NCBI GenBank assembly: GCA_964478545.1
Contig: CAYZIS010000009.1
Coordinates: forward strand, 2,070 to 66,069
DNA: 64,000 nt
Reading direction: 5' to 3'
DNA from: an uncultured Thermodesulfobacteriota bacterium
Lineage (GTDB): Bacteria > Desulfobacterota > Anaeroferrophillalia > Anaeroferrophillales > Anaeroferrophillaceae
Part shown: in pieces, positions 1-64,000 of the stretch
Position numbering within the stretch: position 1 is the first letter of the stretch
How the letters are laid out: the number at the start of each line of letters is the position of its first letter
Translations under genes and position numbers: made by a program
Notes under the pieces: generated by a model
The model's input: only the letters and a program-made list of their open reading frames with translations
The model's database searches: none
Told to the model about the DNA's origin: nothing

Positions 1-870
1 GGGACAATGAGAAATATCGATATAGGAGGCGGCAAAAGTCAGATTGTCACCGTTAGGCAGCGGTTGATCGTAATGAAGATCGACGGTCCAGGCAGAGTAG
101 TCGTCCTCCACGCCTCCCAGCACCAGATCTTTCTGGTAATCAGCACCGATACCCAAGGCGAGAATCTGCTTCTTGCCGAGATAGGTGCCGGCATTGAACC
201 ATTTGGTTTCCGGGTCAAAGAAATTGTAGCTCAGGCGGCCGGCAAAGCGCATGGTATCATCAGGATTTTTGGCACGGCTCTCTTCGCCGTCACCAACCAT
301 AAGGCGATACTGCAGCTTATCGTCAAGAATATTACCCCACAGGGTAACCGCGTCATCACGGCCAATTTTGCTGGGATAGAAAATGTTGCTGCGCAGGCCA
401 CCCTGACCCCAGTCTAGCTCCGTAGTCAGCAATGATTTTGTTGAGGTGGTACCGTAATTGCGGGTGAAGGGGATGTACATGCGCCCCGCCTGAACCATAA
501 GGTCATCGCCTAACAGTTTATAGGTGATCCAGCCGTCCCGCAGGGCGATTCCAGAACCAAGTCCCTTACCGGAATCGTTGTTGATCTCATCCATCCCGAG
601 TTTGTCGCCGGCAAAGTGAAGGAAAAAACTGAGCTCGGGGGTTACCGTACCTTTGAGGTAAAAATAGCTGCGGCGGACCAGAAAATCATTGATGTCATCA
701 TCGAATTTACCGTCGCCATTGGTATCCATGTCGGAAACATACTGATACCAGACCTGCCCCCACCAACCGGCATTCAATGATATGTCACCTTTTTGGTAAA
801 TTTCCAGGGACCAGGCCATTCCAGGAAAAAACAGCAAAACTGCCAGGCAAACAAGAATTTTTTTCATCAT
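1..870 (-). CDS. Outer-membrane beta-barrel/porin-like protein, partial (runs off the window start). Start MMKKILVCLAVLLFFPGMAWS has a signal peptide.
   Basis: Reverse-complement translation from the ATG at 870 gives a typical Sec signal peptide, then an aromatic- and Gly/Asp-rich beta-strand pattern. The ORF is open to position 1. Confidence 0.5.
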   Translation of the reverse strand, partial: MMKKILVCLAVLLFFPGMAWSLEIYQKGDISLNAGWWGQVWYQYVSDMDTNGDGKFDDDINDFLVRRSYFYLKGTVTPELSFFLHFAGDKLGMDEINNDSGKGLGSGIALRDGWITYKLLGDDLMVQAGRMYIPFTRNYGTTSTKSLLTTELDWGQGGLRSNIFYPSKIGRDDAVTLWGNILDDKLQYRLMVGDGEESRAKNPDDTMRFAGRLSYNFFDPETKWFNAGTYLGKKQILALGIGADYQKDLVLGGVEDDYSAWTVDLHYDQPLPNGDNLTFAASYIDISHCP

Positions 871-924
871 TGGTTTTCCTTTTCAATTGTATTGTAAGAA
901 ATTAAGCGATTTTTTGGTTATTGA

Positions 925-1013
925 AGGGGGCAAGGGGAATCGAACCTCCTCCCGGTTTTGCAGACCGGACCAACGGGTTTGAAGCCCGCGGGGCGCCCAG
1001 CACCATTACCCCC
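925..1013 (-). tRNA. selC: tRNA-Sec (selenocysteine tRNA, anticodon UCA)
   Basis: Reverse complement reads GGGGGTAATGGTGCTGGGCGCCCCGCGGGCTTCAAACCCGTTGGTCCGGTCTGCAAAACCGGGAGGAGGTTCGATTCCCCTTGCCCCC. It has an 8-bp acceptor stem (GGGGGTAA/TTGCCCCC), an anticodon loop CUUCAAA with UCA, a long variable arm, a T-loop GGTTCGATTCC, and about 89 nt with no encoded CCA. Confidence 0.8.
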
Positions 1014-1113
1014 GGATATATAACGTGTAATGGTATCCTAACCCGGCATAGACATTTATTTTGAGTGGTTATTGCCAGCGGATAGGCGGATATGGCGATT
1101 AAAAACCAGTTTC

Positions 1114-1347
1114 CTATTTCCTGGATTCTTGTGTATCAACAACAATTTCCAAATCAGACAATAGATTTTCCAATTCAAGATTAAACCTTTCTGAAACTAC
1201 TTGGATGGTATCAAAAAGAGCCTCGCAACATATGCAGACACCTGCCTTTTCATCAAATTTTTTAAAGACCTTTTCGGTTTCTCGATAACGTGCAATGGTA
1301 TCTATAACGGTCATTTCAGGGTGAATGTGTTTTTCTTTTTTTGACAT
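1114..1347 (-). CDS. DUF1858-like small protein (hybrid-cluster-protein-associated redox disulfide domain type)
   Basis: 77-aa ORF with a CICC motif. It sits between selC and the YjeF-C gene in the same orientation as the Se cluster. Confidence 0.35.
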   Translation of the reverse strand: MSKKEKHIHPEMTVIDTIARYRETEKVFKKFDEKAGVCICCEALFDTIQVVSERFNLELENLLSDLEIVVDTQESRK

Positions 1348-1350
1348 TTT

Positions 1351-2214
1351 TTAACCTCCTTTTTCTAGAACTTCCAGCAGCGCTTTTGGTATGTGACGAA
1401 TGATTTCCGCGACCTGGGTTGCCGGTGTGGGTTTAGCGTAATGACCCGCCAGCCGGTTTGTCTTCATTGCCACTACGGCCGCCTCTTTAATTGCCATGCC
1501 CGAGTCAATCAGGGCCGAGACCAGACCCGTCAGGGTATCCCCGGTACCTCCTATGGCTTCAAGGGCCTCTTCGGTTGGATTGTCAACGGTTTCCAGTACG
1601 CCTTCCCGATTGGCCAGGTAATCCTGCCGCCCTTTAACCAGGAGAAAAGCTGCGGCATTATTGTGGGTATAGGCACGAGAAATAAGATCAGGCACCCGAT
1701 TTTCATCATGGAGGATAAAACCACGGGTATAGAAGGGGTGAGGCGCTTTTTCATCGGCCAGAAAGGCCAGTTCGCCGATGTCAGGGGTAAAAAGATCATA
1801 TAACGAGGCCTTGCCGCTCATTTTGGCGGCATACATGAATCCGGCATCAGCTATTAACGTTGGCCTTTCTTTCATTTCATTTATGGCTTGCTGCAGGTAT
1901 TCGTGCCAGTCAATCATTGGCTGCAGATAGTGAAACGTAAGGGTTTGAAAGTCAGATTGAGGCAACTGCTTGGTTAAATATTTGTAAAGGTTTAGGCTCC
2001 CCTTTCCCCGGCCGATATCTCCGACCAGATATCCGCAAGGTAATGGCTGGCCTAAGGTTTCCGCGGTTTTGATCGCGGCCGCCATCAGAGCCGCGGTGCC
2101 TCGGTTGATGGATACGCGCTCATTACCAATGCGGAGGTGGTCATCGTCGATGGTTATATTACCGGATATTATCGGAAATCCTTCAGAGGGTAGTGTTCCT
2201 GCTATGGCGAGCAT
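1351..2214 (-). CDS. nnrD: ADP-dependent NAD(P)H-hydrate dehydratase-like carbohydrate kinase (YjeF C-terminal family)
   Basis: 287 aa with a GGTGDTLTG motif characteristic of YjeF_C, and overall ribokinase-like fold motifs. Confidence 0.6.
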   Translation of the reverse strand: MLAIAGTLPSEGFPIISGNITIDDDHLRIGNERVSINRGTAALMAAAIKTAETLGQPLPCGYLVGDIGRGKGSLNLYKYLTKQLPQSDFQTLTFHYLQPMIDWHEYLQQAINEMKERPTLIADAGFMYAAKMSGKASLYDLFTPDIGELAFLADEKAPHPFYTRGFILHDENRVPDLISRAYTHNNAAAFLLVKGRQDYLANREGVLETVDNPTEEALEAIGGTGDTLTGLVSALIDSGMAIKEAAVVAMKTNRLAGHYAKPTPATQVAEIIRHIPKALLEVLEKGG

Positions 2215-2759
2215 TGGCGTTGTACCTCCTCAAATGCTAGCTGCAAGGCATATCCACAAAGGGTATGGCCTATTTCACGGGGGCTGGGCGCATTGGTGAG
2301 AGTTTGACCCACCATCTCATAAGCCAGATAGGGAACATCGGGGCACCCACCCCCGGAAACATTGACAATATTTCCAGTTGTCTTTTCAACGGTCAGTTTC
2401 ATATTAGCCGCCCGGACCATGATGTGCTCACCAAAATCCTTAATATGAAAAAGATCCACCGGTTGCAGAAGGGGGCTGGTTACGGGAACCATCTCTAAAG
2501 GAGGAATTCCTTCTTTTTCAAGAGTCCTGAAAATGTTCAGCTCTTCTATGAGGGGAAACTCGATGATGAGATCACAGCCGCTTTGAATTTCAGGCGGCGG
2601 TCCCATAACCCGGATTTTCCAGCCTTCCTTTTTCAGGACATTTTCTGCCTGAATAACCTCACTGGTGTTTTCAAAGACCATAATCCCGCGATCGGCATTT
2701 CCATTATTGCCCGGTGCGCCCTGCTCTTGTTTGCGCTTAAAAAAGCTGAAAAGAGACAC
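2202..2759 (-). CDS. DUF3343 (putative Se/S carrier) domain protein with an extra Cys-containing C-terminal region
   Basis: The N-terminal segment MVFENTSEVIQAENVLKKEGWKIRVMGPPPEIQSGCDLIIEF matches the DUF3343 pattern. The gene sits next to yedF/yedE. Confidence 0.5.
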   Translation of the reverse strand: MSLFSFFKRKQEQGAPGNNGNADRGIMVFENTSEVIQAENVLKKEGWKIRVMGPPPEIQSGCDLIIEFPLIEELNIFRTLEKEGIPPLEMVPVTSPLLQPVDLFHIKDFGEHIMVRAANMKLTVEKTTGNIVNVSGGGCPDVPYLAYEMVGQTLTNAPSPREIGHTLCGYALQLAFEEVQRQCSP

Positions 2760-2761
2760 TG

Positions 2762-2980
2762 CTAATCCTTTCTTATGGTAATCTTATACTCGCCGCTTTC
2801 TTCACTGACATCGGTTACTTTCCACTCCTGACTGGTGGCGGCACGTGAGACATTTTCCTTTGAGGTCTCCGTATCTACAAGAATTTCAATCTCGTTTGAA
2901 TTTTCTGTCTTCATCTCATTCAGAGCCATTAAAACAGGTTGAGGGCAGGAAAGACCCCGGGCGTCAACTTTAGTACTCAT
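2762..2980 (-). CDS. yedF: TusA-like sulfurtransferase / YedF (CPxP motif)
   Basis: 72 aa with GLSCPQPVL, the TusA/YedF active-site motif. It lies immediately downstream of yedE. Confidence 0.65.
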   Translation of the reverse strand: MSTKVDARGLSCPQPVLMALNEMKTENSNEIEILVDTETSKENVSRAATSQEWKVTDVSEESGEYKITIRKD

Positions 2981-2995
2981 ATATTTCTCCCTTCT

Positions 2996-4087
2996 TTAAG
3001 CAATTCTTTTTCTCATCGTAAATCCGATAAACAGACAAACAATCAGGCCAATGATGACTGCCGGAATGCCATAAGGTCCCACCCCTTTTGGGGAACTGGC
3101 CAGACCGAAATTGTGGGCGAATCCCGCCCCGACGATCATTCCCAGTACAAAAACTGCGGCATCCCCATCACCTTCTCCAGACAGGAAAAGCTGACGTCCG
3201 GGACATCCACCAGCAAGAGCAAAGGCAAGACCGGACAGAGCCATCCCCGCAAAGTTCCAGATCTGCATGGTATGAGCTACCGGCTGACCTTTGAATCCTA
3301 AGTGAAACTGTCCGACGATGAGATTGGTAATAAAAGCAGCAACAATAAGTGCGGCGAATCCTGAAAGCAGGTGGGTTTGACGAAAGAGGATAAAATCGCG
3401 CAGGGCACCCATAGTACAAAACCTGCTGCGCTGGGCCAGGAATCCTATAGCAAGACCAATTCCCAGTGATATAAGAAGGGGGGCGTGTATTGCGCCGGGA
3501 CCTTTCAGGCTGTAAAAAAGGACACCGCTTTTGTTTTGACCTTCAATCTGCGGAAAGGCAATGAGAAGAATCAAAAAACCAAGCATTATGAGCGGCAGCA
3601 TCCATCCCGCCGCCGCATGGGTAGTCTGGGTGCGCCCCAGATTGTAACCTTTTTTGAGGAAGAGAGTTCCGATCCAGATGCCGATGATCAGTCCCAGCAG
3701 GCCGAAAATTGCGTTACCATCACCGCCCGCAAGGCGCAAAGCCGCCCGCCAGGGACATCCTAAGAAAACAAGAGCACCAATCATGGCAAAGGCCCCCAGC
3801 ACAAAGCGGACAATGGGAGCGGAACCGAGCCGGGGACGATATTCCTTGAACAAATATGCAGCCATGAGTGAGCCCATAACAAAGCCAATAATTTCCGGTC
3901 GTATATACTGGACAACCCCGGCACGATGTAACCCGAGGGCGCCGGCAATATCCCTTTCAAAACAGGCTACACAGATACCCATATTTCCAGGATTTCCCCA
4001 CTTCTGTAAAAGGGCCGCAAAGATACCGATAAATAAACCTACGCCTATAATTCCCCCCCGGGTTGCAAAAATATTTTTAAACCTCAT
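2996..4087 (-). CDS. yedE: YedE/YeeE family membrane protein (putative selenium/thiosulfate transport)
   Basis: 363-aa polytopic membrane protein with Gly-rich helices and conserved Cys (CVACFERD, GGCPGR). The gene is in a yedE-yedF pairing. Confidence 0.6.
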   Translation of the reverse strand: MRFKNIFATRGGIIGVGLFIGIFAALLQKWGNPGNMGICVACFERDIAGALGLHRAGVVQYIRPEIIGFVMGSLMAAYLFKEYRPRLGSAPIVRFVLGAFAMIGALVFLGCPWRAALRLAGGDGNAIFGLLGLIIGIWIGTLFLKKGYNLGRTQTTHAAAGWMLPLIMLGFLILLIAFPQIEGQNKSGVLFYSLKGPGAIHAPLLISLGIGLAIGFLAQRSRFCTMGALRDFILFRQTHLLSGFAALIVAAFITNLIVGQFHLGFKGQPVAHTMQIWNFAGMALSGLAFALAGGCPGRQLFLSGEGDGDAAVFVLGMIVGAGFAHNFGLASSPKGVGPYGIPAVIIGLIVCLFIGFTMRKRIA

Positions 4088-4304
4088 AGATTAAACATCC
4101 CTTTCCTGATGAATTGCTGCTCTCCAAGTTATTTTTCATAGTATATATATTGGCATATCCTATAAGTCCAATTCATAATAACGATAGTTTATGGTTGGCT
4201 GATAGGTGTCATCTATGGTAGCTATCGGGCATGAAGAGAGATTTGATAAATATTACCACTCCTCCTCTTCAGTTTTCCTCATCCTGGCCGATTACTAAGA
4301 GTAA

Positions 4305-4952
4305 ACCATACATAAAAATAACAGTGCCGACCAAGGAATCGGCATCAGTAAAAATTATCTGGATAAAATATTTGATTCCTACTTCACCACTAAGCACAAA
4401 GACAGCGGCCTCGGGCTGGCAACGGTTTATTCCATTATTAAAAATCACCACGGCCAGATAAAGGTAGAATCAGAACCAGGGAAAGGAACCACCTTTACCA
4501 TTCTCCTTCCGGTTTCAGAGACGATGCAGGAAACCGACAGGGATGTGCCGGATAGCATTGAAACAGGACAAACTGGCAGTGGTAAAATCCTGATTATGGA
4601 TGACGAAGAAGTTGTAAGGGAAATCTGTGGTGAAATGCTCCTCACCATAGGATATACCGTTGACTATGCAGTAAATGGACAGGAAGTACTGGAAAAGTAT
4701 CAACAGGCCATGAAGGAGGAAAAACCTTTTGACCTGGTCATCATGGATTTAACCATTCCCGGCGGCATGGGCGGCAAAGAAGCCATCCGTAAACTGCTGG
4801 AAATCGACCCTCATGCCAGGGCCATTGTCAGCAGCGGTTATTTACACGATGATGTTATGGCCAATTACCAGGATTATGGATTTCAGGGAGTGGCGGCCAA
4901 ACCCTATTTACTTAGCAACCTGAATAAGGTAATAAAAAACATCATTCATTAA
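4305..4952 (+). pseudogene. Remnant of a hybrid histidine kinase: only the HATPase_c C-terminal part plus an intact CheY-like receiver domain remain. No HisKA domain or start codon precedes it; internal ATG at 4524.
   Basis: The frame contains ADQGIGISKNYLDKIFDSYFTTKHKDSGLGLATVYSIIKNHHGQIKVESEPGKGTTFTILLP (G1/G2 boxes) and then a receiver (ILIMDDEE...DLVIMDLTIPGGMGGKEA). The frame is closed by two stops at 4296-4304, and AT-rich non-coding sequence lies upstream. Confidence 0.55.
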
Positions 4953-5020
4953 GTTGAGAGGATTTATATGATCTTTAGGGACGAAAAATCCTTATATCGG
5001 AATTTTGGATATTTCAGAAA

Positions 5021-5698
5021 ATGTTTACTTATAAAGTAATTCTTGGTCGTTTACTGATTGCCTGCCTCTGCGGGGCGCTGATCGGCGTTGAAAGGGAAAG
5101 ACATGGGCGGGCTGCCGGGCTGCGGACACACCTGCTTGTTGCCCTTGGCGCTGCCACCATTATGATCATGTCGCTCATGATCCCGGATTTGTATAACAAT
5201 TCAAACAGTGGCAGCATCATCCGGATTGATCCTGGTCGAATTGCCGCTCAGGTCATAGCTGGCATTGGCTTTCTTGGTGCCGGAGCCATCATCCACACAA
5301 AAAGACTGATCAGGGGCTTGACCACCGCCGCCTGCCTCTGGATTGCTGCCAGCATCGGCCTGGCAGCCGGGATGGGGCTTTTTATTCTGACGGCAATGGT
5401 AACCGGTTTAAGTCTCTTCAGCCTCTACCTGCTGAAATGGTTTGAGCGCATCCTCCCCAAGGATCGGTACTTCATTCTTGAGCTAAAATGTCACTATCAC
5501 CCTGAGCTTTCTGAAACCATTGAAAAAATGCTGACGGAAAACGGGGTGAAAATCATCACGTTTAATTTCAGCCACGATAAAAAGCAGGAACTATTAATTT
5601 TAAACCTGGAAGTACGTCTCCCCATCGAACGGTTACCACAAAAACTGCTGGACCATCTGCATTCCAATCAAAACATTCTCAAAACCTCCTTGCACTAG
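5021..5698 (+). CDS. mgtC: MgtC/SapB family membrane protein
   Basis: LIGVERERHGRAAGLRTHLLVALGAATIM is the MgtC family signature. Length 225 aa. Confidence 0.7.
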   Translation: MFTYKVILGRLLIACLCGALIGVERERHGRAAGLRTHLLVALGAATIMIMSLMIPDLYNNSNSGSIIRIDPGRIAAQVIAGIGFLGAGAIIHTKRLIRGLTTAACLWIAASIGLAAGMGLFILTAMVTGLSLFSLYLLKWFERILPKDRYFILELKCHYHPELSETIEKMLTENGVKIITFNFSHDKKQELLILNLEVRLPIERLPQKLLDHLHSNQNILKTSLH

Positions 5699-5874
5699 CT
5701 TTTTCCATCCTGACTTTTCAGTTTCTCCCTTGCATCCGGTAAGGTTGTTGAGTTATTTTAACCGGAACTGAAATAAATACTTGACAAAAATAATATAGAT
5801 TAATATGTTTAGATAAAGAAATAATATTTTAACATTTCTCATTACACGTTACAGCTTAATTGAAAAGGAAGAAT

Positions 5875-6807
5875 ATGAGCAGGAAAATTGCCGGTAATCT
5901 TGTCGATCTGGTAGGGAATACCCCACTGCTCCGGCTCCCTTCACTGTCCAGTGAGAGTAGAGCGAACATCATTGCCAAGCTGGAATATTTCAACCCCCTT
6001 TCCAGCGTCAAGGATCGAATTGCCATGGCTATGATCAACGCCGGGGAAAAGGCAGGAAAATTAAAACCGGGGGGGTTGATTGTTGAGCCAACCAGCGGCA
6101 ACACTGGTATAGGCCTGGCTTTTGTTGCCGCTGCCCGCGGTTACCGGCTGATTTTGACTATGCCGGATACCATGAGCGTGGAGCGGAGGAATCTGATGCG
6201 GTCTTTAGGGGCCAAGCTCGTCTTAACTCCGGGTAGCGTTGGTATGAAAGGGGCGATTGACCAGGCGGCAGAAATACAAGCTCAAAATCAGGGAAGTTTC
6301 ATGCCCCAGCAGTTCAATAATCCGGCCAACCCGGAAATACACCGGCAGACAACTGCGGTTGAAATATGGCACGATACCGACGGCAAAGTTGACGTGCTGG
6401 TTGCCGGGGTGGGCACTGGCGGCACCATCACCGGCTGCGGAGAATTTTTAAAAGGGAAAAAAGCGGGTATACAGATAATCGCCGTGGAACCGGCAGAATC
6501 CGCTGTCCTTTCCGGCCAGGCAGCTGCCCCCCATCGCATCCAGGGTATTGGCGCCGGATTTATTCCCGAAATACTAAACTTGGGGATCATTGATAAAATT
6601 ATTACAACTTCGTCGGATGAAGCCGGGGCCATGTGCCGACAACTGGCGGAAAAAGAAGGTCTTTTGGTCGGTATTTCCTCCGGGGCTGCAGCCGTTGCCG
6701 CCCTTAAAGTTGGACGGAAACCTGAAAACTTGGGGAAGGTAATTGTGGTTATTTTCCCTGACAGCGGCGAACGCTATCTGTCTACCTGGGCCTTTAATGA
6801 AACATAA
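5875..6807 (+). CDS. cysK: Cysteine synthase A (O-acetylserine sulfhydrylase). Probable ATG at 5875 with an RBS; the ORF track starts at a TTG at 5860.
   Basis: [15 protein letters not shown] (the PLP lysine), a GTGGT-type glycine loop, and about 310 aa. Confidence 0.9.
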
Positions 6808-6966
6808 GTTAAGCGATCAACTGTTAGCTGTCAGCATTTGGCTTTAAAAAATCAAGACATTATGTTCATGAGCAACAAAACCCAAAAGCTGACAGCTTGG
6901 AACAGGAAAAATGTTGTAATTATTGAACAAATAGTTAACGGCTAAAAGCTAATAGCTCAATTCAGG
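6808..6966. mobile_element. MITE-like element, family A copy 1 (about 159 bp, about 45-nt terminal inverted repeats)
   Basis: Left arm 6808-6842 is the reverse complement of the right arm 6930-6966 (GCTAA.AGCTAATAGC...ATCGCTTAA.TT.AGG). The same TIR pair is found at three other loci. Confidence 0.5.
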
Positions 6967-7026
6967 TAAAACATGAATATTCTTTTTTTTACAATGTAAC
7001 CAGACCACTATTATGGAGCAATTATC

Positions 7027-7851
7027 ATGTGGGAATATACGGATAAAGTCAAAGAACATTTTCTGAATCCCAAAAATGTTGGGGAAGTTGAAAATCCTGA
7101 CGGGGTAGGAGATGTGGGTTCCATTGCCTGTGGTGACGCCCTGTACCTGACCTTCAAGCTGGATGAACAGGGACACATTGCCGACGCCAAATTTAAAACC
7201 TTCGGCTGCGCCAGTGCCATCGCTTCCGCCTCAGCCCTGACCGAACTGATCAAAGGGAAAACCCTGGAAGAAGCGGAAAAAATTACCAACCAGGAAATAG
7301 CCAACTACCTGGGCGGCCTGCCAAAAGAAAAAATGCACTGTTCAGTCATGGGGCAGGAAGCCCTGGAACAGGCTATTGCTTCCTGCCGGGGAACTGAAGT
7401 AAAAAAGGCTGAAGGAGAAATCATTTGCGAGTGTTTTGGGGTAACCGATAAGGAAATCGAGCAGGCTGTGCGGGAAAACGGCCTGAAAACAGTGGAGGAT
7501 GTTACCAACTATACCAAAGCTGGCGGCGGCTGTGAACGCTGCCATGATGATATCCGCAAGCTGATTGCTAAAGTTCGGGGAGAAACAAGTCCCGAAGAAA
7601 AAAAACCATTGACCAACATTCAGAAAATCAAACTGATTGAGGAAACCATAGAACGGGAAATCCGCCCCTCTCTGCAGCAGGATGGAGGGAACATCGAACT
7701 GGTTGATATAATTGGCAATCGCGTTCAGGTAGCCACCCGTGGTGCCTGTGCATCCTGTCCTTCAGCTCCTATTACAATGAAGAGCCTGGTGGAGGCAAAG
7801 CTACGGGAATTTGTTTCTCCGGACTTAGTGGTTGAGGAGGTTTCCTCATGA
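7027..7851 (+). CDS. nifU: NifU Fe-S cluster assembly scaffold (N-terminal IscU-like, central [2Fe-2S] BFD-like, C-terminal NifU domain)
   Basis: CGD...C...C scaffold cysteines, CECFGV...CERCH, and a C-terminal CASCPS motif. Confidence 0.85.
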   Translation: MWEYTDKVKEHFLNPKNVGEVENPDGVGDVGSIACGDALYLTFKLDEQGHIADAKFKTFGCASAIASASALTELIKGKTLEEAEKITNQEIANYLGGLPKEKMHCSVMGQEALEQAIASCRGTEVKKAEGEIICECFGVTDKEIEQAVRENGLKTVEDVTNYTKAGGGCERCHDDIRKLIAKVRGETSPEEKKPLTNIQKIKLIEETIEREIRPSLQQDGGNIELVDIIGNRVQVATRGACASCPSAPITMKSLVEAKLREFVSPDLVVEEVSS

Positions 7852-9029
7852 AGCCAATCTATGTGGACAATAATGCCACTACCCAGGTAGCTCCCAAGGT
7901 ATTGGAAGCCATGCTCCCTTATTTCCGGGAATATTACGGCAATCCTTCCAGTATGCATACGTTTGGCGGCCAAGTGGGACCAAAAATCCGGGAAGCCCGG
8001 GAGCAGGTGGCCGAATTGGTGGGTGCTAACGCCGATGAAATCCTTTTTACCAGCTGTGGTTCTGAAAGCGATAACACCGCCATTCATTCCGCCCTGACCA
8101 GCAATCCTGAAAAACGCCACATAGTTATCAGCCGGGTGGAACATCCGGCAATCCGCTCCTTAGTTGCCAGTCTGAGCAAGCAGGGATACCGGATTTCGGA
8201 AATTCCGGTTGATAGCCAGGGTCATCTTAACCTGGAAAAGTTGCAGGAAAGCCTGACCCAGGATACAGCCATTGTTTCCATCATGTGGGCTAACAACGAA
8301 ACCGGAGTCATTTTTCCCATAGAAAAAATTGCCGAAATGGTTCATCGCCATGGAATCATTTTCCATACAGATGCGGTACAGGCAGTGGGGAAAATCCCCG
8401 TAAATCTGCGCAATACCACCATTGACATGCTCTCCCTCTCTGGGCATAAGCTACATGCAGCAAAAGGAATTGGAGCTTTATTTATTCGTAAAGGAACTAA
8501 ATTTTCCCCTTTTCTGATCGGAGGACACCAGGAACGGGGACGGCGGGCCGGGACCGAAAATGTTCCTGGAATCATCGGGCTGGGAGCCGGCTGCCAGCTG
8601 GCTAAAGAAAATATGGACCAGGAAAATTCCCGGGTCCGGAAGCTCCGTAACCACCTGGAAAAAGAGCTTCTCTACCGCATACCCAACTCGGTAGTCAACG
8701 GCGATCCGCTCCAGCGCCTGCCCAACACCAGCAATATCAGTTTCGAGTTTGTGGAGGGGGAAAGCATCCTGCTGATGCTCAATGAATTTAATATTTGTGC
8801 CTCATCAGGCTCAGCCTGCACTTCCGGTTCCCTGGAACCTTCCCATGTCATCCGGGCCATGGGAGTTCCCTTTACCATGGCCCACGGTTCCATTCGCTTC
8901 AGCCTCAGTATTTATAATACCCGGGAGGAAGTTGATTTCATCATTGAAAAGTTGCCACCGGTGATTGAACGTCTGCGCCTCATGTCGCCATTTGGCAACC
9001 AGGGCAATAAGGCCTGCACCCTGCAATAA
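7848..9029 (+). CDS. nifS: Cysteine desulfurase NifS/IscS (class V aminotransferase)
   Basis: SGHKLHAAKG (the PLP lysine) and the SSGSACTSGS active-site Cys loop. The stop of nifU overlaps the start. Confidence 0.9.
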   Translation: MKPIYVDNNATTQVAPKVLEAMLPYFREYYGNPSSMHTFGGQVGPKIREAREQVAELVGANADEILFTSCGSESDNTAIHSALTSNPEKRHIVISRVEHPAIRSLVASLSKQGYRISEIPVDSQGHLNLEKLQESLTQDTAIVSIMWANNETGVIFPIEKIAEMVHRHGIIFHTDAVQAVGKIPVNLRNTTIDMLSLSGHKLHAAKGIGALFIRKGTKFSPFLIGGHQERGRRAGTENVPGIIGLGAGCQLAKENMDQENSRVRKLRNHLEKELLYRIPNSVVNGDPLQRLPNTSNISFEFVEGESILLMLNEFNICASSGSACTSGSLEPSHVIRAMGVPFTMAHGSIRFSLSIYNTREEVDFIIEKLPPVIERLRLMSPFGNQGNKACTLQ

Positions 9030-9073
9030 CATCACTCTGGATCAGAACTGATATAATTTGGGAAAATAAAGTT

Positions 9074-10030
9074 ATGAATAATATCACCACCCCGGAACAA
9101 TGTACTGAACGACTGGAAATTTCCAGCCAGCACCGCCTGGAAATACCCCAGGTGGTTGACCAACTGGTAGCCACCTGCAAGAGCGGGCAATGCTATGAAC
9201 ACCTGGCGCCGGAACCTATGCCGTCACGCGGGATCACTATCGAAATCATTCATCAATGCCGCATGATTCTGTTCCCGGGTTACTTTACCCGTCCCCGGAT
9301 AGACCCCGTCACTATTGAATATTACCTGGGTCAGGAGGTTTCCAACCTCCATGAAATGCTTACTGAACAGATTATCCTGGCAGTCCGCCACAATTGCCTC
9401 CGTTACCACGAATCGTGCAGTCATTGCGAAGTACGGGGATACGAAGCAGCCATTACTTTTATCAAGGAGCTTCCCCGGTTGCGGATCATGCTGGCCAATG
9501 ACGTGCGCGCCGCCATAGAAGGGGACCCCGCCGCAAAAAGCATGGATGAGGTTATTTTCAGTTACCCGGGACTTTTTGCCATCACCATCTACCGGCTTGC
9601 CCATCTGCTCCGCAAACTGGATGTGCCGCTGCTGCCCCGGATTATGACTGAGTATGCCCACAGCAAAACCGGCATTGATATCAACCCGGGAGCGGAAATC
9701 GGTGAACATTTTTTCATCGATCATGGCACCGGTATTGTTATTGGTGAAACAACCGCTATCGGCAACCGAGTACGCATCTATCAGGGGGTAACCCTTGGAG
9801 CCCTGTCACTGTCAAAAGATGCCGGGATACGCTACCGGGATATAAAACGTCATCCGACTATTGAAGACGAGGTAATTATCTATTCCGGGGCTACCATCCT
9901 GGGAGGGGATACAGTGATTGGTGCCCGCTCCATCATCGGCGGGAATGTCTGGATCACCAAATCCATCCCCCCGGATACGAAAGTCCTGCTGAAAAACCCT
10001 GAGCTGATCCATATTACCAGCGAAGGCTGA
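9074..10030 (+). CDS. cysE: Serine O-acetyltransferase (left-handed beta-helix hexapeptide transferase with an N-terminal SATase domain)
   Basis: DVRAAIEGDPAA, hexapeptide repeats (GTGIVIGETTAIGNRVRIYQGVTLG), and a nifU-nifS-cysE arrangement. Confidence 0.85.
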   Translation: MNNITTPEQCTERLEISSQHRLEIPQVVDQLVATCKSGQCYEHLAPEPMPSRGITIEIIHQCRMILFPGYFTRPRIDPVTIEYYLGQEVSNLHEMLTEQIILAVRHNCLRYHESCSHCEVRGYEAAITFIKELPRLRIMLANDVRAAIEGDPAAKSMDEVIFSYPGLFAITIYRLAHLLRKLDVPLLPRIMTEYAHSKTGIDINPGAEIGEHFFIDHGTGIVIGETTAIGNRVRIYQGVTLGALSLSKDAGIRYRDIKRHPTIEDEVIIYSGATILGGDTVIGARSIIGGNVWITKSIPPDTKVLLKNPELIHITSEG

Positions 10031-10286
10031 TGCTATAGTTTGTGTCCCCAGGCAACCATCCTTCTCCCTGTCCTGGAAATCCGGAACATCCGGTTCCTGA
10101 CCACTGAGTTTTTTCTCCAGAGCCATTGACATCCATATAAAAATCAGTTTAATAATTAAGTACAACATCGTCACGTGACTTTCAAGCTGTCGAAATAATA
10201 AGTTTCACTTTTATTCCCCTTTTATACACTAAAATTTTTGACTTAAATCAAAGTCTTTTCATTATTTCCATGACAAAAGAGCTGTT

Positions 10287-11357
10287 ATGCCTTCGTCATG
10301 GAGTAGAATGTCGGACTATATGGAGCATCATATGCCTTTACCCGGAAACTTGCTGACCACGGCCATGGGCGTTATGCCACACAAAGATATTGACCGGGCT
10401 TTGCAACTTGCCATGTCTCTTGACATTCCTTTCTGGCCTCAGCTGCCCCACTACAGCTATTATGAAGACATGTATGTCCAGGCAGCTGAACATTTTCCTG
10501 GAATAATCCTTGATATAAAGAAGAAAACCCTGCGTTTTACCACTGACAGATTCATCAATGAACTGGAAGAGGTCCTCAACCATTTTGAGGAACCGGAATA
10601 TTTTGATGTCAGCAATCAGTATTCCGCCGTTTACCAGAAGTTCCTCTCCTATGACCTCTCCAGCTACCCGGCCATCCGCGGCCAGCTGGAGGGTCCAATC
10701 AGCTTCGGTTTTTACATTAAAGATGAAAACGACCGACCGATCCTTTTCAACGATATGGTACGGCCCTTTCTCTTTGAATTCATGTCCAAACGGATCAACG
10801 TCCAATTGGCCCGGTTGAAGAAAAAGAATCCCAACGCTTTTATGTTTATTGATGAGCCGGGGCTCCAGTTTCTCTTCAGTGCCATGTCCGGCTACAGCGA
10901 TGTTTTCGCCCGGGAAGATATCAACAACCTCTTTGCCATGATCGAACGACCCCGGGGAATTCATCTCTGTGGCAACCCGGACTGGGATTTCCTGCTGGGA
11001 TTCGACATGGACATTGTTTCCATCGACCTCTATACCAACTCAAAAGTCCTGCCCCTCTGCACCAAAGCTATTATCAATTTCTTTGAGCGGGGTGGTGTCA
11101 TTGTCTGGGGCATTGTCCCCACCAACATAGAACCATTTGAACGGGAAACCATGGACAGCCTGATAAAACTGTTGGAAAGTACCTGGGAAGGATTGTATAA
11201 AGAAGGCCTCGACCGGGATTTTCTTCTTTCCCACAGCCTCCTGTCACCAGCCACCTGCTGTCTGATTAATCCGGACAAGGAAAAAACGGTGGAAAAAGCT
11301 TTTCAGCTTACCAAGGATCTTTCAACCCATTTGCGCAACCGGTATAAACTATCATAA
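10287..11357 (+). CDS. Cobalamin-independent methionine synthase (MetE) core-domain-like / URO-D superfamily protein
   Basis: FMFIDEPGL (MetE IDEP motif), GIHLCGN (H-x-C Zn ligands), and a downstream ATCCL Cys. Length about 340 aa. The sulfur-assimilation context fits. Confidence 0.45.
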   Translation: MPSSWSRMSDYMEHHMPLPGNLLTTAMGVMPHKDIDRALQLAMSLDIPFWPQLPHYSYYEDMYVQAAEHFPGIILDIKKKTLRFTTDRFINELEEVLNHFEEPEYFDVSNQYSAVYQKFLSYDLSSYPAIRGQLEGPISFGFYIKDENDRPILFNDMVRPFLFEFMSKRINVQLARLKKKNPNAFMFIDEPGLQFLFSAMSGYSDVFAREDINNLFAMIERPRGIHLCGNPDWDFLLGFDMDIVSIDLYTNSKVLPLCTKAIINFFERGGVIVWGIVPTNIEPFERETMDSLIKLLESTWEGLYKEGLDRDFLLSHSLLSPATCCLINPDKEKTVEKAFQLTKDLSTHLRNRYKLS

Positions 11358-11457
11358 ACAATGAAAAAAAGGAGGGAATGGAACAAAACCTGGGATGGTG
11401 AAAAAGAAATTCATTGGAAGAAATGATAACGTAAGCGGAAGAGGAGGGAAGCAAAAG

Positions 11458-12741
11458 ATGAAATTTAGAAGATTTTTATTATTGGTCTCGGCTGTGGCCT
11501 TGGTGCTTGCCTTGACAATCAGCGGCAAAGTCATGGCGGCGGAAAATACCTGTATCTCCTGTCATGAAAAGGTATCCCCGGGACAGGTGGCTGACTGGCG
11601 AACCAGTATACACTCGGCTGAGGATGTAAGCTGTGCTGATTGCCACGGCAGCAAACACCAGAAAGCCAATGATGGTGATCTGGCGGTCCTGCCCAGCGAG
11701 CATGTCTGCGCTGAATGCCATGAAGAACAATTCTCCCAGTTTTCCAAGGGTAAACATAACTTTGGCTGGACATCCTTGAACGCCATGAATATCACCCACG
11801 TGGAACCAGACGAGTTGATGGAAGGAGGCCGGGGTTGCGGTGGCTGTCATAACATGGGTATCAAGAGCGAGGCCCAGAAAAAAGAGCAGATGGACAAGGA
11901 CTATCGCTACCAGAATAACTCCTGTGACGAATGTCACACCCGCCATAGCTTCTCTAAGAAGGAAGCCCAGGATCCCCATGCCTGCCAGCAATGCCATATG
12001 GGCTATGATCATCCCCAGTGGGAGATGTGGAGCAGCGCCAAGCATGGGACCCGCTGGTTCGCCAGGGAGGCCGGCCGCCTGGATAAAAACGCCCCGGCAC
12101 CCACCTGCCAATTCTGTCATTTGCCCAATGGTAATCACGAAAATCATACCGCCTGGGGTTTTCTCGGCGTTCGCCTGCCATTGCCTGAGGATAAACAATG
12201 GGCTGCCGACCGGGTAACAATTCTGAAAGCTCTCGGCGTCCTCGACCCTTTTACCGGGAAACCAACCGCTCGTCTCGCACTGGTCACTTCGGTTGACATG
12301 GTCCGCGCAACCCAGGAAGCCTGGGAAACTGAACGGGAAAAAATGATCAAGACCTGTGCCAAGTGCCACGCGGAAAAATACGCCCGCTCACAGCTGGAAA
12401 TGGGTGATTCAATGCTGCAGAAAGCCGACCGCCTGCTGGCCGAAGGCATTGAGATCGTCGCCGGCCTCTATAAAGACGGAACTATCAAAAAACCGGACAC
12501 CTATACCTTTGCCTATCCCGACTTTTTCTACTTCCTGCGCACCGGCGGCGGCAATCTGGACCAGGCAACGTTTATTGAGCAGGTGCTGTTCCAGATGTAC
12601 ATGAAGCATCGGATGCGCACCTACCAGGCGCAGTTCCATGTCAATCCGGATTACGCCTACTGGTACGGCTGGGCGATGATGACCAAGGACCTGGTGGAAA
12701 TTAAGGACCTGGCCCACACCATGCGGGCAACCCACAAATAG
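11458..12741 (+). CDS. Octahaem c-type cytochrome, HAO/epsilon-Hao-like (8 CxxCH), with a signal peptide. The probable start (MKFRRF...) is at 11458; the upstream ATG of the track ORF is at 11395.
   Basis: Eight CxxCH motifs (CISCH, CADCH, CAECH, CGGCH, CDECH, CQQCH, CQFCH, CAKCH) in about 430 aa. A good RBS (GGAGGG) precedes 11458. Confidence 0.8.
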   Translation: MKFRRFLLLVSAVALVLALTISGKVMAAENTCISCHEKVSPGQVADWRTSIHSAEDVSCADCHGSKHQKANDGDLAVLPSEHVCAECHEEQFSQFSKGKHNFGWTSLNAMNITHVEPDELMEGGRGCGGCHNMGIKSEAQKKEQMDKDYRYQNNSCDECHTRHSFSKKEAQDPHACQQCHMGYDHPQWEMWSSAKHGTRWFAREAGRLDKNAPAPTCQFCHLPNGNHENHTAWGFLGVRLPLPEDKQWAADRVTILKALGVLDPFTGKPTARLALVTSVDMVRATQEAWETEREKMIKTCAKCHAEKYARSQLEMGDSMLQKADRLLAEGIEIVAGLYKDGTIKKPDTYTFAYPDFFYFLRTGGGNLDQATFIEQVLFQMYMKHRMRTYQAQFHVNPDYAYWYGWAMMTKDLVEIKDLAHTMRATHK

Positions 12742-12763
12742 AAGTTCTCATTTTTCAATCTTG

Positions 12764-12803
12764 AACCAGAAAAGCACCTGAACTCCGGGTGCTTTTCTGG
12801 TTA
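12764..12803 (+). terminator. Rho-independent terminator-like hairpin after the cytochrome gene
   Basis: CCAGAAAAGCACC-(9-nt loop)-GGTGCTTTTCTGG is a perfect 13-bp stem. It is flanked by an 18-nt direct repeat AGTTCTCATTTTTCAATC at 12742 and 12818. Confidence 0.5.
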
Positions 12804-12969
12804 TTGTCCTTCCATAAAGTTCTCATTTTTCAATCAATTCTTTTCCCTGCAGAAAAACTTTCTTAACCTTGACAAAAATAACTTTATACTATCTTAACAA
12901 AGATGTTTCATAACGGATGATCTCATCGGCTAATCCCCGGCAAATGGCTGGGATCTCATCATATGAAGG

Positions 12970-13128
12970 AAAAGGCCATGAAAAAAGAACTGATCATCGT
13001 TGTTGAGGATGAAGCTGATATCCGTGAGGTACTGGAATACAATCTGGAACGGGAAGGCTACAAAGTCCTGACGGTAGCGGACGGCCTATTTTCACCTCGG
13101 CTTCCCCCTGTGTCAGGATAGATGTCGG
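12970..13128 (+). pseudogene. 5' fragment of an OmpR/PhoB-type response regulator gene (the receiver domain is truncated after about 40 codons)
   Basis: MKEKAMKKELIIVVEDEADIREVLEYNLEREGYKVLTVADG, then divergence and a stop. Confidence 0.5.
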
Positions 13129-13200
13129 CCCCACCACTCGTATTTTCACCAACCCCACGCACCAGTTGACGGAAGACTACATCACCGGACGCTTCGGTTG
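13105..13200 (+). pseudogene. 3' fragment of phosphate ABC transporter ATPase pstB (last about 24 codons)
   Basis: The frame reads GPTTRIFTNPTHQLTEDYITGRFG*, which is the canonical PstB C-terminus. No upstream ABC domain is present. Confidence 0.5.
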
Positions 13201-13629
13201 ATCCCCTATTTGCTCGGGCATAGTTTTTCAGAGAATCTCAAAGCTTGAGATCTCGAGGGAAACATGTTTTATCACCGAAAATATCTACCGTGATTGGCAG
13301 GTTTCCTTCATCACACCGGAAAATGCCATGAACCGTCCGGATAGAAACTGGGATCTAATCCATGGAAAACTGACTTTCTGTGCTTCGCTGTCCTGCTTCG
13401 CTTGAAAGCCGGCCTCTGCCATCCATGATTTCGGTGTTCAGTTCGGGAAATCAGATCCGGCCGGTTTGGCAGTATGATTACGATCTCGGCCGTAACTGGC
13501 AACGAGTGGTCTCTGAACCATATCATAAAAAATGCAGTAACGATATTCTTGCAAAATATACTTGACAAATATCTTATTACTTTGTATCTTATGTAGGAAC
13601 AGCATTACAGCATATTATAAGGTGAGCTG

Positions 13630-14223
13630 ATGAAGATAAAAATAAAAAAACTGGCGATGGTGCAGATGGGATATTCATTCCGATCCCGTCTTGAAGCCTC
13701 CAGTAGCGGTGGCGTCGCGGTTATCCAGATGAAAGACCTTCTTGATGACAACACGGTTGGCTGTGGTGACTTGGTAAAAATTGATATGGAGATGGTCAAA
13801 GAACATCACCTTGTGCAGAAGGGAGATTTGGTTTTCAGGTCGCGTGGACACGTAACTACGGCAGCGGTTCTTCTTGAGGAACCGGGGAAGGCGGTTGTTG
13901 CCGCTCCTCTATTAAGGATAAGGATTACCAAGCCGGACAGGGTTTTGCCCGAGTATCTGAACTGGTACATCAGCCAACGGGATGCGCAGATTTTCCTGAC
14001 CAGCAGAGCCAAAGGCACGGTCCAGAAGATGATCAGCAAACAGGCGATTGAGGAGCTTGAAGTTTCATTGCCAAGTTTGGAAAAACAGAAAAATATCGTT
14101 GAGCTGGCATCGCTTATCGCGAGAGAACAAAACCTGCTTCAGCAGATTTCCGAAAAGCGGGAGAAATACATCTCAACAGTACTCATGCAGTTTGCCAAAG
14201 GAACCACGAATGCACACCAATAA
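13630..14223 (+). CDS. hsdS: Type I RM specificity subunit, half-size HsdS (single target-recognition domain plus a conserved coiled region)
   Basis: LPSLEKQKNIVELASLIAREQNLLQQI is the HsdS conserved repeat. Length 197 aa. A -35/-10-like promoter (TTGACA at about 13562) lies upstream. Confidence 0.7.
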   Translation: MKIKIKKLAMVQMGYSFRSRLEASSSGGVAVIQMKDLLDDNTVGCGDLVKIDMEMVKEHHLVQKGDLVFRSRGHVTTAAVLLEEPGKAVVAAPLLRIRITKPDRVLPEYLNWYISQRDAQIFLTSRAKGTVQKMISKQAIEELEVSLPSLEKQKNIVELASLIAREQNLLQQISEKREKYISTVLMQFAKGTTNAHQ

Positions 14224-14592
14224 ACACGAATTATTACTGAAGGATGAAGTATACCAAGTCGTGGGTTGCACTATGGAGGTTTTGAATACGCTCGGTCACG
14301 GGCTACTGGAAAAGCCGTATGAAAATGCATTGGTGGTCGAGTTTGGGTAAGGGGAATCTCTTTCCAGCAGCAGAAACGATTTCCAGTGGTTTATAAATCA
14401 GTTCAGGTCGGGGAATATATTCCAGATTTGATCGCTTTTGATCAAATGGTGATTGACACCAAAGTCATCGAATCTATTGGCAATAATGAAAGAGCCCAAA
14501 TCATCAACTATCTCAAAATAACCGGTCTACGGGTCGGGCTCATCCTCAATTTTAAGCATGCAAAATTAGAGTGGGAACGTATCGTCCTATGA
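14210..14592 (+). pseudogene. GxxExxY protein (PD-(D/E)XK nuclease, PDDEXK_3 family) split by a 1-nt frameshift in a G-run near 14344-14349
   Basis: The N-terminal part reads EVYQVVGCTMEVLNTLGHGLLEKPYENALVVEF. It continues in another frame as VRGISFQQQKRFPVVYKSVQVGEYIPDLIAFD...AQIINYLKITGLRVGLILNF, matching the family end-to-end. Confidence 0.6.
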
Positions 14593-14648
14593 AGATTATT
14601 CGTGTAAATTCGTGTCCATTAGTGGTTTCAAAATAAGGAGAATAAAAC

Positions 14649-16277
14649 ATGAACAGCAAGATTGACCAGAGAGACATCAACAACGCGGCCTGGGCGGCGT
14701 GTGACACCTTCCGAGGGGTTGTTGATCCGGCCCAGTACAAAGACTACATCCTGGTGATGCTGTTTTTGAAATACATCTCCGATGTCTGGCAGGACCATTA
14801 CGATGAATATCAAAAGCAGCATGGCGATGATGATGTTCGTATCCGCCGCAAACTCGAGCGTGAACGCTTTGTTCTCCCAATAGTGAAACTGACGGAAAAA
14901 AATGATCAGACCGGTGAAGAAACGGTGCTAGATGAGTTCCCCGCCAACTACTACAGCCTTTACGAACGCAGATCAGCCGCCAATATCGGTGAGCTGATCA
15001 ACATCGTTCTCGACCATATTGAAGAAAACAACAAGACCAAACTTGAAGGGGTTTTCCGCAATATCGACTTTAACAGCGAGGCCAATCTTGGCAAGACCAA
15101 AGACCGTAACCGCCGCCTGAAACAGCTGCTGGAAGATTTCCATAAACCACAACTCAACATGAAGCCCAGCCTCGTCTCCGAGGATGTGATCGGCAACACT
15201 TATATCTATCTGATCGAACGTTTTGCTTCCGACTCCGGAAAGAAGGCCGGGGAGTTCTTTACCCCGCTGAAGGTTACCGAACTGGTCGCCAAGCTGGCCG
15301 GCCCTAAACCGGGCGACCGTATCTGCGACCCGGCCTGCGGCTCCGGCGGTCTGTTGATTCAGGCAGCCAAACAGGTGGGCGACCTGTCTGCGGGCAACAC
15401 ACAGGCAGGCCGTAACTTTGCCCTCTTCGGCCAAGAATCAAACGGCAGCACCTGGGCGCTCTGCCGCATGAATATGTTCCTCCACAGTTTTGACAGCGCC
15501 CGGATTGAGTGGTGCGATACGCTGAACAGCCCGCTCTTGGTTGAAAATGATCGCCTGATGAAATTCAACTGCGTGGTGGCCAATCCGCCATTTTCGCTGG
15601 ACAAATGGGGCGCTGAGAATGCTGAGAGCGATCAATACAACCGCTTCTGGCGCGGCGTTCCGCCAAAAAGCAAAGGCGACTGGGCCTTTATCAGTCACAT
15701 GGTGGAAATTGCACTGGAAAAAGAGGGTCGTGTGGTCGTGGTGGTTCCCCACGGGGTGCTGTTCCGAGGCGCTGCCGAGGGACGTATCCGGGAAAAGATG
15801 ATTGAAGAAAACCTGCTTGATGCGGTGATCGGCCTGCCGGGCAACCTGTTTCCGACCACCAATATTCCGGTGGCGATTCTGGTCTTTGACCGCTCAAGGG
15901 AAAAAGGCGGTGCCCGCGAAGCGTGCAAGAATGTTCTCTTTATTGATGCCAGTCGGGAGTTTGTCTCCGGTAAAAACCGGAATACCCTTTCTGAAGAACA
16001 TCTGGCCAAGATCATGGAAATCTACACGGCCAGAACCGAAGTGGAAAAATACGCCCATGTGGCTGACGTTGTAGAGATCAAGGAAAACGACTTCAACCTC
16101 AACATCCCCCGCTATGTGGACACCTTTGAAGAGGAAGAGGAAATCGACATCGATGCGGTTCAGCTGGAAATTGAGGCGCTGGAAAAAGAGCTGGCAGAAG
16201 TGCGGGTGAAAATGGCCGAAAAAATGCAGCAAATCCAGAGAAACCACGAATGCACACAAATAGACACGAATGTTTAG
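14649..16277 (+). CDS. hsdM: Type I RM DNA methyltransferase subunit (N6-adenine)
   Basis: VANPPF catalytic motif, a DPACGSGG AdoMet motif, an HsdM N-terminal domain, and 542 aa. The last 11 codons are supplied by repeat element R. Confidence 0.9.
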   Translation: MNSKIDQRDINNAAWAACDTFRGVVDPAQYKDYILVMLFLKYISDVWQDHYDEYQKQHGDDDVRIRRKLERERFVLPIVKLTEKNDQTGEETVLDEFPANYYSLYERRSAANIGELINIVLDHIEENNKTKLEGVFRNIDFNSEANLGKTKDRNRRLKQLLEDFHKPQLNMKPSLVSEDVIGNTYIYLIERFASDSGKKAGEFFTPLKVTELVAKLAGPKPGDRICDPACGSGGLLIQAAKQVGDLSAGNTQAGRNFALFGQESNGSTWALCRMNMFLHSFDSARIEWCDTLNSPLLVENDRLMKFNCVVANPPFSLDKWGAENAESDQYNRFWRGVPPKSKGDWAFISHMVEIALEKEGRVVVVVPHGVLFRGAAEGRIREKMIEENLLDAVIGLPGNLFPTTNIPVAILVFDRSREKGGAREACKNVLFIDASREFVSGKNRNTLSEEHLAKIMEIYTARTEVEKYAHVADVVEIKENDFNLNIPRYVDTFEEEEEIDIDAVQLEIEALEKELAEVRVKMAEKMQQIQRNHECTQIDTNV

Positions 16278-16305
16278 AACCACGGAAAGCTCAAGGAGAT
16301 TCAGC

Positions 16306-16900
16306 GATGAATAAAGACAAAGGCAAACTTTCCCTTCAAGATGAATTAGCCGAATTTCTGCTGTACACCACTCCAGATGGAGGAGTGAAGGTGGAGGTTT
16401 TCCTTTACGGCGAGACCGTCTGGCTACCGCAGAAACGTATTGCAGAGCTCTTTGGGGTTGGTGTGCCTGCCATTTCCAAGCACTTGGATAATATTTACGC
16501 AAGCGGTGAACTGGAAAAACCAGCAACTGTTTCCATTTTGGAAACAGTTCAGCTGGAAGGGAAACGTCAAGTGGCGCGATCTGACACCACTATCGGGAAA
16601 AACTATCTGTCAGAAACGGAAATCAAACAGTTGGAACGTACTGTATCCGCATTCTTTGACTACATTGAAAACATCGTTGAACGCCGCAATAGCTTTACCA
16701 TGAAAAGCTTTACAGCGAGCGTGAATAAGTTTTTGGAGTTCAATGAATATAAAATTCTGGAAGGTCACGGCTCTATTTCCCGCATGCAGGCGGAAGAGAA
16801 GGCTTTCGGCGAATACGAAAGGTTCAACAAGACACAGCTTATAGATTCTGATTTTGACAGGATGGTGAAGGAGTTGTCTACGGAGGGGAACCACGAATGA
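16306..16900 (+). CDS. RhuM-family N-terminal-domain paralogue (short). The track ORF starts at 16250, inside the repeat.
   Basis: YTTPDGGVKVEVFLYGETVWLPQKRIAELFGVGVPAISKHLDNIYASGEL parallels the RhuM N-terminus of the 21515 gene. The conserved leader AAGGAGATTCAGCGATG precedes it. Confidence 0.5.
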
Positions 16901-17039
16901 GCATGAATAGACACGAATAATTAGAACCACGGACGACACGGAAAAACACTGAATTGAAAGCGTTTGATTTTCCGTGCCTTCCGTGCCTTCCGTGCTTTCC
17001 GTGGTTAAAGATGGCCGATAAGCTCAAGGAGATTCAGCG

Positions 17040-17933
17040 ATGATAAATATTGATATTGAAAAACATCACCATCAGACATTTGAGAAAATCAAGCAGACGG
17101 CACAGAATGGTTCTGAGTTCTGGATGGCGCGCCGACTAGCCAAGCTCCTCGACTACGCTGAGTTTCGCAATTTTCTGCCGGTCATCGAAAAGGCGAAAAA
17201 AGCCTGTGAAAATAGTGGTCAGTCCGTGAAAAACCATTTCGTGGAAATGCACGAGATGGTTTCAATTGGTTCCGGAGCTGAGCGAAAAATGAAATCCTAC
17301 GGGCTCTCCCGTTATGCCTGTTACTTGATTGTACAAAATGGCGACCCATCCAAGCCGGTCATCGCCAACGGTCAGACCTATTTCGCCATGCAGACCCGAA
17401 GGCAGGAATTAGCCGATGACCAGGCTTTTCAGCGCCTCAAGGAGGATGAAAAGCGCCTTTTTCTGCGCAACGAAATGCGGGAGCACAACAAACAGCTGGT
17501 GGAAGCTGCTCAACAGGCTGGTGTTGAATCCAATCTCGACTTTGCCATATTCCAGAACCATGGCTACAAAGGACTGTACGGTGGGCTGGACGCCAAGGGG
17601 ATTCATAAACATAAAGGATTGAAAAAGAGCCAACAAATTCTCGACAACATGGGTAGCACCGAACTTGCCGCCAACCTTTTTCGCGCTACGCAAACCGAAG
17701 AAAAACTGCGCCGGGAAAATATTCAGGGCAAGACCAAGGCTAACAAAACCCATTTTGAAGTCGGTAAAAAAGTCCGCCAAACCATCGAAGAACTTGGTGG
17801 AACCATGCCGGAAAATCTCCCGACACCGGACGAAGACCTAAAGAAACTGAAAAGACGGGTGAAGTCGGCAGGGAAAAAGCTGATCAAAGGGTGTGAACTG
17901 CCGGAAAGAGGAACCACGAATGCACACGAATAG
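17040..17933 (+). CDS. dinD: DNA-damage-inducible protein D (DinD) family protein
   Basis: The N-terminus HHQTFEKIKQTAQNGSEFWMARRLAKLLDYAEFRNFLPVIEKAKKACENSG closely matches the DinD family. Such genes are frequently embedded in Type I RM loci. Confidence 0.6.
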   Translation: MINIDIEKHHHQTFEKIKQTAQNGSEFWMARRLAKLLDYAEFRNFLPVIEKAKKACENSGQSVKNHFVEMHEMVSIGSGAERKMKSYGLSRYACYLIVQNGDPSKPVIANGQTYFAMQTRRQELADDQAFQRLKEDEKRLFLRNEMREHNKQLVEAAQQAGVESNLDFAIFQNHGYKGLYGGLDAKGIHKHKGLKKSQQILDNMGSTELAANLFRATQTEEKLRRENIQGKTKANKTHFEVGKKVRQTIEELGGTMPENLPTPDEDLKKLKRRVKSAGKKLIKGCELPERGTTNAHE

Positions 17934-18053
17934 ACACGAATGCTTAGAACCACGGACGACACGGAAAAACACGGAATTGAGAACGTTTAATCTTCCGTGC
18001 CTTCCGTGCTTTCCGTGGTTAAAAATAGCCGAGAAACTCAATGAGATTCAGCG

Positions 18054-19250
18054 ATGAACAAAAAAGATGCTCTCCCAAAAGGATGGAAAAACATAAAGCT
18101 TAAAAAGCTTGTTACTCAGGAAATCAAGAATGGCTATTCACCCAACTGTCCTGAAGAACCAAACGGGAGTTGGATTCTGGGCTTAGGAAATTTAACCGAA
18201 AACGGGTTTGATCCATCCCAGGCAAAACCAGCTCCCAAAGGTGATAGCAGAGTAAAAGACTTTTTACTTGAACCTGGTGATTTTTTAATTAGTCGATCTA
18301 ACACGTTAGACAAGGTTGGAAGGACAATGTTGTTCAGAGGTGAAATTGAAAACTGCTCTTATCCAGATTTACTCATGAGATTTCGTGTAGATGAAACTTA
18401 GGTTACAAATGAATTTTTGGAGGGGTATTTAAGGAGCTCAGTAGTCAGGAAATACATCCAAGGCTGCGCCTCTGGTACAAGCAACAGCATGGTGAAGATC
18501 AATAAAACAATTGTCGAAAAAATACCTATTGTTTTGCCTCCCCATCCAGAGCAAAAAGCCATTGCCGATTTGCTGTCCACCTGGGATGAGGCCATCGAGA
18601 AAACCGAACGGCTGATTCTGGCGCAGGAGAAGCGGTTTAAACAACTGCTGCGGGAGTTGTTAAGAGAAAAAGTCGAGCTGGGGAAAATTGAATTAGGGAA
18701 GGTTTGTAAGATAACAAAAGGAAAACAGTTAAATATAGCTCATATGAATCGTGATGGTTATTATTATGCCTTAAATGGCGGGATTAAACCATCTGGAAGA
18801 ACTGATGATTGGAACACCAAAGCAGGAACCATAACTATCAGTGAAGGTGGAAACTCATGCGGATATGTAAACTTCAATACACAAAGATTCTGGTCTGGTG
18901 GGCATTGTTATTCACTTCTTAATCTAAAAAAATCTGTAGACTCACACTACCTGTTCTTTTATCTAAAAATGAACGAGCCCAAACTTATGAACTTACGGGT
19001 TGGATCTGGACTCCCCAACATACAAAAGAAAGACGTTGATCGGTTTAAAATATCGATCCCACCGCTCGCAGAACAGCATCAAATAGCCGAGACATTATCC
19101 GCCGCCCAACAGGAAATCAACCTGCTGAAACAGCTTGCAGAAAGATACAAAACCCAGAAACGCGGTCTGAGGCAGAAGATGCTCACGGGCGAATGGCGGG
19201 TAAAACCTGAAATCATTACCCAATATGCGGAAGAGGTGCCATGCAAATAA
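18054..19250 (+). pseudogene. hsdS: Type I RM specificity subunit (two TRDs) interrupted by an in-frame TAG at 18399-18401. Both halves are in the same frame.
   Basis: TRD1 (18054-18398), then TAG, then VTNEF-LEGYLRS..., central conserved region, TRD2, and the C-terminal conserved ISIPPLAEQHQIAETLSAAQQEINLLKQLAERYK. Confidence 0.65.
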
Positions 19251-19840
19251 AGCTTACCTATTACAAACCGCAGACGTTGATCCCGGTTATCGGTCTGCTC
19301 TGGGCTCTTTCATCGTGGGCGCTTTCTAAGCTTTGGGGTTACGGCTTCCTACAAGGCACCGGGCCAACCGCCATCGTGATATTTTTTCTAACAGTCTATG
19401 ACAAGTGGCTGTGGAAATACCCTTTGTTTAACTTAATGAACACAATCCCAAACTTGAACGGCATGTATGAAGGAAAAATATCCTTTCACTGGAACGGACA
19501 GGCTGAATCAAAAGACTGTGAACTAGAAATCAAGCAAACCTGTTCAAACATAAAGGTAAAAACGATTTTCACGAAAGAAGGCGAAAACGATACACAGTCC
19601 GTCAGCACCGAAGCATTCATAAAAACTGACGAGGTTAGCGACCAGCATCTCTATTTTTATTATCGCAGTCGTGGTTCCGGGATGGATGGTGACACTCTTG
19701 ATCAGCACGAGGGTATGAATGTTTTGGAGATTCTGAAGAACAACGGATTGATCCAGCTTGATGGATACTATTTTACCAACCGTAATCCTCAAACAAAAGG
19801 CTGCATGAAAGCTACGAAAACAAACAAAGGAGCTAAATAA
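19241..19840 (+). CDS. Small membrane protein with two N-terminal TM helices and a beta-rich C-terminal domain (Cap15-like or 2TM-type CBASS effector candidate)
   Basis: TM1 is LIPVIGLLWALSSWALSKLW and TM2 is GPTAIVIFFLTVYDKWLWKY, followed by about 130 aa of beta-type sequence. The start overlaps the hsdS stop, and the stop overlaps the next start (TAATG). Confidence 0.4.
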   Translation: MQIKLTYYKPQTLIPVIGLLWALSSWALSKLWGYGFLQGTGPTAIVIFFLTVYDKWLWKYPLFNLMNTIPNLNGMYEGKISFHWNGQAESKDCELEIKQTCSNIKVKTIFTKEGENDTQSVSTEAFIKTDEVSDQHLYFYYRSRGSGMDGDTLDQHEGMNVLEILKNNGLIQLDGYYFTNRNPQTKGCMKATKTNKGAK

Positions 19841-20823
19841 TGGATACACATAAACTGTTCTCTGATTTCGATGCTGTAATTCGACTAAACACCTCAAAAA
19901 TAAGTAAATTAAAAAGCAACCGCACAGCACTCCGCAATAAAATTAAAGATCACTTCAAAAAGAACAACTGGACCGCACCAAAATTCTACTCTCAGGGTTC
20001 CTTCCCTTTGAACACAAACCTAAATCCGATCAAAAAAACTACAAGTGATGGAGATGTTAAAGAAGAGTATGACTTGGATGATGGCGTGTATTTCATCTGC
20101 CCAAAATCAGAGCGCAAAGAGCCAGCGACTTATCATGATCGCATCAAGAAGGCTGTGGATGATCATGCCGAAAGCGTCATAGACAAAACAACCTGTGTTA
20201 GGGTTGTATACATAGATGGACATCACATTGATCTGCCGTCTTATTGGCTTGAAAAGGACGGTAACACACCACAACTTACTCACAAGTCTAAAGGTTTTAC
20301 TGATAGCGACCCGAAAGCTTTTAATGAATGGGTTGATGACAATATTTCCAGAGCCAGTAACAATGGTCAACTCCGCAGAATCATCCGCTACTTAAAGGCA
20401 TGGAAGAATTATCGTGAAAATAGCAACAGTACTCTGGAGCTACCGTCAGGTTTCATTTTAACGATTTTGGCATGCAATCATTTTTCAAAGAACAGCCGTG
20501 ATGATCTATCCTTCAAAGGAACAGTTGAATCTATCAAAAATTCACTAAATTTAAGCTTCACCTGTTATCGTCCAACCGTCCCCACCCATGAGGAGCTTTT
20601 GTTTGATTATTCAAAAGATACAGTAATAAAAGAGCTAACCAGCCTGATCGACAACGCACAGAAAGCGATTGATTCGGATTGTGAGAAAAAAGCGTCTGAA
20701 TTCTGGCACAAAGTGTTTGGGGATCGTTTCCCGTCGGGTAAAGAGAAGGATGAGAAGCCCAAGCAATCTACAGCATCCAACACAACCAGAACAAAGGTCA
20801 GTGCTCCATGGGCATCGTTCTAA
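19840..20823 (+). CDS. cGAS/DncV-like nucleotidyltransferase (CD-NTase, SMODS-domain) candidate
   Basis: Pol-beta NTase signature QGSF...SDGDV...YDLDDG, a later VRVVYIDGHHIDLP (third acidic strand), and a C-terminal helical region RRIIRYLKAWKNY typical of CD-NTases. Length 327 aa. Confidence 0.5.
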   Translation: MDTHKLFSDFDAVIRLNTSKISKLKSNRTALRNKIKDHFKKNNWTAPKFYSQGSFPLNTNLNPIKKTTSDGDVKEEYDLDDGVYFICPKSERKEPATYHDRIKKAVDDHAESVIDKTTCVRVVYIDGHHIDLPSYWLEKDGNTPQLTHKSKGFTDSDPKAFNEWVDDNISRASNNGQLRRIIRYLKAWKNYRENSNSTLELPSGFILTILACNHFSKNSRDDLSFKGTVESIKNSLNLSFTCYRPTVPTHEELLFDYSKDTVIKELTSLIDNAQKAIDSDCEKKASEFWHKVFGDRFPSGKEKDEKPKQSTASNTTRTKVSAPWASF

Positions 20824-21440
20824 CAGAACAAGATAAACAAGAGTTGGCTCAAGATTACCCTGCGCTTAACTGTAGTTTGCCGCGAGGGGTAATCTGGGGA
20901 ACCTTGGAGTTGGCTTGTTCATTCGATGAGTCCGCAAATGAAGTTGTTCATGAAGACTCATTTGATAATTACATCCGCGACTGTTATGAGATACGCGTCG
21001 ATTTCAATCAGGCAGACACTTTTGGTTTTCCCAAAGTGTTCGAGGAGTCGGGAATCATTAGAAATTTTGCGGACAGCAATGGTATCAAGCCAGAAGATTT
21101 GCATGTAAACAAAGATGATGCTGACAGCTGCTGTTTGGGGATCTTCCCTGAATATCATTGGACAGGTGCCGCTTCATTCATACGAGATAAGGTAGTGCCG
21201 TTTTTTTACTGGCAGTCTTATCGACGCTTCTATGAGAAAAAACCATGGAAAGGCTATACACATGGCAACCGTGGCATTGTGGAGGCGATGAGTATGCCTC
21301 TCAATGAATCCTCAAAAGGTCACTCACGTAATAAACGATGCCCATGCGGAAGCGGCCAAAAATACAAAAAATGTTGCATGTCTCGAGATGCGATTCTGCG
21401 AAATAAACTATCCAAATCTATTACATCTCGAAAGAGTTGA
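20808..21440 (+). CDS. UBC/E2-like fold protein with a C-terminal SEC-C metal-binding motif (candidate Cap2-like E2-only accessory)
   Basis: Pattern LAQDYPALNCSLPRGVIWGTLEL...YEIRVDF...FPKVF...LHVNKDDADSCCLGIFPEYHW resembles the UBC fold (an HPN-like HVN plus a catalytic Cys). It ends CPCGSGQKYKKCC. The 5' end overlaps the NTase gene by 16 nt. Confidence 0.35.
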   Translation: MGIVLTEQDKQELAQDYPALNCSLPRGVIWGTLELACSFDESANEVVHEDSFDNYIRDCYEIRVDFNQADTFGFPKVFEESGIIRNFADSNGIKPEDLHVNKDDADSCCLGIFPEYHWTGAASFIRDKVVPFFYWQSYRRFYEKKPWKGYTHGNRGIVEAMSMPLNESSKGHSRNKRCPCGSGQKYKKCCMSRDAILRNKLSKSITSRKS

Positions 21441-21442
21441 TA

Positions 21443-21505
21443 ATGACCAATTTCCAAATAAACGAAAAGCATCTTTCTCAAATCCCTGCGATTTTGAGTT
21501 ATTAG
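21443..21505 (+). pseudogene. Duplicated 5' end of hsdR (20 codons, MTNFQINEKHLSQIPAILSY*) left upstream of the inserted rhuM
   Basis: AAATAAACGAAAAGCATCTTTCTCAA is repeated at 21454-21480 and at 22558-22587 (the true hsdR start MHNFQINEKHLSQLPAV). Confidence 0.5.
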
Positions 21506-21514
21506 GGGTGAGTT

Positions 21515-22555
21515 ATGAATAATGATGGCTTGAAAAACAACTCTGAGCTCATGATCTACCAAACCCCTGATGGGAGTATCAAAATAGATGTCCGCCTTGA
21601 GGATGAAAGCGTCTGGCTGACACAGGCGCATATGGCGAAGCTGTTTCAGGTGAAACCGCAGAATATCACCATGCACCTGAAAAACATCTATGCCGAGGGT
21701 GAACTATCCGAAAAGGCAACTTGTCAGGAATTCTTACAAGTTCAAACCGAGGGTTCCCGTCAGGTTGAACGAAAACGGAAGCTTTACAATCTCGACGCAA
21801 TTATTTCCGTGGGTTACCGTATCCAGTCTCAAGTGGCGACCCACTTCCGCATCTGGGCGACGCAACGACTGAAAGAGTACATTGTCAAAGGCTTTGCGTT
21901 AAACGATGACAGATTCAAAAGTGGTCAATCAATGAACTATTTCACGGAACTGCAGGAACGCATCCGCGAAATTCGGCTCTCCGAGCGGTTTTTTTATCAG
22001 AAGATCAAGGACATCTACACCACCAGCATTGACTATGACCCCAGGGATGAAAAGACGATTGAGTTCTTCAAGATCGTTCAAAACAAGTTGCTTTGGGCGA
22101 TCAGCGAACAGACGGCGGCGGAGCTAATCTATCGTCGCGCGGATGCGGCATTGCCCCTAATGGGAATGCAGTCGTTCGATAAGAAAGGCGTGCCGGTCCG
22201 GAAAGGCGATGTTAACATCGCCAAAAACTATCTTCAGGAAGATGAAATAAAACTGCTGGGGTTACTGGTGGAACAGTATCTTGCCTTTGCCGAAACCATG
22301 GCACAACAGCACACAACGATGTATATGAAGGACTGGATTGGGCGGCTTGATGCCATCATTCAACTGAACGGACGGGAACTGCTCACTCACGCCGGAAAGA
22401 TCAGCCATCAACTGGCGTTGGAGAAATCGGCCCGGGAGTATGAAAAATACCAAGAAACACAAAAGCAACTTCAGCACAAAGAGAGTCTGCGGGAACTGGA
22501 GCAGGATCTAAAGCGGCTCAAAAAACCTGGGCAGGCTGGAGACGGCAATGCATAA
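21515..22555 (+). CDS. rhuM: Virulence protein RhuM family (Fic/DOC-related) protein
   Basis: 346 aa. LMIYQTPDGSIKIDVRLEDESVWLTQAHMAKLFQV...ISVGYRIQSQVATHFRIWATQRLKEYIVKGFALNDDRFK is the RhuM family signature. Confidence 0.8.
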   Translation: MNNDGLKNNSELMIYQTPDGSIKIDVRLEDESVWLTQAHMAKLFQVKPQNITMHLKNIYAEGELSEKATCQEFLQVQTEGSRQVERKRKLYNLDAIISVGYRIQSQVATHFRIWATQRLKEYIVKGFALNDDRFKSGQSMNYFTELQERIREIRLSERFFYQKIKDIYTTSIDYDPRDEKTIEFFKIVQNKLLWAISEQTAAELIYRRADAALPLMGMQSFDKKGVPVRKGDVNIAKNYLQEDEIKLLGLLVEQYLAFAETMAQQHTTMYMKDWIGRLDAIIQLNGRELLTHAGKISHQLALEKSAREYEKYQETQKQLQHKESLRELEQDLKRLKKPGQAGDGNA

Positions 22556-25500
22556 CTTTCAGATAAACGAAAAGCATCTTTCTCAACTTCCGGCGGTGCA
22601 ACTGCTGATATCACTGAGCTATGAATATATTTCTCCGGTTGAAGCGCTCCGTGAACGACAGGGAAGAGTTGCCAATGTCTTGCTGGAAAACATTCTCCGC
22701 AATCAGCTCAAAGAAATCAACCGCATTCGCTACAAAGGAAATGAATATCTGTTTAGCGAGGAAAATGTTCAGTCCGCCATCCAGAAGCTGAAAAACATTA
22801 AATATGACGGTTTGCTGAAAACCAATGAAGCAATTTATGATCTGATCACCCTGGGAACGGCCATGGAGCAGACCATCGAGGGTGATTCTAAAAGTTATAA
22901 TTTGAACTATGTTGACTGGCACAATCCCGGCCGCAACAGATTTCACGTGACGGTTGAATACAGTGTTGAGCGGTCCCGGAGCACCGAGACCACCCGGCCG
23001 GATATTGTCCTCTTTGTTAACGGCATTCCTTTTTGCGTGATTGAATGCAAAGCCCCACAGATTGAAGTTGAACAGGCAGTCTCCCAATCCATTAGAAATC
23101 AGAACGACGACTATATTCCGAAGTTATTCATCTATACCCAGTTGGTTCTGGCATTCAATAAGAACAGCGCGATGTTCGCAACCACCGGAACTGCAGCAAA
23201 GTTCTGGTCCATCTGGAAGGAACCACGAATGGACACAAATAAACACGAATACAATAAATTGAAGAAACTGGTAGATGAGTCTGTTCGTGTTGAAATTGAA
23301 CCCAAATCCTTTGAGATTCACTCAGAGCAAAATATTAGTGAAGATTCGTGTTCATTCGTGGTTTCGAAAGAGCGTTTGGTGACGGAGCAAGACAAAGCCC
23401 TTTTTGCTCTCTGCCGCCCGGAACGCCTGCTGGAACTGGCTTGGAAGTTCATTGTTTTTGATGGCGGCATTAAAAAGATTGCCCGCTATCAACAGTATTT
23501 TGTCATCAAGTCCACTCTGAACCGGATCAAGCATTTTGACCGTAACGGTTCCCGCAAGGGCGGTGTTATCTGGCACACGCAGGGGTCAGGGAAATCCCTG
23601 ACCATGGTGATGCTGGCCCGGAATCTGGCCTTGGATCCGGAGATATTGAATCCTCGCATTGTTCTGGTCACCGACCGGGATGATTTGGACAAGCAGCTGG
23701 GTAATACTTTTGCCGCCTGCGGACTGGAAGCCAATCGGGCAACATCGGGAAGAAATCTGCTGGAGTTGGTAGCTGAAAAAAACTCCGGCATTATCACCAC
23801 GCTCATTCATAAATTCGACAAGGCTTACGCGGTAAGAAAATACCAGGATAAATCCCCCGACATTTTCATTCTTGTGGATGAAAGCCACCGTACCCAGTTC
23901 GGCTCGTTTTCCGCCCGTATGCGCCAGATGTTTCCCCATGCCTGCTATCTGGGATTTACAGGTACTCCGTTGCTGAAAAAAGAGAAAAACAACTTCACCA
24001 GGTTCGGAGAACTAGTGGAGCCGCATTACTCCATTTCACAGGCGGTAGAAGACGGCGCGGTCGTTCCACTCTTGTATGAAGGACGGCATGTGGAGATGAC
24101 CCAGAACAAGGCTGCTGTGGACCTCTGGTTCGAGCGTCATACCCAAGGCTTGAGCAAAGAACAGCAGGCGGACCTGAAACGTAAATATGCTCGGGCGGAA
24201 ATGCTGAACAAGGCTTATCAGGTCATTTACATGAGGGCCTTTGATATCAGTGAACACTTTCGGGCTAATTGGCAGGACACCGGGTTCAAGGCACAACTGG
24301 TCGCGCCAAATAAGGCTTCGGCGCTTAAATACCATGCGTATTTGAATGACATCGGCATGGTCAGTTCGGAAGTTGTTATTTCCCCTCCGGATATGCGTGA
24401 AGGCTATGAAAAGACGGACGATGAAACGACTGATGACGTGGTAAGGTTCTGGCAGAAAATGGTGAAACGCTATGGCAGCAAGGAGGAGTATACCAAGCAG
24501 CTCATCAACCAGTTTAAACACGGGAGCGATCCCGAAATCCTTATTGTCGTCGATAAGCTCTTAACCGGCTTTGACGCGCCAAGAAACGCGGTACTTTATT
24601 TATGCAGGGTTCTCAGGGAACATTCGTTGCTTCAGGCTATCGCGCGGGTTAACCGGATCCATGAAGGCAAGGAGTTCGGTTTTATCGTCGATTATGCAAA
24701 TGTTCTTGGTGAGCTGGATAAAGCGCTGACCATGTATAGCGCGTTTGAGGGTTTCGACGAATCGGATCTTGTCGGTACTCTTACTTCCATCAACAGCGAA
24801 ATTGAAAAACTGCCGGGGCGCTATTCGGATTTATGGGATTTCTTTAAGTCGGTAAAGCATTCTTATGATGAAGAGGCATACGAGGTTTTGCTTGCTGATG
24901 ATGAATTAAGGGAAGAGTTTTATAGTCGTCTTTCTGAATTTGGTAAAAACCTCGGTATCGCTCTTTCTTCTGAAAAGTTTTTGTCTGAGACAGATGAAAA
25001 AACTCTGTCCAGATACAAGGCTGATCTCCGGAAATTCCAATCGCTTAAGGCATCTGTCAAGTTGCGCTATGCTGAAGCTATTGATTACCGGGATTATGAG
25101 CCGAAAATCAAGAAGCTGCTGGATACCCATATTCAAGCCAATGAGGTTATCCAGCTCAACGAGCCGGTTAACATCTTCGATGACAAAATGTTCAATCAGG
25201 TAAAAGAGGAGCAAGGAGTTTATCAAACCAGGAAAACCACGGCCTCCAAAGCCGATATGATTGCTCACGCAACGAAAAAAGTGATTACGGAAAAAATGTT
25301 CGAAGACCCTGCTTTTTACGAAAAATTTTCAAAGCTGATCCAGCGGGCTATTGAAGATTTCAGAGCAAAAAGAATATCGGATCTGGATTATCTCAATAAA
25401 GTCGTTGAGGTCAGGAATAAAGTCGTCGGCAAGGTTCATGATGATGTTCCTGATAAACTTTCCGGCAATGAAGATGCCATGGCCTATTATGGGATACTGA

Positions 25501-25769
25501 AACCGTTCCTCGAAAATAACAAATTGAATGAAGAAGACCTTGAAGCTGCCACCGCAGATACGGCCATCGCTCTAAACGGTATTTTGGAAAAACACAAAAA
25601 AGTTCATTTCTGGGATGATGAGGATGCCCAGAAGCAAACGGTTAATGAGATTGACGATTACCTCTATGATGAACTTAAAACAGAAAGAGGTATCGAACTG
25701 TCGCTGGATCAGATGGATGACATCATTGAAAAGGTTCTGCAGGTGGCGAAACACCGGAGTTACAAATGA
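22548..25769 (+). CDS. hsdR: Type I RM restriction subunit HsdR (SF2 helicase/nuclease). It contains a 147-bp in-frame palindromic insertion at 23219-23365.
   Basis: QGSGKSLTMV (Walker A), VDESHR (DEAH box), and an N-terminal PD-(D/E)XK region (DIVLFVNGIPFCVIECK). Length 1073 aa. Confidence 0.9.
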   Translation: MHNFQINEKHLSQLPAVQLLISLSYEYISPVEALRERQGRVANVLLENILRNQLKEINRIRYKGNEYLFSEENVQSAIQKLKNIKYDGLLKTNEAIYDLITLGTAMEQTIEGDSKSYNLNYVDWHNPGRNRFHVTVEYSVERSRSTETTRPDIVLFVNGIPFCVIECKAPQIEVEQAVSQSIRNQNDDYIPKLFIYTQLVLAFNKNSAMFATTGTAAKFWSIWKEPRMDTNKHEYNKLKKLVDESVRVEIEPKSFEIHSEQNISEDSCSFVVSKERLVTEQDKALFALCRPERLLELAWKFIVFDGGIKKIARYQQYFVIKSTLNRIKHFDRNGSRKGGVIWHTQGSGKSLTMVMLARNLALDPEILNPRIVLVTDRDDLDKQLGNTFAACGLEANRATSGRNLLELVAEKNSGIITTLIHKFDKAYAVRKYQDKSPDIFILVDESHRTQFGSFSARMRQMFPHACYLGFTGTPLLKKEKNNFTRFGELVEPHYSISQAVEDGAVVPLLYEGRHVEMTQNKAAVDLWFERHTQGLSKEQQADLKRKYARAEMLNKAYQVIYMRAFDISEHFRANWQDTGFKAQLVAPNKASALKYHAYLNDIGMVSSEVVISPPDMREGYEKTDDETTDDVVRFWQKMVKRYGSKEEYTKQLINQFKHGSDPEILIVVDKLLTGFDAPRNAVLYLCRVLREHSLLQAIARVNRIHEGKEFGFIVDYANVLGELDKALTMYSAFEGFDESDLVGTLTSINSEIEKLPGRYSDLWDFFKSVKHSYDEEAYEVLLADDELREEFYSRLSEFGKNLGIALSSEKFLSETDEKTLSRYKADLRKFQSLKASVKLRYAEAIDYRDYEPKIKKLLDTHIQANEVIQLNEPVNIFDDKMFNQVKEEQGVYQTRKTTASKADMIAHATKKVITEKMFEDPAFYEKFSKLIQRAIEDFRAKRISDLDYLNKVVEVRNKVVGKVHDDVPDKLSGNEDAMAYYGILKPFLENNKLNEEDLEAATADTAIALNGILEKHKKVHFWDDEDAQKQTVNEIDDYLYDELKTERGIELSLDQMDDIIEKVLQVAKHRSYK

Positions 25770-26494
25770 TGGAGGCTGCAATTCATAACGATAAACGCTC
25801 GCTTGTTTATGGGCGCAAGACCATTGATTACAGTCTTTTCTATTGCGATAGAAAAACGATGGAAATTGCGGTTCATCCTGACAGTACCGTCATTGTCAAA
25901 GCACCGATCGACTCCGATATTTCGTTGATCGAGAAAAAGTTAAATAAAAGAGGACGATGGATTTTCAGACAGTTGAACTACTTCAGGCAGTTTAATCCCA
26001 AAACACCTGATCGATGCTATGTGAATGGTGAAACCCACCTGTATCTTGGAAAGCAATATCGCTTAAAACTGACGGAGGGCTCAGAAAATTCAGTAAAGCT
26101 GGTCCGGGGCTTTTTTTATATTACCTGCCGTGATGTACCAAGCCCGGCAACAGCCAAAAAGCTTTTGCACAAGTGGTATTTGGAAAAGGCGGCCAGGCAA
26201 TTCAAAGAAAGCATGGATCGCTGCTGGCAAAAATTCTCCAACTTCGATTTTAGCAAACCCAATTTATCGATCAAACGAATGCAAAAAAGATGGGGCAGCC
26301 TTTCAGAAAAAGGAACGGTGACACTCAATACCGATCTGATCAGAGCACCCAAGGAATGTATTGAGTACGTTGTAACCCACGAACTGTGCCATTTGAAATA
26401 TCGTAATCACAGCCCCGAATTTTATAAGCTGCTCGATTCTGTTATCCCCGGCTGGGAAAAGATAAAACACAGACTTGAACTCAGTATGATGTGA
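25766..26494 (+). CDS. M48/YgjP-like zinc metallopeptidase (DUF45), commonly co-encoded with hsdR
   Basis: HELCHLKYRNH is an HExxH motif. Length 242 aa. The start overlaps the hsdR stop. Confidence 0.6.
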   Translation: MMEAAIHNDKRSLVYGRKTIDYSLFYCDRKTMEIAVHPDSTVIVKAPIDSDISLIEKKLNKRGRWIFRQLNYFRQFNPKTPDRCYVNGETHLYLGKQYRLKLTEGSENSVKLVRGFFYITCRDVPSPATAKKLLHKWYLEKAARQFKESMDRCWQKFSNFDFSKPNLSIKRMQKRWGSLSEKGTVTLNTDLIRAPKECIEYVVTHELCHLKYRNHSPEFYKLLDSVIPGWEKIKHRLELSMM

Positions 26495-26597
26495 ATATGA
26501 ACAGAATTATTTTAATAAAGACTAATGTGGTTTAATTTTAACGGACACTTTTCTGCTATGAGTCATTAAACAGCAAAACCAGTAAGCGAGGTGTCCA

Positions 26598-26727
26598 ATG
26601 ATTGAAAAATAAAAGCGGCCAAAATACACGAAAGAATTCAAGCAAGATGCCATTAAACTGGTCGTAGAGCAGAGCAGTACAGCTTCCTGGGAAATATGTT
26701 CCGCAAGTACAGTTACCTATTATGACC
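26598..26727 (+). mobile_element. IS3-family transposase orfA 5' remnant (degenerate, with an in-frame stop)
   Basis: The frame reads MIEK*KRPKYTKEFKQDAIKLVVEQSSTAS, matching the IS3 OrfA HTH N-terminus. No remainder of the IS follows. Confidence 0.5.
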
Positions 26728-28012
26728 GACAGGTTTCCTTCATCACAAAGGTACAAAGCAGGCAGATGAGAGAAGAAACAGCGAGGATCAGCAACAGTTT
26801 GGAATAGGCCTCCAGCGCATAGCCACCGGCTGCGGTTTTAGGATAGGCATCCAGCACTTTTCCCAGCAGCGGCATAAAGACGGCACCGCCCAAAAAGGGG
26901 AAAAGGTTCACCGTCCCCACGGACGTGCCGGTAATGGCAGCCGGAAAAAGCTCCTTGGTGGTAGTAAAACCGATAACCACCACTGCCGATGAGCAGAAGG
27001 AAAAAAGGAAAAATATCACGTAGAGTGCTACTCGGGGCAGACCAACCGGATAGATGAAGAGAATGAAGAATTCAACCGTTAAAACGGCCATGCAGGCCAT
27101 CAATACCTTTTTACGACTGTGGATGATCCGCTCTGAAAGAAAGCCCAACAGGGGGCTGCCAAAAATCATTCCCCAGGCAATCATGCTGAGAATAGCTCCG
27201 GACTCTGAGCGATTTAGGCCATAGACATCCATCAGGTAAGGACCGCTCCACAAAGCACCAAAACCGAAAAAAATACCACAGTCAAAGAAAAACCAGATAG
27301 CTACCGGCCAGAAATATTTCTCTGTCACCACCTGTCTGGCACCTTCCCACAAACCTATTTCTGCCGTTACCGGGGCCGTTCCCTCTCCCCGCTGATCAAT
27401 TTCTGCCAGAGATGGCCAGCCACGATCAGCAGGACGATCACGGACAATCAGCCAAACCAGAAGGACAAGGAAAAAGGTTAATATCCCGATCAATTCAAAG
27501 GAAATCCGCCAACCCAGATGACCGGTCATCAAGGCCAGAAACCAGGTGGCCGCCATCACCCCGATGCCGCCAACAGCATTGAGAATCCCGGCCATAATTG
27601 CAAATTCCCGGGTTCGAAACCACTGGGAAAGAATTTTCATGGTGGGGATGAAAACCATGGATACCCCAAAGCCCACCATAACCCGACCGATAAAAGCTAT
27701 TTTGATCGTTGGGGCAAAGCCGAACAGGAGGCTGCCGACTGCCGCCAACAGCAGAAAAGAAGTAACGGTCTTGCGTGGTCCCAGGGAGTCGGAAAGTAAG
27801 CCTGCGGGAAACTGCATGACCGCATAGCAATAAAAATAAATTGACCCTAACAGGCCCATAACCCCAGCACTGGCGTGAAAATCCTGTATTAAGTCATTGG
27901 CGACCACGGATAGGGAAAGACGGTGGAAATAGACAAAAAAATAAGCCAATGCCAGAACCAGGAAAATAAACCAGCGAAAGCTAAGAACCTTTTTCCCCGG
28001 TGATAGAGCCAT
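26720..28012 (-). CDS. MFS transporter (12 TM)
   Basis: 430 aa. Typical MFS motifs (GxLaDrxGrR-like FIGRVMVGFG) and 12 predicted helices. Confidence 0.8.
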   Translation of the reverse strand: MALSPGKKVLSFRWFIFLVLALAYFFVYFHRLSLSVVANDLIQDFHASAGVMGLLGSIYFYCYAVMQFPAGLLSDSLGPRKTVTSFLLLAAVGSLLFGFAPTIKIAFIGRVMVGFGVSMVFIPTMKILSQWFRTREFAIMAGILNAVGGIGVMAATWFLALMTGHLGWRISFELIGILTFFLVLLVWLIVRDRPADRGWPSLAEIDQRGEGTAPVTAEIGLWEGARQVVTEKYFWPVAIWFFFDCGIFFGFGALWSGPYLMDVYGLNRSESGAILSMIAWGMIFGSPLLGFLSERIIHSRKKVLMACMAVLTVEFFILFIYPVGLPRVALYVIFFLFSFCSSAVVVIGFTTTKELFPAAITGTSVGTVNLFPFLGGAVFMPLLGKVLDAYPKTAAGGYALEAYSKLLLILAVSSLICLLCTFVMKETCRS

Positions 28013-28026
28013 TTTTTACCTCAAGT

Positions 28027-28428
28027 TTACCCAGACATTACTTTGACGTAATATGTCCTTTTACGTGGACCATCAAACTCAGCGAAATAAACATCCTGCC
28101 AGGTTCCCAACACCAACCGACCGTCCTGAACCAGCAGGGTTTCAGCAAAACTAAGCAGGCTGGCCTTCAAGTGAGCATCTGAATTTCCTTCCAAGTGATG
28201 ATAATCACCTCGTTGGGGAATCAAGCTGGCAAGTTTGGTCAGGATATCCCGTTTGACGCTGGGATCAGCATTCTCATTGATGGTTACTGCGGCAGTGGTA
28301 TGGGGCACAAATACCACACAAAGACCATCATTAATTCCTGATTCCTTCAGGTCAGCCGAAATAGTCCCAGTTATATCTAGCAATTCATTTCGCGATTGCG
28401 TCTGGATTTCATGGTGATATAAAGGCAT
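28027..28428 (-). CDS. yjbQ: YjbQ/UPF0047 family protein (secondary thiamine-phosphate synthase-like)
   Basis: TGTISADL...GLCVVFVPHTTAAVTINENADPSV...HLKASLLS family motifs. Length 133 aa. Confidence 0.7.
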   Translation of the reverse strand: MPLYHHEIQTQSRNELLDITGTISADLKESGINDGLCVVFVPHTTAAVTINENADPSVKRDILTKLASLIPQRGDYHHLEGNSDAHLKASLLSFAETLLVQDGRLVLGTWQDVYFAEFDGPRKRTYYVKVMSG

Positions 28429-28621
28429 ACTCTTCTCCTCTGATGGCAGGCTGGATGCATGGACATAGAAGTAAACCCTTATGAGGTTATCACAAAAATG
28501 TCAAGCAGCAGATTGAATCATAACTTTCAGCCAACAAAAAAGCGGATGACTTATGGCTATGAAGCCACCCATCACCCGCTGTCATGACATAAATATGGTG
28601 GATTTCAGGTTAAATCAGATA

Positions 28622-29053
28622 TTACAATACAGCCTCAATCTGCTTGACAAATGGCTCAACCGCAGCTTTCAGCTTGGCCATTATCGGCGTCTGTTTGATT
28701 TTTAATCCATCAACAACCATGTTCATCTGGAGAAGATTTCTCATCGTATCTTCCAAAATCCCCAAAGACTCGCCGCTCCAGCCGAAAGAAGCGAAAGCCG
28801 CTCCCGGTTTTCCTTCAAGCTTGGCATCCGCAACCTTGAGTAAAAAGGTTTTCATCGGACCGATAAGATCTTTATGGTAGGTCGGCCCTCCCAACATCAA
28901 AAAATCAGCCGCTTCCATATCCGCTACCGTGACCTGGGCCGGTTTAGACACCGTAACCTGATGACCACTTCCTGTCAGCATTTGTCCGGCAAGATCAGCT
29001 ATCTTCTTAGTCCCGCCACGCAGGGAATCATAGACAATCAGAACTTTAGCCAT
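28622..29053 (-). CDS. Flavodoxin
   Basis: MAKVLIVYDSLRGGTKKIA is a flavodoxin FMN-phosphate loop. Length 143 aa. Confidence 0.8.
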   Translation of the reverse strand: MAKVLIVYDSLRGGTKKIADLAGQMLTGSGHQVTVSKPAQVTVADMEAADFLMLGGPTYHKDLIGPMKTFLLKVADAKLEGKPGAAFASFGWSGESLGILEDTMRNLLQMNMVVDGLKIKQTPIMAKLKAAVEPFVKQIEAVL

Positions 29054-29079
29054 GGTTAAGACTCCTTACTGATTCGCAA

Positions 29080-29244
29080 TTAATCTTCTATCGGGCTGAA
29101 ACTATCCTTATCCGCCCCACACAACGGGCAGGTCCAATCATCAGGAAGGTCGGCAAACTTTGTCCCAGCATCAAAGCCATTATCAGGGTCACCAACTTCA
29201 GGATCATAAATATAGCCACATACTTCACAGACATACTTTTCCAT
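29080..29244 (-). CDS. rub: Rubredoxin (54 aa; below the 60-aa cutoff of the ORF track)
   Basis: Translation reads [54 protein letters not shown], with two CxxCG knuckles. Confidence 0.85.
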
Positions 29245-29300
29245 TTTTCATCTCCTTGTTTTTTTACCTATTTATTACAGGTTAAACACCTGCAGAAATC

Positions 29301-29591
29301 CTATTCAACAACTTTCACTACCAGGTGCTGTTTCAAATAATTCAGGACAATCAGCTGATCGACCTTGGACAGTTCTCCCTCGGCATGCTCGCCCATTCTG
29401 GTGACAATTTCTTCCCATTCGGATGCCGTTCGGTGATGTTCAAGAATGACATCCACCTCATGACAGGCCACGCATTTTTTATCCAGAACCGTTTCTTCCT
29501 GGGCCAAGGCAGGAAATACCGGCAATAATCCACCAATTAACAATCCTGTCACGATCAGGGGAACAAATATTTTTGCGATTATTTTAGGCAT
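29301..29591 (-). CDS. Monohaem c-type cytochrome with a signal peptide (the start MPKIIAKIF is internal to the track ORF)
   Basis: Signal-anchor LIVTGLLIGGLLPVFPALA, then CVACHE (CxxCH). The mature protein is about 70 aa. Confidence 0.5.
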   Translation of the reverse strand: MPKIIAKIFVPLIVTGLLIGGLLPVFPALAQEETVLDKKCVACHEVDVILEHHRTASEWEEIVTRMGEHAEGELSKVDQLIVLNYLKQHLVVKVVE

Positions 29592-30072
29592 CCCAAGTCC
29601 ACATTCCCTTATTGTTAATATCATAAAACTGGTCTTGAAGAATCCTGGCATGATCCGCCTCTTCACTGGCCAGACGATTGAACATGGCCATTCCTTGAGG
29701 ATCATCGACTTCCGCTGCCAGCTTTTTATAAGCCTCACCGGCATTTTTCTCATTTTTGATTGCCAAACTCAAAATTTCGGAAACCTTTGTTTTTTCATCA
29801 GCGGAAACCTCTAAGATCGCCCCTTCAAGAGGAATCGGCTTAAAGGAAGTTCCGTCATAGGAGATAAAGCAACCCTCACCGGATAAAGTCTGTTTCAGCT
29901 CAGTCAGGATATCATAATGACCCTGTTCAAACTCACTCAACTGCAGAAACATTTGTTTACCTTTGGCTCCGCTGACTTTTTTTGCGGCATCGGCATAAAA
30001 CCGGCTGGCCGTCTGTTCAGCATCCATTGCCAAATCAATGGCATCCATAACCGTCTTGTTGCATTCCACCAT
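29584..30072 (-). CDS. Rubrerythrin/ferritin-like diiron four-helix-bundle protein (no rubredoxin-like tail)
   Basis: E...ExxH pairs (EQTASRFY, EFEQGHYD, NEKNAGEAY, EEADHARI). Length 162 aa. Confidence 0.6.
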   Translation of the reverse strand: MVECNKTVMDAIDLAMDAEQTASRFYADAAKKVSGAKGKQMFLQLSEFEQGHYDILTELKQTLSGEGCFISYDGTSFKPIPLEGAILEVSADEKTKVSEILSLAIKNEKNAGEAYKKLAAEVDDPQGMAMFNRLASEEADHARILQDQFYDINNKGMWTWDA

Positions 30073-30092
30073 GATCTTGTTTCCTTCCGCCG

Positions 30093-30242
30093 TTATTTAC
30101 TGGAACAGCTGCAACCACAACCGGCTGACTCTGATTCTTCCTTCTTCGCAAAAGAACCCGCTTCACTGCATTCGGGACACTTCCAAAGTTTACAACGACC
30201 TTCTTTTTCATAACCACATTTTTCACATTTCCATATCGCCAT
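30093..30242 (-). CDS. Small Cys-rich zinc-ribbon-like protein (49 aa), not in the ORF track
   Basis: MAIWKCEKCGYEKEGRCKLWKCPECSEAGSFAKKEESESAGCGCSCSSK has CxxC...CxxC plus a CGCSCSS tail. Coding status is uncertain. Confidence 0.3.
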   Translation of the reverse strand: MAIWKCEKCGYEKEGRCKLWKCPECSEAGSFAKKEESESAGCGCSCSSK

Positions 30243-30552
30243 TTTTTCCTCCTGTCCACAATTAAATGTACCTATCCAGTACCAGAATCACTCTCTTTTG
30301 CAGCTCAATAGTGAAAATATTTATACTGCATCTATTGAAGAATAAACATAATCTATTTAGTTTATTTTGCAAGCTTTTTTTAAGCTCCGAGAAATTTTCT
30401 CAAAAAATTATGGCTGTCTTGAAAAATTAGAATTTTTGTTTGAGTACAAGGCAGGAGAACATTATAACTGCAGGAATATATTTCATATTTTGAGGATTAT
30501 AATGTGAGCCTAACGCCGTAATCGAGCAAAAAGTCCATTTCACAAGGTAGTA

Positions 30553-32046
30553 TTATTTTTTAACTTGGCCAATAGCCAGCAGATAAAGGAGACTGGCCTG
30601 ATCCGGCATCCCGATAAGCTCGATTGCTTCCCGGTCATAAAAAGCGCCGATGCCGCAGCAACCCAATCCCAAAGCCGTGGCCCCCAGGTAAAGACGCTGC
30701 CCCAGGCGGCCGGCGGCCAGCATAACCTCACGATACCCCCGGGATCCGGCACAATTTTCAATCTCCACCAGATCGGCAAAAAGGATGACATGGATGGCCG
30801 CCTGTGCCAGCCAGCGCTGGTCCAGACAGGCATGGGACATATGGCCAAGAAAATTCCCGGCAGTCACCAGCGCCAGGGACCGGGTATCTGATTTTACAGC
30901 ATAAAAACCCGGCTCCATTTCAGCAACGTTGTCCACCAACAGGCCACAGGATAACCCTTTGGCAGCGAGAGAACATGATTCAAACCCCTCGTTCACCAAA
31001 GAAATGATTAAGCTCAAGCTGGCTGCTGACATGGGCTCACGGATGATAAAATTGCGTTTTGAGCGCCGATGGAGCAAAACTTCAGGATAACGGTAGACTT
31101 CGTTCGCCGGCACTGGAGGTGGGGGGATGGACTTCCAGGAATTTTCATCAATCAACCCGTACCTGAGCCAATCACCGACCCGACACTCCTGGTGAGGCAC
31201 AACCTTTGTCGATGCCTGATGGATATTCCTGACCGCATCATACATCTTTTCCCGGGTCGCCACCCGACTAGAGCAGGGCAACTCTCCAGCCGATTCCAAC
31301 GGATCAACGGTTTCAACGCCCACAGGATTACAGAGAGGAACCTTAACCAGCGCCAGGCAGCCTTCACGCAGGGGATCAAACCCCAGCATTTCATTAACCT
31401 GGTAATCATCAAAATCGATATTCAATTCATAAACAGAAGAGAAGGCCCCCAAGGCAAGGAGCAGGTTTTCCAGCAAATGGCCGCTATCCAGCAGATGATA
31501 ACGGTACGCCCGGTCCCGATATTTCCAGGTACTGCGAAAAAAGATGGCACTGACCAGAAAGGTCAGCATGGGCGTTCCCGAGGCTTTGTTGCCGCCGCCC
31601 AGTTCCAGCATCGGGTTTCCGGACCTCATCAAGACCAACGCCGGCTTGCTGACATCATAATGGTAAATCCCGGCAGCTAAGCCAGCGACACCAGGGCAGG
31701 TAACATATAGTTCACAGGGATACAGGGCCCCGGCTGAAGCAATACTGCGAAACCAGATTTCACTGTTGGCATGCTGAGCCCGGCCAGTCAGCATTTGCGT
31801 CAGCAACAGTAATTGTCCCAGAACTTCAAAGGAAAGGGAAAGATTTTGCGCCTGATTTTCCTGCTGCTGCAACAGCTTGAAGAATGATGACGGCTCTAAT
31901 TTCACCTCTAAAGGAATATCCAGCACCTTTTTGCCGGGATATTTTTTATAGACCACCGGCTCATGCTTCCAGTCAAGGGTATGAGGGGCCATCTTCAGAC
32001 GCTCATAGCTGCTGAGCTGTTGGTAATCAAAAGCTGAATATTTCAT
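30553..32046 (-). CDS. SagB/ThcOx-type dehydrogenase (tandem nitroreductase-fold domains)
   Basis: 497 aa. Two nitroreductase-like halves with an RSxR-type FMN-binding segment (RRSKRNF). Confidence 0.55.
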   Translation of the reverse strand: MKYSAFDYQQLSSYERLKMAPHTLDWKHEPVVYKKYPGKKVLDIPLEVKLEPSSFFKLLQQQENQAQNLSLSFEVLGQLLLLTQMLTGRAQHANSEIWFRSIASAGALYPCELYVTCPGVAGLAAGIYHYDVSKPALVLMRSGNPMLELGGGNKASGTPMLTFLVSAIFFRSTWKYRDRAYRYHLLDSGHLLENLLLALGAFSSVYELNIDFDDYQVNEMLGFDPLREGCLALVKVPLCNPVGVETVDPLESAGELPCSSRVATREKMYDAVRNIHQASTKVVPHQECRVGDWLRYGLIDENSWKSIPPPPVPANEVYRYPEVLLHRRSKRNFIIREPMSAASLSLIISLVNEGFESCSLAAKGLSCGLLVDNVAEMEPGFYAVKSDTRSLALVTAGNFLGHMSHACLDQRWLAQAAIHVILFADLVEIENCAGSRGYREVMLAAGRLGQRLYLGATALGLGCCGIGAFYDREAIELIGMPDQASLLYLLAIGQVKK

Positions 32047-32287
32047 GGAATATTAAAAAAATATTTAAGGCTGTTCAGTAACTATTTCCAAACTGTCTCG
32101 ATTGGGGTCAGTGCTTGATTACCGGCGGCAAGAAATCACCTTGAAACATCGGAATCCAGACCCACCGGTTGTCAAGCTTTGACCCCGTTGGAGAGAGCGA
32201 AGCAACGTTCGACAGTTTTCACGGTAAATTAGCTGCCAAAACAGCTACCTGAATGGTTACGAATATTTAAAATGTGACCCTCAATAC

Positions 32288-33133
32288 TTATAGATACTTA
32301 TGTAATGCTTCAACATTAACCCGCCGTTGGGAGAGAGGCGTTTGATCATCCCGATAAGCCACTATATTTTCCTCAAAGGTTTTCTTTTGATGCTGATAAA
32401 ATATTCCCAAGGGAAAGGGAAAGGCTTCCAACGCTTTCTGCAATGCCGCCTCCCGATTTCCCTGATCATGATCTTTCAACCAATAGGTATTTTTTTCGTA
32501 CCAGTCATAGGTGTTGATTTTATTGAAAGAAACGCAGGGCTGGAAGATATCGACAAAAGAAAATCCCCGGTGCAGTATCGCCTGGCGCAGAATTTCTTTC
32601 GTTTTATCCGCCTGGCCGCTGTAGGCCCGGGCCACAAATGAGGCATTCGAAGCAATGGCCAGGGCCAGGGGGTTCAAAGGTTCCTCAAAAACCCCTTCCG
32701 GCTGGGCCGGGGTTTTCATGCCAATCATAGTGGTCGGCGACGCCTGGCCTTTGGTCAAGCCATAGACCTGGTTGTTGTGCACCAGCAGGGTTATATCGGC
32801 ATTGCGTCGCAAACCATGGAGAAAGTGATTGCCACCCTCAGCATACATGTCACCATCTCCACCTTCGGCAATCACAGTCAAAGAAGGATTGGCACTTTTA
32901 ACTCCGGTGGCAATGGGAATCGCCCGGCCATGGAGGGTATGGAAACCGTTTGCCTGGATATAGTGGGGCATCTTGGCCGCCTGGCCGATACCACTGATCA
33001 GGGCCACGTCAACCGGATCAAGCTCCAGGTCAGCCAACACCTCCATCAGCACATTCCTGATGGCAAAGTTACCGCATCCCGGGCACCAGGATATATCTTT
33101 TGATCCAGGCCTGGTTGAAACGAATGTATTCAT
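32288..33133 (-). CDS. korB: 2-oxoacid:ferredoxin oxidoreductase beta subunit (TPP-binding)
   Basis: WCPGCGNF, a GDGD-type TPP motif (EGGDGDMYAEGGNH), and 281 aa. It is translationally coupled to the upstream alpha subunit. Confidence 0.8.
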   Translation of the reverse strand: MNTFVSTRPGSKDISWCPGCGNFAIRNVLMEVLADLELDPVDVALISGIGQAAKMPHYIQANGFHTLHGRAIPIATGVKSANPSLTVIAEGGDGDMYAEGGNHFLHGLRRNADITLLVHNNQVYGLTKGQASPTTMIGMKTPAQPEGVFEEPLNPLALAIASNASFVARAYSGQADKTKEILRQAILHRGFSFVDIFQPCVSFNKINTYDWYEKNTYWLKDHDQGNREAALQKALEAFPFPLGIFYQHQKKTFEENIVAYRDDQTPLSQRRVNVEALHKYL

Positions 33134-34809
33134 AGCGCCTCCAGTTTTTCCACAATTTCTTCCACGTAAAAATGACGACCATTGTACTTGAGCATCGATT
33201 CAAAATAATTGCCGGGAAAAAACTGCTGCAGCAGGCCGGCAAACTGGCCGGTCACATTTTCCTCGATGACAACGATTTTATCCGCTTTTTGAAAATATCG
33301 ATCAAGATCAGCTGGCAGAGGCCAGAGCTGGCTGAAGTGGAGCAGACCCAAATCGTCACGGCTGCTGAGCTCCACCGCCTCACGCGCGGTAGAATAGGTT
33401 GATCCCCAGCAAATCAGCAAGATTTTGTATTCCTTATGTCCGCAAAAGCCAGGTACCAGGCTTTCTCCGGCCAGCACCTCCATCTTTTTCATTCTTTTTT
33501 CCGGCATTCGCTGGCTGAGCTGCTCATCCTCGGTAGTATCGCCATATTCATCATGTTCGTTGCCGTTGGCAATGACGACCCCATCACCATGACCGGGAAT
33601 TCCCTGGGGAGAAACGCCGCCGGTCGTCAATTCATATCGCCGGTAATAACTCTCGGTTGCCACCACATGGTAGGTATTTTCACTACCATCAGCCTGCAGC
33701 CGGGGAAGGCAGGTGTAGGAATCAACAAAAAACTGGTCGGTGAGGATAAAAACAGGAACCTGGTACTTATCCGCCAGGTTGAAAGCTTTTTGAGTCAGGT
33801 GAAAGGCCTCTTCCAGGGTTCCGGGAGCAAAAATAACCCGGGGAAATTCTCCGTGCCCGGCATGGAGAACAAGATTCAGGTCGCCCTGCATGGTCCTGGT
33901 CGGTAATCCCGTTGCCGGCCCGGGGCGCTGCGCCAGATGCAAGACCATCGGCGTCTCTGACATCCCCGCCAGACTGATAGATTCTTCCATCAAGGCAAAT
34001 CCACCTCCTGAGGTGGTTACCATTGCCCTGGCACCGGCGTACCAGGCGCCGATAGAAGCCCCGGCAGCGGCAATTTCATCCTCATACTGCTCCACCACCA
34101 TGCCGAATTCACCGGCCCGCTGGGCCAAATAGATTGCAACACCGGTGGCCGGTGACATGGGATAGAAAGAAAGAAAGTTACAACCACCGGCCACGGCCCC
34201 CAAAGCGATGGCCTGGGAACCATTCATCAGGGAGCGCTCACCAGCATCCAAACATCGCTCAACCTCCAGGCCGTCAATTTTTTCTCCCTGGAAGTAACCG
34301 GCCTTCAAGGCCGCCTGGTTGGCGGCAAGCCGTTTTTCTCCCTTGTCGCCGAATAACGATGCGGTTTTTTCCGCCAGCAGACTGAAATCAAGCCGGAACA
34401 GGCCGGAAATCAAGCCGGAAACCACCATATTTATCGGCATGGGTTCGGCACCCTGAGGTTTGGATTCCAGGGCATACGTCCGATTGTTGTGCCACTTTGC
34501 ACCACGTTTATCCAGGATATCAGCAGGTCCAATGAGGATGGTTTCGGCAGTCAGTCGATTTTCAGCCCAGGCGAAGGCTTCGTTACTGAGGGAAATAAAC
34601 ACATCACTCTTTTTTCGGTAGCCATTCTTCTCCTGTCCGGCCACCCGGATGGTAACAATATTAACGCCACCCCGAATGCGCGACATAATATCCTTGGCGG
34701 CAAACAGGTGGAATCCCGCTTCTTTCAACACCGGCAACATCAGGGTTTCCAAGGTATTCAATCCCTGCCCAGCTTCCCCGCCAATGATCAGGTTCATATC
34801 CATCATCAT
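33130..34809 (-). CDS. korA: 2-oxoacid:ferredoxin oxidoreductase alpha subunit (fused gamma/alpha type)
   Basis: N-terminal IIGGEAGQGL (gamma-like domain) followed by a PFOR alpha domain. Length 559 aa. Confidence 0.8.
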   Translation of the reverse strand: MMMDMNLIIGGEAGQGLNTLETLMLPVLKEAGFHLFAAKDIMSRIRGGVNIVTIRVAGQEKNGYRKKSDVFISLSNEAFAWAENRLTAETILIGPADILDKRGAKWHNNRTYALESKPQGAEPMPINMVVSGLISGLFRLDFSLLAEKTASLFGDKGEKRLAANQAALKAGYFQGEKIDGLEVERCLDAGERSLMNGSQAIALGAVAGGCNFLSFYPMSPATGVAIYLAQRAGEFGMVVEQYEDEIAAAGASIGAWYAGARAMVTTSGGGFALMEESISLAGMSETPMVLHLAQRPGPATGLPTRTMQGDLNLVLHAGHGEFPRVIFAPGTLEEAFHLTQKAFNLADKYQVPVFILTDQFFVDSYTCLPRLQADGSENTYHVVATESYYRRYELTTGGVSPQGIPGHGDGVVIANGNEHDEYGDTTEDEQLSQRMPEKRMKKMEVLAGESLVPGFCGHKEYKILLICWGSTYSTAREAVELSSRDDLGLLHFSQLWPLPADLDRYFQKADKIVVIEENVTGQFAGLLQQFFPGNYFESMLKYNGRHFYVEEIVEKLEAL

Positions 34810-34873
34810 ATCTTATCCTCTCCACCTTGCTATTTTTGCAGCAACAGCAATCATTTTGATTTCACCAAATCCT

Positions 34874-35302
34874 CTACAAACCAAGCACATAGATCCAGAC
34901 CACCCCCAGGCCGTAAAAAATCTGGGCCACGGCCAGCAGCACCAACAGCAGGTTGTTTACCCCATGGACCAGGGGCAGCACCAACCGCCATTTTTTATAG
35001 CGATCCAGATAAATGCCACTCACCAGACCAATGATGATCAGTGGCAGCATCAGCACCGCTATCCTGGCATGCATGCCGGTTATAAAAGCCGCATGCCAGG
35101 TAAAACGGACCATAATGAAACCAGCAATCAGGCCCAGCAACCAGACAAGCAGTACCACTTCACCCAATCGCACGTGGCGTTTCCAGGCAAATGGCTGCCG
35201 TTGATGTCTATGCTGGCTTTGAAAACGGGCAATCCCAAGGCGCAAAACATAAAAAGAAAGGATGATAGCAGCCAGCTGCAGCAGAGGATGAAACCAGAGC
35301 AT
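34874..35302 (-). CDS. Small integral membrane protein of unknown function (4 TM)
   Basis: Hydrophobic helices. No recognisable motif. Confidence 0.3.
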   Translation of the reverse strand: MLWFHPLLQLAAIILSFYVLRLGIARFQSQHRHQRQPFAWKRHVRLGEVVLLVWLLGLIAGFIMVRFTWHAAFITGMHARIAVLMLPLIIIGLVSGIYLDRYKKWRLVLPLVHGVNNLLLVLLAVAQIFYGLGVVWIYVLGL

Positions 35303-35366
35303 AATCTATATTCCATACCAAAGATGACGGGGACAGGATACACCCTGTCCCCATTATAATCACTGT

Positions 35367-35846
35367 TTATTTAAACTCATGCAGTAAAATAAAGTCATTA
35401 CGTTCCCGGGCCGCGTGGCAACCAATGCACCCCTGAGGCTTACCAGCTTTATCCACTTTACCCGTGGGAGAATATTTCACCCAGAACCAATCTCCAGCGG
35501 CCGGGTTATAACCCTTCACCTTAACCATCGCTGTGATTGCCTTCAATTCCTTCTTTTTATTGAAATTATCTTTGACAATCATCGTACCATAAGCTGCCGG
35601 CGGTTTTGCCGATGACAACCCGGCTTGATTGACAAATACCTGGTGCAACATCCCATGAGGGGAATGTCCTTTTTGAATCCCCTGATGGTCAGGCCAATTC
35701 TGCCACTGATGATAGGGGGATGTTTTGGAAATGTAGGTCCAGATGGCCGCTGGATCAGCGGAGGGCATCTCCGCAAAACATATCCCGACACCAAACAGTA
35801 AAACCATTGAAACTACCACTACGATACCAAGTTTCTTTTTCATCAT
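35367..35846 (-). CDS. Periplasmic monohaem cytochrome, P460 / c-prime-beta-like
   Basis: Signal peptide, about 160 aa, and a single CIGCHA near the C-terminus as in the cytochrome P460 family. Confidence 0.45.
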   Translation of the reverse strand: MMKKKLGIVVVVSMVLLFGVGICFAEMPSADPAAIWTYISKTSPYHQWQNWPDHQGIQKGHSPHGMLHQVFVNQAGLSSAKPPAAYGTMIVKDNFNKKKELKAITAMVKVKGYNPAAGDWFWVKYSPTGKVDKAGKPQGCIGCHAARERNDFILLHEFK

Positions 35847-35893
35847 CTGCCTCCTCTATGGTTTGAAGTTTACCTGATAGCTGTCTTGAAAAA

Positions 35894-36724
35894 TCAGGAT
35901 AACTCATCCTTCATTTCCAGTAATCTTAGGGCTGTCTTTTCACCCAGGAAAACCAGGGATTCAATATCCAGGTAACAAAGCACCGTTGCATCAAACAAAA
36001 TTTTTACTTTTGCCGGAAAGCCATCATCACGATCCTCATCCCAGTAATAGAGCAGGAAAGGAATCTTTGGCAGGGGATGAAACACCGCATGAAACTCGGC
36101 ATTGGTTTCCATGGGCGGCGAGGATGCCCCCAACTTCAAAAGCACCTCATTCAACTCTTCCATTCGGCCGGTGAAGGCCGCGGCAATTTCATCTTCACAT
36201 CCTTCTTCGAAGGCTTTTTTCTTGGCCAGAGCTCCCGGCAGCTCACCCATGGCAACCCAATTTCCTTTCAACGGTTCCCGGCAGGCCTGGGCAATATAAT
36301 TGTATAACAGGACGTGCTCCCAGACATCATATTCGCAGCCATCAAGGGGAATAGCCTCATTCTTATTCACCGCGTATTGGTGTCCCAGGAGCGTAATCAC
36401 CAGTGATCCCTTACCCTCCTGCAGGAAAAACTCTGCCCCCAGAAAAGGAGCCAGCTCTCTCAAGTCATACTCCTGGATTTTGCTGATGACATGCTTTTTA
36501 GCGCTGACAAAATGTTCAGGAAATGCTGTTACCCCTCCTGCTTCCTGCTCTTTCAAGATCGCCTCCACCCGGGCCAGTTTCTGCGGTTCAAAATGTGGGC
36601 AGGATGACGGTGCCACCCCTTCCCGCAGCACGTGGGTGGCGAAAGCCATACAGGTGAGGTAGCCGCAATCACCGCAGTTGGTCCGCGGCAGCATTTTCAA
36701 AAGTTCTAAAATCTGTAGAGCCAT
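35894..36724 (-). CDS. DUF3786 protein with an N-terminal corrinoid-Fe-S-protein-like [4Fe-4S] domain
   Basis: LPRTNCGDCGYLTCMAFATHV matches the putative Fe-S cluster domain of CFeSP/AcsC N-termini. The probable start is MALQILELL. Confidence 0.5.
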   Translation of the reverse strand: MALQILELLKMLPRTNCGDCGYLTCMAFATHVLREGVAPSSCPHFEPQKLARVEAILKEQEAGGVTAFPEHFVSAKKHVISKIQEYDLRELAPFLGAEFFLQEGKGSLVITLLGHQYAVNKNEAIPLDGCEYDVWEHVLLYNYIAQACREPLKGNWVAMGELPGALAKKKAFEEGCEDEIAAAFTGRMEELNEVLLKLGASSPPMETNAEFHAVFHPLPKIPFLLYYWDEDRDDGFPAKVKILFDATVLCYLDIESLVFLGEKTALRLLEMKDELS

Positions 36725-36781
36725 CTCACATCCCAACTGATTTATTTAAAAACCATAGGTAAAAAAAGACAGTATGAATTT

Positions 36782-38839
36782 TTAAGAGTCCAGCGCCTGT
36801 CGTAGTTCATCTGCATCGGTAATTGCCGACTGGCAGGCGAACTGTTCACACAGGAAAGCTCTTGCCTGTCCATCTCCCGCCGGCAGGGTTTGCAAAAAGG
36901 GAATCAGCTGGGCCAAAGCCTTTCTTTTTTCATCTGCAGGGCAAAAAACCGTCACCAGGGAGGGATGAAATTGCCGTTGGGCAATGTGAAGCATCTCCCT
37001 GGCCAGGGGTTCATCCTCCGCTTCAATCACCAGTTCCCGCCCGGGACCGAGGAGAAAATCAAGCACCGAAAGTAAATGGGTAACTGCTTCAGGATGAGTT
37101 GCAGTAACAGTCAGGCTGGATTGAATCACTCGTTCACCCCGTTCTTCAAATTCCGTCTTACCGGTCAAACGACCAAGATACAAAAGGACATACGCCGCCA
37201 CTGAATTACTAGCCGGAATTGCGCCATCCACCTGTTCAACCGGACGAACGAGAAGCTGCTCCCCGTCGTTGCCAGTAAAGAAGAATCGGCCATTAGAGTC
37301 GTCCCAGAACAGTTCATTCATTTTATCAGTAAGTGCCAAGGCTTTTTCAAGCCAGCGAGGTTCATGGGTTGTAGTAAATAATTCCGCCAATCCCCAAACC
37401 AGAAACGCATAATCATCAAGACAGCCGTGATGTTCGGCTTCTCCTTGGCAGAATCGACGCCATAAACCACCATCCGGACGTTGAAGTTGGGCAAGCAGAA
37501 AATCCGCCGCGTTTTGGGCCAGCCTGATATATTCCTGCTGTCCAAAGGCCCTGCCGGCCCTGGCCAGGACGGCAATCATCAATCCATTCCATGAGGTGAT
37601 GATTTTGTCATCTTTCAAGGGATGAACCCGTTGCTCACGAATACGGAATAAACTCTTGCGGGCTTTTTCCAGCTCCGCTTTTACCTCTTCCTCCGGCCGT
37701 TGTTCAGCCTCGGAAAACGCTGATAAACTGGCGGTCAGGTGGAGAATACTGGTCCTTTTTTCAAAATTTCCAGCCGCGGTTATATTGAAATAACGGCAAA
37801 ATAATTCACCGGTTTCCACCCCAAGATGTTCTTTGATTTCCGCCGGAGTCCAGACATAAAAACATCCTTCTTCCCCTTCGCTATCGGCATCTTCAGCGGT
37901 ATAAAAAGCCCCTTCAGGAGAAGCCATAGATCCGGCCAGGTAATTGACTATTTCTTTGACGACCTGAGAATAAAAAGTTTTGCCAGTCAATTGCCAGGCT
38001 TCCGTATAGACCATGAGCAGCATTGCCTGGTCATAGAGCATCTTCTCAAAATGGGGAACTAGCCATTTTTCATCGACAGAATAGCGGTGGAAACCAAAAC
38101 CAATCTGGTCAAACAGCCCCCCGTAACGGATACTCTCGAGAGTTTTCTCCACCATCTCCAAGGCCTGGCGGTCACCGCTGCGCCGGTACCAGCGGAGCAG
38201 GAAGGTTAAATTATGGGCAGTGGGAAATTTGGGAGCAGAGCCAAAGCCACCATGCCGGCGGTCATAGTTTTCCTGCAGATGCTGAAAAGCTTTTTCCATC
38301 AACCGGGCATCAGCAGTCACAGACGGAGACAATTGTACTTCCATTCCCTGTAGCAGACTGGTCACCTGATCACCGGTCTGGAGGAGTTTGTGCCGATCAT
38401 GCTGCCACAAACGGGCCATATGCTGCAACAGGTCGATAAAACCCGGCATTCCCATCCGGCGGTGCCGGGGGAAGTAGGTCCCGGCAAAAAACGGCTTGCC
38501 TTCAGGGGTCATAAAAACAGACAGGGGCCAACCACCACGCCCGGTCAATGCCTGACAGGCAATCATATAGATCTGATCAATATCCGGCCGCTCTTCACGG
38601 TCCACTTTAATGGGGACAAACCACTGGTTCAACAGTGATGCAATCTCGTCGTTCTCAAAAGATTCATGGGCCATGACGTGGCACCAGTGGCAGGTGGAAT
38701 AACCCACCGAAAGAAAAATTGGTTTATCCTCCTTCCGGGCTTTCTGCAGGGCTTCCTCTCCCCAGGGGTACCAATCCACCGGGTTGTCGACATGTTGAAG
38801 CAGGTAGGGACTTTTTTCATTCTCAAGATGGTTGGCCAT
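36782..38839 (-). CDS. yyaL: Thioredoxin-domain protein YyaL (DUF255 plus six-hairpin glycosidase-like fold). The start is taken at MANHLENEK, and the longer track ORF extension overlaps a repeat element.
   Basis: [44 protein letters not shown] is the DUF255 thioredoxin-like N-terminus. Length about 685 aa. Confidence 0.7.
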
Positions 38840-38887
38840 GGTCTCCCCGATAACTGGGTGTGAAAAATAAGCAGGGGGTTTGGGCGG

Positions 38888-39030
38888 GATGCCCGCAACC
38901 CAAAAGAAATTTTCTGAGGATGTTCCGGCATGGCTCTTGCTCATTCTTGCCGGCTGTCCATGGCCTGCCTGTCGGCAGACACGGCTGCGAGCCAAGCCCG
39001 AACATCCTGAAATGTATTCCCGGCAATACC
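38888..39030. repeat. Palindromic repeat element, family B copy 1 (about 145 nt)
   Basis: CGCAACCCAAAAGAAATTT..GGATGTTCCGGCATGGCTCT.GCTCATTCT.GCCGG...GAGCCAAGCCCGAACATCCTGAAATG.ATT.CCGGCAAT. Shared with 50115-50169 and 51968-52133. Confidence 0.6.
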
Positions 39031-39050
39031 AGGAAGAAAATTGAAGCAGC

Positions 39051-39296
39051 TTATAAGCCGGCTGCTGCCAACATTTTATCAATTTCCTGGGGATTGAAGC
39101 CAACCCGGTGATCTTCACCAATGACAACCACGGGAACTTGACGTTTGCCGGAAATATCAACCATTTCCTTTAGGGCTCGAGGATTTTCACGCACATCAAA
39201 CACTTCATAATCGACCTCTTTTTGCGAAAGATACTCTTTCGCTGTCTGGCAATGGGGTCAGGTGGAGAGGGAATAAATTTTTACGGTTACAGCCAT
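39051..39296 (-). CDS. Glutaredoxin/NrdH-like selenoprotein with an in-frame UGA (Sec) at the UxxC redox site
   Basis: [84 protein letters not shown] is at 39258-39260, exactly where the first Cys of CxxC sits. A stem-loop lies 14 nt downstream. Confidence 0.65.
39225..39243 (-). promoter_or_regulatory. Candidate bacterial SECIS hairpin for the Grx-like selenoprotein
   Basis: GCGAAAGA-GUA-UCUUUCGC is an 8-bp stem with a G-containing apical loop, 14 nt downstream of the UGA. Confidence 0.4.
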
Positions 39297-39321
39297 AGCA
39301 ACACCTCACAGATTTTCAAGG

Positions 39322-39510
39322 TTATCCCAACCGGGGATCAACGCCGGTAAAATTGCATTCAGGAGCATAACAGGTCACGTTGCTGAATTCACATTTCTTA
39401 TGGCAGGAAGGGCATGCCTCCGGTGGTTCCAGAGCCTTGAGCGTATAGCCGCAGGCAGAACACTTCCAATAGCTTTTTGGCATTTCCGGCTGTTTTTCAG
39501 TCATTATCAT
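39322..39510 (-). CDS. Rubredoxin-like/zinc-ribbon small protein
   Basis: WKCSACGY...CPSCH gives two CxxC knuckles about 12 residues apart. Length 62 aa. It lies adjacent to ferritin. Confidence 0.4.
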   Translation of the reverse strand: MIMTEKQPEMPKSYWKCSACGYTLKALEPPEACPSCHKKCEFSNVTCYAPECNFTGVDPRLG

Positions 39511-39547
39511 TCTCCTTTATGGGTTCGCTTCACAACCTACACCACAA

Positions 39548-40057
39548 CTACTTTCCGCTGGCCGGCATGGTAAAAGCCCTGACCCCAAGTTCCTGGTCCA
39601 GCATGAAAATGGCATTGCCCTGGTTGCCCACCAGTTTCAATTTCTGCACAATTTCATCGGCGGAAGCTTCTTCCTCCACCTGTTCAGTAACAAACCACTG
39701 GAGAAAGATATTGGAAGCATGGTCTTTTTCCTCAATGGCAATATCCATCAGGTCATTGATCCGGCCGGTGATATACTGTTCATGTTTGTACGCCGCCTCG
39801 AAGGCTTCCAACGGGCTTTCCCAAACCATTTCAGGGCTATCGATCTGGGTCAGAGTGACCCGCCCGCCACGCTCGATAATAAAATCATAAATCTTCATGG
39901 CATGAACCATCTCTTCGGTAGCCTGAACTTTCATCCATTGGGCAAAACCGGAAAAATTCATCTCGGAAAAGCTCGAAGATATAGACAAATAAAGATAAGC
40001 GGAAAAAATTTCTGCATTAATCTGGTCATTTAAAGCCTTTTCAATTTGTTCTTTCAA
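39548..40057 (-). CDS. ftn: Ferritin (bacterial non-haem Ftn)
   Basis: Ferroxidase-centre residues (EIFSAYLY, EEMVHA, EQYITG...). Length 169 aa. Confidence 0.8.
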   Translation of the reverse strand: MKEQIEKALNDQINAEIFSAYLYLSISSSFSEMNFSGFAQWMKVQATEEMVHAMKIYDFIIERGGRVTLTQIDSPEMVWESPLEAFEAAYKHEQYITGRINDLMDIAIEEKDHASNIFLQWFVTEQVEEEASADEIVQKLKLVGNQGNAIFMLDQELGVRAFTMPASGK

Positions 40058-40344
40058 TATTTTTCATTCTCCTTTGCGCATGCATTTAGATTAGGGGTTG
40101 AAGGAATAATCAAGCTTCCCGGCAAAACATACCCTGGAAGTATCTGATCCATACACTATAATAACACATACTATATTAGCTTTGTCAAGTTAAAATGCTA
40201 TAATTATCATATACTGATGGACAGATAAACGCGACCAATAGGGGAGAAAAAGCAGCAGATATTTTGCATTCACAGTCATTTTTTGCTAGGATAGCATATG
40301 AATATCAGAACAATATAACCTTTCAACAATCGGTGTAACCCTCA

Positions 40345-40722
40345 ATGAAAACATTCAGAGTCTACGAACATGAGTTTTACGGCTACGAAGCGGTAAAACA
40401 GGGCTTTTCCTGGCCGGCGCTATTTTTCGGTTTTATCTGGGCCATGGTCAAAAAACTCTGGAAAGTTTCTGTCATACTCTTCCTGTCTTTCATTCTCATC
40501 AACTTCCTGAGCACCATCGCCCGGGAATCTCATTCTATTCTCCTCTCTTTACTGACAATGGTCGGTTACCTGGCATTATGGTTGATCCCTGGCTGGCAGG
40601 GAAATTTGTGGCGGGAACACCAGCTTGAAAGCAGTGGTTACCGCCTGATCAAGACTGTCGTTGCCACCAACCCAATACAGGCGGTTATTCAAGTTAGCGA
40701 TGAAGAGCTTCACCAACCATGA
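40345..40722 (+). CDS. DUF2628-like small membrane protein
   Basis: MKTFRVYEHEFYGYEAVKQGFSWPALFFGFIWAMVKKLW is the typical DUF2628 N-terminus. Confidence 0.45.
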   Translation: MKTFRVYEHEFYGYEAVKQGFSWPALFFGFIWAMVKKLWKVSVILFLSFILINFLSTIARESHSILLSLLTMVGYLALWLIPGWQGNLWREHQLESSGYRLIKTVVATNPIQAVIQVSDEELHQP

Positions 40723-41384
40723 ATAACCATCGCTTTCAGCGCCTGGCCGAGGTCCTGAACTGTCGCCAGCCGGATTTGACGGTGATCATGGATAATGTCC
40801 ACAAGCCTCACAACCTGGCGGCCATTGTCCGTACCTGTGATGCGGTTGGTATTCTTGAAGCCCATGCCATCTCTTCCAGCTCATCCATCTGTTTAAGCCA
40901 GAAAGCGGCCGGGGGCTGCAAGAAATGGATTGCCATCAAAACCCATAAAACCATCCAGGAGGCCTACAGCCACCTGAGGCAGCAGGGTTTCAAGATTTAT
41001 GCGGCCCATTTTGATTCCCATGCCCGTGATTTCCGCCAGTTTGACTACACCATCCCTACCGCCATCGTTGTCGGGGCGGAACTGGATGGCATTTCCCCCG
41101 CAGCGGTGGACCTTTGTGATGGTACCATTATCATCCCCATGGTTGGCCTGGTCCAGTCGTTGAATGTTTCGGTGGCTACCGCCCTGATCCTTTTTGAAGC
41201 CCAGCGGCAGCGGCAGGTAGCCGGGATGTATGATTCTGTCCGCCTTGACCACCACAGGTACGAACTCCTGTTGTTTGAATGGCTGCATCCAAAAGTTGCC
41301 GTTTATTGCCAGAGACACCGGCTTCCTTATCCTAAAACCAATGAAGAAGGGGAGATCATCGAACCACTGGCCGACCGTAACTGA
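40719..41384 (+). CDS. trmH: SpoU-family tRNA/rRNA 2'-O-methyltransferase (TrmH-like)
   Basis: LTVIMDNVHKPHNLAAIVRTCDAVG, and the SPOUT knot motifs (IVVGAELDGIS, IPMVGLVQSLNVSVATAL). Confidence 0.7.
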   Translation: MNNHRFQRLAEVLNCRQPDLTVIMDNVHKPHNLAAIVRTCDAVGILEAHAISSSSSICLSQKAAGGCKKWIAIKTHKTIQEAYSHLRQQGFKIYAAHFDSHARDFRQFDYTIPTAIVVGAELDGISPAAVDLCDGTIIIPMVGLVQSLNVSVATALILFEAQRQRQVAGMYDSVRLDHHRYELLLFEWLHPKVAVYCQRHRLPYPKTNEEGEIIEPLADRN

Positions 41385-41403
41385 ACGGTAACCACCATAC
41401 TAA

Positions 41404-41835
41404 ATGAGGATTGATACCATGGTTTACCAACAGACATTGACACTCCAAACTCACGGACACCGCGATCTCCATGACCTGACCAAAAACATCAGTGAGATCG
41501 CCAAAAATTCCGGGATAATGACGGGTACAGCGCATATATTTAATATCGGCAGTACGGCCGCCGTGGGCACCATTGAATTTGAACCGGGTCTCCAGCAGGA
41601 CCTGCCGGACATCCTGGACAAGCTCATGCCCCCCAACCGCAGCTACGGTCATGAACAAACCTGGCATGACGGCAACGGGCACTCCCACCTGCAGGCTACC
41701 CTGCTCGGCTCCTCCCTGACCGTCCCCATCCAGGAAGGCAAGTTGATCTTAGGAACCTGGCAGCAGATCTTCCACCTGGAATGCGACATCAAACCCCGCC
41801 AGCGCCAGATCATGGTCACCGTGATGGGTGAGTGA
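41404..41835 (+). CDS. yjbQ: YjbQ/UPF0047 family protein (second copy)
   Basis: Same family motifs as the 28027 gene (TGTAHIFNIGSTAAVGTIEFEPGL, HLQATLLG). Confidence 0.7.
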   Translation: MRIDTMVYQQTLTLQTHGHRDLHDLTKNISEIAKNSGIMTGTAHIFNIGSTAAVGTIEFEPGLQQDLPDILDKLMPPNRSYGHEQTWHDGNGHSHLQATLLGSSLTVPIQEGKLILGTWQQIFHLECDIKPRQRQIMVTVMGE

Positions 41836-41934
41836 AACACATAAATATTACGATTTTCCTGCCGATAGACAACCTTATCAAGGGGAAGGGATGTTTCCTC
41901 CCATTTAACAGTATAGCCATAGAAGGTTTTTGCC

Positions 41935-42297
41935 ATGAATGAAAAACGTTATTTCAAGCGGGTCAATTTCCAAGCCGAGGTCCAAGTCATCTGTAATGGA
42001 AACACCCTGTACGGGGATTTGCTCGATATCTCCTTGAAAGGAGCCCTGATCAGCATCCATGAGTCGGGCATCCTGCAGGTGGGCCGACAGGCCACCGTTC
42101 ATATCTATCTTACTTCACCCGATATTTCCATCACGGCGGAAGCGGATGTGGTTCATCAACGGGTAGAGGATTTTGGCTTTAAATTTTTCCGCATTGACGC
42201 GGAATCAATGGGACATTTGCGGCGACTGCTGGAACTGAATCTTGGCAGCAGTGAAACAGTTGCCAGTGAACTTGAATTCATACTGAAGGAAGGATGA
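41935..42297 (+). CDS. PilZ domain protein (c-di-GMP binding)
   Basis: KRYFKRVNF (RxxxR-like) and DISLKGALI (D-x-S-x-x-G). Length 120 aa. Confidence 0.55.
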
Positions 42298-42301
42298 AAA
42301 A

Positions 42302-43087
42302 ATGAAAAGTCATGAACTAGATCATCAAATCATCGGCGGTGATATTCAGCTGGTTGAGGTGGAACTGGACCCGGGAGAAACGGTCATTGCCGAGGCCGGG
42401 GCGATGAATTACATGGAAGACGGCATCACTTTCACTGCTAAAATGGGTGATGGTTCAAAGCCGGAGTCGGGATTTTTCGGCAAATTGATGGATGCCGGCA
42501 TGCGGAAGATCAGCGGCGAATCGATCTTTCTCACCCACTTCACCAACGAAGGCAGTGGTAAAAAACGAGTGGCTTTTTCCGCTCCCTATCCCGGGAAAAT
42601 CATCCCCATCAACCTGGAGGAGATCAATGGCGAACTTCTCTGCCAGAAGGATGCTTTTTTATGCGCCGCCCTGGGTACCGAAATTGGCATTGCTTTTACC
42701 AAGCGATTGGGCACCGGTTTTTTCGGCGGCGAGGGGTTCATTCTCCAGCGCCTGCGCGGTGATGGCATGGCTTTTATCCACGCCGGCGGTACGGTCATCA
42801 CCAAAAAACTGGTCAATGAACAACTCCGGGTGGATACCGGTTGTATCGTCGCCTTCACCGGCGGGATCGATTATGACATCCAGCGAGCTGGCAGCCTGAA
42901 ATCCATGTTTTTTGGTGGTGAGGGACTTTTCCTGGCCACCCTCCGGGGTACCGGGACGGTACTGCTCCAAAGCCTCCCCTTCTCCCGTTTGGCAGATCGG
43001 ATTCTTGCCCACGCTCCCCGGGCAGGCGGCAGCAGCAAGGGAGAAGGATCGGTGCTGGGAGCTTTTGGTAACCTGCTCGGCGATTAA
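42302..43087 (+). CDS. AIM24/TIGR00266 family protein (DUF124)
   Basis: Repeated GGEGF/GGEGLF motifs and length 261 aa are typical of the family. Confidence 0.6.
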
Positions 43088-43095
43088 ATCAGCCG

Positions 43096-43944
43096 ATGGA
43101 TTTTTGTCACCATGAGGCTGATGTCCTGGAAGAAATCAGCCGCCTGCAGGAAGGAATTACCGAACTTCAGGACCATCATTGCTACCAGGCGAATAGTGCT
43201 GGAGCGTTGATTCCCGGCTGCGCTATCTGCACCAGCATGGCCCACCTGACCCTGCAAATGGGATTTCGCTGCAATGCAAGCTGTCCTTTTTGTTTTCTGG
43301 ATACTTACCAGGAAGCTGAATCCCACCCTTTGGAATACAGCCATCGCCAAATGGTGCTCCAAGATTTCCAGGCCCGCCGGCAGGAAATTGAAGGAATAGC
43401 TATTTCCGGCGGCGAACCGCTGCTTTACCTTGATGAACTGGAAACATGCGTCAAACGTATACGACAGATCAAGCCGGATATTTACCTGTGGCTCTATACC
43501 AACGGCATCCTGGCTGACAAAAATAATTTGGCCCGGGTCCAGTCACTGGGGGTCAATGAAATCCGTTTCGACCTGGCGGCAAGCAATTATGGCAGTCGCA
43601 TCATAGAGCATGTCAGCCTGGCCAGACCTCTCTTTCCATTCCTGGCGGTGGAAGTTCCTTCCTACCCGGTACAAAAAGAACTTTTACTGGCGGTCCTGGA
43701 TGAATTGGACCGTATCGGCATTGACCAGCTGAACCTCCAGGAGCTGCTGCTGACCCCGAAAAGCATGAAAAAAGTGCAGGGTGAGGGTTATGAAGCCGGG
43801 TTTCTCTGTTTCCAGAAATATTTTCTGTACGGCAGCTGGAAAATGACGTATAAAATTATGTGTTATTGCCTTGATCATCGATATTCATTTACTGTCAATC
43901 AGCAGTATCCGGTATGTTTTTTGCGTTGTCTGCAATGTTGTTAA
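43096..43944 (+). CDS. Radical SAM protein (activating-enzyme-like)
   Basis: CNASCPFC (CxxxCxxC) and a Gly-rich SAM motif ISGGEPLL. Confidence 0.6.
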   Translation: MDFCHHEADVLEEISRLQEGITELQDHHCYQANSAGALIPGCAICTSMAHLTLQMGFRCNASCPFCFLDTYQEAESHPLEYSHRQMVLQDFQARRQEIEGIAISGGEPLLYLDELETCVKRIRQIKPDIYLWLYTNGILADKNNLARVQSLGVNEIRFDLAASNYGSRIIEHVSLARPLFPFLAVEVPSYPVQKELLLAVLDELDRIGIDQLNLQELLLTPKSMKKVQGEGYEAGFLCFQKYFLYGSWKMTYKIMCYCLDHRYSFTVNQQYPVCFLRCLQCC

Positions 43945-44068
43945 TTAGTGCTGTTTCAGTGCGACATCGTGAGATGCCGTTGCTTTTCCCGGCGAATAGA
44001 GCGTAAAAATTGACCTGTTTGAGCCCTGGAAGGGCGAGTTTGGCAATTTTGGCGCCATGAACCGTTGG

Positions 44069-44141
44069 AAATGCAGGCAAACGAGCGCCAAAAAGCGCTG
44101 AGATCAGCTCCGGTTAACTGCTGCAAGAACCTAACCGGACA
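44069..44141. repeat. Repeat family C copy 1 (about 70 nt)
   Basis: AAATGCAGGCAAACGAGCGCCAAAAAGCGCTGAGATCAGCTCCGGTTAACTGCTGCAAGAACCTAACCGGACA. Near-identical copies at 46533-46606 and 54272-54329. Confidence 0.6.
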
Positions 44142-44188
44142 CCTTTGACTATCAATGACTGTTCAGCTCGAATGTTTGGGGAAAAACC

Positions 44189-44464
44189 ATGAATGGAAAA
44201 ATATTTTTTACCGTCTTTGGCACTGTCTTCCTGGCTGAGCTGGGGGATAAAACCCAGCTGGCGACCATGCTTTTTGCCGCCGACCACCAGGTCAGCAAAC
44301 TGATAGTTTTCACCGCCGCTGCCTTGGCCCTGATCTGCACCTCAGCCCTCGGGGTTTTAGCCGGCAGTCTGCTCTCGCGCTATGTGGAAACCAGGCAGCT
44401 GGCCATCTTGGCGGGGATAGTTTTTATCACCATCGGCCTTTGGACAATTGCCAAAGTATGGTAA
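44189..44464 (+). CDS. GDT1/TMEM165 (UPF0016) family half-size membrane protein
   Basis: E-x-G-D-K-T motif (LAELGDKTQLATML). Length 91 aa. Confidence 0.6.
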   Translation: MNGKIFFTVFGTVFLAELGDKTQLATMLFAADHQVSKLIVFTAAALALICTSALGVLAGSLLSRYVETRQLAILAGIVFITIGLWTIAKVW

Positions 44465-44509
44465 TAAATAGTGTTCATCCGGAAGTCTGTGCTTCCGGAT
44501 GGAAACTAA

Positions 44510-44815
44510 ATGGAAATTACTTTTATGCCGGAATCATTAACCGAAAAACTTAAAAATGAGATTGGCACCGCCGATTGGACATTGCTGAAACCTCATGCTG
44601 AACGTGGAGTTCTGCTGATCATCCATCCCCAGATTGATCTTCTTGAGGTTGCCATTCAGGTGGCAAAAGATCAGGCTGAAGAAATTCGCTTATGGCTTGA
44701 TGGTGGCAAAATCACCCGACCAACCCAAGCCCAGATGGAACAATGGGAAACGGGAGATACCATTTTCACCTGTGTCATCGTCCAACCATTTGTCCTGATT
44801 CAGCTACCTTCATAA
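44510..44815 (+). CDS. Small conserved hypothetical protein (DUF2288-like)
   Basis: 101-aa ORF with a plausible RBS context. No motif assignable. Confidence 0.3.
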   Translation: MEITFMPESLTEKLKNEIGTADWTLLKPHAERGVLLIIHPQIDLLEVAIQVAKDQAEEIRLWLDGGKITRPTQAQMEQWETGDTIFTCVIVQPFVLIQLPS

Positions 44816-44938
44816 AGGTATTCCATCGTTCAGCCATTTCAACAGTTTTTTCATCATTAGTCCTTCAAGCTTTGCCCAGGCGCTGACGAAAAACAACAAG
44901 AGAGAAGTACAGAAAAACCGCTGAAACCCAATGGAGGA

Positions 44939-46390
44939 TTGATCATGATAAGGGCAAACCTGGGACGTCACGCCAAGATAGTTGCAACCCTGGGACCGGC
45001 TTCATCATCAGTGGAGATGATTGCCTCATTGATTTTGGCGGGGATGAATGTCGCCCGCATCAACATGAGCTATGGAACCTACAAAAGCCACGCGGCGCTG
45101 ATTAAAAACATCCGCGAAGCATCCAGAGAAACGGGGCTGGAAGTTGCCATTCTCATTGACCTTCAGGGCCCAAAAATCCGGATTGATAAACTGCCGGTAC
45201 CACTGCAGTTGCAGGAAGGTGAAACCTGGATGATCGGAACCTCCAGCGTCCGGGATACTCACCCGGAATACCACAACCGCCTTATCCCTACCACTTATGA
45301 ACGACTGGTGTCAGACTGTCGGGATGGCGACCGAATACTTTTCAATGATGGTACCATAACCACCCGGGCGGTGGCCCGCAGGAATGATGTCTATGAAATT
45401 CAGGTGGAAGTTGGCGGGGAGCTGACCTCACATAAGGGCATCAACCTGCCGGATTCCATCGTCACAACCTCCAGTTTCACGGAAAAAGATCGGCTGGATC
45501 TGGCCTTCGGACTCAAACATCAAATCGATTATGTAGCGCTTTCTTTTGTCCGCAAAAAAGAAGATGTACTCCAGGTCAAAAAGGCAATCAATGAACACCG
45601 GGAGGACCTCCCGGTGGTGGCCAAAATTGAAAACCCGGAAGGCATAAAAAACATCCAGGAGATTGTTGAAACCGCAGATGTCATCATGGTGGCCCGGGGG
45701 GATATGGGGGTAGAAATCGGCAACCACCTGGTACCAACCGTGCAAAAACAGATCATCAGTCGTTGTAATAATCAGGGAGTACCGGTCATCACTGCCACCC
45801 AGATGCTTGAATCAATGATCGAAAGTCCGGTTCCAACCAGGGCCGAAGCCAGCGACGTGGCCAACGCCATTTGGGATGGAACCGATGCCGTCATGCTCAG
45901 TGCTGAAACCGCTGCTGGCAGGTATCCACTGGAAGCCATCCAGATGATGGGGAAAATTATCCATGAAGCGGAAAAGACCCCAAAAGAACGTCCCAGTCTG
46001 AGGAACCTCGATTTGGCCCGGGTGGATGATGCCATCATGCTGGCTGCCTCCCTGCTGGCGGAAAAAATCGGTGCCAAGCGGATCCTGGCAGTCAGTGAAT
46101 CCGGCAATTCCTGTCTGAGAATCACCCAATATCGGCCCAAAGTTTCCGTCCTCGGCATTTCCCACCACCTGCGAGTGGTCAGAAAAATGTGTTTGTACTG
46201 GGGTGTCAGCCCATTTCTTCTGCAAGATTACCATAAAGACCAGCCTGATCTGGAGATCCATGTTATCAAGGAAGTCAGGGAACGCTGCCAGCTGAATAAT
46301 GGTGACCGAATTGTCATTACCCGGGGAAATGGGAAGTTTTTCGCCAGCGGCAGTGCTAATTCCATCCGGGTTGAAACTATCAACCAGTAG
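44939..46390 (+). CDS. pyk: Pyruvate kinase
   Basis: KIVATLGPAS, MVARGDMG, and NPEG with the active-site lysine. Length 483 aa. Confidence 0.9.
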   Translation: MIMIRANLGRHAKIVATLGPASSSVEMIASLILAGMNVARINMSYGTYKSHAALIKNIREASRETGLEVAILIDLQGPKIRIDKLPVPLQLQEGETWMIGTSSVRDTHPEYHNRLIPTTYERLVSDCRDGDRILFNDGTITTRAVARRNDVYEIQVEVGGELTSHKGINLPDSIVTTSSFTEKDRLDLAFGLKHQIDYVALSFVRKKEDVLQVKKAINEHREDLPVVAKIENPEGIKNIQEIVETADVIMVARGDMGVEIGNHLVPTVQKQIISRCNNQGVPVITATQMLESMIESPVPTRAEASDVANAIWDGTDAVMLSAETAAGRYPLEAIQMMGKIIHEAEKTPKERPSLRNLDLARVDDAIMLAASLLAEKIGAKRILAVSESGNSCLRITQYRPKVSVLGISHHLRVVRKMCLYWGVSPFLLQDYHKDQPDLEIHVIKEVRERCQLNNGDRIVITRGNGKFFASGSANSIRVETINQ

Positions 46391-46653
46391 CCTTGAGGGA
46401 CAAAGCCATCAACTTTACTTAAAACCCGGAATAGTGTATTGATACTGGTCTTTAAAAACTCAACTTTCTGAGTTGTTTTAAAAAACAGCCCAGCCTGTCG
46501 CCGTGCCTGCCGGCAAGCTGGACGGTGGGCTGAAAAAGCAGGCAATTGAGCGCCAAAAAGCGCTGAAATCAGCTCCGGTTGACAGTATGCAACTTTCTAA
46601 CCGGGCACTGCTGAGAAATTTGAGTTTTAAAAAATAACATCCGGGAAAACATC

Positions 46654-47850
46654 ATGACAACTGAGTCTCCAAAAAGTGAACAAACACTCACACTTCCCGA
46701 CCGGGTCCGGGTACTGACCGTAAACGATAAAACCGTTTATCTGCTGGGAACCGCCCACATTTCCAAGGAAAGTGTGCAGGATGTGGAAACAACCATCAGG
46801 ATGCTCAAGCCGGATGCGGTTTGCGTCGAATTATGTCCAGCCCGCTACCAGGCTCTCAACCGTCAGGATGCCTGGAAGCAAATGGATATTGTCAAGATAG
46901 TCAGGGAAAAGAAATCCCTGTTTCTCTTGGCCCAGCTGATTATGACCTCTTTTTACCGCAAGATTGGCGATCAACTGGGAGTACAGCCTGGTGCTGAAAT
47001 GATTACCGGCTACCAGCTGGCGGAAGAAATTGGCGCCGAGCTGGTGCTGGCTGATCGCAGCATTGAAATCACCCTGAAAAGGGTCTGGGGATACCTGAAT
47101 TACTGGAACAAGTTGAAGATGACCGGTCATCTCCTGCTCAGCCTCTTGAGTTCTGAAGAGATTGACGCGGAGCTTATTGAAGAAATGAAAGAACAAGATC
47201 AGCTGGAACACATCCTTGAATCTCTGGGTGAATCATTCCCCGAAGTCAAAAAACGATTGATAGACGAACGGGACATCTACCTGGCCCAGAAGATCAGGGA
47301 AGCACCCGGACAAACCGTGGTTGCCGTGGTGGGAGCCGGGCATGTTCCAGGAATCATAGAATATATCCAGGCAGATCATAATTTGGAAGCCATTACCAGC
47401 CTGCCGCCAAAATCCTGGGTTCCGAGAGTATTGAAATGGGCAATACCCGGATTGATTATCGCCATGCTGATCGGCGGTTTTTTTAAAGGCGGTAGCCAAT
47501 TTTCCTTGCATTCTATTTACATCTGGGTACTGGTCAACGGCCTGCTGGCCGGGCTGGGAACGGCCCTGGCCCTGGGCCACCCATTAACCATTCTGTCATC
47601 AATCATGGCTGCCCCGTTGACCAGCCTGAATCCGCTGGTCGCCGCCGGCTGGGTCTCCGGCATGGTCCAGGCCTATGTAAAAAAACCGACGGTAGCCGAT
47701 CTTGAAGATTTGCCCAATGCTATCTCCAGTGTCAAAGGATTCTGGACAAACCCGGCCTGCCGCATCTTGTTGGTGGTTGTCCTGGCCAACCTGGGGAGTT
47801 CCATCGGCACCTTTATCTCCGGCAGTTGGATTGCCGCCCGCATGTTTTAG
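46654..47850 (+). CDS. TraB/GumN family protein
   Basis: YLLGTAHISKESVQDV N-terminal motif and a C-terminal membrane region. Length 398 aa. Confidence 0.6.
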   Translation: MTTESPKSEQTLTLPDRVRVLTVNDKTVYLLGTAHISKESVQDVETTIRMLKPDAVCVELCPARYQALNRQDAWKQMDIVKIVREKKSLFLLAQLIMTSFYRKIGDQLGVQPGAEMITGYQLAEEIGAELVLADRSIEITLKRVWGYLNYWNKLKMTGHLLLSLLSSEEIDAELIEEMKEQDQLEHILESLGESFPEVKKRLIDERDIYLAQKIREAPGQTVVAVVGAGHVPGIIEYIQADHNLEAITSLPPKSWVPRVLKWAIPGLIIAMLIGGFFKGGSQFSLHSIYIWVLVNGLLAGLGTALALGHPLTILSSIMAAPLTSLNPLVAAGWVSGMVQAYVKKPTVADLEDLPNAISSVKGFWTNPACRILLVVVLANLGSSIGTFISGSWIAARMF

Positions 47851-47852
47851 CA

Positions 47853-48214
47853 GAAGTGAGCACTTAGCCGTTAGCTTTTAGCCTTTAACTTCGTAAAATA
47901 AGTCTCTTACGTTAATTTCAAAGTAAATATTCGGTATTGTTTTCAAACTACCGGGATTGAGGTCATTTCTTGACGAAGGCGTATCGTGATATTTTCTTTT
48001 ATTGGTGATTTTCAATAGCCTTTGTCAAGATGTGACCCCTCGCGAAGCGGGGCGAAGCGAACCAACTTAATTACCCGCTGTGAGATAGTGTTTTATTACG
48101 TAGCCGAATAGTTACATTTCAAACAACACCTGATGGCTGAAGATTTGTTATGACAAACTTCCTGTAATCATAAACTAATAGCTAACCGCTAATAGCCAAT
48201 CGCTTAAATTCAGG
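47853..48214. mobile_element. MITE-like element, family A copy 2 (about 360 bp, same TIRs)
   Basis: The right TIR 48164-48214 (GTAATCATAAACTAATAGCTAACCGCTAATAGCCAATCGCTTAAATTCAGG) pairs with an inverted left arm at 47853-47895. Confidence 0.45.
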
Positions 48215-48231
48215 GTAGAAGGAGAATAAAG

Positions 48232-49242
48232 ATGAACATACTGGTTACCGGGGGCTCCGGCTATATTGGCAGCCATACCTGTCTGGAACTGTTGAATGCC
48301 GGTCACCAGGTCATTGTCGTTGACAATCTTTCGAACAGTAAAAAAACATCGTTAATCCGGGTACAGGATCTGACCGGCAAGGAGCTTACATTTCACCAGG
48401 TAAACCTGTTGGACAAACTGGCCCTGGACAATGTTTTTGCCGCTCATCCCGTGGACGCGGTCATCCATTTTGCCGGTCTGAAAGCGGTGGGCGAGTCAGT
48501 TGAAATCCCCTTAAACTACTACCACAACAATATTACCGGCACCATCAACCTCTGTGAAGTGATGAAAAATCATCAAGTATCCACCCTGGTTTTCAGCTCT
48601 TCCGCCACCGTCTATGGTGATCCACAGACGGTTCCCATTAAAGAAGATTTTCCTCTCGGACCTACCAATCCTTATGGTCGATCAAAACTGATGATCGAAA
48701 AAATATTGAGGGATCTACAGCGGGCTGAACCGCAGTGGAGCATCGCCCTGCTGCGTTATTTCAACCCGGTGGGAGCTCATGAAAGTAGCCGTATCGGTGA
48801 AGACCCCAACGGCATCCCCAACAACCTGTTGCCCTACATTTCCCAAGTGGCGGTAGGCAAGCTTGAAAAACTGGCGGTTTTCGGCAATGATTATCCAACT
48901 CCAGACGGTACCGGCGTCCGTGACTACATCCATGTAGTGGACCTGGCCATCGGTCATTTGCAGGCTCTGAAAAAACTGTCAGCCGGACCGGGAATTTTCA
49001 CCTTCAACCTGGGCACCGGACAGGGGTACAGTGTCCTGGAAATGATTCACGCCTTTGAAAAATCCTCCGGCCGGAAAGTCCCCTATAAAATAGTCGGCCG
49101 CCGGGCCGGTGACATTGCCACTTGCTATGCCGACCCCAGCCTGGCCCGGGAAGAACTCGGCTGGACCGCCAGCCGGGGAATTGAAACCATGACTACCGAT
49201 GCCTGGCGCTGGCAGCAGAATAATCCGGACGGCTATGCCTGA
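48232..49242 (+). CDS. galE: UDP-glucose 4-epimerase
   Basis: GGSGYIGSH (Rossmann), YxxxK (YGRSK), and 336 aa. Confidence 0.9.
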
Positions 49243-49555
49243 AAACATCTTTTCCAGCCTATTTGAAGCAACTACTGATGAATGGATTGAAACTCTGCTG
49301 CAGGGCAAAAACTTTCGCCTTGAGCGCATCGTTTCCCATGGCCAGATATCTCCGGACAATTTCTGGTATGACCAAGATCATCCCGAATGGGTTATTCTTC
49401 TTGCTGGCGGTGCCCGGCTGCTGTTTGCCAATCAGAACAAAGAAATCGAACTTCATCCCGGAGATTATCTCAACATTCCCGCCCACCAGAAACACCGGGT
49501 AAGCTGGACCGACCCTGATCAGTCTTCAGTCTGGCTGGCTGTTCACTATGAATAA
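49241..49555 (+). CDS. Cupin-domain protein
   Basis: H-x-H...E...H-type cupin motifs (HPEWVILLAGGA, PAHQKHRV). The start overlaps the galE stop. Confidence 0.5.
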   Translation, partial: ENIFSSLFEATTDEWIETLLQGKNFRLERIVSHGQISPDNFWYDQDHPEWVILLAGGARLLFANQNKEIELHPGDYLNIPAHQKHRVSWTDPDQSSVWLAVHYE

Positions 49556-49557
49556 CG

Positions 49558-50049
49558 ATGAGCTCAACTACACCAGTTCCTCCAAAAAATTTACTGGCTG
49601 TTGATGTGGGGCTGCGCACCGGATTGGCTTTTTATGACCATGAAGGGTGCCTTTTATGGTATCGCTCCCGCCATTTCGGTTCCCCAACCCATCTACGCCG
49701 CGGCATCATCGCCATTTTAAACAACTTGCCAGAACTATCCTGGCTGATCCTGGAAGGTGGCGGCATTCTGGCTGACATCTGGAAGAGTGAAGCAAAACGG
49801 CGCAAACTGAATTTTCAAGGGATTAACGCTGAACAATGGCGTCAGCAATTACTCTACCCTAGGGAACAACGCCACGGTCCCGAAGCCAAAAAACATGCCG
49901 ACTACCTGGCCCGCCGGGTTATTGACTGGGCCGGGGCACCCCGACCCACTTCCCTGCGCCATGATGCCGCCGAAGCCATTCTTATCGGCCTCTGGGGTGC
50001 CGTCCATGTGGGACTGCTTCAGGAAATTCCCAAGAATATCAGGCACTGA
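49558..50049 (+). CDS. RNase H-like fold protein (RuvC/YqgF-like), function unknown
   Basis: The N-terminus LLAVDVGLRTGLAFYDHEG resembles the first beta-strand and Asp of RuvC/YqgF-type nucleases. Confidence 0.3.
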   Translation: MSSTTPVPPKNLLAVDVGLRTGLAFYDHEGCLLWYRSRHFGSPTHLRRGIIAILNNLPELSWLILEGGGILADIWKSEAKRRKLNFQGINAEQWRQQLLYPREQRHGPEAKKHADYLARRVIDWAGAPRPTSLRHDAAEAILIGLWGAVHVGLLQEIPKNIRH

Positions 50050-50114
50050 TTACCGGCAAACAACTACCAATTTTCCGGTCACTATGCTACATCTAACCAA
50101 AATGGGTCTATATC

Positions 50115-50169
50115 CGCAACCCAAAAAAAACTTTCCGGGATGTTCCGGCATGGCTCTCGCTCATTCTAA
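50115..50169. repeat. Family B repeat, partial copy 2 (left arm only)
   Basis: GCAACCCAAAAAAAACTTTCCGGGATGTTCCGGCATGGCTCTCGCTCATTCT. Confidence 0.5.
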
Positions 50170-50190
50170 AGTCATTCATTTACAACCACC

Positions 50191-50601
50191 TTGATGTACG
50201 AAATATACCCAATGAAAAACAGCAGACAAACCGTCGATTATGTCCTCCTGAATGCCTTTATGGACAGCCTGAAGGATCCCTTTTTATTTGTTGATACGAA
50301 TCATATCATCCGCTACATGAACAAAACCGCCCGCAGCCATTTCAAGGACGGAGTTGATCTTTTGAACCGCTCGCTGTTGGATTGCCATAATGAACATTCC
50401 TGCCGGATTATCAGGAAAAATCTGGAAGCATTTAAAAATGGTGAGGATGAACGGCTGATTCACAACAGCGAAAAAAAGAGACTTTTCATGCGGGCAGTAC
50501 GCGATGAAGAAGGTCAACTGATAGGCTACTATGAGCGCTATGAGCCACCCCGACCAGGCATAAGGTTGGGGCCGCTTTCGGCAGCAAAAACCGAAGATTA
50601 A
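50191..50601 (+). CDS. PAS-domain protein (stand-alone sensor)
   Basis: PAS core (FLFVDTNHIIRYMNKTA...), 136 aa, and no output domain. Confidence 0.5.
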   Translation: MMYEIYPMKNSRQTVDYVLLNAFMDSLKDPFLFVDTNHIIRYMNKTARSHFKDGVDLLNRSLLDCHNEHSCRIIRKNLEAFKNGEDERLIHNSEKKRLFMRAVRDEEGQLIGYYERYEPPRPGIRLGPLSAAKTED

Positions 50602-50673
50602 AATACAGATATATGTTATTAATAAAGGTAAATAGTCCTTGATATTTTCCTTAAAATAAGACATATTGTAAAC

Positions 50674-51951
50674 ATGAAACAGATCCTAAAAACAATTATC
50701 AAAGATTTCCATTCAAGGCCGCTACCCGCATTCAAGCTTCGGCAATTGGAGGTACCTCTTGATCTGAACAAGATTATCACAATCATTGGTCCCCGCAGGG
50801 CTGGGAAAACGTGGTATTTTTTTCAACTAATGGCAAGATTGGAAAAACTTGGTATAAAAAGGGAGCAATTCCTGTATCTCAATTTTGAGGATGAACGCAT
50901 TGAGTTGGAAGCTAATTATGACCAAATTCTCGACGCATATCTTGAGCTATACCCAGATCAGGAGCTGAGTGAACTTTACATTTTTTTTGATGAAATACAG
51001 GAGCTGCCAGCTTGGGAAAAATATGTCCGCCGCCTGTATGACACCGTAAGCAGAAAAATCTTTCTCACTGGCTCAAATGCGAAGATGCTCTCAAAAGAAA
51101 TTGCGACCTCATTACGAGGCCGCAGTCTCTCATTTGAAATAATGCCACTATCGTTTACTGAATTTCTCTTCTTCCAAAATATTGATCCGGAAGACCATTT
51201 TTCCAGCAGAAATAGGGCGAAAATTCAACGTAGTTTTGATGAATATCTGCTCTGGGGAGGGTATCCAGAGCTGGTTGATATTGAAACTCGTTTTAAGGCG
51301 GATATTCTACAAGAATATTTTAATGTAATGCTCTACCGGGACTTAATAGACCGATATGATATCCGTGATGCTTCACTGCTGAAATATTTGATTAAACGCC
51401 TGATTGCATCATTTACTAAGGAGTTTTCAGTCAATAAGTTGTATAATGATTTGAAGTCCAGAGGAATCAGAATTGGTAAGGACACCATTTATCGACTGAT
51501 TGACCAGATATTCTCTATCTACATGGTAACGTGTGTGGAAAAATATGACCCGGAAGTGGTAAAAAGGGAGATGAGCAATCGGAAAATTTATCTCTACGAC
51601 AATGGTCTTGCCTCAGCTACCCATTATTCTTTTTTTGAAGACCGAGGCAAACTACTTGAAAACCTGATTTTTACTAAATTACGTGCAACATCCGAAGATA
51701 TTTATTTCTTAAAAAATGGTTATGAGTGTGATTTTGTAGCTTTTCCACGGGTTGAAGAACCTATTCTTATCCAAGCTACGGGAATATTGCATCAGGATAA
51801 TGTAGATCGGGAGATAAAGGGTCTGGAAAAGGCACGCAAAAGGATTGAAAATGCACGGGGATTGCTCATAGCCGGCAATATAACCGCTCCCTTTGATATA
51901 CTACCAAAATGGATTGAGCTTAAAACGGCCATCGATTGGTTACTGGAATAA
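50674..51951 (+). CDS. AAA-family ATPase with DUF4143 C-terminal domain
   Basis: GPRRAGKT (Walker A) and FFDEIQ (Walker B). Length 425 aa. Confidence 0.65.
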   Translation: MKQILKTIIKDFHSRPLPAFKLRQLEVPLDLNKIITIIGPRRAGKTWYFFQLMARLEKLGIKREQFLYLNFEDERIELEANYDQILDAYLELYPDQELSELYIFFDEIQELPAWEKYVRRLYDTVSRKIFLTGSNAKMLSKEIATSLRGRSLSFEIMPLSFTEFLFFQNIDPEDHFSSRNRAKIQRSFDEYLLWGGYPELVDIETRFKADILQEYFNVMLYRDLIDRYDIRDASLLKYLIKRLIASFTKEFSVNKLYNDLKSRGIRIGKDTIYRLIDQIFSIYMVTCVEKYDPEVVKREMSNRKIYLYDNGLASATHYSFFEDRGKLLENLIFTKLRATSEDIYFLKNGYECDFVAFPRVEEPILIQATGILHQDNVDREIKGLEKARKRIENARGLLIAGNITAPFDILPKWIELKTAIDWLLE

Positions 51952-51967
51952 CTGACGCGGACTGAAT

Positions 51968-52133
51968 GCCCGCAACCCAAAAGAAATTTACCAGGATGTT
52001 CCGGCATGGCTCTCGCTCATTCTCGCCGGCCGTTCGCCGCTAATCACCATCTTGATGATTAGTTCGGCGGCCAAACCCACTGAGAGCCAAGCCCGAACAT
52101 CCTGAAATGCATTTCCGGCAATGCTGGGTAAAA
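51968..52133. repeat. Palindromic repeat element, family B copy 3 (about 165 nt)
   Basis: The conserved arms are as in copy 1. The central variable segment is itself self-complementary (CCGCCGCTAATCA...TGATTAGTTCGGCGG). Confidence 0.6.
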
Positions 52134-52181
52134 ATCAGCAGCAAAAACTGAAGACAGCCTGAAGATTAACCGGAGGTTGGA

Positions 52182-52472
52182 ATGTTAAGGCATCTTATTT
52201 TTCTCAAATTCAGGCCAGAAGTGACGGATGCAGAAATTAATGCCATCGAGAAGGGCCTGGCAGTTTTACCGGCGGCAATTCCTGAGATTGAAAGTTTTGA
52301 ATTCGGCCGGGATATCTTCCACTCCGATCGCTCCTTTGATTTCGCCCTGGTTTCCTCTTTCGCCGATCAAGAAGCTTTAAAACACTACCAAGTCCATCCG
52401 ACCCACCGGGAAGTCCTGGTGTTGGTTAAGGCCGCCTGTGATCAGATTTTGGCCGTAGACTACCAGATATGA
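52182..52472 (+). CDS. Dabb (stress-responsive A/B-barrel) protein
   Basis: MLRHLIFLKFRPE...H-containing A/B-barrel pattern. Length 96 aa. Confidence 0.6.
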   Translation: MLRHLIFLKFRPEVTDAEINAIEKGLAVLPAAIPEIESFEFGRDIFHSDRSFDFALVSSFADQEALKHYQVHPTHREVLVLVKAACDQILAVDYQI

Positions 52473-52506
52473 ATTGACAATCAATACGCTTATGAGCGCC
52501 TGAGCC

Positions 52507-54210
52507 ATGTTTCTTCCCACCACTATTGCTGAGCTTCATGCTCTCGGCTGGTCTGGCCTGGATATCATCCTGATAACCGGCGACACCTATATTGACAGTC
52601 CGTTTATCGGCACCGCCCTGATCGGCAAAGTCTTGGCCTCAGCTGGTTTTCGGGTCGGAATTATTGCCCAGCCGGCCACTGATTCCGACCGTGACATCAC
52701 CAGGCTGGGAGAACCTGAACTTTTCTGGGGTGTCTCCGGTGGCAGTTTCGATTCCATGGTCGCCAACTATACCGCCAGCGGCAAATACCGGCACCAGGAT
52801 GACCTGACCCCGGGAGGCCGCAACAATCGCCGCCCGGACCGGGCGGTCCTCGTCTATACCAATCTCATCCGCCGCTATTTCAAGCAAACCCGACCCATCG
52901 TCCTCGGTGGCATTGAGGCTAGCCTCCGCCGCATTGCCCATTACGATTTCTGGTCCAACAGCATCCGCCGCTCGGTGTTATTTGATGCCAAGGGCGATTA
53001 TCTCATGTATGGCATGGGCGAAAATTCCATGGTGGAACTGGCCAGCCACCTGAAGGAACAAAAACCGGTAGAAGATATCCGTGGCCTCTGCTATCGCGGC
53101 AAAACGCCGCCAGCTGACTATCTCGAACTACCCGACTATGATGAAGTCAAAGAAAATCGGCAGAAATTCAGCGAGATGTTCCAGCAATTTTACCGCAACC
53201 AGGACCCGATCTCAGGCCATGGTCTTTACCAACGTCATGGTGATCGCTACCTGGTTCACAACCCGCCAGCATTGTATCTTACCCAAGCCGAGCTTGACCG
53301 GGTGTATGCCCTTGATTTTGAACGCCTCGTTCACCCTTATTACCGGGAACTGGGCCGGGTTCGGGCCATGGATACCATCCAGTTTTCCCTGGCCAGCCAC
53401 CGGGGCTGCTACGGGGCCTGTAATTTCTGCGCCATCGCCGTCCACCAGGGACAGACAGTCCGTTGGCGCAGCCAAAATTCCATCATCTCCGAAGCCAGGA
53501 TTTTGAGCAAACACCCTGATTTCAAAGGTATTATTTCAGATGTCGGTGGCCCAACGGCCAACATGTATGGTTTTGAGTGCGAGAAAAAAATCAGCAGGGG
53601 CATCTGCGCTGACAAGCACTGCCTCTATCCCAAAGTCTGCAGCCAGCTGCCGGTCCAACATCAAAGTCAGGCCAGAATGCTGAAAAAACTGCGACAACTG
53701 CCAGGCATCAGAAAAGTCTTCGTAGCTTCGGGAATCCGCTACGACCTGGTGCTTGCTGATCAGAAATATGGCGACCGCTACTTGAAGGAAGTTGTTTTCC
53801 ATCATGTCTCAGGGCAGTTGAAAGTTGCCCCGGAGCATAGTGAACCGGAAGTTTTGGCGGCGATGGGCAAGCCGCCCATTGACCTGCTGCTGGAATTTAA
53901 AAATCGATTTGAGCGTTTCACCCGGGAAGCCGGCAAAAAACAATTCCTCACCTATTACCTGATCGCCGCCCACCCGGGCTGTACGGAAAGCCACATGCAT
54001 AAGCTCCAGCATTTTATCAGCCGACAGCTGAAAACACGGCCAGAGCAGGTGCAGATTTTCACTCCGACGCCCTCCACCTATGCCAGTCTCATGTACTGGA
54101 CCGGCATCGATCCCTTTACCAACGAGACCATTTTTGTTGAGAAAAATATCCGGGCAAAGGTAAAACAGAAAATGGTACTATTGCCAAAACTCCAGAAAAA
54201 AACTCATTGA
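52507..54210 (+). CDS. ygiQ: YgiQ/UPF0313 family radical SAM protein
   Basis: SHRGCYGACNFCAI radical-SAM Cys triad and YgiQ-type N/C domains. Length 567 aa. Confidence 0.8.
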   Translation: MFLPTTIAELHALGWSGLDIILITGDTYIDSPFIGTALIGKVLASAGFRVGIIAQPATDSDRDITRLGEPELFWGVSGGSFDSMVANYTASGKYRHQDDLTPGGRNNRRPDRAVLVYTNLIRRYFKQTRPIVLGGIEASLRRIAHYDFWSNSIRRSVLFDAKGDYLMYGMGENSMVELASHLKEQKPVEDIRGLCYRGKTPPADYLELPDYDEVKENRQKFSEMFQQFYRNQDPISGHGLYQRHGDRYLVHNPPALYLTQAELDRVYALDFERLVHPYYRELGRVRAMDTIQFSLASHRGCYGACNFCAIAVHQGQTVRWRSQNSIISEARILSKHPDFKGIISDVGGPTANMYGFECEKKISRGICADKHCLYPKVCSQLPVQHQSQARMLKKLRQLPGIRKVFVASGIRYDLVLADQKYGDRYLKEVVFHHVSGQLKVAPEHSEPEVLAAMGKPPIDLLLEFKNRFERFTREAGKKQFLTYYLIAAHPGCTESHMHKLQHFISRQLKTRPEQVQIFTPTPSTYASLMYWTGIDPFTNETIFVEKNIRAKVKQKMVLLPKLQKKTH

Positions 54211-54520
54211 TTGTTTCGCTCATTATCTGTAGAATTATTGCTTATCCATCTTTCAGATCAATATTCGACTAGTTGCCAAAAGCGCTGAAATCAGCTCCGG
54301 TTGACAGTATGCAACTTTCTAACCGGACAGTACTGAAGTACTATTCGAAAAAACAAACGTTTATTTGTATTCTGGTTTACCCAATTGTTTTTTCTCACGG
54401 AGGTACAGAGACACAGAGCTGCGGAAAGGAAGTTTGCATTTCTCTGTGTCTTAGTGTCTCTGTGAGCGTTATTTTATTTTCATTGTTAACCAAATAGTTA
54501 CTATTTCAGAAAGGAATGCC

Positions 54521-55114
54521 ATGAGAAAAATAGGTCTTTTGATTATATCCATCCTTTTAGTAACCTTGATTCAGTGGACATCATTGCCAACTGGCTGCCT
54601 TATAGCAACAGCAGGAGAAAACTCCCAGGTGGTTTTTTCTACTACCAAGGGAGATATGACCATTGAACTCTATGCCGATAAGGCACCCATCTCCGCTAAA
54701 AATTTTCTTGCTTATGTGGACAGCGGATTTTACGACGGGGTCATCTTTCATCGGGTTATTCCCGGATTTGTTATCCAGGGCGGTGGTTTTAGCGCCGAGA
54801 TGGTTAAAAAGACTACCAAAGATCCGATTAAAAACGAAGCTGATAATGGCTTGAAGAATCTTCGCGGAACCCTGTCTTTAGCCCGCACCCAGGTGGTAGA
54901 CAGCGCCACCACCCAGTTTTTTATCAATTTAAGCGACAATACCGCCCTTGATCATCGTTCTGGAAACTTCGGCTATGCAGTCTTTGGCAAGGTAGTAAAG
55001 GGAATGGACGTGGTCGATACCATCGCCGGGGTTCCTACCGGCAATCATGGTCATTATCAAGACGTTCCCACAATACCGGTCATCATCAAAAAAGCAACCC
55101 GAAAAAAGCCATAA
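54521..55114 (+). CDS. ppiB: Cyclophilin-type peptidyl-prolyl cis-trans isomerase with a signal peptide
   Basis: [40 protein letters not shown]. Confidence 0.85.
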
Positions 55115-55126
55115 AGGAACGGGAAA

Positions 55127-55864
55127 ATGACTGAAACAAGCTTACCACCTGCAATTGCCAGCCGTTATCTGCCATTCATCCACGAAGTCATGGCTTCCGA
55201 TGGCAAACATATCCATTCGGTTCATGTTTCCGGCAGCGCCCTGACTGAAGATTTTGATCCGAAATTGGCTGATATCGATTCGGTGATCGTCCTCCACCAA
55301 ATGGACCTTGATTTTCTGAAGCTGCTGGCGCCGCTGGGGAAAAAATACGGAAAAAAGGGTATTGCCGCTCCGCTGATCATGACTCCCGACTACATTAGCA
55401 GTTCCCTTGATGTTTTCCCGATTGAATTTCTGGATCTCAAGCTTTTACATCAGACCATTCACGGGGAAGACCTGTTTGCCGACCTGGAAATTAGGATGGA
55501 TGACCTGCGTCATCAGTGTGAACGGGAGTTGAAAAGCCGCTTAATCGGCCTGCGCCAGGATTACCTTTCAGCCGCCGGTGACCGGAAAATTCTGGCTGCT
55601 GGGTTCAACCACGCGTTCTCCCACTACTTGCCTCTCTTTCGCGGCGTCATCCAACTATTTGGCAGCCAGCCGACCATTAATTCGACGGCAGTCCTTGATC
55701 AACTTCATGAAGCAACCGGGGTTGATCTTTCCGCCTTCCAGACCATTTTTTGGGCGCGCAGGAAACGACAGAACCTGTCTATGGCCCAACTGAACACGGT
55801 ATTTGCAAACTGTTACCAGGCCCTGGAACAGTTGGGGAAATTGGTTGATGAACACCAGAACTAG
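55127..55864 (+). CDS. Nucleotidyltransferase-fold (pol-beta-like) domain protein, function unknown
   Basis: VHVSGSALTEDFDPKLADIDSVIV fits the GS-x(n)-DxD NTase signature. Confidence 0.4.
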   Translation: MTETSLPPAIASRYLPFIHEVMASDGKHIHSVHVSGSALTEDFDPKLADIDSVIVLHQMDLDFLKLLAPLGKKYGKKGIAAPLIMTPDYISSSLDVFPIEFLDLKLLHQTIHGEDLFADLEIRMDDLRHQCERELKSRLIGLRQDYLSAAGDRKILAAGFNHAFSHYLPLFRGVIQLFGSQPTINSTAVLDQLHEATGVDLSAFQTIFWARRKRQNLSMAQLNTVFANCYQALEQLGKLVDEHQN

Positions 55865-56630
55865 GATTCTTTTCTGGCTTGTCCTGCTGTTATGCTGTTG
55901 TTTGCCGGTCGCTTATGCGTCCGCCATCCAGCTTCCGGCACAACCAAGCTACTATGTGGTTGACCAGGCCGGCCTCGTTGACCCGGCCACCGAGCAGAAA
56001 ATCAATGGCTACCTGCAGGAGCTGGAACAAAAGACCACCGCCCAGATGGTGGTTCTTACCATTCCCAGCCTGGAGGGAGAATCCCTGGAGGACTTTTCAC
56101 TGCACGTTGCCCACGATCTCTGGAAACTGGGGCAGAAAGGGAAAGACAACGGTGTCCTGCTATTGATTTCAAGCGGAGATCAAAAGTACCGCTTTGAAAT
56201 CGGCTATGGCCTCGAAGGGGTCCTGCCGGACAGTTTTGTCGGCAGCCTCGGGCGCATCTATCTGGTGCCGTTTTTCCGCCGGGGGGAATATAATAAAGGG
56301 ATTTATGCCGCCGTACTGGCCGTTGCCCGCGAGATTGCCGCCGATGCCGGCGTGACCATAACCGGGATGCCACAGCTTAAGAATCATCCCGGTAGCCGTT
56401 CAGTAAACCGCAAAAAACCAAGCCTGTTCAGTAAAATTATTTCACTGCTGTTCCTAGTAATTATGGTTATAATATTCATCCGCAATCCCCGACTTTTCCT
56501 GATGCTCCTCCTTTTTTCAGCCATGGGCGGCAGGCGCGGTTCCTGGGGTGGATCGGGTGGCGGCGGTGGAGGATTCGGCGGTGGCGGTGGAGGAGGATTC
56601 GGCGGTGGCGGGGCTTCCGGCGGCTGGTAA
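55848..56630 (+). CDS. TPM-domain (YgcG-like) protein with a C-terminal TM and Gly-rich tail
   Basis: Signal peptide, TPM core (VVDQAGLV...QMVVLTI...GVLLLIS), TM, and a GGGGGFGGGGGG tail. Confidence 0.7.
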   Translation: MNTRTRILFWLVLLLCCCLPVAYASAIQLPAQPSYYVVDQAGLVDPATEQKINGYLQELEQKTTAQMVVLTIPSLEGESLEDFSLHVAHDLWKLGQKGKDNGVLLLISSGDQKYRFEIGYGLEGVLPDSFVGSLGRIYLVPFFRRGEYNKGIYAAVLAVAREIAADAGVTITGMPQLKNHPGSRSVNRKKPSLFSKIISLLFLVIMVIIFIRNPRLFLMLLLFSAMGGRRGSWGGSGGGGGGFGGGGGGGFGGGGASGGW

Positions 56631-56635
56631 TCAAA

Positions 56636-56792
56636 ACCCAAGTTGAGCGGTTAGCTATTAGCAGTTAGCTTTGAGAAAATAAAGCATTAGATTCGTGAGA
56701 AATAACATCCAATGGGTAACAGTTTGTCTTGGTAAACACCCTGTCATCATTAAACTAAGAGCTAATGGCTAAAAGCTCATCGCTTCATTTAG
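56636..56792. mobile_element. MITE-like element, family A copy 3 (about 157 bp)
   Basis: Left arm 56636-56675 is the inverse of the right arm 56745-56792. Confidence 0.5.
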
Positions 56793-56845
56793 GTACAAGA
56801 AAGCCTATCAATAAAAATCCTCACATCATTTTCAAGGAGAGTAAC

Positions 56846-57421
56846 ATGTCAAAAAAAGTAAAAACTATTCTCACCATCGTGATTATTCTGTTGCTCATTG
56901 GTTTCATGGCTTTTGGCTGGGTGATCAAAGGCTACAACCGGGCCGTGGCCATGGACGAAAACATCAAGGGCCGTTGGGCCCAGGTTGAAAACCAACTGAA
57001 ACGGCGCTATGATCTGATTCCCAACTTGGTGCAAACCGTCAAAGGCTACGCGACCCACGAAAAAGAACTGTTTGAAAACATTGCCGAAGCCCGGACCAAA
57101 TATTTTCAGGCTGGAAATATTAAAAATAAAGTAGCAGCATCCAACCAGCTGGAAGGGGTTCTTTCCCGCCTGCTGATGCTCCAGGAACGCTACCCGGATC
57201 TAAAAGCTAACCAGTCTTTTCTCAAACTGCAGGACAGTCTTGAAGGAACGGAAAACCGGATTGCCGTGGAGAGAAAACGCTACAACGATGCAGTTCAGGG
57301 CCTGAATACCTATGCCCGGACTTTCTTCGGCCGTTTTTTCACCAGCATTGCCGGGGTCAGCAGTGCCACCTACTATGAGATACCAAAGGGAGAAAAGGCC
57401 GTCCCCAAAGTTAAATTTTAG
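56846..57421 (+). CDS. lemA: LemA family protein (start at MSKKVKT)
   Basis: N-terminal TM then GYNRAVAMDENIKGRWAQVENQLKRRYDLIPNLV, the LemA signature. Confidence 0.75.
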   Translation: MSKKVKTILTIVIILLLIGFMAFGWVIKGYNRAVAMDENIKGRWAQVENQLKRRYDLIPNLVQTVKGYATHEKELFENIAEARTKYFQAGNIKNKVAASNQLEGVLSRLLMLQERYPDLKANQSFLKLQDSLEGTENRIAVERKRYNDAVQGLNTYARTFFGRFFTSIAGVSSATYYEIPKGEKAVPKVKF

Positions 57422-57703
57422 GGAGGTAAAGCATCGCCTCATCAACAGGAAGATAACAACCAGAAAGAATAATTTTTTTGTTGCAGCCGTGGCTAGCATG
57501 AGCATTCTCCAGACAGGGTAAATGGCAGAAAAACTCTGGCGGAACGGGGAAAGAATAGTGCTATTATGTTTGTCCGGCCGGAAATAATTGCAGCACTCCT
57601 GCCACGCTATTCTCAGCTAAAGGGACACAAGCAATAGCTATAGTTTCTTATTAACGGGTGAGGAAACCTTTGTCAAGCCGGGGATTATCAGAATTCGAAC
57701 TTC

Positions 57704-59020
57704 TTACCGGCCAGGGTTGTCGTCTCCATCCTGGTGGCATTCAGCAATTTTCTGTAGCAGGGATGTTTTTTTCTCCTCGCTGTTGCCGGGGTCACTACCA
57801 ATTGCCAAAGGTTCTGTTGGCTGGTGGGAAGCCGGCAGGTTCCCCAGCAGGGATTCAGCTGGTTGCCGCCCTGAACCGGCAGCATCAAGAAAACCGCCTG
57901 AGGTATCGACACTATCATCCAGCGGAATTTCAGGAATTTCCACGGAGGGATCAACAATCTTCTCGGACTCGGCAGGAATCTTAGTTGCTGTCGTTCTCTG
58001 CAGTTTTGATGATGGGGTGGTAGGTGGTGGGCTGTTTGGTCTAAGTGTTTCTGGCCGTCTTTCCCCTCCGGTCGATGCTGGACGGGGGATTCTACGCCTG
58101 GTCGGTTCTTTTGCTGCCGCTTTTTTTGCCATTTCTCTGGCGGCGGGTACCGGCTCTCGCGCTTTTGCCATCGCTTCGGCCGCCCCTTGGAGCTGATAAT
58201 ACACTCCCCGGAGATAATTCTGGGTCTGAAACTGCGGGGCAATGCCACCCAGGGATTCAGAACCACCGATAATCAGATAGCCATCCCGGGCCAGTACCTG
58301 ACCAAGTTTCTGGAACAGTTTTCTTTTGTCATTCCCGGTAAAATAAATAGCAACGTTGCGGCAAAAAACAATATCAAAATTACCCAGCCCGGCATAAGAA
58401 TCCATAAGGTTGAATTTTTTAAAGACGGCCAGGGAGCGGATTTCATCCTTGATTTTCCAGCCACCGGCAGCCGGAGTAAAATAGCGCTGCAGGGGGGTTT
58501 TCGGCAAGCCCCGTTCAATCTCGAAGTTACCATACATACCGTAGCTGGCCTTGGCCACCGCTTCGTCGGAAATATCCGTTCCCAGGAGGGTAATATCATA
58601 ATCTGAGAGGTCGCCCAGAGCCTCCAGCAGAGAGATGGCAATACTATACACCTCCTGGCCGGTAGAGCAGGCAGCGCTCCAGATCCGTAACTTGGTTTTT
58701 CCCTGTCTACTGGTAGCTGTACGCCGGTCAACCAAGTCGGGAATAATTTTATTTTTCAGCAGTTCAAAGGGTTTATTATCACGGAAAAAGAGGGTTTCAT
58801 TGGTGGAAATGGCATTGACAACCTCTTTATCCAGCTGTCTGGAGGTATCGGTCTTGGCCCGATAGTAGAGGTCCATAAAAGAACTGCAGCCATAGGAATC
58901 CAACAGAGGATTCAACCGGGTTTCCAGCAAATAGCCTTTGCTCTGATCCAGATAAATACCTGAAATATTATAGATATATTTGGCCAGCAGCTCGATTTCT
59001 TCAGCCGTTATTTTTGCCAT
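57704..59020 (-). CDS. cheR: Chemotaxis protein methyltransferase CheR with a roughly 160-aa disordered Pro/Ala/Thr-rich C-terminal extension
   Basis: CheR N-terminal helical domain plus SAM-MTase (RIWSAACSTGQEVYSIA). The tail AKAREPVPAAREMAKKAAAKEPTRRRIPRPASTGG... is low complexity. Confidence 0.8.
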   Translation of the reverse strand: MAKITAEEIELLAKYIYNISGIYLDQSKGYLLETRLNPLLDSYGCSSFMDLYYRAKTDTSRQLDKEVVNAISTNETLFFRDNKPFELLKNKIIPDLVDRRTATSRQGKTKLRIWSAACSTGQEVYSIAISLLEALGDLSDYDITLLGTDISDEAVAKASYGMYGNFEIERGLPKTPLQRYFTPAAGGWKIKDEIRSLAVFKKFNLMDSYAGLGNFDIVFCRNVAIYFTGNDKRKLFQKLGQVLARDGYLIIGGSESLGGIAPQFQTQNYLRGVYYQLQGAAEAMAKAREPVPAAREMAKKAAAKEPTRRRIPRPASTGGERRPETLRPNSPPPTTPSSKLQRTTATKIPAESEKIVDPSVEIPEIPLDDSVDTSGGFLDAAGSGRQPAESLLGNLPASHQPTEPLAIGSDPGNSEEKKTSLLQKIAECHQDGDDNPGR

Positions 59021-59023
59021 TAT

Positions 59024-60145
59024 TTAACCATGCACCGTTTTAACTATCTCACTGGCGATCCCCCCCAGGGAGGCCACCACATCCACCAAGCCAGCTTCAG
59101 CAACAGCCTTGGGCATACCGTAAACCACACAGGTATCCGCATTCTGGGCAATACTCACTGCCCCGGCACTTTTCAAATCTTGCAGTCCCAGTTTGCCGTC
59201 CGCCCCCATCCCGGTCATAATTACCCCGGTGGTCTTGGAACCGTACTCCCGGGCCACTGAACGGAAAAGGTAATCGACCGATGGCTTGCAGTTGTTTTCT
59301 GGTGGCTCATCGGTAATCCGAAGGATTTTACTGTGAACATCGGTACCACTGGCCACTTTCATCTGGCTGCCACCAGGGGCGATATAAATGGTATTTTTTT
59401 TCACCAGCTCGCCATTTACCGCCTCTTTCACCTCCAGGGCACATTTTTTATCCAAGCTGGCGGCCAGGGATTTGGTAAAAATCGGCGGCATATGCTGAAC
59501 AATAAGCACCGGAACTCCCAAATCAGCGGGAAGTTTTGGCAGCATGACAGTCAGGGCATTAGGCCCACCGGTGGAAATACCGATAGCCACTACGGTTGAT
59601 TTTTCAACCCGTTTCACCCGGGCCTTGGTCTGTTGAAGAACTTCAGTTGCTACTCCTGGTTTACGTATTCTTTCCCGTGCAGGAACCACAGGCCGCTTTC
59701 CCCGCAGCAGACGGCGCAATTGACTCTGCTGTCCAAAGACCTTCAATCGCCGGGAAAGCTCCTTCTGGATATACGCAAGATTTTCTTCGGGAGTATCCAG
59801 ATCAGGCTTAAGCACAAAATCAAATGCACCCAACTCAAGGGCCTTCATGGTTATCTCGCCACCCTGTTCGGTGAGTGAACTAAACATCAGACATTCCACT
59901 TCCAACTTTTCCTGCTGGATGGCCACCAGGGTTTCGAGGCCGTTCATCACCGGCATTTCCACATCCAGGGTTACCAGGTCCGGTTTCAGGGATTTGATCC
60001 GGGACAAGGCAATCTTCCCATTATTGGCCATTCCCACAACCTCAACTCCGGGGATGGTTTTCAATACGTCACCAATAATTTTCCGGTACATGATCGTATC
60101 ATCAACCACCAAAACTTTAATATTCATGTATTTCACCATACACAT
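59024..60145 (-). CDS. cheB: Chemotaxis response regulator protein-glutamate methylesterase CheB (likely start MNIKVLVVDD)
   Basis: Receiver domain plus methylesterase (GISTGGP, HMPPIFT, GMGADG). Confidence 0.85.
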   Translation of the reverse strand: MCMVKYMNIKVLVVDDTIMYRKIIGDVLKTIPGVEVVGMANNGKIALSRIKSLKPDLVTLDVEMPVMNGLETLVAIQQEKLEVECLMFSSLTEQGGEITMKALELGAFDFVLKPDLDTPEENLAYIQKELSRRLKVFGQQSQLRRLLRGKRPVVPARERIRKPGVATEVLQQTKARVKRVEKSTVVAIGISTGGPNALTVMLPKLPADLGVPVLIVQHMPPIFTKSLAASLDKKCALEVKEAVNGELVKKNTIYIAPGGSQMKVASGTDVHSKILRITDEPPENNCKPSVDYLFRSVAREYGSKTTGVIMTGMGADGKLGLQDLKSAGAVSIAQNADTCVVYGMPKAVAEAGLVDVVASLGGIASEIVKTVHG

Positions 60146-60190
60146 AGGGTTACATAATAATATCGCAGTTAAAACCGAAGGACACCACCT

Positions 60191-60682
60191 TCATCCATTC
60201 TCTCCCTTCTTCTCTGTCAGCACGGCACCTACATCCAGGATGCTGATCAAAGAATCCTGCAACTTGCAGGCACCGCTGAAAAACGTCCCTTTCTGAATAT
60301 CAATATTGGCCGGAGGCGGAGTAATCTGTGAAGCAACGATGGTCACCACATCCTTAATCCCATCCACCAGCAGGCCGATATATTCATCATCATAATTGAC
60401 GATGATCACCCGGCTTTTACCGCCCATGGAGCAAGGAGTCAATCCCAGTTTTTTACCTAAGTTGATCACCGTAACAATGCGGCCGCGCAGATTCATGATC
60501 CCCACCACGTAGTCAGGTGAGAGGGGGACCTGGGTAAGATCAAGATTTCGGTTAATTTCCTGCACCCATTTAATATCGATGCCATAGAGCAGCTCATCGA
60601 TGATAAAACAGGCAAGCTGCATGGCATCATCAGCTGCCGGTTTTCCCGCCTCGGCCTGGGAGGTCTGGTTATTTCCAGCCAT
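60191..60682 (-). CDS. cheW: Chemotaxis coupling protein CheW
   Basis: VVGIMNLRGRIVTVINL is the CheW signature. Length 163 aa. Confidence 0.85.
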   Translation of the reverse strand: MAGNNQTSQAEAGKPAADDAMQLACFIIDELLYGIDIKWVQEINRNLDLTQVPLSPDYVVGIMNLRGRIVTVINLGKKLGLTPCSMGGKSRVIIVNYDDEYIGLLVDGIKDVVTIVASQITPPPANIDIQKGTFFSGACKLQDSLISILDVGAVLTEKKGENG

Positions 60683-60715
60683 GAAAATTTCTCCTTTTCA
60701 AATTTGGTTAACCAT

Positions 60716-60882
60716 CAAGCGTAAATTAAGCTATTAGCTTTTAGCAGTTAGCTATTAGTTTAATGATTACAAAATGTTTAGCATGACAAACTTTCACCCG
60801 TTGGGTGTTATTTTCCATAAACGTAAGCCCCTGATTTTCAAAGCTAAACGCTAATGGCTAACGGTTCATCGCTTAACTTGCG
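60716..60882. mobile_element. MITE-like element, family A copy 4 (about 167 bp), between the MCP stop and the cheW start
   Basis: Left arm 60716-60765 is the inverse of the right arm 60830-60882. Confidence 0.5.
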
Positions 60883-62994
60883 TCAAACCGTAAACTGCCT
60901 CATAAGTTCCTTCAATTTTTCTGCCAGCTGGCTCAATTCCTCAGCACTCTGGCGCACCTGGGCACTGGAATTGCTCATCTCACTGGCCGATTCATTGACA
61001 TCGGCAATATCCCGGGCGATGGTCCCTGACACCTCGGTGGTCTGGGACAAATTCTCATTCACTTCAGTAATCCCCTGGGAAGTCTGGGCAATATTTTCGG
61101 CAATCTCCTGGGTAGTGGAGGCCTGCTGTTCCACCGCCGTAGCAATAGTCGAAACAATACCGTCAACTTCATCGTTAATCCGGGAAATTTCCTTGATTTC
61201 GGTTACTGTGTCCCCGGTTGAATCCTGGATTCCCTTAATCTTGGCGGCAATCTCGCCGGTAGCTGACGCCGTCTGCTGGGCCAGGTCTTTGATCTCGTTG
61301 GCCACCACCGCAAAACCTTTGCCAGCCTCGCCGGCCCGGGCCGCCTCAATGGTGGCATTAAGGGCAAGGAGGTTGGTTTGGGAGGAGATGTCGTTGATGG
61401 TTTCCGTCACTTTACCGATTTCCTGGGCCGCCTTCCCCAGTTCATCAATTCTTTCAGTAGCGCTCTGGCCCTGAGCCACCGCCTGGTTAGTAATTTCCTT
61501 GGCGGTTTCGGCATTTTTGGCAATCTCACCGATGGTGGCACTCATCTCCTCACTACCGGAGACCACTGTATTGACGTTGACCGCTGCCTGCTCCATGGCC
61601 GCCGCCACCGAACTCATATTAGCATTCATCTTTTCAGTAGCGGTAGCCACATTATTGGCCTTGCCGGCAGTATTGTCCGCCCCGGTCGCCAACTGGCCGG
61701 AAATAGCATTCAACTCGGTGGAGGAGGAAGCCGTAGTTTCCACCCCATCCATGATATCACGAATCATGCTTTTCAAAGCCTGCCCCATCTTATTGAGGGC
61801 TGTAATCAAAGCACCGATCTCATCCCGCTGCTTAACAACCAATTCGGTGGTAAAATCCCCGGTGGCCATGGTTTCGGCAAACTTAACTCCCCGATTTAAG
61901 GGTCCGACAATCCCCCGGGTAATGAAGATCCCCAGGACCAGAGCCAGGGCCACGCCCCCGGCAACCATCATGGCCACCAGCCAGAGGGCCGAGCTGGCGG
62001 TTTTTTTACTGCCGGCCACCGCCGTCTGCATCTCTTGAGCAAACGTCGATACCACGGTGTCCAGTGAGTTATCCATGGTTTTTACCGTTTCCAAGAAACC
62101 CTGGAGATCGAGATACTGTTCGGTCTTGAGCGAATCATATTCTTCCTCGACGTATTCCTGCAACTCGTTGAAGCTGTTCGTTAAAGCCTCAATCCGGGTT
62201 TCGGTGACCATGGTCAGCATCATTTTGCGCTGATCCACCGGCACGGCCATAACCGTCTTACCCATCTCGTACAAATTGCCATTAGCTTCTTTACAGGCAG
62301 TCAACAACTCCATCAGCTCTTCTTCATCGCTCTGATAATCAGCCAGCCAGCGGCTAAACTCACTCTCTTCCGGTTCAATCAAACCGGAAAAATCGGCTTG
62401 ATAAGACTGAACCGTTTTCTGCAGAGCAGCCAACCACTGGCTGTTGACATCCTTCACATGATAGATAAAAGCCGGCAGGGTGTAATGGACATCATCAAGA
62501 ACAAAACTAAACGCTCTCAATATCTCGCATAAAGGCACAATCGCTTCTGCCTGTTTATTCACTTTCTGCAGCCCCTGGCGCAAGGAGGCCACCTGTTTCT
62601 GCACCGCAGGGCCGGCCTTCTGCACCACGATGTCCATCTTATCATGGACATACATCTTGCCGACGGCACTGTTTTTAAATTTTTGGCTTTCAGTACCAAA
62701 TTCAAACATGGAAAGCCATATGTTGAAATTTTCCAGCCATTTGGCAATATCCACTTCTATCTGCTTCAAACTGTCATCAGCTCCCAGCAGTTCGTGCATA
62801 CTCTGAATCACCTGGCCCAGCGTAATTTTTGCTTCCATGGCGACGTCTTTGGATGGCACCTTTTCTTCAACCACCATCTGGCTGTTCCTGGACACCTTTT
62901 TAACCATAAATACCCCGGTTACCCCAACAATGGTCACCAGGACGGCCATGAGCAAAAAAGCTCCCAACAATTTTTTAGCAATAGTTAATTTCAT
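60883..62994 (-). CDS. mcp: Methyl-accepting chemotaxis protein (N-terminal TM, roughly 300-aa periplasmic sensor, HAMP, MA signalling domain)
   Basis: Conserved MCP hairpin tip ([38 protein letters not shown]). Length 703 aa. Confidence 0.85.
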   Translation of the reverse strand: MKLTIAKKLLGAFLLMAVLVTIVGVTGVFMVKKVSRNSQMVVEEKVPSKDVAMEAKITLGQVIQSMHELLGADDSLKQIEVDIAKWLENFNIWLSMFEFGTESQKFKNSAVGKMYVHDKMDIVVQKAGPAVQKQVASLRQGLQKVNKQAEAIVPLCEILRAFSFVLDDVHYTLPAFIYHVKDVNSQWLAALQKTVQSYQADFSGLIEPEESEFSRWLADYQSDEEELMELLTACKEANGNLYEMGKTVMAVPVDQRKMMLTMVTETRIEALTNSFNELQEYVEEEYDSLKTEQYLDLQGFLETVKTMDNSLDTVVSTFAQEMQTAVAGSKKTASSALWLVAMMVAGGVALALVLGIFITRGIVGPLNRGVKFAETMATGDFTTELVVKQRDEIGALITALNKMGQALKSMIRDIMDGVETTASSSTELNAISGQLATGADNTAGKANNVATATEKMNANMSSVAAAMEQAAVNVNTVVSGSEEMSATIGEIAKNAETAKEITNQAVAQGQSATERIDELGKAAQEIGKVTETINDISSQTNLLALNATIEAARAGEAGKGFAVVANEIKDLAQQTASATGEIAAKIKGIQDSTGDTVTEIKEISRINDEVDGIVSTIATAVEQQASTTQEIAENIAQTSQGITEVNENLSQTTEVSGTIARDIADVNESASEMSNSSAQVRQSAEELSQLAEKLKELMRQFTV

Positions 62995-63091
62995 CTTTCC
63001 GCTCCTGCACTATTGTTTATTTCCAGCAACACGGGAAATTAAAATATAATTTTCATCACCATGAAGAACTTGGAAAGCACGAAGCCACCCA

Positions 63092-64000
63092 TCAAAGTTT
63101 AAACCGGTTCATCAACCCATTCAATTCCGCCGACAGCTGCTTTAAGCCTTCGGCGCTTTGGCGCACCTGGGCGCTGGCATTGCTCATGGACCCAGCCGCC
63201 TCATTCACTTCGGCAATTTCCTGGGCTATGGTTCCGGAAACCTCTGTGGTCTGGGCCACATTTTCATTCACCTCCCCAATCCCCCCGGAAGTCTGGGCAA
63301 TATTTTCGGCAATCTCTTTAGTCGTGGCTGATTGTTCTTCCACAGCGGCAGAAATGATGGCTACAATTTCATCCACTTCCTTGTTGATCCGGGCAATCTC
63401 ATTGATCTCGGTCACCGTAGCATCAGTGGAATCCTGGATTCCCTTGATTTTGGCAGCAATCTCACCGGTGGCCGATGCCGTCTGTTGGGCTAGATCTTTA
63501 ATCTCGTTGGCTACCACCGCAAAACCTTTCCCCGCCTCACCGGCCCGAGCCGCCTCGATGGTGGCATTGAGAGCCAAAAGATTGGTCTGGGAAGAAATGG
63601 CGTTGATGGTTTCGGTCACCTGGCCGATTTCCTGGGCCGCATGGCCTAATTCATCAATACGGCTGGCCGCTGTTTCACCCTGAGCCACCGCCTGATCGGT
63701 GATGTTTTTGGCCTGTCCGGTATTCTTGGCAATCTCGGCAATAGTGGCCGTCATCTCTTCAGTACCGGAAGCAACGGTAGTAACATTGGTCGATGCCTGT
63801 TCCATGGCTGCGGCCACCGTACTCATGTTGCTGTTCATTTCTTCGGCAGCGGTGGCTACCCCGGTAGCCTTGGTCGCCATCTGATCCGCTCCGGCTGCCT
63901 GCTGCCCGGCGAGAGAATCAAGACTGTCGGCCTCCCGAGACAGGTTTTCAAAGCCCTTGACCATGCGCCGCAGCATTTTCTGCAGATTTTCAATAAAGGC
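63092..64000 (-). CDS. mcp: Methyl-accepting chemotaxis protein, C-terminal part (the gene continues beyond the window end)
   Basis: Near-identical signalling domain to the upstream MCP. The ORF is open at 64000. Confidence 0.8.

Follow-up and report, generated by a model that had tools for sequence, protein, structure and literature searches.

In prokaryotes, MITEs (non-autonomous DNA transposons) such as Correia/NEMIS, ERIC, RUP and Nezha are non-coding elements of <500 bp that carry terminal inverted repeats (TIRs) and are flanked by direct repeats (PMC10969869, PMC3184786). They are AT-rich, intergenic and present in multiple copies, their transcripts are predicted to form very stable hairpins, and the mobility of Nezha was shown by comparison of empty and filled orthologous sites (PMC10969869, PMC3184786). 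The element Chunjie of Geobacter uraniireducens (Chen et al. 2008), as it is summarised in PMC3184786 and PMC10969869, is ~180-235 bp long, has 21-bp inverted repeats and 9-bp direct repeats, and inserts non-destructively in operons and spacers, where it sometimes overlaps protein genes.

Repeats of a related appearance have been described under other names. In Geobacter metallireducens, paired sites (classes 2 and 3) are found in intergenic regions on opposite strands, each composed of 3-5 tandem repeats of 7-9 nt, with a variable spacing between the two sites (Aklujkar et al. 2009, PMC2700814). These pairs are interpreted there, as a hypothesis, as sites for an IHF/HU-type regulator, and no analysis of duplications or empty sites is reported for them (PMC2700814). 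Intergenic heptanucleotide arrays, as far as they are summarised in PMC4679880, include the cyanobacterial STRR, the TAACTGA repeats of Beggiatoaceae and long simple repeats (Mrazek 2007). Such arrays are often located beside start or stop codons and are patchily distributed, occurring in Cyanobacteria, Bacteroidota and other phyla (PMC4679880).

Here, we describe four repeats in the window, i.e., the whole stretch of 64,000 nt of DNA that was analysed, which on comparison of their sequences are very probably copies of one MITE family. The family is previously undescribed and is found in lineages of uncultured "Deltaproteobacteria"; elements of this kind are ordinary. Like the prokaryotic MITEs discussed above, the element is small, non-coding, AT-rich, intergenic and multi-copy, ends in TIRs and is represented by empty as well as filled sites. 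Unlike the TIRs of typical MITEs (~4-30 bp according to a review), those of the present element are ~48 nt long and include 3-7 tandem heptamers, and, unlike MITEs with a known partner, a cognate insertion sequence was not found. All structural features given for prokaryotic MITEs (PMC10969869) are found in the element, except a known partner. With Chunjie, as it is portrayed in the two sources given above, the family has in common the deltaproteobacterial host group, a similar size, non-destructive insertion in operons and spacers and overlap with genes. However, the ~48-nt inverted repeats and the 3-bp duplication of the present family differ from the 21-bp inverted repeats and 9-bp direct repeats of Chunjie, which implies a different transposase family. 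The closest architectural parallel is that of the G. metallireducens paired sites, where the arms are built in the same way, but this likeness is only architectural, with units MTYCTGA and TCTCCGTSY in G. metallireducens and NNTTAGC here. The known heptanucleotide arrays are direct, composed of one unit and have no defined ends, whereas in the present family they form the internal portion of an inverted repeat with defined limits, on an element that also has a unique terminus, a conserved core and target duplications. The heptamer-built inverted repeats link two separate literatures, i.e., those on MITEs and on intergenic heptamer arrays.

Each end of the element is a TIR of ~48 nt, composed of a unique 13-nt terminus, ACCTAAGTTGAGC, followed by 3-7 tandem NNTTAGC heptamers. 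The heptamer run of the consensus left arm reads GATTAGC TGTTAGC CATTAGC GTTTAGC, that of the right arm is its reverse complement, and the element termini are ACCTAAGTTGAGC and GCTCAAYTTAGGT. The two ends match as inverted repeats at 39 of 50 positions in the consensus and at 30-34 of ~50 in the window copies. The inverted pair was recognised in the earlier note; its arms, described there as ~45 nt, are ~48 nt long and internally heptamer tandem repeats. Between the arms is an AT-rich core of ~70 nt without coding capacity, which includes a small hairpin (CACCC-AAC-GGGTG). The boundaries of the family (ACCTAAGTTGAGC...GCTCAATTTAGGT) are sharp: in 71 copies aligned with their flanks, the conservation increases from ~30% to >80% exactly at ACC...GGT (left ACCTAAG..., right ...TTTAGGT). 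Because the arms are built of 3-7 tandem heptamers, the copy length varies by steps of 7 nt, and 42 copies fall into classes of 151, 159-160, 165-168, 174, 181 and 188 nt, of which 165-168 nt is the modal length (3-7 heptamers per arm). The length classes show that slippage acts on the arms, expanding or contracting the number of heptamers. The element is shorter than ~500 bp and has stops in three frames within 19 nt of each end, i.e., it has the size and the non-coding character of a MITE.

All four repeat loci of the earlier note are present and were placed to within a few bases, except that the elements begin 4-6 nt further to the left, at ACNNAAGTT. The names given to the flanking genes also agree with those found here (PALP/CysK, NifU, TraB family, GalE-type epimerase, TPM, LemA, MCP and CheW). 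Copy 1 (6802-6967, + strand, 166 nt; profile match E=2.5e-44), with boundaries taken from the alignment of 71 copies, is found between a cysK-like gene and nifU and is 78% identical to the family consensus. Its left TIR (6802-6850, + strand) is composed of the terminus ACATAAGTTAAGC and NNTTAGC-type heptamers, and its right TIR (6920-6967, - strand) of GCTAANN heptamers followed by ...CAATTCAGGT; a TIR profile matches these arms at 6803-6850 (E=4.5e-9) and 6967-6920 (E=7.1e-10), respectively. The left target-site duplication of copy 1, GAA (6799-6801, + strand), was assigned by the 3-bp duplication rule and the empty site of locus L253 (see below), and the right duplication, AAA (6968-6970), differs from GAA by one base. 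Copy 2 (~47850-48215, + strand), between a traB-family gene and galE, is recognised by split profile matches at 47848-47923 and 48096-48221, with an insert of 216 nt (47890-48105, + strand) which, by alignment of the copies, is unique and located between the left arm and the core. In a blastn search against all collected loci, this insert matched only itself. Once the insert is taken out, copy 2 is 71% identical to the consensus; its termini are degenerate, a TAG/TAG duplication is possible but ambiguous, and it is the oldest-looking of the window copies. Copy 3 (56636-56794, + strand, 159 nt; profile match E=1e-45), between a TPM-domain gene and lemA, has a left arm that is one heptamer shorter, flanks AAA/ACA, and folds as a full arm-to-arm hairpin (-40.2 kcal/mol). 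Copy 4 (60719-60883, - strand, 165 nt; profile match E=7.5e-51), between mcp and cheW, is the nearest of the window copies to the consensus (85% identity) and looks the youngest. It is flanked by the duplication TTG/TTG (60884-60886 and 60716-60718, - strand; GGTTTG/ACGCAAG ... TTTACGC/TTGATG, where the slashes mark the junctions). Tandem Repeats Finder (TRF) detects the heptamer array of copy 4 with period 7 at 60729-60758, while copy 2 gives period 14. The sizes suggested earlier, 157-167 bp and one copy of ~360 bp, correspond to short copies of 159-166 nt and to copy 2 with its insert.

The pairwise identity among the window copies is 65-74%, their GC content is 34-38% compared to 48% for the window, and they are old (65-85% identical to the consensus). 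All four are contained in ~74 kb of the source contig, in which ten more kb revealed no further copies and no transposase. The copies are intergenic, as had been proposed, but do not all reside precisely between a stop codon and the next gene: the cysK stop TAA (6805-6807) comprises element positions 4-6 of copy 1, i.e., it is found inside the element, and the last base of the mcp stop TGA is supplied by the first base of copy 4.

The arms align beyond chance. The arm pattern gives 10 matches in the window where 0.19 are expected, a number that was reached in none of 100 shuffles, and in a repeat search the arms of different copies are 82-88% complementary. The same kind of search joins whole elements, arms plus core, with 74-79% identity across 105-115 nt. 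A profile derived from the copies matches them in one orientation with E-values between 1e-29 and 7.5e-51, whereas the opposite orientation gives ~1e-6 to 1e-10; because the match is far better in one orientation, the core of the element is common to the copies and directional. By alignment, it is the whole unit of ~160 nt, not the arms alone, that is common to the four loci.

Indications of transposition are found in the flanks. An exact 3-bp target-site duplication is seen at 27 of 42 distinct sites (among the matches listed), whereas 2000 trials with permuted right flanks gave on average 1.8 identical triplets and never more than 8. This signal is restricted to boundary shift 0, and the duplicated triplets vary among sites. 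Within the window the duplication is perfect in one of the four copies (copy 4); in copies 1 and 3, two of the three bases agree. The family is not limited to the four window sites, and the reading of the repeats as a non-autonomous transposable element family, one of two offered in the earlier note, is supported by the copy number, the 3-bp duplications and a precise empty site.

Empty sites were not found among the initially collected loci. An empty cysK-nifU site is found in loci L253, L254 and L256, where NifU is 95% identical, the spacer is 46 nt and the junction is precise. The spacer of these loci reads ...ACTGAA ACATAAACGATCTTTTTTTACAATG... (junction in L253: ...ACTGAA/ACATAAACG...), and in the window the element is located between GAA and ACA. 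After removal of the element and one copy of the duplication, the empty sequence ...ACTGAA ACATAAACGATCTTTTTTTACAATGTAACCAG... and the filled sequence ...AATGAA(ACATAAGTT...CAGGT)AAAACATGAATATTCTTTTTTTTACAATGTAACCAG..., with the element in parentheses, align base for base. According to this comparison, the element was inserted in cysK after the codon GAA and ahead of the terminal ACA-TAA. The element terminus, ACN-TAA, recreated the Thr-stop of cysK exactly, and the original ACATAA survives downstream of the element as ACATGA. Other NifU homologues (86-93% identical) that adjoin cysK have no element, and the spacers are 37-106 nt and, in L251, 277 nt. An apparent empty mcp-cheW site in L260 was rejected; the contig ends within the element. 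Taken as sequence comparisons, these data argue for a mobile element.

The termini contain stops in every frame (ACC TAA; CTA AGT TGA; CCT AAG TTG AGC GAT TAG) and, because the ends are inverted repeats, stops in all three frames are encountered from both sides. Of the long ORFs that reach an element end (n = 27), 14 have their stop in the first 20 nt, at +1, +6, +11 or +19, where the last three positions are those of the three-frame terminus stops and +1 is the first base of the element completing a stop that begins in the flank; in another six, the stop precedes the element by ≤12 nt. Because both termini carry these three-frame stops, insertions in the last few codons of genes are tolerated, which is why copies coincide with or adjoin stop codons in short intergenic spacers. 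Without the element, the spacers at the four window sites measure ~15-54 nt, which suggests insertion between tightly spaced genes that were probably co-transcribed. The family illustrates clearly the colonisation of gene-dense operons by a MITE that can replace last codons almost silently, and it is notable for its long, slippage-prone heptamer inverted repeats, its stop-loaded ends and its clear empty site.

The family extends well beyond the window, with many dispersed copies, as is typical of MITEs. A metagenome scan with the core/arm junction pattern identified at least 119 contigs, and the profile applied to the listed metagenome contigs revealed 75 full-length and ~99 partial copies, many of the latter ended by contig ends. 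Short contigs that carry the exact NifU or MCP of the window break inside the element. Assemblers break at high-copy repeats, and the assembly of the source lineage breaks at these points because the element is such a repeat. In a genome-collection scan, the arm-only pattern gave >120 loci from many phyla, which are generic AGCTAAN heptamer arrays; L100, from a Deltaproteobacteria MAG, is the only full-length relative with the same core among these matches. The family is abundant in uncultured sulfate-reducer-like bacteria. Full-text literature searches found no paper that contains the element termini or the heptamer strings, and searches for the termini found no similarity to any described MITE family.

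Movement of the element, by cut-and-paste or by copying, would depend on a transposase supplied in trans from another locus. This transposase is most likely a DDE enzyme, the 3-nt staggered cuts of which would give the 3-bp target duplication, and the heptamer iterations are predicted to be multiple binding sites for it. Duplications of 3 bp are produced by IS3, IS30, part of IS5 (IS5/IS1031) and IS982, and IS982 ends in AC. The combination of a 3-bp duplication with AC...GT termini narrows the candidate transposase families, but as a lead only. A transposase with matching TIRs, which the earlier note had proposed to look for, i.e., an autonomous partner, was not found in ~1.7 Mb of collected loci, the plasmid collection or the viral contigs. 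The plasmid collection (blastn) gave one short heptamer match and the viral contig scan one chance match, neither of which is a partner, and no multi-copy ORF family is present in the ~0.8 Mb of contigs that carry the MITE. TIR pairs that face each other at a distance of 0.3-6 kb, considered as an autonomous element, are the outer ends of separate copies; solo TIRs, considered as ends of the partner, belong to truncated or nested copies; and pairs accepted under relaxed criteria around a single ORF contain housekeeping genes (CobS, UbiA, rplB, DnaB and acetate kinase).

Heptamer arrays of a comparable arrangement are found in other phyla, and arms of this type may not be specific to the present family. 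In intergenic or intercistronic gaps of Acidobacteriota, Cyanobacteria, Bacteroidota, Gemmatimonadota, Chloroflexota and others, the pattern (NNTTAGC)n ... spacer ... (GCTAANN)n is observed; in the acidobacterial locus L066, both rplB-flanking gaps and the next one downstream are composed of stop - (AGCTNTT)n - spacer - (AGCTAAN)n - start. Among the genome loci of other phyla, 39 GCTAA arrays have a TTAGC array ≤300 nt upstream, i.e., the arrangement of the MITE, compared to 7 in the opposite arrangement. Because the duplex is equally stable either way, this bias is not explained by hairpin stability alone, and it points to a directional process. The Gammaproteobacteria MAG L005 carries the terminus ACCTAGAAAAAGCAG together with arrays and the duplications TCA and TGA, and L100 has the duplication GCT; termini of the form NCCT...AGGN are common only to L005 and L100 among the array pairs. 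By a crude boundary rule, the other 35 array pairs display no defined terminus and no duplication signal, and the notion that the same termini and 3-bp duplications are general to the paired arrays of other phyla was rejected, as they were found only in L005 and L100. That the polar arrays are remains or active ends of a large cross-phylum MITE superfamily, or else iterons of one widespread protein family, appears rather unlikely. If they were related, the scope would be much larger, and if the superfamily reading were true, the present element would be its first representative in which the termini are clear and both duplications and an empty site are seen.

The same polar pairs, present in many phyla, are what would be expected if the repeats were pairs of sites bound by a chromosomal protein or a global regulator, where the heptamers are operator-like iterons rather than transposon ends, and the match in architecture to the paired sites of G. 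metallireducens (PMC2700814) also fits such an explanation. We nevertheless consider it very improbable. Transposition predicts the 13-nt unique termini, the empty site and the 3-bp duplications of this family, none of which a binding site would require; the arrays decay without compensation, and no candidate protein was found. In part, the binding-site explanation also merges with that of a MITE, in which the transposase itself binds such iterons. Conversely, the present data suggest that the "paired global regulator sites" of G. metallireducens could be transposon ends.

A structured regulatory element was the second possibility raised in the earlier note, and it may be specified as a cis-regulatory RNA or a small RNA gene, where the arm hairpin terminates, stabilises or processes transcripts. 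The consensus does fold into a 38-pair arm helix (-62.3 kcal/mol), and the three short window copies fold better than shuffled sequences (z = -4.2, -3.1 and -1.9). However, the minimum-energy folds of these three copies, obtained by the folding of full elements that had been proposed, are mutually different. The arms do not covary: over 42 copies, the pairing within a copy is 0.910 compared to 0.915 with swapped partners, and cells of the 38 arm pairs include 4 that are compensatory and 141 that are broken, i.e., in the arms the sequence is conserved rather than the structure. RNAalifold on the 42 copies gave essentially no consensus structure. At the gathering threshold, the only Rfam match in the whole window is a tRNA-Sec, elsewhere in the window, and copy 4 at an E-value threshold gave no family (best match E=0.93). 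Also in favour of an RNA is that all four window copies share one orientation with respect to their flanking genes, which are co-directional, but in the wider set of 42 sites the orientation is unbiased (++6, --10, +-7, -+6); because of this lack of bias, the shared orientation in the window is consistent with chance, and an orientation-dependent function as a directional cassette was rejected.

The hairpin is not followed by a terminator-like site: in consensus scans, no copy has a terminator after the hairpin, and the sole terminator-like match is a weak hairpin of 5 bp in the core, on its antisense strand. The same type of scan found no sigma-70-like promoter in the gene direction in any copy, which speaks against the earlier proposal that the promoters of galE, nifU, lemA and cheW are placed in repeat DNA, and the 46-nt spacer of the empty cysK-nifU site persists downstream of the element in the window. 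Together with the duplication and the empty site, which indicate insertion, these results largely refute a structured RNA as the primary explanation, and we regard it as having hardly any probability. A host function that the MITE acquired secondarily, such as hairpin processing or protein binding, is possible. As copies of a MITE, those in the window are probably carried passively in transcripts as long hairpins and are presumably neutral, and we see no sign of a recruitment for regulation. In annotation, these regions are to be masked as a mobile repeat rather than assigned as promoters or RNA genes.

REPs are short GC-rich imperfect palindromes that are not known to generate a target-site duplication. 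That the present repeats are REP/BIME palindromes spread by a RAYT (tyrosine) transposase, or heptamer arrays that slipped independently at each site, is close to inconceivable and already refuted by the shared core, termini and duplications: the intergenic location, the palindromic symmetry, the 7-nt steps in arm length, on which slippage does act, and the rank of heptamers as the most frequent long simple repeats of bacteria (Mrazek 2007, cited in PMC4679880) are outweighed by a common 70-nt core and unique termini that mark whole units of common descent, by the 3-bp duplications, and by an element of ~165 nt with 34-38% GC rather than a GC-rich palindrome of 20-40 nt.

As a separate observation, a second repeat family in the window, CTTCCGTGC (x3), is even closer to the G. 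metallireducens repeat TCTCCGTS[Y] (x3) than the family described here.

The design of the MITE, a non-coding element with terminal inverted repeats built of NNTTAGC heptamers, is also found in a metagenome-assembled genome of the Gammaproteobacteria (L005), where two copies of a related element (L005:3999-4152 and L005:7454-7608) have the terminus ACCTAGAAAAAGCAG followed by TTAGC heptamers and are flanked by 3-bp duplications, TGA and TCA. MITEs of this type are thus not confined to a single class of bacteria. A sister family, which has MITE-type ends (ACCTACGCTGAGCAATTAGCGGTTAGCC...) around a core different from that of the MITE, is present in three copies (610-657, 820-867 and 11617-11663) on the 12.8-kb contig L126, together with one standard MITE copy at about 8944.

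Heptamer arrays as such extend further, i.e., intergenic gaps of many phyla hold AGCTAAN arrays (genome loci L001-L120; for example, L066:2950-4560, L015:2585-2740 and L011:5742-5877). These arrays are frequently paired as inverted repeats, and the arrangement (NNTTAGC)n...(GCTAANN)n is strongly preferred, being found 39 times versus 7 for the reverse one. At L066 an array pair is found in each of three gaps, i.e., on both sides of rplB and in the next gap downstream. Genes that lie between arrays have housekeeping functions and do not encode transposases.

In relatives (NifU 93-95% identical), the cysK/nifU spacer, which harbors MITE copy 1 in the window, contains sequence related to a third repeat family instead of the MITE (L255:~1000-1300 and L251). 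The third family (...GGGATGTTCCGGCATGGCTCTCGCTCATTCT...) is itself found in the window at 38894-38947, 50114-50167 and 51970-52023, and also at 38985/52080. This spacer thus appears to have been struck independently by different repeats. Independent assemblies of the source organism (L122, L123, L124 and L260) break 84-145 nt into the MITE, which shows in practice how this repeat causes short-read assemblies of the lineage to fragment.

A second repeat family of MITE-like design, with inverted ends AACCACG...CGTGGTT, is located in the window at 14197-14246, 14595-14627, 16237-16294, 16884-17006, 17907-18020 and 23216-23365. Its ends are composed of 9-10-nt tandem units, CACGAAT-type in one arm and three to four repeats of CTTCCGTGC in the other, and are akin to the class 2 sites of Geobacter metallireducens (TCTCCGTS[Y] x3; PMC2700814). 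This family punctuates a defence island (13630-26494), in which the genes of a type I restriction-modification system (fragments of hsdS, hsdM at 14649-16277 and hsdR at 22548-25769) are interspersed with two genes of the RhuM family, one Bro-N gene, and genes for a SMODS/DncV-like cyclic-nucleotide synthase (19840-20823) and a YgjP-like peptidase. The copy at 23216-23365 resides within the open hsdR reading frame.

A further repeat of ~55-85 nt (AAAAGCGCTGAAATCAGCTCCGGTTGACAGTATGCAACTTTCTAACCGG; 44066-44118, 46531-46614 and 54253-54336) is positioned upstream of genes, and its copies are 89-95% identical to each other. Immediately preceding MITE copy 3, the TPM-domain protein has a Gly-rich tail at its C terminus, encoded by a 24-nt tandem repeat (2.3 copies, 56556-56611). 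Two tandem MCP paralogues on the minus strand (60883-62994 and 63092-64000; protein identity about 72%) are followed downstream by cheW-cheB-cheR, and a selenocysteine tRNA gene is found at 926-1013, also on the minus strand (Rfam RF01852, 52 bits).

Follow-up and report, generated by a model that had tools for sequence, protein, structure and literature searches.

How did some 13.4 kb of defence genes come to lie at the 3′ end of an MFS transporter gene with the same 18 nt on either side? The locus lies in a window (the whole stretch of DNA analysed) of 64,000 nucleotides, and a sequence-only reading of it saw the classic signature of an island inserted site-specifically, or by means of an insertion sequence, with attL and attR duplicating the end of the target gene. 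The 18-mer, CAGGTTTCCTTCATCACA, occurs exactly twice in the window, both times on the plus strand, at 13298-13315 and 26730-26747; the right copy had been placed correctly and the left one, given as 13299-13316, one base off. Two matches did not arise in any of 100 dinucleotide-preserving shuffles, and among all exact repeats of at least 15 nt in the window it is the sole direct one of at least 18 nt outside obvious repeat families. Orphan 15-17-mers are also present in the window, as is an inverted 18-mer that is partly palindromic, so that the 18-nt repeat by itself (naive expectation ~0.03) is suggestive but not conclusive. It is not a common motif: among 181 loci it is confined to contigs of the same strain and, when viral contigs are included, one of those has it with unrelated flanks. 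The right junction is present in independent assemblies and is not an assembly artefact.

Is the block an insertion at all, and not an ancestral region in which a repeat arose by chance, as the orphan exact 15-17-nt repeats elsewhere in the window might encourage one to think? In related Desulfobacterales metagenome contigs the MFS gene and pstB are convergent across a gap of ~90 bp holding a single 18-mer site, i.e., one copy of the sequence. Three such contigs are from one species (L083, L176 and L175; 87% nucleotide identity to the window in the MFS gene) and three are from a single, more distant species (L003, L084 and L177). The left junction of the window matches the empty site up to the end of the 18-mer, the right one matches it from the 18-mer onward, and since the empty sites of L083, L176, L003, L084 and L177 align to both junctions, 13316-26729 is an insertion; alignment and junction strings agree that the direct repeats at the two boundaries coincide with the single empty-site copy. 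Composition also sets it apart, with 45.4% GC against 48.2-50.1% in native segments and a tetranucleotide distance of 0.225 against 0.067-0.084, a 3-fold difference. Its absence from the same locus of close relatives together with its atypical composition mark it as horizontally acquired; it is a defence island, now immobile, between convergent MFS and pstB genes (Table 1), and the earlier placing of an inserted ~13.4-kb defence block at the MFS 3′ end is confirmed. A chance match in a non-inserted region, already scarcely credible from the shuffles and the foreign composition, is refuted by the alignments to empty sites in these six contigs, whose breakpoints are at or beside the repeat.

Table 1. 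Features of the island and its flanks, with positions in the 64,000-nucleotide window.
Feature	Position	Strand	Basis or remark
phoB-like response-regulator 5′ fragment, 37 codons	12963-13075	+	Response_reg E=7.5e-4, below gathering score
pstB 3′ relic, last ~41 codons, with indel; native flank	13076-13201	+	alignment to empty sites
Native pstB-MFS intergenic spacer, left copy	13202-13284		collinear with empty-site spacer
Extended imperfect direct repeat, left copy, 59 nt	13257-13315	+	against 26689-26747
Resident MFS 3′ end relic, VMKETCQSR*, holding left 18-mer	13285-13315	-	in-frame reading
GGACT-like (PF06094) gene, decayed 3′ half; left end of inserted DNA	13316-13527	+	blastn and tblastn against L173
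Conserved Type I R-M ‘chassis’ with nested cargo	13528-26494	+	blastn; unit common to loci of other phyla
HsdS, half-size, single TRD, intact	13630-14223	+	Methylase_S; PADLOC Specificity_I
PDDEXK_3 (GxxExxY) pseudogene, ~46 codons in frame	14210-14600	+	Pfam profile positions 2-35 only
hsdM	14649-16277	+	N6_Mtase 8e-101, HsdM_N; PADLOC MTase_I
RhuM (PDC-S05) gene, shortened by internal deletion	16307-16900	+	Pfam RhuM positions 157-248 only; PADLOC, two separate stretches
Hairpin repeat, ~114 nt, CACGAAT/TTCCGTG units	16884-16997		DNA fold z=-2.7
Bro-N / PDC-S13 gene (earlier ‘dinD’)	17040-17933	+	Bro-N 2e-9; PADLOC PDC-S13 1e-125
hsdS, full-size, interrupted by in-frame TAG	18054-19250	+	TAG at 18399-18401
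CBASS Cap15-type 2TM effector	19241-19840	+	Cap15_CD_rec; PADLOC Effector 2TM
CBASS CD-NTase	19840-20823	+	SMODS, DncV-like; PADLOC Cyclase 2e-105
CBASS E2-like gene	20808-21440	+	PADLOC E2 8e-21
hsdR 5′ end relic copy, ~78 nt, upstream of and overlapping rhuM start	21443-21520	+	82% identity over 49 nt
rhuM (PDC-S05), full-length	21515-22555	+	Virulence_RhuM 2e-102; PADLOC 1e-138
hsdR	22548-25769	+	HSDR_N, SWI2_SNF2, T1R_D3-like
YgjP-like metallopeptidase (earlier ‘M48 peptidase’), last chassis gene	25766-26494	+	YgjP-like 2.5e-55
IS3-family remnant: left end and first ~25 orfA codons, stop codon, internally truncated	26497-26676	+	translation; HTH_Tnp_1 E=8e-4, below gathering score
Extended repeat, right copy	26689-26747	+	island-borne diverged MFS-downstream spacer (26689-26719), last MFS codons, right 18-mer
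MFS transporter, complete, ending ...FVMKETCRS*	26720-28012	-	MFS_1 2e-46

What do the two copies of the repeat represent? The right one encodes the last codons of the complete MFS gene, as had been noticed. The left one was said to sit beside gene fragments, and does so, 97 nt downstream of a pstB relic that is fused to a phoB-like 5′ fragment. That relic is 77% identical in nucleotides to the pstB 3′ ends of L003, L083, L084, L175 and L177, and in relatives (L175) pstC-pstA-PBP_like_2-pstB is intact; at least 4 kb of the pst region has been deleted, and the phoB-like fragment stands at the left edge of the gap. Loss of the adjacent pst operon would be a later event in the window’s lineage that left the phoB′/pstB′ fusion behind. 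The resident MFS relic that holds the left 18-mer has the same C-terminus, CQSR* or CQS*, as the MFS protein of the sister species (that of L083), in which 15-16 of the 18 nt of the FVMKET-coding stretch are kept.

What was duplicated, imperfectly, is a stretch of ~59 bp made up of the last MFS codons and the spacer downstream of them; its two copies agree at 40 of 59 positions, and the 18-mer is their coding core, conserved without a mismatch. Set against the native spacer, the 41 nt to the left of the right-hand 18-mer give 22 matches (54% identity, 46% divergence; p ~1e-4). All the differences in the full 59 nt fall here, and they are strongly biased towards transitions (15, against 4 transversions); a match as good to this 41-nt flank is found at only 8 of 64,000 offsets. 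Similarity thus extends ~41 nt further at that identity and with that bias; the copies are diverged homologues and not a fresh target duplication. The left spacer copy is ~90% identical to the sister species’ spacer (over the 33 nt nearest the MFS gene, against L083). On the right, L126, an island-bearing contig of the sister species, matches the first 44 nt of 26677-26729 at 98% identity; a search for a donor lineage carrying this island-borne spacer found none.

That the 18 bp are a target-site duplication made by a transposase, whether of the IS3-family element whose remnant is near the right boundary or of another, is very unlikely. The target duplications of IS3-family elements are of 3-5 bp, and the diverged similarity beyond the 18 bp is unlike a fresh duplication. 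Though the remnant is real, it does not abut the right 18-mer as had been thought: internally truncated (with the same truncation in L126 and L182), it ends ~53 nt before that copy and has no partner at the left end, and no terminal inverted repeats were found at the island ends.

Could the island instead be a site-specific integrative element, its integrase lost or its mobilisation provided in trans, for which the 18-mer would be the attL/attR core and the island’s MFS-end copy an attP segment that rebuilds the target? An excised circle of such an element would carry the joint ...TATGACCGA-18-mer-CCGGAAAATGCC. Cis-mobilizable elements (CIMEs) keep attL/attR and are without integrase and transfer genes. 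With such direct-repeat islands (the term CIME is used in PMC5704250 and PMC6323972) the locus shares a foreign block at the 3′ end of a conserved gene that remains intact, direct repeats exactly at both empty-site-defined boundaries, presence and absence at one site among close relatives, even within one species, and the lack of a recombinase of its own. The island also gives the MFS gene a new stop two codons past the repeat, related copies of its chassis adjoin tmRNA genes, a classic integration hotspot, and an integrase gene near the right end could have gone with the internal deletion of which the truncated IS3 is a trace; a crossover in a short attachment core, too, would be expected to leave 18 identical bp beside a 9-nt block with 5 differences. 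However, no integrase, transposase, excisionase or mobilisation gene, and so neither a tyrosine nor a serine recombinase, was found in the island or the 64-kb window by Pfam searches that took in the island’s ORFs and most of the ORFs of 110 aa or longer in the window, precomputed annotations covering 32.3-40.1 kb. Nor is there a recognisable integrase in the first ORF downstream of the MFS gene in 133 loci (N-termini read by eye), where only transposases, of IS and REP type, were seen, in 3 of the 133, and the viral contigs have no attP-like copy of the 18-mer. Unlike in CIMEs, the repeats are diverged with only 18 bp identical, no cognate integrase-bearing element is known for the site, and the left ‘attP arm’ is a truncated housekeeping-type gene, cut at other points elsewhere. 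With, in addition, a right breakpoint that differs in a second host species, whose presumed left end has no MFS relic, site-specific integration is unlikely here, if well short of negligible. Of the earlier interpretation, then, the foreign island at the MFS 3′ end stands, while the attL/attR signature, site-specific or IS-mediated, is not supported given the missing recombinase gene, the diverged repeat, the left end that cuts a GGACT-like gene and, in the sister species, a right breakpoint that differs and a left one that apparently does.

The account that we favour, with belief and doubt about evenly balanced, is that the island came in by recombination, homology-anchored or illegitimate, for which the donor DNA brought its own copy of the MFS end. 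The incoming DNA would have comprised a widely travelling Type I R-M chassis, a GGACT-like neighbour gene and the IS3 relic, and its right end would already have borne the diverged 3′ end of an MFS gene, with spacer, picked up in an earlier host related to this one. Host recombination would have used this borrowed flank as a homologous anchor, the other end being joined illegitimately (homology-facilitated illegitimate recombination). As an alternative to the illegitimate joint, a circular form of the island might have undergone a single crossover in the short stretch of identity. Both routes would leave, on the left, the resident spacer with a 31-nt MFS-end relic and, on the right, an entire MFS gene, and neither would require an island-encoded recombinase. 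Two observations are pertinent: the island does carry a diverged MFS-end/spacer copy, and its left joint, which looks illegitimate, falls at codon ~96 of the GGACT-like gene, the usual neighbour of the chassis, which is intact beside the same R-M module in L173 (39-572) and truncated elsewhere along its length in L163 and L178.

Homology-facilitated illegitimate recombination has been described for natural transformation of Acinetobacter, Streptococcus pneumoniae and Pseudomonas stutzeri. The resemblance would lie in one homologous anchor (here the MFS end on the incoming DNA), one non-homologous joint inside a gene, recipient DNA duplicated or deleted over a short length at that joint, and the lack of a dedicated recombinase, though here the process is deduced from its end product alone. 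Anchored illegitimate recombination, a single crossover by a circle and site-specific integration all lead to the same final structure and sequence alone cannot separate them. The flanking repeat looks like a recombination leftover rather than a classic attachment site, and this, together with the lack of an integrase, points to an ordinary, decaying genomic island.

How has the site fared in the sister species? Within that one species it is empty in L083 and occupied in L126 and L182, the L126 MFS gene being 99.4% identical to that of L083 and the MFS-flavodoxin region of L182 96.5%. In both occupied contigs foreign sequence gives way to native on the right at TACCTAT, 16 nt to the left of the 18-mer; the window makes this switch at the 18-mer or within it. 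The presumed sister left end, L163, has no MFS relic and apparently a different left junction; as L163, L182 and L185 belong to one MAG but are not joined, so that no contiguous sister left junction was recovered, binning or a later rearrangement could explain the difference, and a MITE sits there. Relatives that carry the same genes without a repeat-delimited breakpoint would speak against an attL/attR island, and the sister species is in part such a relative, its right breakpoint being off the 18-mer and its presumed left end, L163, lacking the MFS relic. Divergence between the two species is about equal for island genes (84-87%) and host genes (78-87%), which would also fit one ancient insertion and its precise loss through the repeat.

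The equal divergence speaks too for a more elaborate proposal. On this view both ends would have been joined illegitimately, in an older relative, at a ~60-bp target that was staggered or duplicated; the locus would then have spread by homologous recombination in its flanks, one copy being replaced by a diverged allele while the 18-mer was kept as coding sequence. Conservation of the FVMKET-coding stretch among relatives is consistent with this, as is the clustering of three illegitimate-looking joints (phoB′/pstB′, MFS relic/GGACT′ and IS3′/spacer′). It is nonetheless improbable, as it needs more events than the favoured anchored entry, and as the island-borne spacer, 98% conserved between the two species while their native spacers differ more, behaves like island DNA rather than like a flank that was replaced.

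What is it that travelled? The chassis is ~80% identical in nucleotides to loci in other phyla and at other sites, the blastn matches in L164 and L165-L172 starting at 13528/13529 and ending at ~26488; it adjoins tmRNA in L164 and gcvP in L165-L172 (Pseudomonadales MAGs), and its slots hold variable cargo in relatives (KilA-N, SLFN-ATPase, TIR/ThsB). By Pfam and PADLOC, HsdM, HsdS and HsdR are in one locus, as in a Type I R-M system, with an in-frame TAG in the full-size hsdS and an intact half-size HsdS. The latter had been taken for an hsdS fragment, mistakenly: it has 1544 homologues at E<=1e-20, the best 120 of which, across phyla, are 190-222 aa long (mostly 192-197) and 79-100% identical. 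The PDDEXK_3 gene is intact in L163, L164, L173, L174 and L178, and the YgjP-like gene follows hsdR in L164-L167 and L182. CBASS is recognised, from Pfam and PADLOC profiles, by a CD-NTase gene beside that of an effector with a cyclic-nucleotide receptor domain. In the usual nomenclature, CBASS with a Cap15-type 2TM effector, a CD-NTase and an E2-only accessory is ‘type II short’, which the three adjacent genes with their Cap15_CD_rec/Effector 2TM, SMODS/DncV-like Cyclase and E2 profiles resemble. Here the module (19241-21440) is nested in the Type I R-M operon, and the sister species’ island, similar in other respects, lacks it, L182 passing directly from hsdS to rhuM. To judge from the gene families, the island would serve anti-phage defence by Type I R-M with nested CBASS, RhuM and Bro-N, and several of its parts are decaying already. 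The view that everything between the repeats is defence-related holds for the gene content overall, though not for 13316-13527, the decayed GGACT-like gene, and the full-size hsdS carries the TAG.

Type I R-M loci with other defence genes between the subunits are known (Payne et al., bioRxiv 10.1101/2024.01.29.577857, and the PADLOC PDC-S families), and the nesting of RhuM (PDC-S05), Bro-N (PDC-S13) and CBASS in an hsdM-hsdS-hsdR operon is like them. This copy has relic duplications of the hsdS start and the hsdR 5′ end beside each nested block, and hairpin repeats at cassette borders. Three copies of the hsdS start with its RBS precede nested genes, and a diverged hsdR 5′ relic lies beside the CBASS/rhuM insertion; both repeat, inside the island, the signature of its boundary and count in favour of the anchored entry. 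A second copy of the hairpin repeat is at 17907-18020, with partial copies at 14197, 16237 and 23216-23365, the last being a solo inverted-repeat pair in frame in the hsdR linker with a counterpart at 11858-12009 in L164.

The defence island at 13316-26729 is bordered by two exact copies of the 18-mer CAGGTTTCCTTCATCACA, both on the + strand, at 13298-13315 and 26730-26747; the sequence-only reading had placed the right copy correctly and the left one a base off. It was also right that C-terminal residues of an MFS_1 transporter (26720-28012, minus strand; ending ...FVMKETCRS*) are encoded in the right copy; translation of the left copy in the MFS frame, also on the minus strand, gives VMKETCQSR*. 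When all exact repeats of at least 15 nt are listed, this is the only direct repeat of at least 18 nt outside obvious repeat families, and two copies were produced by none of 100 shuffles. Nonetheless, as the window also has orphan repeats of 15-17 nt and an inverted 18-mer that is partly palindromic, the 18-mer alone is suggestive, not decisive. Neither is it a common motif, which would have told against the island: among the 181 fetched loci it occurs only in same-strain contigs, plus one viral contig, a chance match with unrelated flanks.

What does the site look like without the island? In the closest relatives found, uncultured Desulfobacterales-type contigs, flavodoxin/MFS synteny is kept and pstB converges on MFS across a spacer of ~90 bp. 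The MFS gene of two of these (L083, L176) is 87% identical to that of the window in nucleotides and 92% in amino acids, and that of three others (L003, L084, L177) ~76% in nucleotides. By alignment A1 and the junction strings, this empty site agrees with the left junction through pstB end, spacer and 18-mer as far as 13315, and with the right junction over the 18-mer and onward in MFS. Since both junctions align to it, the 13,414 bp from 13316 to 26729 were inserted into the ancestral arrangement, and the empty site at the MFS 3′ end which the sequence-only reading expected of island-free relatives is there. A scan of GTDB genomes yielded one syntenic relative, L003, the other 79 loci having unrelated neighbours; exact-protein look-up of the transporter returned the same strain only, and no empty site. 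The compositional deviation foreseen for 13.3-26.7 kb is also found, with a GC content of 45.4% in the island vs 48.2-50.1% for all native 13.4-kb windows, and a tetranucleotide distance to the rest of the window of 0.225 vs 0.067-0.084. Elsewhere in the neighbourhood, yjbQ (UPF0047; 28027-28428) stands between MFS and the flavodoxin gene in the window, L003 and L177 and is absent in the sister species (L083 and the occupied L182); the window has a second UPF0047 gene at 41404-41835. Two blocks, 32026-35909 and 36728-38743, among whose genes are POR/TPP-enzyme genes, one for a cytochrome P460 and one with a thioredoxin domain, are without counterpart in the syntenic L177 (and L084), and may be gains in the window or losses in the relatives.

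Likeness between the two copies extends beyond the 18-mer for 41 nt on its left (22 matches, 15 transitions and 4 transversions, as good a match being reached at only 8 of 64,000 offsets in the window) and is random past that, so the repeat unit is ~59 nt long (13257-13315 and 26689-26747) and is identical in its coding core only. To the native spacer of the sister species, species B, the left copy has ~90% identity; the right copy is far more diverged and moves with the island, 98% identity to the occupied species B contig L126 being seen over the first 44 nt of 26677-26729. A diverged copy conserved along with the island means that the island bears a foreign, homologous 'MFS end plus spacer', its spacer at the right end having the sequence GGGAAATATGTTCCGCAAGTACAGTTACCTAT. 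No donor of this spacer matched among all fetched loci. A foreign tract within MFS was sought via a jump in divergence along the gene and none was seen, the profile being flat and so uninformative on the point. At the other border, the base just right of the left copy already belongs to codon ~96 of a GGACT-like gene (GGACT'), intact in L173, where it is directly upstream of the half-size HsdS gene, and cut at other points in L163 and L178. That border looks like an illegitimate joint, judging from these comparisons, and not an attachment-site arm. The left-end DNA was recognised solely by comparison with L173, and small ORFs at both island ends were without match in relaxed Pfam scans.

Two relatives, L126 and L182, have hsdS-rhuM-hsdR-ygjP-IS3 relic-MFS at the same site. 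Comparison with the empty L083 gives 99.4% identity for the MFS gene of L126 and 96.5% for the MFS-flavodoxin region of L182, which puts the three in one species, B; alleles at this site are thus of both kinds in species B, occupied and empty. Identity between the window and species B is similar for the island (84-87%) and for core genes (78-87%); the species B island is without the CBASS module. On its right, native sequence takes over from island-type sequence at TACCTAT, which lies 16 nt to the left of the 18-mer. At its probable left end, L163 (from the same MAG as L182), a GGACT remnant is preceded by unrelated DNA, of which the adjoining 67 nt have no match anywhere, and by a small hairpin repeat; no MFS relic is present there. 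The pstB contig of that MAG, L185, ends 30 nt past the stop codon. As L163, L182 and L185 are separate contigs, the differing left end is suggestive only, and no contiguous species B left junction was found via half-HsdS, pstB or YgjP homologues.

Is this, then, the 'classic' attL/attR arrangement that the sequence-only reading saw? Insertion with repeats at both ends has held up. Against the remainder are the divergence of the copies, the GGACT' joint, more tentatively the species B junctions, and the lack of a recombinase: no integrase, excisionase or transposase ORF is among the island ORFs or most window ORFs of at least 110 aa (precomputed annotations serving for 32.3-40.1 kb). In 133 loci the first ORF downstream of MFS, judged by eye from its N-terminus without an HMM scan, was no recognisable integrase; these are varied housekeeping genes, with IS-type and REP-type transposases in three loci. 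A chance repeat is essentially excluded, and so is a target duplication made by a transposase. We would give about an even chance to integration of the incoming DNA by host recombination using a borrowed MFS end and spacer. The DNA would already have borne that piece from an earlier, related host, and it would have served as the homologous handle, the other end being joined without homology or, alternatively, a circular form crossing over once in a short identical stretch. Either route would yield just the order observed: on the left the native pstB relic and spacer with an MFS relic of 31 nt, in the middle the truncated GGACT', the conserved Type I R-M unit or 'chassis' and the IS3 relic, and on the right the foreign spacer and complete MFS. 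With site-specific or Campbell-type mobility, the joint of a circle or attP form would read ...TATGACCGA-CAGGTTTCCTTCATCACA-CCGGAAAATGCC. That the island is a site-specific element which has lost its integrase, or is mobilised in trans (CIME-like), is rather unlikely; this reading is retained because it leads to the same final structure and because the chassis occurs at tmRNA genes elsewhere. An illegitimate insertion in several steps, with later replacement of a flank, is less likely still. The island is like CIME-type relics of integrative elements in its flanking repeats and want of a recombinase, and differs in the latter from a site-specific integrative element proper; it also appears akin to products of homology-facilitated illegitimate recombination. 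As a genomic defence island it is of a familiar sort, in which CBASS, RhuM and Bro-N genes are embedded in a Type I R-M locus.

Features of the island and its borders, left to right (gene content from Pfam and PADLOC)
Feature	Position	Remarks
Response-regulator (phoB-like) 5′ fragment	12963-13075	First 37 codons; directly fused to pstB relic
pstB 3′ relic	13076-13201	Last ~41 codons; left of 97-nt stretch
97-nt stretch		Directly left of left 18-mer
Half-size HsdS	13630-14223	Intact; first in island order
PDDEXK_3 gene		Frameshifted
hsdM		
RhuM		Internally deleted
Bro-N/PDC-S13 gene		
Full-size hsdS		In-frame TAG at 18399-18401
CBASS module		Cap15-type effector, CD-NTase, E2
RhuM		Full
hsdR		
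YgjP-like peptidase		Gene end left of IS3-type relic
IS3-type relic	26497-26676	IS left end and ~25 orfA codons with stop codon; HTH_Tnp_1 E=8e-4
Non-coding DNA		53 nt; left of right 18-mer

The half-size HsdS gene had been called an hsdS fragment, as it was in an early reading of our own, and full-length conserved homologues rule this out: it is a complete member of a single-TRD HsdS family, upstream of hsdM. Its best 120 matches come from several phyla, have lengths of 190-222 aa (mostly 192-197) and share 79-100% identity. In the listed relatives (P0003-P0120, L163-L180), which are from Desulfobacterales, Pseudomonadales, Brocadiales, Bacteroidales, Myxococcota and other MAGs, protein identity is 79-92%, and the chassis as a whole has ~80% nucleotide identity across these phyla, a conservation unusually high for a target-recognition subunit. 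The chassis, 13528-26494, itself recurs at ~80% nucleotide identity in Pseudomonadales MAGs, adjoining gcvP, and in contigs where it is just downstream of tmRNA genes; these copies have different cargo in the same slots, namely KilA-N, SLFN-type ATPase and TIR/ThsB genes. In a plasmid collection only generic hsdM was matched, at 65-69% identity. Type I R-M loci with defence genes nested in them have been described before (bioRxiv 10.1101/2024.01.29.577857).

The pattern at the MFS end seems to recur within the island. A diverged ~78-nt copy of the hsdR 5′ end (21443-21520 vs 22548-22625) is between the CBASS E2 gene and rhuM, and the RBS and start codon of hsdS (AAGCTCAAGGAGATTCAGCGATGA) are in three copies, at 16287, 17020 and 18034, preceding the short rhuM, bro-N and hsdS in turn; nested cargo seems to come with a piece of the next chassis gene. 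It would be a long shot to regard the chassis (half-size HsdS, PDDEXK_3, hsdM, hsdS, hsdR, ygjP; ~80% nucleotide identity from Desulfobacterales to Pseudomonadales) as a recombinase-free mobile defence platform, spreading and swapping cargo with short pieces of gene ends from former neighbours as recombination handles, such that the MFS 18-mer, hsdR 5′ relic and hsdS starts reflect one mechanism. Hairpin repeats of CACGAAT/TTCCGTG units are at 14197-14246, 16237-16286, 16884-16997, 17907-18020 and 23216-23365, and in L164 at 5584-6018 and 11858-12009. In L164 the PDDEXK_3 gene stands between inverted copies, an arrangement that gives it the look of a small mobile cassette. Both L164 and the window have a pair enclosing no gene, in frame in the hsdR linker, and other copies are at borders of nested genes between hsdM and hsdS.

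What is gained here is a clean comparative case, in uncultured relatives of sulfate reducers, of a defence island acquired at the end of a housekeeping gene, and a useful caution against taking flanking repeats for att sites. A perfect repeat at a gene 3′ end is not in itself proof of integrase-mediated integration: this one is the core still conserved between two copies that have diverged, there is no recombinase, and the junctions appear to differ from host to host. Were the borrowed-flank route true, it would show how R-M-based islands and their nested cargo cross between distant bacteria without mobility genes of their own; apart from that route the locus is ordinary and no surprise to the specialist.

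After insertion, the PDDEXK_3 gene, one rhuM and the full-size hsdS decayed. The IS3 orfA remnant is present as the sequence-only reading had it, separated from the right 18-mer by non-coding DNA and not abutting it; the element was apparently truncated after insertion, and long ago since the truncation is the same in both species. Intact pstC, pstA, a PBP_like_2 gene and pstB are kept in L175, and a deletion in the lineage of the window took the first three, most of pstB and most of the response-regulator gene. Just downstream of a multihaem cytochrome gene, an exact 19-bp direct repeat, AAGTTCTCATTTTTCAATC, surrounds a 56-nt terminator-like hairpin (AACCAGAAAAGCACC...GGTGCTTTTCTGGTT) at 12742-12835, which may have arisen by a small duplication or through insertion of a hairpin element. 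Another hairpin element of ~145-180 nt, GGATGTTCCGGCATGGCTC pairing with GAGCCAAGCCCGAACATCC, is at 38897-39040 and 51966-52143, in part at 50114-50167, and at 1-29 of L163 beside the left end of the island in the sister-species MAG; as the 38897-39040 copy is absent from syntenic L177, it is MITE-like. Intergenic repeats rich in GCTAATAGCT-like units, direct and inverted, are at 6806-6963, 47853-48210, 56640-56790 and 60723-60879, and a 49-bp exact repeat is at 46556 and 54278. With Rfam, the window gave tRNA-Sec only and no match for the GGATGTTCCGGCATGGCTC/GAGCCAAGCCCGAACATCC hairpin, the GCTAATAGCT-like repeats or the 49-bp repeat, so the repeat families of the window are not known RNAs. 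The tRNA-Sec gene (925-1013) and a putative Se/S carrier protein gene (2202-2759) are consistent with selenoprotein use in the host organism.

Follow-up and report, generated by a model that had tools for sequence, protein, structure and literature searches.

The window, the whole 64-kb stretch of DNA that was analysed, contains a Type I restriction-modification (RM) island in which gene calls were confirmed for a half-size hsdS, a PDDEXK_3/TIGR04256 gene (GxxExxY), hsdM, rhuM with an internal deletion (rhuM'), dinD and hsdS, and further for a Cap15-like effector, a CD-NTase, an E2-like protein, RhuM, hsdR and YgjP. The half-size hsdS (13630–14223, + strand; Pfam Methylase_S) takes its last codons and stop (…FAKG|TTNAHQ*) from the left arm of a repeat termed R; in clean relatives hsdS ends …MQFAKGE* 4 nt before hsdM. 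The hsdM gene (14649–16277, +) keeps its native C-terminus, …KMAEKMQQIQR, which an arm-encoded tail, NHECTQIDTNV*, extends; this hsdM is the only one with such a tail among the 120 homologs listed. The rhuM' gene (16307–16900, +) has a Pfam match to profile positions 157–248 only, an N-terminal PADLOC PDC-S05 match and a C-terminus, …EGNHE*, located in an R arm, as is the end (…ELPER|GTTNAHE*) of dinD (17040–17933, +; DNA-damage-inducible protein D, PADLOC PDC-S13). The following hsdS (18054–19250, +) is broken by an in-frame TAG at 18399–18401.

The first-pass annotation of this locus had proposed that R supplies stop and start codons at every gene junction. The stop codons of the half-size hsdS (14221–14223), rhuM' (16898–16900) and dinD (17931–17933) were indeed found inside R, whereas that of hsdM (16275–16277) lies 4 nt past it, and ATG codons within R open the GxxExxY frame at 14210 and, at 16250, a frame running into rhuM'. 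ORFs stop in the arms because two of the three reading frames meet a TAG, TAA or TGA formed at spacer bases, and the stop codons are an incidental property of these spacers (AATAG, AATAA, AATGA). Read-through in hsdR uses the third frame, which is open.

Arms and hairpins of the RM island

R consists of exactly three tandem 10-mers (AACCACGAAT GrACACGAAT nnACACGAAT; 30 bp). A degenerate R 32-mer, allowing ≤3 mismatches, had four + strand matches in the window (14200, 16240, 17910 and 23219) and none in shuffled sequences, and a diverged copy at 16887 (84%) was recovered by repeat search. The R motif, hairpins and leader first described were all present where reported, with 0 matches expected by chance, and copies missing from that description were a direct one at 23219 (arm 23221–23250) and inverted ones at 14598–14627 and 23334–23363. 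Arms of three 10-mers each thus begin at 14202, 14598 (−), 16242, 16889, 17912, 23221 and 23334 (−), and the inverted copies complete two pairs whose left arms are among the five direct copies. The family was defined operationally by a 30-nt arm of the form AACC[AG]CnnAT, nnAC[AG]CnnAT, nnAC[AG]CnnAT together with an inverted partner, a definition that includes the window arms. Within the 64-kb window every arm of R and of its sister family lies inside the RM island, where the R inventory comprises one full-length frameshifted element, one empty element in hsdR and three solo arms, every one joined to a gene's 3' end.

The full-length element spans 426 nt (14202–14627), from a left arm of three 10-mers (14202–14231, +) that holds the ATG at 14210, through the GxxExxY gene (14210–14592, +), to the inverted right arm (14598–14627, −) that closes it. 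The gene matches PF13366/TIGR04256 only and carries a 1-nt frameshift near 14344–14350, its two fragments matching profile positions 2–35 and 37–117; the frameshift also occurs in an independent assembly, and the window's copy is a pseudogene. The complete empty R element (23219–23365, +; arms 23221–23250 and 23334–23363) has a length of 147 nt, or 49 codons, and is read in frame as part of the hsdR linker that joins nuclease and helicase domains. At the same point of the linker, CACGGAA-type arms stand in frame in HsdR orthologs.

The long "hairpin" that had been described as an extension of R is likely an empty copy of the sister family, built from CACGGAA units (ACACGGAA). Two complete empty sister-family elements were identified: HP2a (16925–17006, +), with three left and four right units, which folds at −27.9 kcal/mol (z −3.2), and HP2b (17948–18020, +), which folds at −34.9 kcal/mol (z −6.7) and has an ortholog at 3770–3843 of the Desulfamplus locus L064. 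An intrinsic terminator scan found no + strand site at 16925–17006 or 17948–18020, and the hairpin tails, AAAGATGG and AAAAATAG, have no T run after the stem, so that the idea of a portable terminator is not supported. The Desulfamplus ortholog differs at the junction of the half-size hsdS and hsdM, where it holds a CACGGAA element whose GxxExxY gene is a different one.

Distribution of the arms and constraint on their units

Copies of R were detected in DNA from more than 10 phyla, including Verrucomicrobiota, Planctomycetota, Acidobacteriota, Desulfobacterota, Gammaproteobacteria, Chlamydiota and Armatimonadota, with at least 120 stretches carrying it. In support of the first-pass annotation, R is thus a dispersed repeat and not an oddity of one locus. 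It occurs mostly as inverted pairs, and the 89 convergent pairs had size modes of 58–220 nt and 426–473 nt; pairs of 58–220 nt were empty and pairs of about 410–570 nt carried a GxxExxY gene. In the arm profile, built from 256 copies, sequence conservation ends exactly at the 30-nt arm, with none inside or outside. R, formed of three helically phased 10-bp units, is probably the terminal inverted repeat (30 bp) of small, palindromic, selfish DNA, whose short copies are gene-less hairpins comparable to REP/REPIN or MITE derivatives.

Among 160 elements, direct flank identity was at chance for k = 1–7, showing no target-site duplication, and outside the arms the inverted repeat alone extends, by 1–3 nt; an AAAGG-like repeat at the hsdS–hsdM site was rejected as a duplication as it was not general. 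Partial relic arms were observed just outside full arms in 21 of 458 cases, against about 8 by chance. Long open frames crossed only 4 of 71 short elements, mostly as GC-rich artefacts, and there was no length bias to multiples of three; in-frame colonisation of genes, of the kind seen in Rickettsia elements, was discarded as a general habit. A general link to Type I RM (6 of 200 loci with any homolog of the RM-island genes) and carriage by phages or plasmids (11 viral contigs, no plasmid match) were likewise rejected. Co-directionality with neighbouring genes was 75%, which is about usual for adjacent bacterial genes, so that orientation bias is not informative.

Arm units vary in concert among metagenome loci (CACGAAT, CACGGAT, CACAGAT, CGCGAAT, CGCAGAT and others). 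Between the two arms, the match was 0.83–0.93 at unit-defining positions, compared to 0.60–0.63 for shuffled partners, and 0.39–0.48 at spacer positions, compared to 0.32–0.40. Unit positions match between arms and spacers do not, which indicates constraint on the repeated unit and not on base pairing, and base-pair covariation was rejected. Separately, sharing of a unit type within a locus was 52% versus 41%, a weak effect.

It is therefore unlikely that the hairpins are primarily RNA-level devices of a polycistronic mRNA, whether RNase III-type processing sites as in 23S rRNA intervening sequences (IVSs), 3' stabilisers or translation insulators, retained for their benefit to operon expression. 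Such a role would agree with their strong folding, their position at cistron boundaries of one operon, an architecture and size like those of the 428-nt Coxiella IVS, with its ORF between inverted repeats (PMC4990558), and the mRNA-stabilisation roles proposed for REPs (PMC3733652). However, the arm spacers do not co-vary and their common G/T differences give U–C or A–G mismatches instead of wobble pairs, the heptamer is conserved across phyla although a mere stem would not need it, solo arms cannot fold (−7.5 kcal/mol, z −0.1 for the arm of junction module J1), and the copy in hsdR is translated into protein. Scans against Rfam, by gathering threshold and by E-value, also gave no family for R or the hairpins and nothing above chance in 14000–23600; the sole Rfam match in the window was a tRNA-Sec, and no rRNA was present in it.

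The leader and the junction modules

The conserved leader is present three times, at 16288, 17021 and 18035, with 0 occurrences expected by chance. At 36/38 positions it agrees with the final 38 nt of hsdM from clean relatives (L201 hsdM 3' end), where it encodes …KMAEKLKEIQR* and overlaps the ATG of the next gene. More than 100 hsdM homologs have a 3' end matching it, and clean RM loci contain it once, inside hsdM, and have no arms. Judged by this sequence identity, the leader is most plausibly a 24–38-nt relic of the hsdM 3' end, natively bearing a Shine-Dalgarno (SD) sequence and an ATGA overlap for the next gene, and its former reading as a portable unit was not upheld.

Three paralogous junction modules (R, hairpin and leader) lie in direct orientation around rhuM' and dinD. 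J1 comprises a solo R arm (16242–16271, +; motif match and repeat search) and a remainder (16278–16310, +) in which a 9-nt sister-hairpin relic (AACCACGGA) is joined to a 24-nt hsdM 3' relic carrying the SD AAGGAG and the ATGA start of rhuM'. In J2, a diverged solo R arm (16889–16918, +; repeat search) accompanies HP2a and a relic of the last ~12 hsdM codons (AAAGATGGCCGATAAGCTCAAGGAGATTCAGCGATGA; 17007–17043, +; 36/38 to the L201 hsdM 3' end) that carries the SD and ATG of dinD. The solo R arm of J3 (17912–17941, +) is orthologous to a degenerate R arm at 3731–3760 of Desulfamplus L064, and the hsdM 3' relic at 18021–18057 (+) gives the SD and ATG of hsdS. Relics of the hsdM 3' end and of dinD are present without arms in L207, and in the window a relic of the first 20 hsdR codons (MTNFQINEKHLSQIPAILSY*; 21443–21505, +) stands before rhuM as a counterpart of the hsdM 3' relics, again without arms. 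The unit of R, hairpin and hsdM relic, orthologous in Desulfamplus before hsdS, probably arose once and was then copied as recombination stacked the modules of rhuM' and dinD into the interval from hsdM to hsdS.

The junctions had originally been interpreted as a cassette system, which in its dedicated, integron-like form would have each passenger (rhuM, dinD, GxxExxY, possibly CBASS) carry a portable stop, terminator hairpin and RBS leader and be inserted by a cognate recombinase. As a description this has partial support, since the three direct modules bracket rhuM' and dinD, inverted R arms enclose an AbiP2 defence reverse transcriptase in the Desulfamplus ortholog of the locus (L064), rhuM begins in an R arm in L096, and hairpins separate toxin-antitoxin (TA) modules and small genes in a Nitrosomonas array. 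The elements also resemble integron attC sites, which are 60–150 nt imperfect palindromes between promoterless genes with AAC…GTT ends and unpaired spacers between paired boxes, and, as in integron arrays, TA modules are neighbours in one array (L009). On comparison with the integron core site (RYYYAAC…GTTRRRY), AAC…GTT was 96–98% conserved and the four outer bases 41–47%, reading ttgAAC/GTTcaa, a weak flank that recalls attC R boxes. In contrast to integrons, the R arms are sequence-conserved tandem repeats, array genes are not uniformly oriented and most copies are isolated.

As a mechanism, the cassette interpretation appears improbable. The leader is the hsdM 3' end and not part of a mobile unit, the hairpins lack a T-run terminator, and with E. 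coli XerD as tblastn query the best E-value in the window was 1.4 and 200 arm-bearing loci (±4 kb each) gave no match, the one match being in a viral contig. Further, CBASS, KilA-N and dinD cargo is present in related RM loci beside hsdM-3' relics but no arms, the CBASS genes and second rhuM of the window have no arms at their borders, and R elements in other places are mostly gene-less hairpins with unrelated surroundings, not beside cargo. Defence islands in Type I RM operons have the same cargo (rhuM as PDC-S05, dinD as PDC-S13, CBASS) in the same hsdM–hsdS and hsdS–hsdR gaps; what differs in the window is that the junctions have also been colonised by palindromic elements and carry triplicated hsdM-3' relics.

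GxxExxY elements and their relation to known systems

Full-length elements of about 410–570 bp carry one gene, for a ~127-aa GxxExxY protein of PD-(D/E)XK nuclease fold, with its start codon in the left arm. The window element (14202–14627) is of this type, its PDDEXK_3/TIGR04256 gene starting in the left arm though frameshifted, as are those of L013, L041, L072, L093, L115 and most of L121–L200. The arm-encoded N-terminus, MDTNKHELL…, is conserved in about 100 homologs, homologs are 76–90% identical across phyla with this N-terminus included, and the PD…(D/E)xK residues are invariant. At least 8000 GxxExxY/PDDEXK_3 homologs were found at E ≤ 1e-10; no PDB relative was found by sequence, and the AlphaFold model (pLDDT 43) was too poor for a fold search. 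In 80 metagenome loci selected by protein similarity alone (L121–L200), inverted 3 × 10-mer arms border most GxxExxY genes with enough flank; of 72 genes selected in this way, about 55 have such arms. In a Nitrosomonas locus the gene lies between two complete hairpins instead of two single arms.

A gene embedded between cognate phased repeats leads directly to the hypothesis of a repeat-associated nuclease. Protein similarity tracked unit type weakly (0.572 vs 0.518, p = 0.02) and proteins 70–78% identical can carry different units; this signal was too weak for strict co-evolution of GxxExxY clade and unit type, and is awkward for simple protein-site co-evolution. That the phased heptamers are instead iteron- or centromere-like sites of an unrelated host DNA-binding protein, with GxxExxY hitch-hiking, would suit the three units at 10-bp spacing, the constraint on unit identity and this weak link, but is very improbable given that no other gene is consistently adjacent, that one and the same arm is shared by more than 10 phyla whose host proteins differ greatly and that about three quarters of the protein-selected genes are flanked by arms.

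The elements are similar to the REP/BIME/REPIN and RAYT systems: both consist of short palindromes scattered mostly between genes or at their 3' ends and occurring as inverted doublets, both have one small gene between inverted copies whose product is presumed to mobilise them, neither duplicates its target, and in both several related families coexist in one genome. They differ in that the R-element gene encodes a PD-(D/E)XK GxxExxY protein and not a Y1 HUH (IS200/IS605-like) transposase, and that R arms are three tandem 10-mers while a REP is a single 20–40 bp imperfect palindrome. The head of a REP palindrome is marked by a conserved tetranucleotide, GTAG or CGTC (PMC3733652), which is missing in R, where the arm head is AACCAC or AACCGC. 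Unlike lineage-specific REPs, the same R arm sequence is common to many phyla. The MITEs (Correia, ERIC, RUP) and Rickettsia palindromic elements are gene-less, 60–200 bp long, with terminal inverted repeats, and are found at gene ends where they alter ORF termini, with occasional in-frame read-through. R shares with them terminal inverted repeats, gene-less copies, the altered ORF termini at gene ends and the in-frame read-through in hsdR; in contrast to them it has no target-site duplication, its parent has no recognisable transposase, its interior is not conserved between genomes and in-frame copies are rare (4/71, mostly spurious). The Coxiella 23S IVS with S23p is likewise a ~430-nt selfish element with a small ORF between inverted repeats and a long stem, tolerated inside an essential transcript (PMC4990558), but its ORF encodes a four-helix-bundle protein and not PD-(D/E)XK, and phased 10-mers are not described for IVSs.

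In summary, we place a probability of about 0.7 on the account of R as a palindromic element and of the leader as an hsdM 3' relic, taken as one joint claim. By association, the GxxExxY protein would recognise the phased heptamers and mobilise or home full and empty copies, and dispersed arms may act as portable homology for rearrangements. The one empty R element in the hsdR linker is tolerated in frame. More tentatively, and at less than even odds, R, HP2 and their relatives could form an undescribed pan-bacterial superfamily of mobile palindromic elements, without target duplication and with three helically phased 10-bp sites per end, for which the GxxExxY PD-(D/E)XK protein would be the mobilising or homing enzyme, so that the system would parallel REP/RAYT in function while using another enzyme. 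New copies would prefer to land in or replace older arms, which would explain different families at the same site at orthologous hsdS–hsdM junctions and hsdR linkers, and such elements could enclose and mobilise defence genes, AbiP2 and rhuM among them.

The R repeat sequences were not found in the literature searched, where papers naming GxxExxY do not discuss repeats, and the element family appears undescribed. The main interest is this family itself and not the portable terminator/RBS idea. It is rare for a 30-bp DNA word to be common to so many phyla, and this implies either intense horizontal spread or a strongly constrained recognition site. For genome annotation, the arms explain odd peptide tails (…GTTNAHE*, MDTNKHE…, …FVFIRVHSW…), extended or truncated ORF ends and in-frame insertions as in HsdR, and in RM/defence islands it is hsd gene-end relics, not a special cassette leader, that mark cargo stacking. 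For the very large GxxExxY/PDDEXK_3 family, whose function is listed as unknown (PMC3424549), the association offers a testable function.

Palindromic elements associated with GxxExxY genes

The 32-mer GGAACCACGAATGCACACMAATARACACGAAT of the R motif was found at 14200, 16240 and 17910, as the first-pass annotation had listed, and in none of 100 shuffles. The listed copy at 16887 was more diverged (84%) and was detected within repeat family D3, while a pattern search located an additional match to the 32-mer at 23219. The long copies at 16884–16997 and 17907–18020 (repeat family D4) were 89% identical. Two inverted R copies had also been overlooked, of which the one at 14598–14627 identifies 14202–14627 as a complete 426-nt inverted-repeat element enclosing the GxxExxY gene, and the one at 23334–23363 identifies 23219–23365 as a complete 147-nt element of 49 codons lying in frame within hsdR.

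A single scan with AACCACGAATGNNCAYNAATNNNCACGAAT across 185,579 species genomes matched at least 120 stretches, so the motif is not confined to the RM locus. The matches listed included Verrucomicrobiota, Planctomycetota, Lentisphaerota, Acidobacteriota, Desulfobacterota, Gammaproteobacteria (Halofilum, Ectothiorhodospiraceae and Nitrosomonas), Chlamydiota, Armatimonadota, Binatia, Nitrospinota and others. A profile of 256 copies demonstrated that the R arm is exactly 30 nt long and consists of the tandem 10-mers AACCACGAAT, GrACACGAAT and nnACACGAAT, with conservation sharply bounded at both arm edges and with unconserved interior and exterior sequence. The 89 convergent inverted pairs among the matches listed fell into size clusters of 58–220 nt and 426–473 nt, and each large pair encloses a GxxExxY gene whose ATG is that of the left arm (MxTNxHE…). 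Rare cargo included an AbiP2-type defence reverse transcriptase in Desulfamplus magnetovallimortis (PADLOC E = 2.5e-206), a 316-aa protein without known identity (locus L069) and a rhuM gene starting within an arm (locus L096). Besides the window, three unrelated loci (L047, L096 and L128) have rhuM immediately beside an R arm or a GxxExxY element, which may reflect either a genuine association or chance proximity inside defence islands.

In the converse test, 80 metagenome loci were picked solely by GxxExxY protein similarity (38–85% identity), and most of those with enough flank carried inverted arms of three 10-mers starting AACC[AG]C. The heptamer core changed in concert across all six units (CACGAAT, CACGGAT, CACAGAT, CGCGAAT, CGCAGAT, CACTGAT or CACGAAG). 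This concerted variation at GxxExxY loci indicates that the hairpin described in the first-pass annotation (AACCACGGAC GACACGGAAA AACACGGAAT …) is an empty element of a sister family with CACGGAA units, here termed HP2 (16925–17006 and 17948–18020). We consider R and HP2 to be the arms of GxxExxY-associated palindromic elements, with a probability of about 0.9.

Among 162 unique pairs, between-arm agreement at the positions defining unit type was 0.83–0.93 in comparison to 0.60–0.63 for shuffled partners, whereas spacer dinucleotides agreed no better than chance (0.39–0.48 versus 0.32–0.40). Recurring G/T differences between arms produce non-wobble mismatches, and the predicted fold comprises three short helices with internal loops between them. 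Together these results indicate that the feature being kept is a repeated, helically phased heptamer and not a perfect stem, and the phased heptamers may represent a protein recognition array. Element flanks carried no direct duplication, the inverted repeat just continuing for 1–3 nt, and no Rfam family matched the elements.

Origin of the leader and stacking of cargo genes

The short conserved leader AGCTCAAGGAGATTCAGCGATGA was present at 16288, 17021 and 18035 with no occurrence expected by chance. The proposal that cassettes were shuttled into the Type I RM operon with this leader as a portable unit is only partly supported, as clean relatives and HsdM homologs give the leader a different origin. 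The same RM system was found on a Syntrophotaleaceae contig (L201) and in several other loci (L204/205 and L208–211), in the order hsdS-half, hsdM, hsdS, DUF2188, patatin, CD-NTase … hsdR. These relatives have no arms, their junctions are tight or overlapping, and their "leader" is the last 21–38 nt of hsdM itself (TAAAAATGGCCGAGAAGCTCAAGGAGATTCAGCGATGA, encoding …KMAEKLKEIQR*), with the ATG of the next gene sitting in an ATGA overlap at the hsdM end. The window's leader copies matched the clean hsdM 3' end at 36/38 positions, the match reaching to where the hairpin ends. HsdM homologs from many phyla (more than 100, 87–93% identical) ended in …KMAEKLKEIQR or close variants, and among the 120 homologs listed only the window's HsdM had a C-terminus that reads as an arm-encoded tail. 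The leader is thus almost certainly a relic of the hsdM 3' end, retained because it carries the Shine-Dalgarno sequence AAGGAG and a start codon.

Similar relics occur without arms. In locus L207, hsdM is joined by ATGA to a KilA-N gene, and between that gene and hsdS lie first a 3' relic of dinD and then a decayed one of the hsdM 3' end; in locus L202 rhuM fragments lie between hsdM and a leader copy. In the window, the first 20 codons of an hsdR gene persist as a relic at 21443–21505 (MTNFQINEKHLSQIPAILSY*), 82% identical to the true hsdR start at 22548 and located directly 3' of the CBASS E2-like gene, ahead of the second rhuM; this shows that rhuM and hsdR were joined to a locus where CBASS abutted hsdR. 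These armless relics show that cargo in this RM family is stacked through recombination events in which hsd gene ends stay behind as relics, and that arms are not required for stacking.

Reading frames, junction history and decay of the RM island

The first-pass gene calls were correct across the island, which carries a half-size hsdS, a frameshifted GxxExxY (PDDEXK_3/TIGR04256) gene, hsdM, an internally deleted rhuM (rhuM'), dinD, hsdS with an in-frame stop, a CBASS module (2TM Cap15-like effector, CD-NTase and E2-like protein), a full rhuM, hsdR and ygjP. In left arms, two of the frames are closed by stops that form at the spacers (AATAG, AATAA, AATGA) and the third is open (PRMDTNKHE), and right arms are usually open. 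This frame pattern accounts for the hsdS half, rhuM' and dinD ending inside R and hsdM just past it, and the open frame accounts for read-through of the hsdR copy. The latter lies between the HSDR_N domain (residues 6–216) and the SWI2/SNF2 domain (from 315), where all HsdR homologs have a variable 40–50-aa linker. A terminator role for the hairpins was not borne out, as the 3' sequences AAAGATGG and AAAAATAG lack a T run and no + strand terminator-like site was detected there.

The orthologous RM locus of D. magnetovallimortis (L064; hsdM 83% identical at the nucleotide level) has no repeat at its hsdM-dinD junction and contains the unit of dinD 3' end, degenerate R arm, sister hairpin, leader and hsdS. 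This module is therefore older than the split between the window and Desulfamplus, and the window's junction copies before dinD and rhuM' are later duplicates, the copy before rhuM' having its hairpin deleted between CGGA and AAGC. At the hsdS-half/hsdM junction, the exact site of the window's CACGAAT-family element is occupied in L064 by a CACGGAA-family element whose GxxExxY gene is a different one and intact, and in a closer relative (L121) a single relic unit of a CACGGAT arm precedes the CACGAAT element. In two HsdR orthologs (P0001 and that of L202), arms of the CACGGAA type lie in frame where the window copy sits in the linker, a position that looks decayed in others (L201). Partial arms were found just outside full arms in 21 of 458 cases in comparison to about 8 expected. 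The different families at one site and the outside partial arms suggest that older arms have repeatedly been replaced or have received new insertions.

The GxxExxY gene has a 1-nt frameshift at about 14344–14350, hsdS an in-frame TAG at 18399–18401, and rhuM' lacks its middle part. Gene calling on an independent ENA assembly (ERZ27316679) gave the same hsdS, GxxExxY and rhuM' fragments, so the decay is probably genuine and may have left the RM system inactive.

A second palindromic family, unrelated to R, has arms of ~7-nt CTAAnnG/TTAGC units around 80–300 nt (6806–6963, 47853–48210, 56640–56790 and 60723–60879). Every one of its copies lies between genes and beyond the RM island, while all R and HP2 arms lie inside it, which suggests that the island is foreign to the genome. 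Elsewhere in the window, a tRNA-Sec gene (926–1013, - strand; Rfam 52 bits) and multihaem cytochrome genes (11395–12741) fit a Desulfobacterota-like host. Two conserved intergenic families of 50–60 nt have three copies each, the first at 38894–38947, 50114–50167 and 51970–52023, containing GGCATGGCTCTCGCT, which resembles a sigma-54 (-24/-12) promoter, and the second at 44066–44118, 46531–46614 and 54253–54336. Paralogous stretches at 60883–61709 and 63092–63918 (71–74% identical, 2209 nt apart) lie on - strand ORFs 60883–62994 and 63092–63976.

Comparison with known systems and a possible mobilising role of GxxExxY

REP/REPIN-RAYT systems are closest to the elements in working logic, but differ in enzyme family and head sequence (PMC3733652). 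The Coxiella 23S rRNA intervening sequence with an ORF is alike in size and layout (PMC4990558), and MITEs share inverted ends but not the absence of target duplication. The elements bear a superficial likeness to integron attC sites, but a search for a cognate recombinase yielded no integrase or other XerD-like enzyme in the window or in 200 arm-bearing loci, each covering ±4 kb. In a Nitrosomonas MAG (JALRCN010000002.1; L009, 1–3500), at least 9 hairpins of the superfamily within 3.4 kb separate a ParDE-like TA pair, a DUF4160/DUF2442 pair, a small coiled-coil gene and a GxxExxY gene, with left arms systematically CACTAAT/CGCTAAT and right arms CACGAAT/CGCGAAT. This layout resembles an integron array, but no integrase was present on the 8 kb covered.

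PDDEXK_3 has been listed with unknown function and multiple transfers (PMC3424549), and our literature search found no paper with these repeat sequences and none tying GxxExxY to repeats. HsdM homologs at 87–93% identity (P0122–P0240) span Firmicutes, Bacteroidota, Spirochaetota, Chlorobiota, Desulfobacterota and candidate phyla, and GxxExxY is 76–90% identical over a similar range (P0241–P0360), arm-encoded N-terminus included. Two contigs of 33,235 and 28,222 bp seem to carry both genes, and both genes look like products of very recent, wide transfer. GxxExxY retains the E…PD…(D/E)xK residues, but its clades track arm unit type only weakly, which is the main unexplained point of our analysis. 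Tentatively, GxxExxY might be the mobilising enzyme of these elements, with new copies homing into older arms.

Follow-up and report, generated by a model that had tools for sequence, protein, structure and literature searches.

Organization of the locus

The window, the whole 64,000-nt stretch of DNA that was analysed, contains a same-strand Type I restriction-modification (RM) gene cluster in which three tightly packed genes lie between hsdS and hsdR. The features of this cluster are:

13630-14223, same strand as hsdM: half-size hsdS (Pfam Methylase_S), which together with hsdM opens the cluster
14649-16277, +: hsdM, Type I methyltransferase subunit (NCBIfam TIGR00497 hsdM, 1.7e-86)
18054-19250, +: hsdS, Type I RM specificity subunit (Pfam Methylase_S, 9.5e-35), adjoining and overlapping the effector gene
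19241-19840, +: Cap15-type CBASS effector, 199 aa, with two predicted N-terminal transmembrane helices and a predicted C-terminal 8-stranded beta-barrel
19840-20823, +: CdnB-like CD-NTase, 327 aa (NCBIfam, PADLOC, Pfam and PDB matches)
20797-20823, +: conserved CD-NTase C-terminal tail motif, VSAPW plus three variable residues (ASF) and stop (homologue alignment)
20808-21440, +: stand-alone E2 (UBC-fold) regulator with C-terminal SEC-C, 210 aa
21327-21380, +: SEC-C zinc knuckle of the E2 protein, residues 174-191, RNKRCPCGSGQKYKKCCM (Pfam SEC-C, 7.1e-08)
21443-21505, +: remnant of an earlier hsdR 5' end, MTNFQINEKHLSQIPAILSY* (direct repeat D5)
21515-22555, +: RhuM-family gene, PADLOC candidate PDC-S05 (Pfam Virulence_RhuM, 2.1e-102; PADLOC PDC-S05, 1.2e-138)
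22548-25769, +: hsdR, Type I restriction subunit, 1073 aa (NCBIfam TIGR00348 hsdR, 1.4e-141)
25766-26494, +: YgjP-like metallopeptidase gene (Pfam YgjP-like, 2.5e-55)

The effector ATG lies 10 nt inside the end of hsdS (hsdS ORF 18417-19250), the effector stop and the CD-NTase start share the A of TAATG, and the CD-NTase and E2 genes overlap by 16 nt. When re-read, these positions and overlaps were exactly as claimed in an earlier sequence-only reading of this DNA, and the motifs it had picked out by eye (QGSF, YDLDDG, HIDLP, RYLKAWK, DSCCLGIF and CPCGSGQKYKKCC) were all found. Promoter and terminator scans gave signals at chance level, indistinguishable from shuffled sequence, so it is the overlaps and the shared orientation that point to probable co-transcription. 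A programmed -1 frameshift producing a cyclase-E2 fusion was considered and dropped because the 16-nt overlap, GCTCCATGGGCATCGTTCTAA, holds no slippery heptamer.

The three genes encode an E2-type CBASS module

Matching CBASS models were found for all three proteins (PADLOC cyclase 1.9e-105, effector 8.4e-31, PADLOC E2 8.2e-21). Given these strong family matches and the dozens to hundreds of homologues, in whose alignments the catalytic residues are invariant family-wide, chance ORFs can be ruled out on sequence grounds for all three genes.

The 327-aa protein scores 212.9 bits against NCBIfam NF041078 'CBASS cGAMP synthase' (cut-off 150 bits), matches PADLOC cyclase model PDLC00774 over its full length, and carries the Pfam domains DncV-like_NTFase and SMODS. 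Its GS ... [DE]x[DE] ... D active site is intact, consisting of G53-S54 (nt 19996-20001), D78/D80 (nt 20071-20079) and D131 (nt 20230-20232), and Q52, G53, S54, D78, D80, D81 and D131 are invariant among 15 family members. The nearest PDB structure is 7ljo_A, the Bacteroides fragilis CdnB of clade B04 (PDB 7LJO; 1e-35 over residues 6-304), a diverged homologue that has the GS, DxDD and hIDLP motifs in common with the window cyclase. At the 'lid 3' acidic position, which has been linked to GTP preference and 3'3'-cGAMP synthesis, the window cyclase has E251/E252 where B. fragilis CdnB has Asp238.

The 199-aa effector matches Pfam Cap15_CD_rec and has the predicted layout of the Cap15 family. 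Two N-terminal transmembrane helices are placed at about residues 10-31 and 37-55 in the AF2 model, coinciding with the hydropathy maxima, and residues 74-193 form a minimal C-terminal beta-barrel of 8 strands, the predicted cyclic-dinucleotide receptor. The effector gene abuts the cyclase gene, an order kept in more than 12 loci with effector identities of 44-74%. Yersinia aleksiciae Cap15 (PDB 7N34) is likewise a CBASS effector with two transmembrane helices and a beta-barrel, at 24% identity to the window effector. PMC10442399 describes Cap15 in type I CBASS operons that use CdnE cyclases; the window effector instead has a CdnB-like cyclase and an E2 as its partners.

In the 210-aa protein, candidate catalytic Cys109 (nt 21132-21134) and His99, the counterpart of the HPN His in the motif LHVN, are invariant residues of the UBC catalytic loop. 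This stand-alone UBC-fold protein adjoins the cyclase, and no E1 or JAB domain was found near the trio by Pfam search of the window or in neighbourhood gene calls. SEC-C is all that Pfam detects in the protein, and Foldseek matches it to E2s only weakly (best E = 0.11). These two observations are all that was found for the reading that the module is not CBASS, in which the 210-aa protein would not be an E2 and the NTase would be a pol-beta enzyme without a signalling role, akin to MNT antitoxins or aminoglycoside NTases. We consider that reading refuted: the NTase falls among the signalling CD-NTases in NCBIfam, PADLOC, Pfam and PDB alike, and the PADLOC E2 model and fold comparison put the 210-aa protein within the UBC fold. 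The domain calls of the sequence-only reading, and its 'type II short' class, were confirmed by the same profile searches and fold comparison.

The SEC-C region has the CxC...C[CH] metal-binding motif with a basic GxxKYKxC core and matches the zinc-binding peptides of SecA and YchJ in the PDB; C178, C180, C189 and C190 are invariant. The motif occurs in 116 of 148 representative E2 clusters, and by this count E2 with SEC-C is a broad clade. Natural CD-NTase-E2-SEC-C fusion proteins also exist; they support a functional link between cyclase and E2, and only that. A genome-contig profile search with SEC-C in the query was swamped by unrelated SEC-C proteins, and an E2-core alignment was built instead. 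With it, a metagenome scan returned 16 loci, mostly short, and a scan of viral sequences returned none. Within the literature library searched, no specific description turned up of CBASS with SEC-C or of CBASS inside Type I RM operons.

Taken together, we put the probability at about 85% that the trio is an intact type II-short ('E2-only') CBASS abortive-infection operon that rides as a passenger in a Type I RM operon, in the space separating hsdS from hsdR, in the same orientation and probably on the same transcript. An annotator can confidently label the three genes E2-type CBASS with a Cap15 effector.

The module recurs between hsdS and hsdR

The trio is conserved as a unit: its order is constant across loci, most of which have the same 16-nt cyclase/E2 overlap, and E2 identity ranges from 42 to 68%. 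The nesting inside a Type I RM operon that had been noticed in the window is real, and it recurs: counting the window itself, 10 of 15 informative loci place the trio between hsdS and hsdR in the same orientation. Among the embedded loci are one from the archaeon Methanococcoides sp. NM1 and loci in two unrelated Type I RM lineages, in which hsdR shares only 24-25% identity with that of the window. In the remaining 5 of 15 informative loci the trio occurs without surrounding RM genes. The effector overlaps the hsdS stop in the window and in loci L088, L090, L108 and L110, and CBASS and hsdM/hsdR/YgjP co-diverge over a long span. The hsdS-hsdR slot also holds many unrelated passengers (RhuM, DinD, Fic, HicAB, AAA_21/DUF4276 and AAA_14). 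This CBASS lineage appears to be carried preferentially in the slot, and the composite operon appears to move between bacteria and archaea.

In the host operon, hsdR contains HSDR_N, ResIII, SWI2_SNF2 and T1R_D3-like domains. The hsdS gene is a single reading frame with one in-frame stop (18399-18401, codon 116), and therefore the restriction layer may be impaired in the present genome; the same split hsdS gene calls are found in the independent assemblies L001-L003. The remnant ORF begins 2 nt past the E2 stop, and its peptide resembles the hsdR N-termini of related loci. It overlaps direct repeat D5, a 49-nt repeat (21442-21490 against 22547-22595, at the true hsdR start) with 82% identity. 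This identity establishes that the 'ancestral hsdR start' proposed from the sequence is real; judged by the repeat, it marks a former E2-hsdR junction, as in loci L091, L097, L098 and L114. The RhuM gene, which separates the CBASS module from hsdR, is another inserted passenger, the second in this operon. The YgjP-like gene has a conserved place at the end of the operon in this Type I RM lineage, following hsdR in L088, L091, L098, L108, L110 and L114.

The cluster also holds a RhuM fragment, a split GxxExxY gene, repeat elements and the duplicated hsdR 5' end. A repeat element at operon junctions was considered as a cassette boundary and rejected, as it does not flank the CBASS trio.

Comparison with characterised systems

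The canonical CBASS order, that of the Vibrio cholerae type II system (capV-dncV-cap2-cap3), is effector, cyclase and ubiquitin-like regulator, the same as in the window. The effector-first order, which the sequence-only reading had called unusual, is thus the canonical one. The cyclase C-terminal tail is the regulatory handle in V. cholerae and, by our reading, in the window. The two systems differ in that V. cholerae Cap2 is an E1-E2 fusion accompanied by the JAB protease Cap3, whereas the window module has an E2 only, and in that the V. cholerae effector is a phospholipase rather than a Cap15. The SEC-C motif noted on the accessory protein is present as described; it is not unusual, given its frequency among E2 clusters and its position inside the span covered by existing PADLOC E2 models. 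Nor does the suggestion that this is the most likely novel system in the window hold: PADLOC and NCBI models already recognise the E2-CBASS type and embedding in RM operons has been described, and the module is an already catalogued CBASS type.

The Serratia marcescens E2-CBASS SmCdnG-SmE2 (PDB 8HSB; Yan et al. bioRxiv 10.1101/2022.05.25.493364; Xiao et al. 2026, PMC12948482) is, like the window module, E2-only, without E1 or JAB, with the E2 gene directly 3' of the cyclase gene and the catalytic Cys in a loop past the last beta-strand. SmE2 has 159 aa and no SEC-C, whereas the window E2 has 210 aa and the zinc knuckle. SmCdnG is a clade G enzyme of about 400 aa; its C-terminus bears a ubiquitin-like extension, made up of a helix and a 3-strand sheet, and its penultimate Gly is essential. 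Its conjugation site is G406, and changing the Gly to Val or Leu abolishes linkage. The window cyclase, in contrast, is CdnB-like; its helical C-lobe runs as far as FGDRFP (residues 293-298), after which comes a tail of about 30 low-complexity residues ending P-W-x-x-x. It thus lacks the ubiquitin-like helix and sheet, the core ending at residue 298, although a clade G cyclase with this extension is a majority feature of E2-CBASS (73.65% clade G), typical and not obligatory. Nor does the tail, which ends ...VSAPWASF, have the conserved Gly at or beside its terminus. Because these two features of the only studied E2-CBASS are missing, the E2 chemistry may differ here.

The tail is itself conserved. 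P[WY] occurs within the last 14 residues in 85 of 104 CD-NTase homologues, with exactly 3 residues after it in 64 of the 104, and only 5 of 104 have a Gly among the last 3 residues. The P-W codons contain the E2 start codon (ccATGg). This embedded ATG was rejected as the sole cause of P-W conservation because natural CD-NTase-E2 fusions, which have no overlap and no start-codon constraint there, keep [RK]P[WY][AS] in the linker. The VSAPW motif is a candidate docking or processing site for the E2. As the cyclases of the E2+SEC-C clade lack the C-terminal glycine needed by the current E2-CBASS model, the regulatory chemistry of the clade may differ from that model. Neither this lead nor the preference for the RM slot overturns current understanding.

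Defence genes embedded in Type I RM operons have been described before, with PrrC and the 'guilt-by-embedding' survey of Payne et al. 2024, from which the neighbouring passengers RhuM (PDC-S05) and DinD (PDC-S13) are candidates in PADLOC. Both TgvAB of V. cholerae VPI-2 and PrrC of the Type I RM operon EcoprrI are abortive-infection or second-layer defences placed between hsd genes in the same orientation, as is the trio. PrrC, however, is hardly ever found outside RM operons, and the RM enzyme physically masks it, whereas the CBASS trio also occurs free-standing. The trio therefore offers a clean natural case for asking whether embedding is genetic hitch-hiking only or, as with PrrC, a functional back-up.

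Proposed mechanism and alternative readings

From characterised relatives we infer that, on phage infection, the CdnB-like CD-NTase would make a cyclic dinucleotide, most likely 3'3'-cGAMP, as suggested by the NCBIfam cGAMP-synthase equivalog assignment and the closeness to B. fragilis CdnB. The dinucleotide would bind the beta-barrel of the Cap15-type effector, which would oligomerise through its two transmembrane helices and breach the inner membrane, so that the infected cell would die ahead of phage maturation. Control of the cyclase would fall to the E2, whose Cys109 would engage the flexible C-terminal tail of the cyclase in the manner of Serratia SmE2 and SmCdnG; the E2 would presumably recognise the conserved P-[W/Y]-x-x-x terminus instead of a terminal Gly, and the SEC-C knuckle may be a tether or partner-binding module. 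The position in the RM operon would provide linked inheritance, shared expression and a second layer of defence, with restriction acting first and suicide following where restriction fails.

Another reading concerns the action of the E2. In the E2+SEC-C clade it might form no thioester or isopeptide with the cyclase C-terminus and act as a clamp or protease-type regulator, the P-[W/Y] tail being bound non-covalently or cleaved. The scarcity of Gly at cyclase termini, the loss of SmCdnG linkage on Gly to Val/Leu substitution, the bulky aromatic at position -4 of the tail motif and the documented cysteine-protease activity of SmE2 are all in keeping with this, yet neither Cys109 nor His99, both in the UBC catalytic loop, varies, and the linker motif in the CD-NTase-E2-SEC-C fusions fits processing followed by conjugation equally well as processing alone. 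We hold this variant tentatively, as possible and not as the favoured account.

An unlikely alternative to the CBASS passenger reading makes the trio a PrrC-like guard, in which cyclase and E2 are held inactive by, or monitor, HsdRMS and fire once restriction is disabled by a phage anti-restriction protein of the Ocr, Stp or ArdA type; the contact might be made through the SEC-C knuckle or the E2. The trio does occupy prrC's slot in two thirds of the loci and repeatedly overlaps the hsdS stop, three Type I RM lineages and an archaeon share the arrangement, the long-span co-divergence with the RM genes would fit, and PrrC is a documented precedent. On the other hand, the five loci with no RM genes around it mean that the trio can stand alone, the many unrelated passengers in the same slot argue for a generic insertion hotspot, and characterised CBASS systems function without RM. 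It seems improbable that the whole CdnB/Cap15/E2-SEC-C lineage is a dedicated Type I restriction guard, sensing anti-restriction or HsdRMS loss via E2-SEC-C and using its non-glycine P-[W/Y]-x-x-x tail in a variant ubiquitin-like regulation; if true, this would give one CBASS family a defined trigger. That the module is an inactive relic in a degenerating operon is very improbable: the in-frame stop in hsdS and the fragments, repeats and duplicated hsdR end in the cluster could be read in that way, but the three CBASS ORFs are full-length, every invariant family residue is intact, and identical copies of the proteins are carried by several independent metagenome assemblies.

Identification of the trio as an E2-type CBASS operon

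The three genes that the sequence-only reading had placed between hsdS and hsdR are present on the plus strand at exactly the coordinates and with the overlaps it claimed: A and B have one base in common (TAATG), B runs 16 nt into C, and A, counted from its ATG, overlaps the end of hsdS by 10 nt. All genes from the half-hsdS through the YgjP-like peptidase (13630-26494) lie on the same strand, and promoter and terminator scans gave matches only at the chance level of shuffled sequence.

Genes of the Type I RM cluster in the window
13630-14223, +, half-hsdS
14048-14592, +, GxxExxY (PD-(D/E)XK_3) gene, split in two ORFs
14649-16277, +, hsdM
16250-16900, +, RhuM fragment
17040-17933, +, DinD/Bro-N
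18054-19250, +, hsdS
19241-19840, +, gene A, Cap15 effector, 199 aa
19840-20823, +, gene B, CD-NTase (cyclase), 327 aa
20808-21440, +, gene C, E2 with SEC-C knuckle, 210 aa
21515-22555, +, RhuM
22548-25769, +, hsdR
25766-26494, +, YgjP-like peptidase

Protein B matched the NCBIfam 'CBASS cGAMP synthase' model at 212.9 bits (cut-off 150) and, over its full length, the PADLOC cyclase PDLC00774 (1.9e-105); its nearest PDB structure was 7LJO (1e-35), the Bacteroides fragilis CdnB of clade B04, which makes 3'3'-cGAMP. Residues Q52-G53-S54, D78, D80, D81 and D131 were invariant among 15 family members, and homologues are already named 'CBASS cGAMP synthase' at NCBI. These results bear out the CD-NTase call made by eye for this protein. 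No E1 or JAB gene was found near the trio, which is therefore a type II-short, or 'E2-CBASS', operon as had been proposed, a class with 406-616 systems in published counts. The window system is thus an E2-type CBASS with Cap15, of a kind already known and modelled; the observation behind the earlier reading is confirmed and its interpretation supported.

Two features first thought unusual proved ordinary. The canonical CBASS order places the effector first, for example capV-dncV-cap2-cap3, so the effector-first order is no anomaly. With only the E2 core as query, a full HMMER search returned 606 representative clusters (248 at E<=1e-10), and in 116 of the best 148 of these the protein carries a CxC...C[CH] motif at its C-terminal end, which removes the SEC-C knuckle as an oddity of this locus. 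All five long matches tested from this search (P0149, P0154, P0190, P0192 and P0217) were natural fusions, 529-607 aa long, that join CD-NTase, E2 and SEC-C in a single chain.

The cyclase tail and a proposed mechanism

By homology, infection would lead the CD-NTase to make a cyclic dinucleotide, most likely 3'3'-cGAMP, and the window cyclase retains an acidic residue at the CdnB 'lid 3' position. The Cap15 barrel would take the nucleotide and the inner membrane would then be disrupted. The E2 would control the cyclase through the cyclase's C-terminal tail, in the manner of SmE2 of the Serratia marcescens E2-CBASS, which regulates its cyclase, SmCdnG, by processing and by thioester and isopeptide formation. 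In one feature, the C-terminus, the window cyclase departs from that model. Cyclases of the SmCdnG type have a ubiquitin-like C-terminal domain and require a conserved penultimate Gly, whereas the window cyclase family has a short tail ending P-[W/Y]-x-x-x. The P-[W/Y] motif is present in 85 of 104 cyclase homologues, and only 5 of the 104 have a Gly among the last three residues. The overlapping ATG was rejected as the sole cause of the motif, since [RK]P[WY][AS], the motif of the free cyclase C-terminus, is kept in the linkers of the CD-NTase-E2-SEC-C fusions. E2 action on the P-[W/Y]-x-x-x tail might be conjugation, cleavage or mere clamping. The glycine-free cyclase tail of the E2+SEC-C clade is a modest lead.

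Conservation of the module and its position in RM operons

Neighbourhoods of relatives were gathered by exact-protein look-ups and a metagenome scan. The order Cap15-cyclase-E2 is kept at E2 identities of 42-68%, establishing the three genes as a co-conserved unit, and most loci collected have the same 16-nt cyclase/E2 overlap. The module lies between hsdS and hsdR in 10 of 15 loci with informative flanks, so the nesting described for the window recurs in nine further loci (L088, L090, L091, L097, L098, L101, L108, L110 and L114). In eight of these ten the RM genes are of one lineage and co-diverge with the CBASS genes (hsdR 57-83% and cyclase 58-76% identical to the window's). The RM systems of L090 (Persicirhabdus sediminis) and L101 are unrelated, with hsdR 24-25% identical to the window's, implying independent capture. 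The module also occurs outside RM loci, a possibility raised by the sequence-only reading: the remaining five loci (L087, L109, L111, L112 and L113) are not embedded, some lie in other defence islands, and in a neighbour-joining tree the cyclases of these five fall in among those of embedded loci. The module is thus autonomous, yet has a marked preference for the hsdS-hsdR slot, which also holds the unrelated passengers RhuM, DinD, Fic, HicAB, AAA_21/DUF4276 and AAA_14. It was not found in the viral contigs scanned.

The archaeon Methanococcoides sp. NM1 (L114, GCA_900774285.1, 5064-16125) has a complete composite operon in the order half-hsdS, hsdM, RhuM, hsdS, Cap15, cyclase, E2-SEC-C, hsdR, YgjP. 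Identities to the window of 87% for hsdM, 78% for hsdR and 74% for the cyclase indicate that the entire unit moved between domains recently; the cyclase is also present in a Methanolobus MAG.

Defence genes embedded in Type I RM, BREX and DISARM operons are nearly always co-oriented with them (Payne et al. 2024), and the RhuM and DinD neighbours in the window match, by PADLOC, 'PDC' candidates (PDC-S05 and PDC-S13) from that survey; TgvAB is a recent example of RM-embedded defence. The classic functionally coupled case, the anticodon nuclease PrrC, occupies the same hsdS-hsdR slot as the window trio. A PrrC-like role as guard of the RM system is conceivable but lacks support, given that a third of the loci stand free of RM genes. 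We prefer to read the nesting as linked inheritance and expression together with layered defence. The composite RM-CBASS operon, which recurs and moves horizontally, is likewise a modest lead.

Two further variants were seen among the relatives. In L101, where the module is embedded in a HindI-type Type I RM operon unrelated to the window's, a subtilase (Peptidase_S8) is in frame with the CD-NTase in one 996-codon ORF (7026-10016), an AAA ATPase gene lies upstream and only a 33-residue remnant of Cap15 is left, a possible effector swap or fusion. A 77-aa DUF2188 gene, absent from the window, directly precedes Cap15 in both embedded and free-standing relatives (L087 8191-8424, L091 8206-8439, L113 8167-8400) and may be an optional fourth component.

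Rearrangements within the RM cluster

A 20-codon ORF, MTNFQINEKHLSQIPAILSY*, begins 2 nt past the stop of C. Positions 21442-21490 are repeated directly (82% identity over 49 nt) as 22547-22595, at the true start of hsdR 1.1 kb further on. The repeats bracket the RhuM gene, the upstream copy being a dead remnant, and in L091, L097, L098 and L114 hsdR begins after the E2 gene at the remnant's position. The 'ancestral hsdR start' proposed after the trio therefore holds, and RhuM came later, with a fresh hsdR 5' end. The arrangement shows that RhuM entered the former E2-hsdR junction through recombination within hsdR. The ORF at 16250-16900 matches only the two ends of the full RhuM (about 85-125 residues at the N-terminus and ~90 at the C-terminus), and is a second, internally deleted copy.

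Gene junctions of the RM cluster carry repeated copies of a ~30-nt element, AACCACGAATGCACACGAATAGACACGAAT; the rest of the 64-kb window has none, and chance alone would give 0 matches.

Copies of the ~30-nt element
14202-14231
16242-16271
16889-16918
17912-17941
23221-23250
14595-14627, inverted
23333-23363, inverted

The inverted pair 23221-23250/23333-23363 falls within the coding sequence of hsdR, in a variable loop, and leaves the frame intact. Larger junction modules carrying an RBS and ATG are also duplicated (16884-17054 and 17907-18068, 87-89% identical).

The hsdS gene is one 398-codon frame whose only internal stop is codon 116 (18399-18401), and the same split gene calls occur in independent metagenome assemblies (L001-L003). 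Restriction may consequently be impaired in the window organism; its HsdS may be truncated, non-functional or serving as a half-size HsdS. The half-hsdS upstream of hsdM is conserved in place in L088, L091 and L114 (49-63% identical to the window's in L088 and L091), and so probably belongs to this RM lineage as a true part rather than as debris.

The split GxxExxY gene lies between the half-hsdS and hsdM with inverted copies of the repeat element on both sides; L087, L088 and L090 have intact PDDEXK_3 or '23S rRNA IVP' genes at similar positions. These genes have the look of small selfish elements carried along in Type I RM operons. A selenocysteine tRNA gene (926-1013, minus strand) scored 52 bits with Rfam tRNA-Sec; taken with its multihaem cytochrome, rubrerythrin and rubredoxin neighbours, it suggests an anaerobic host.
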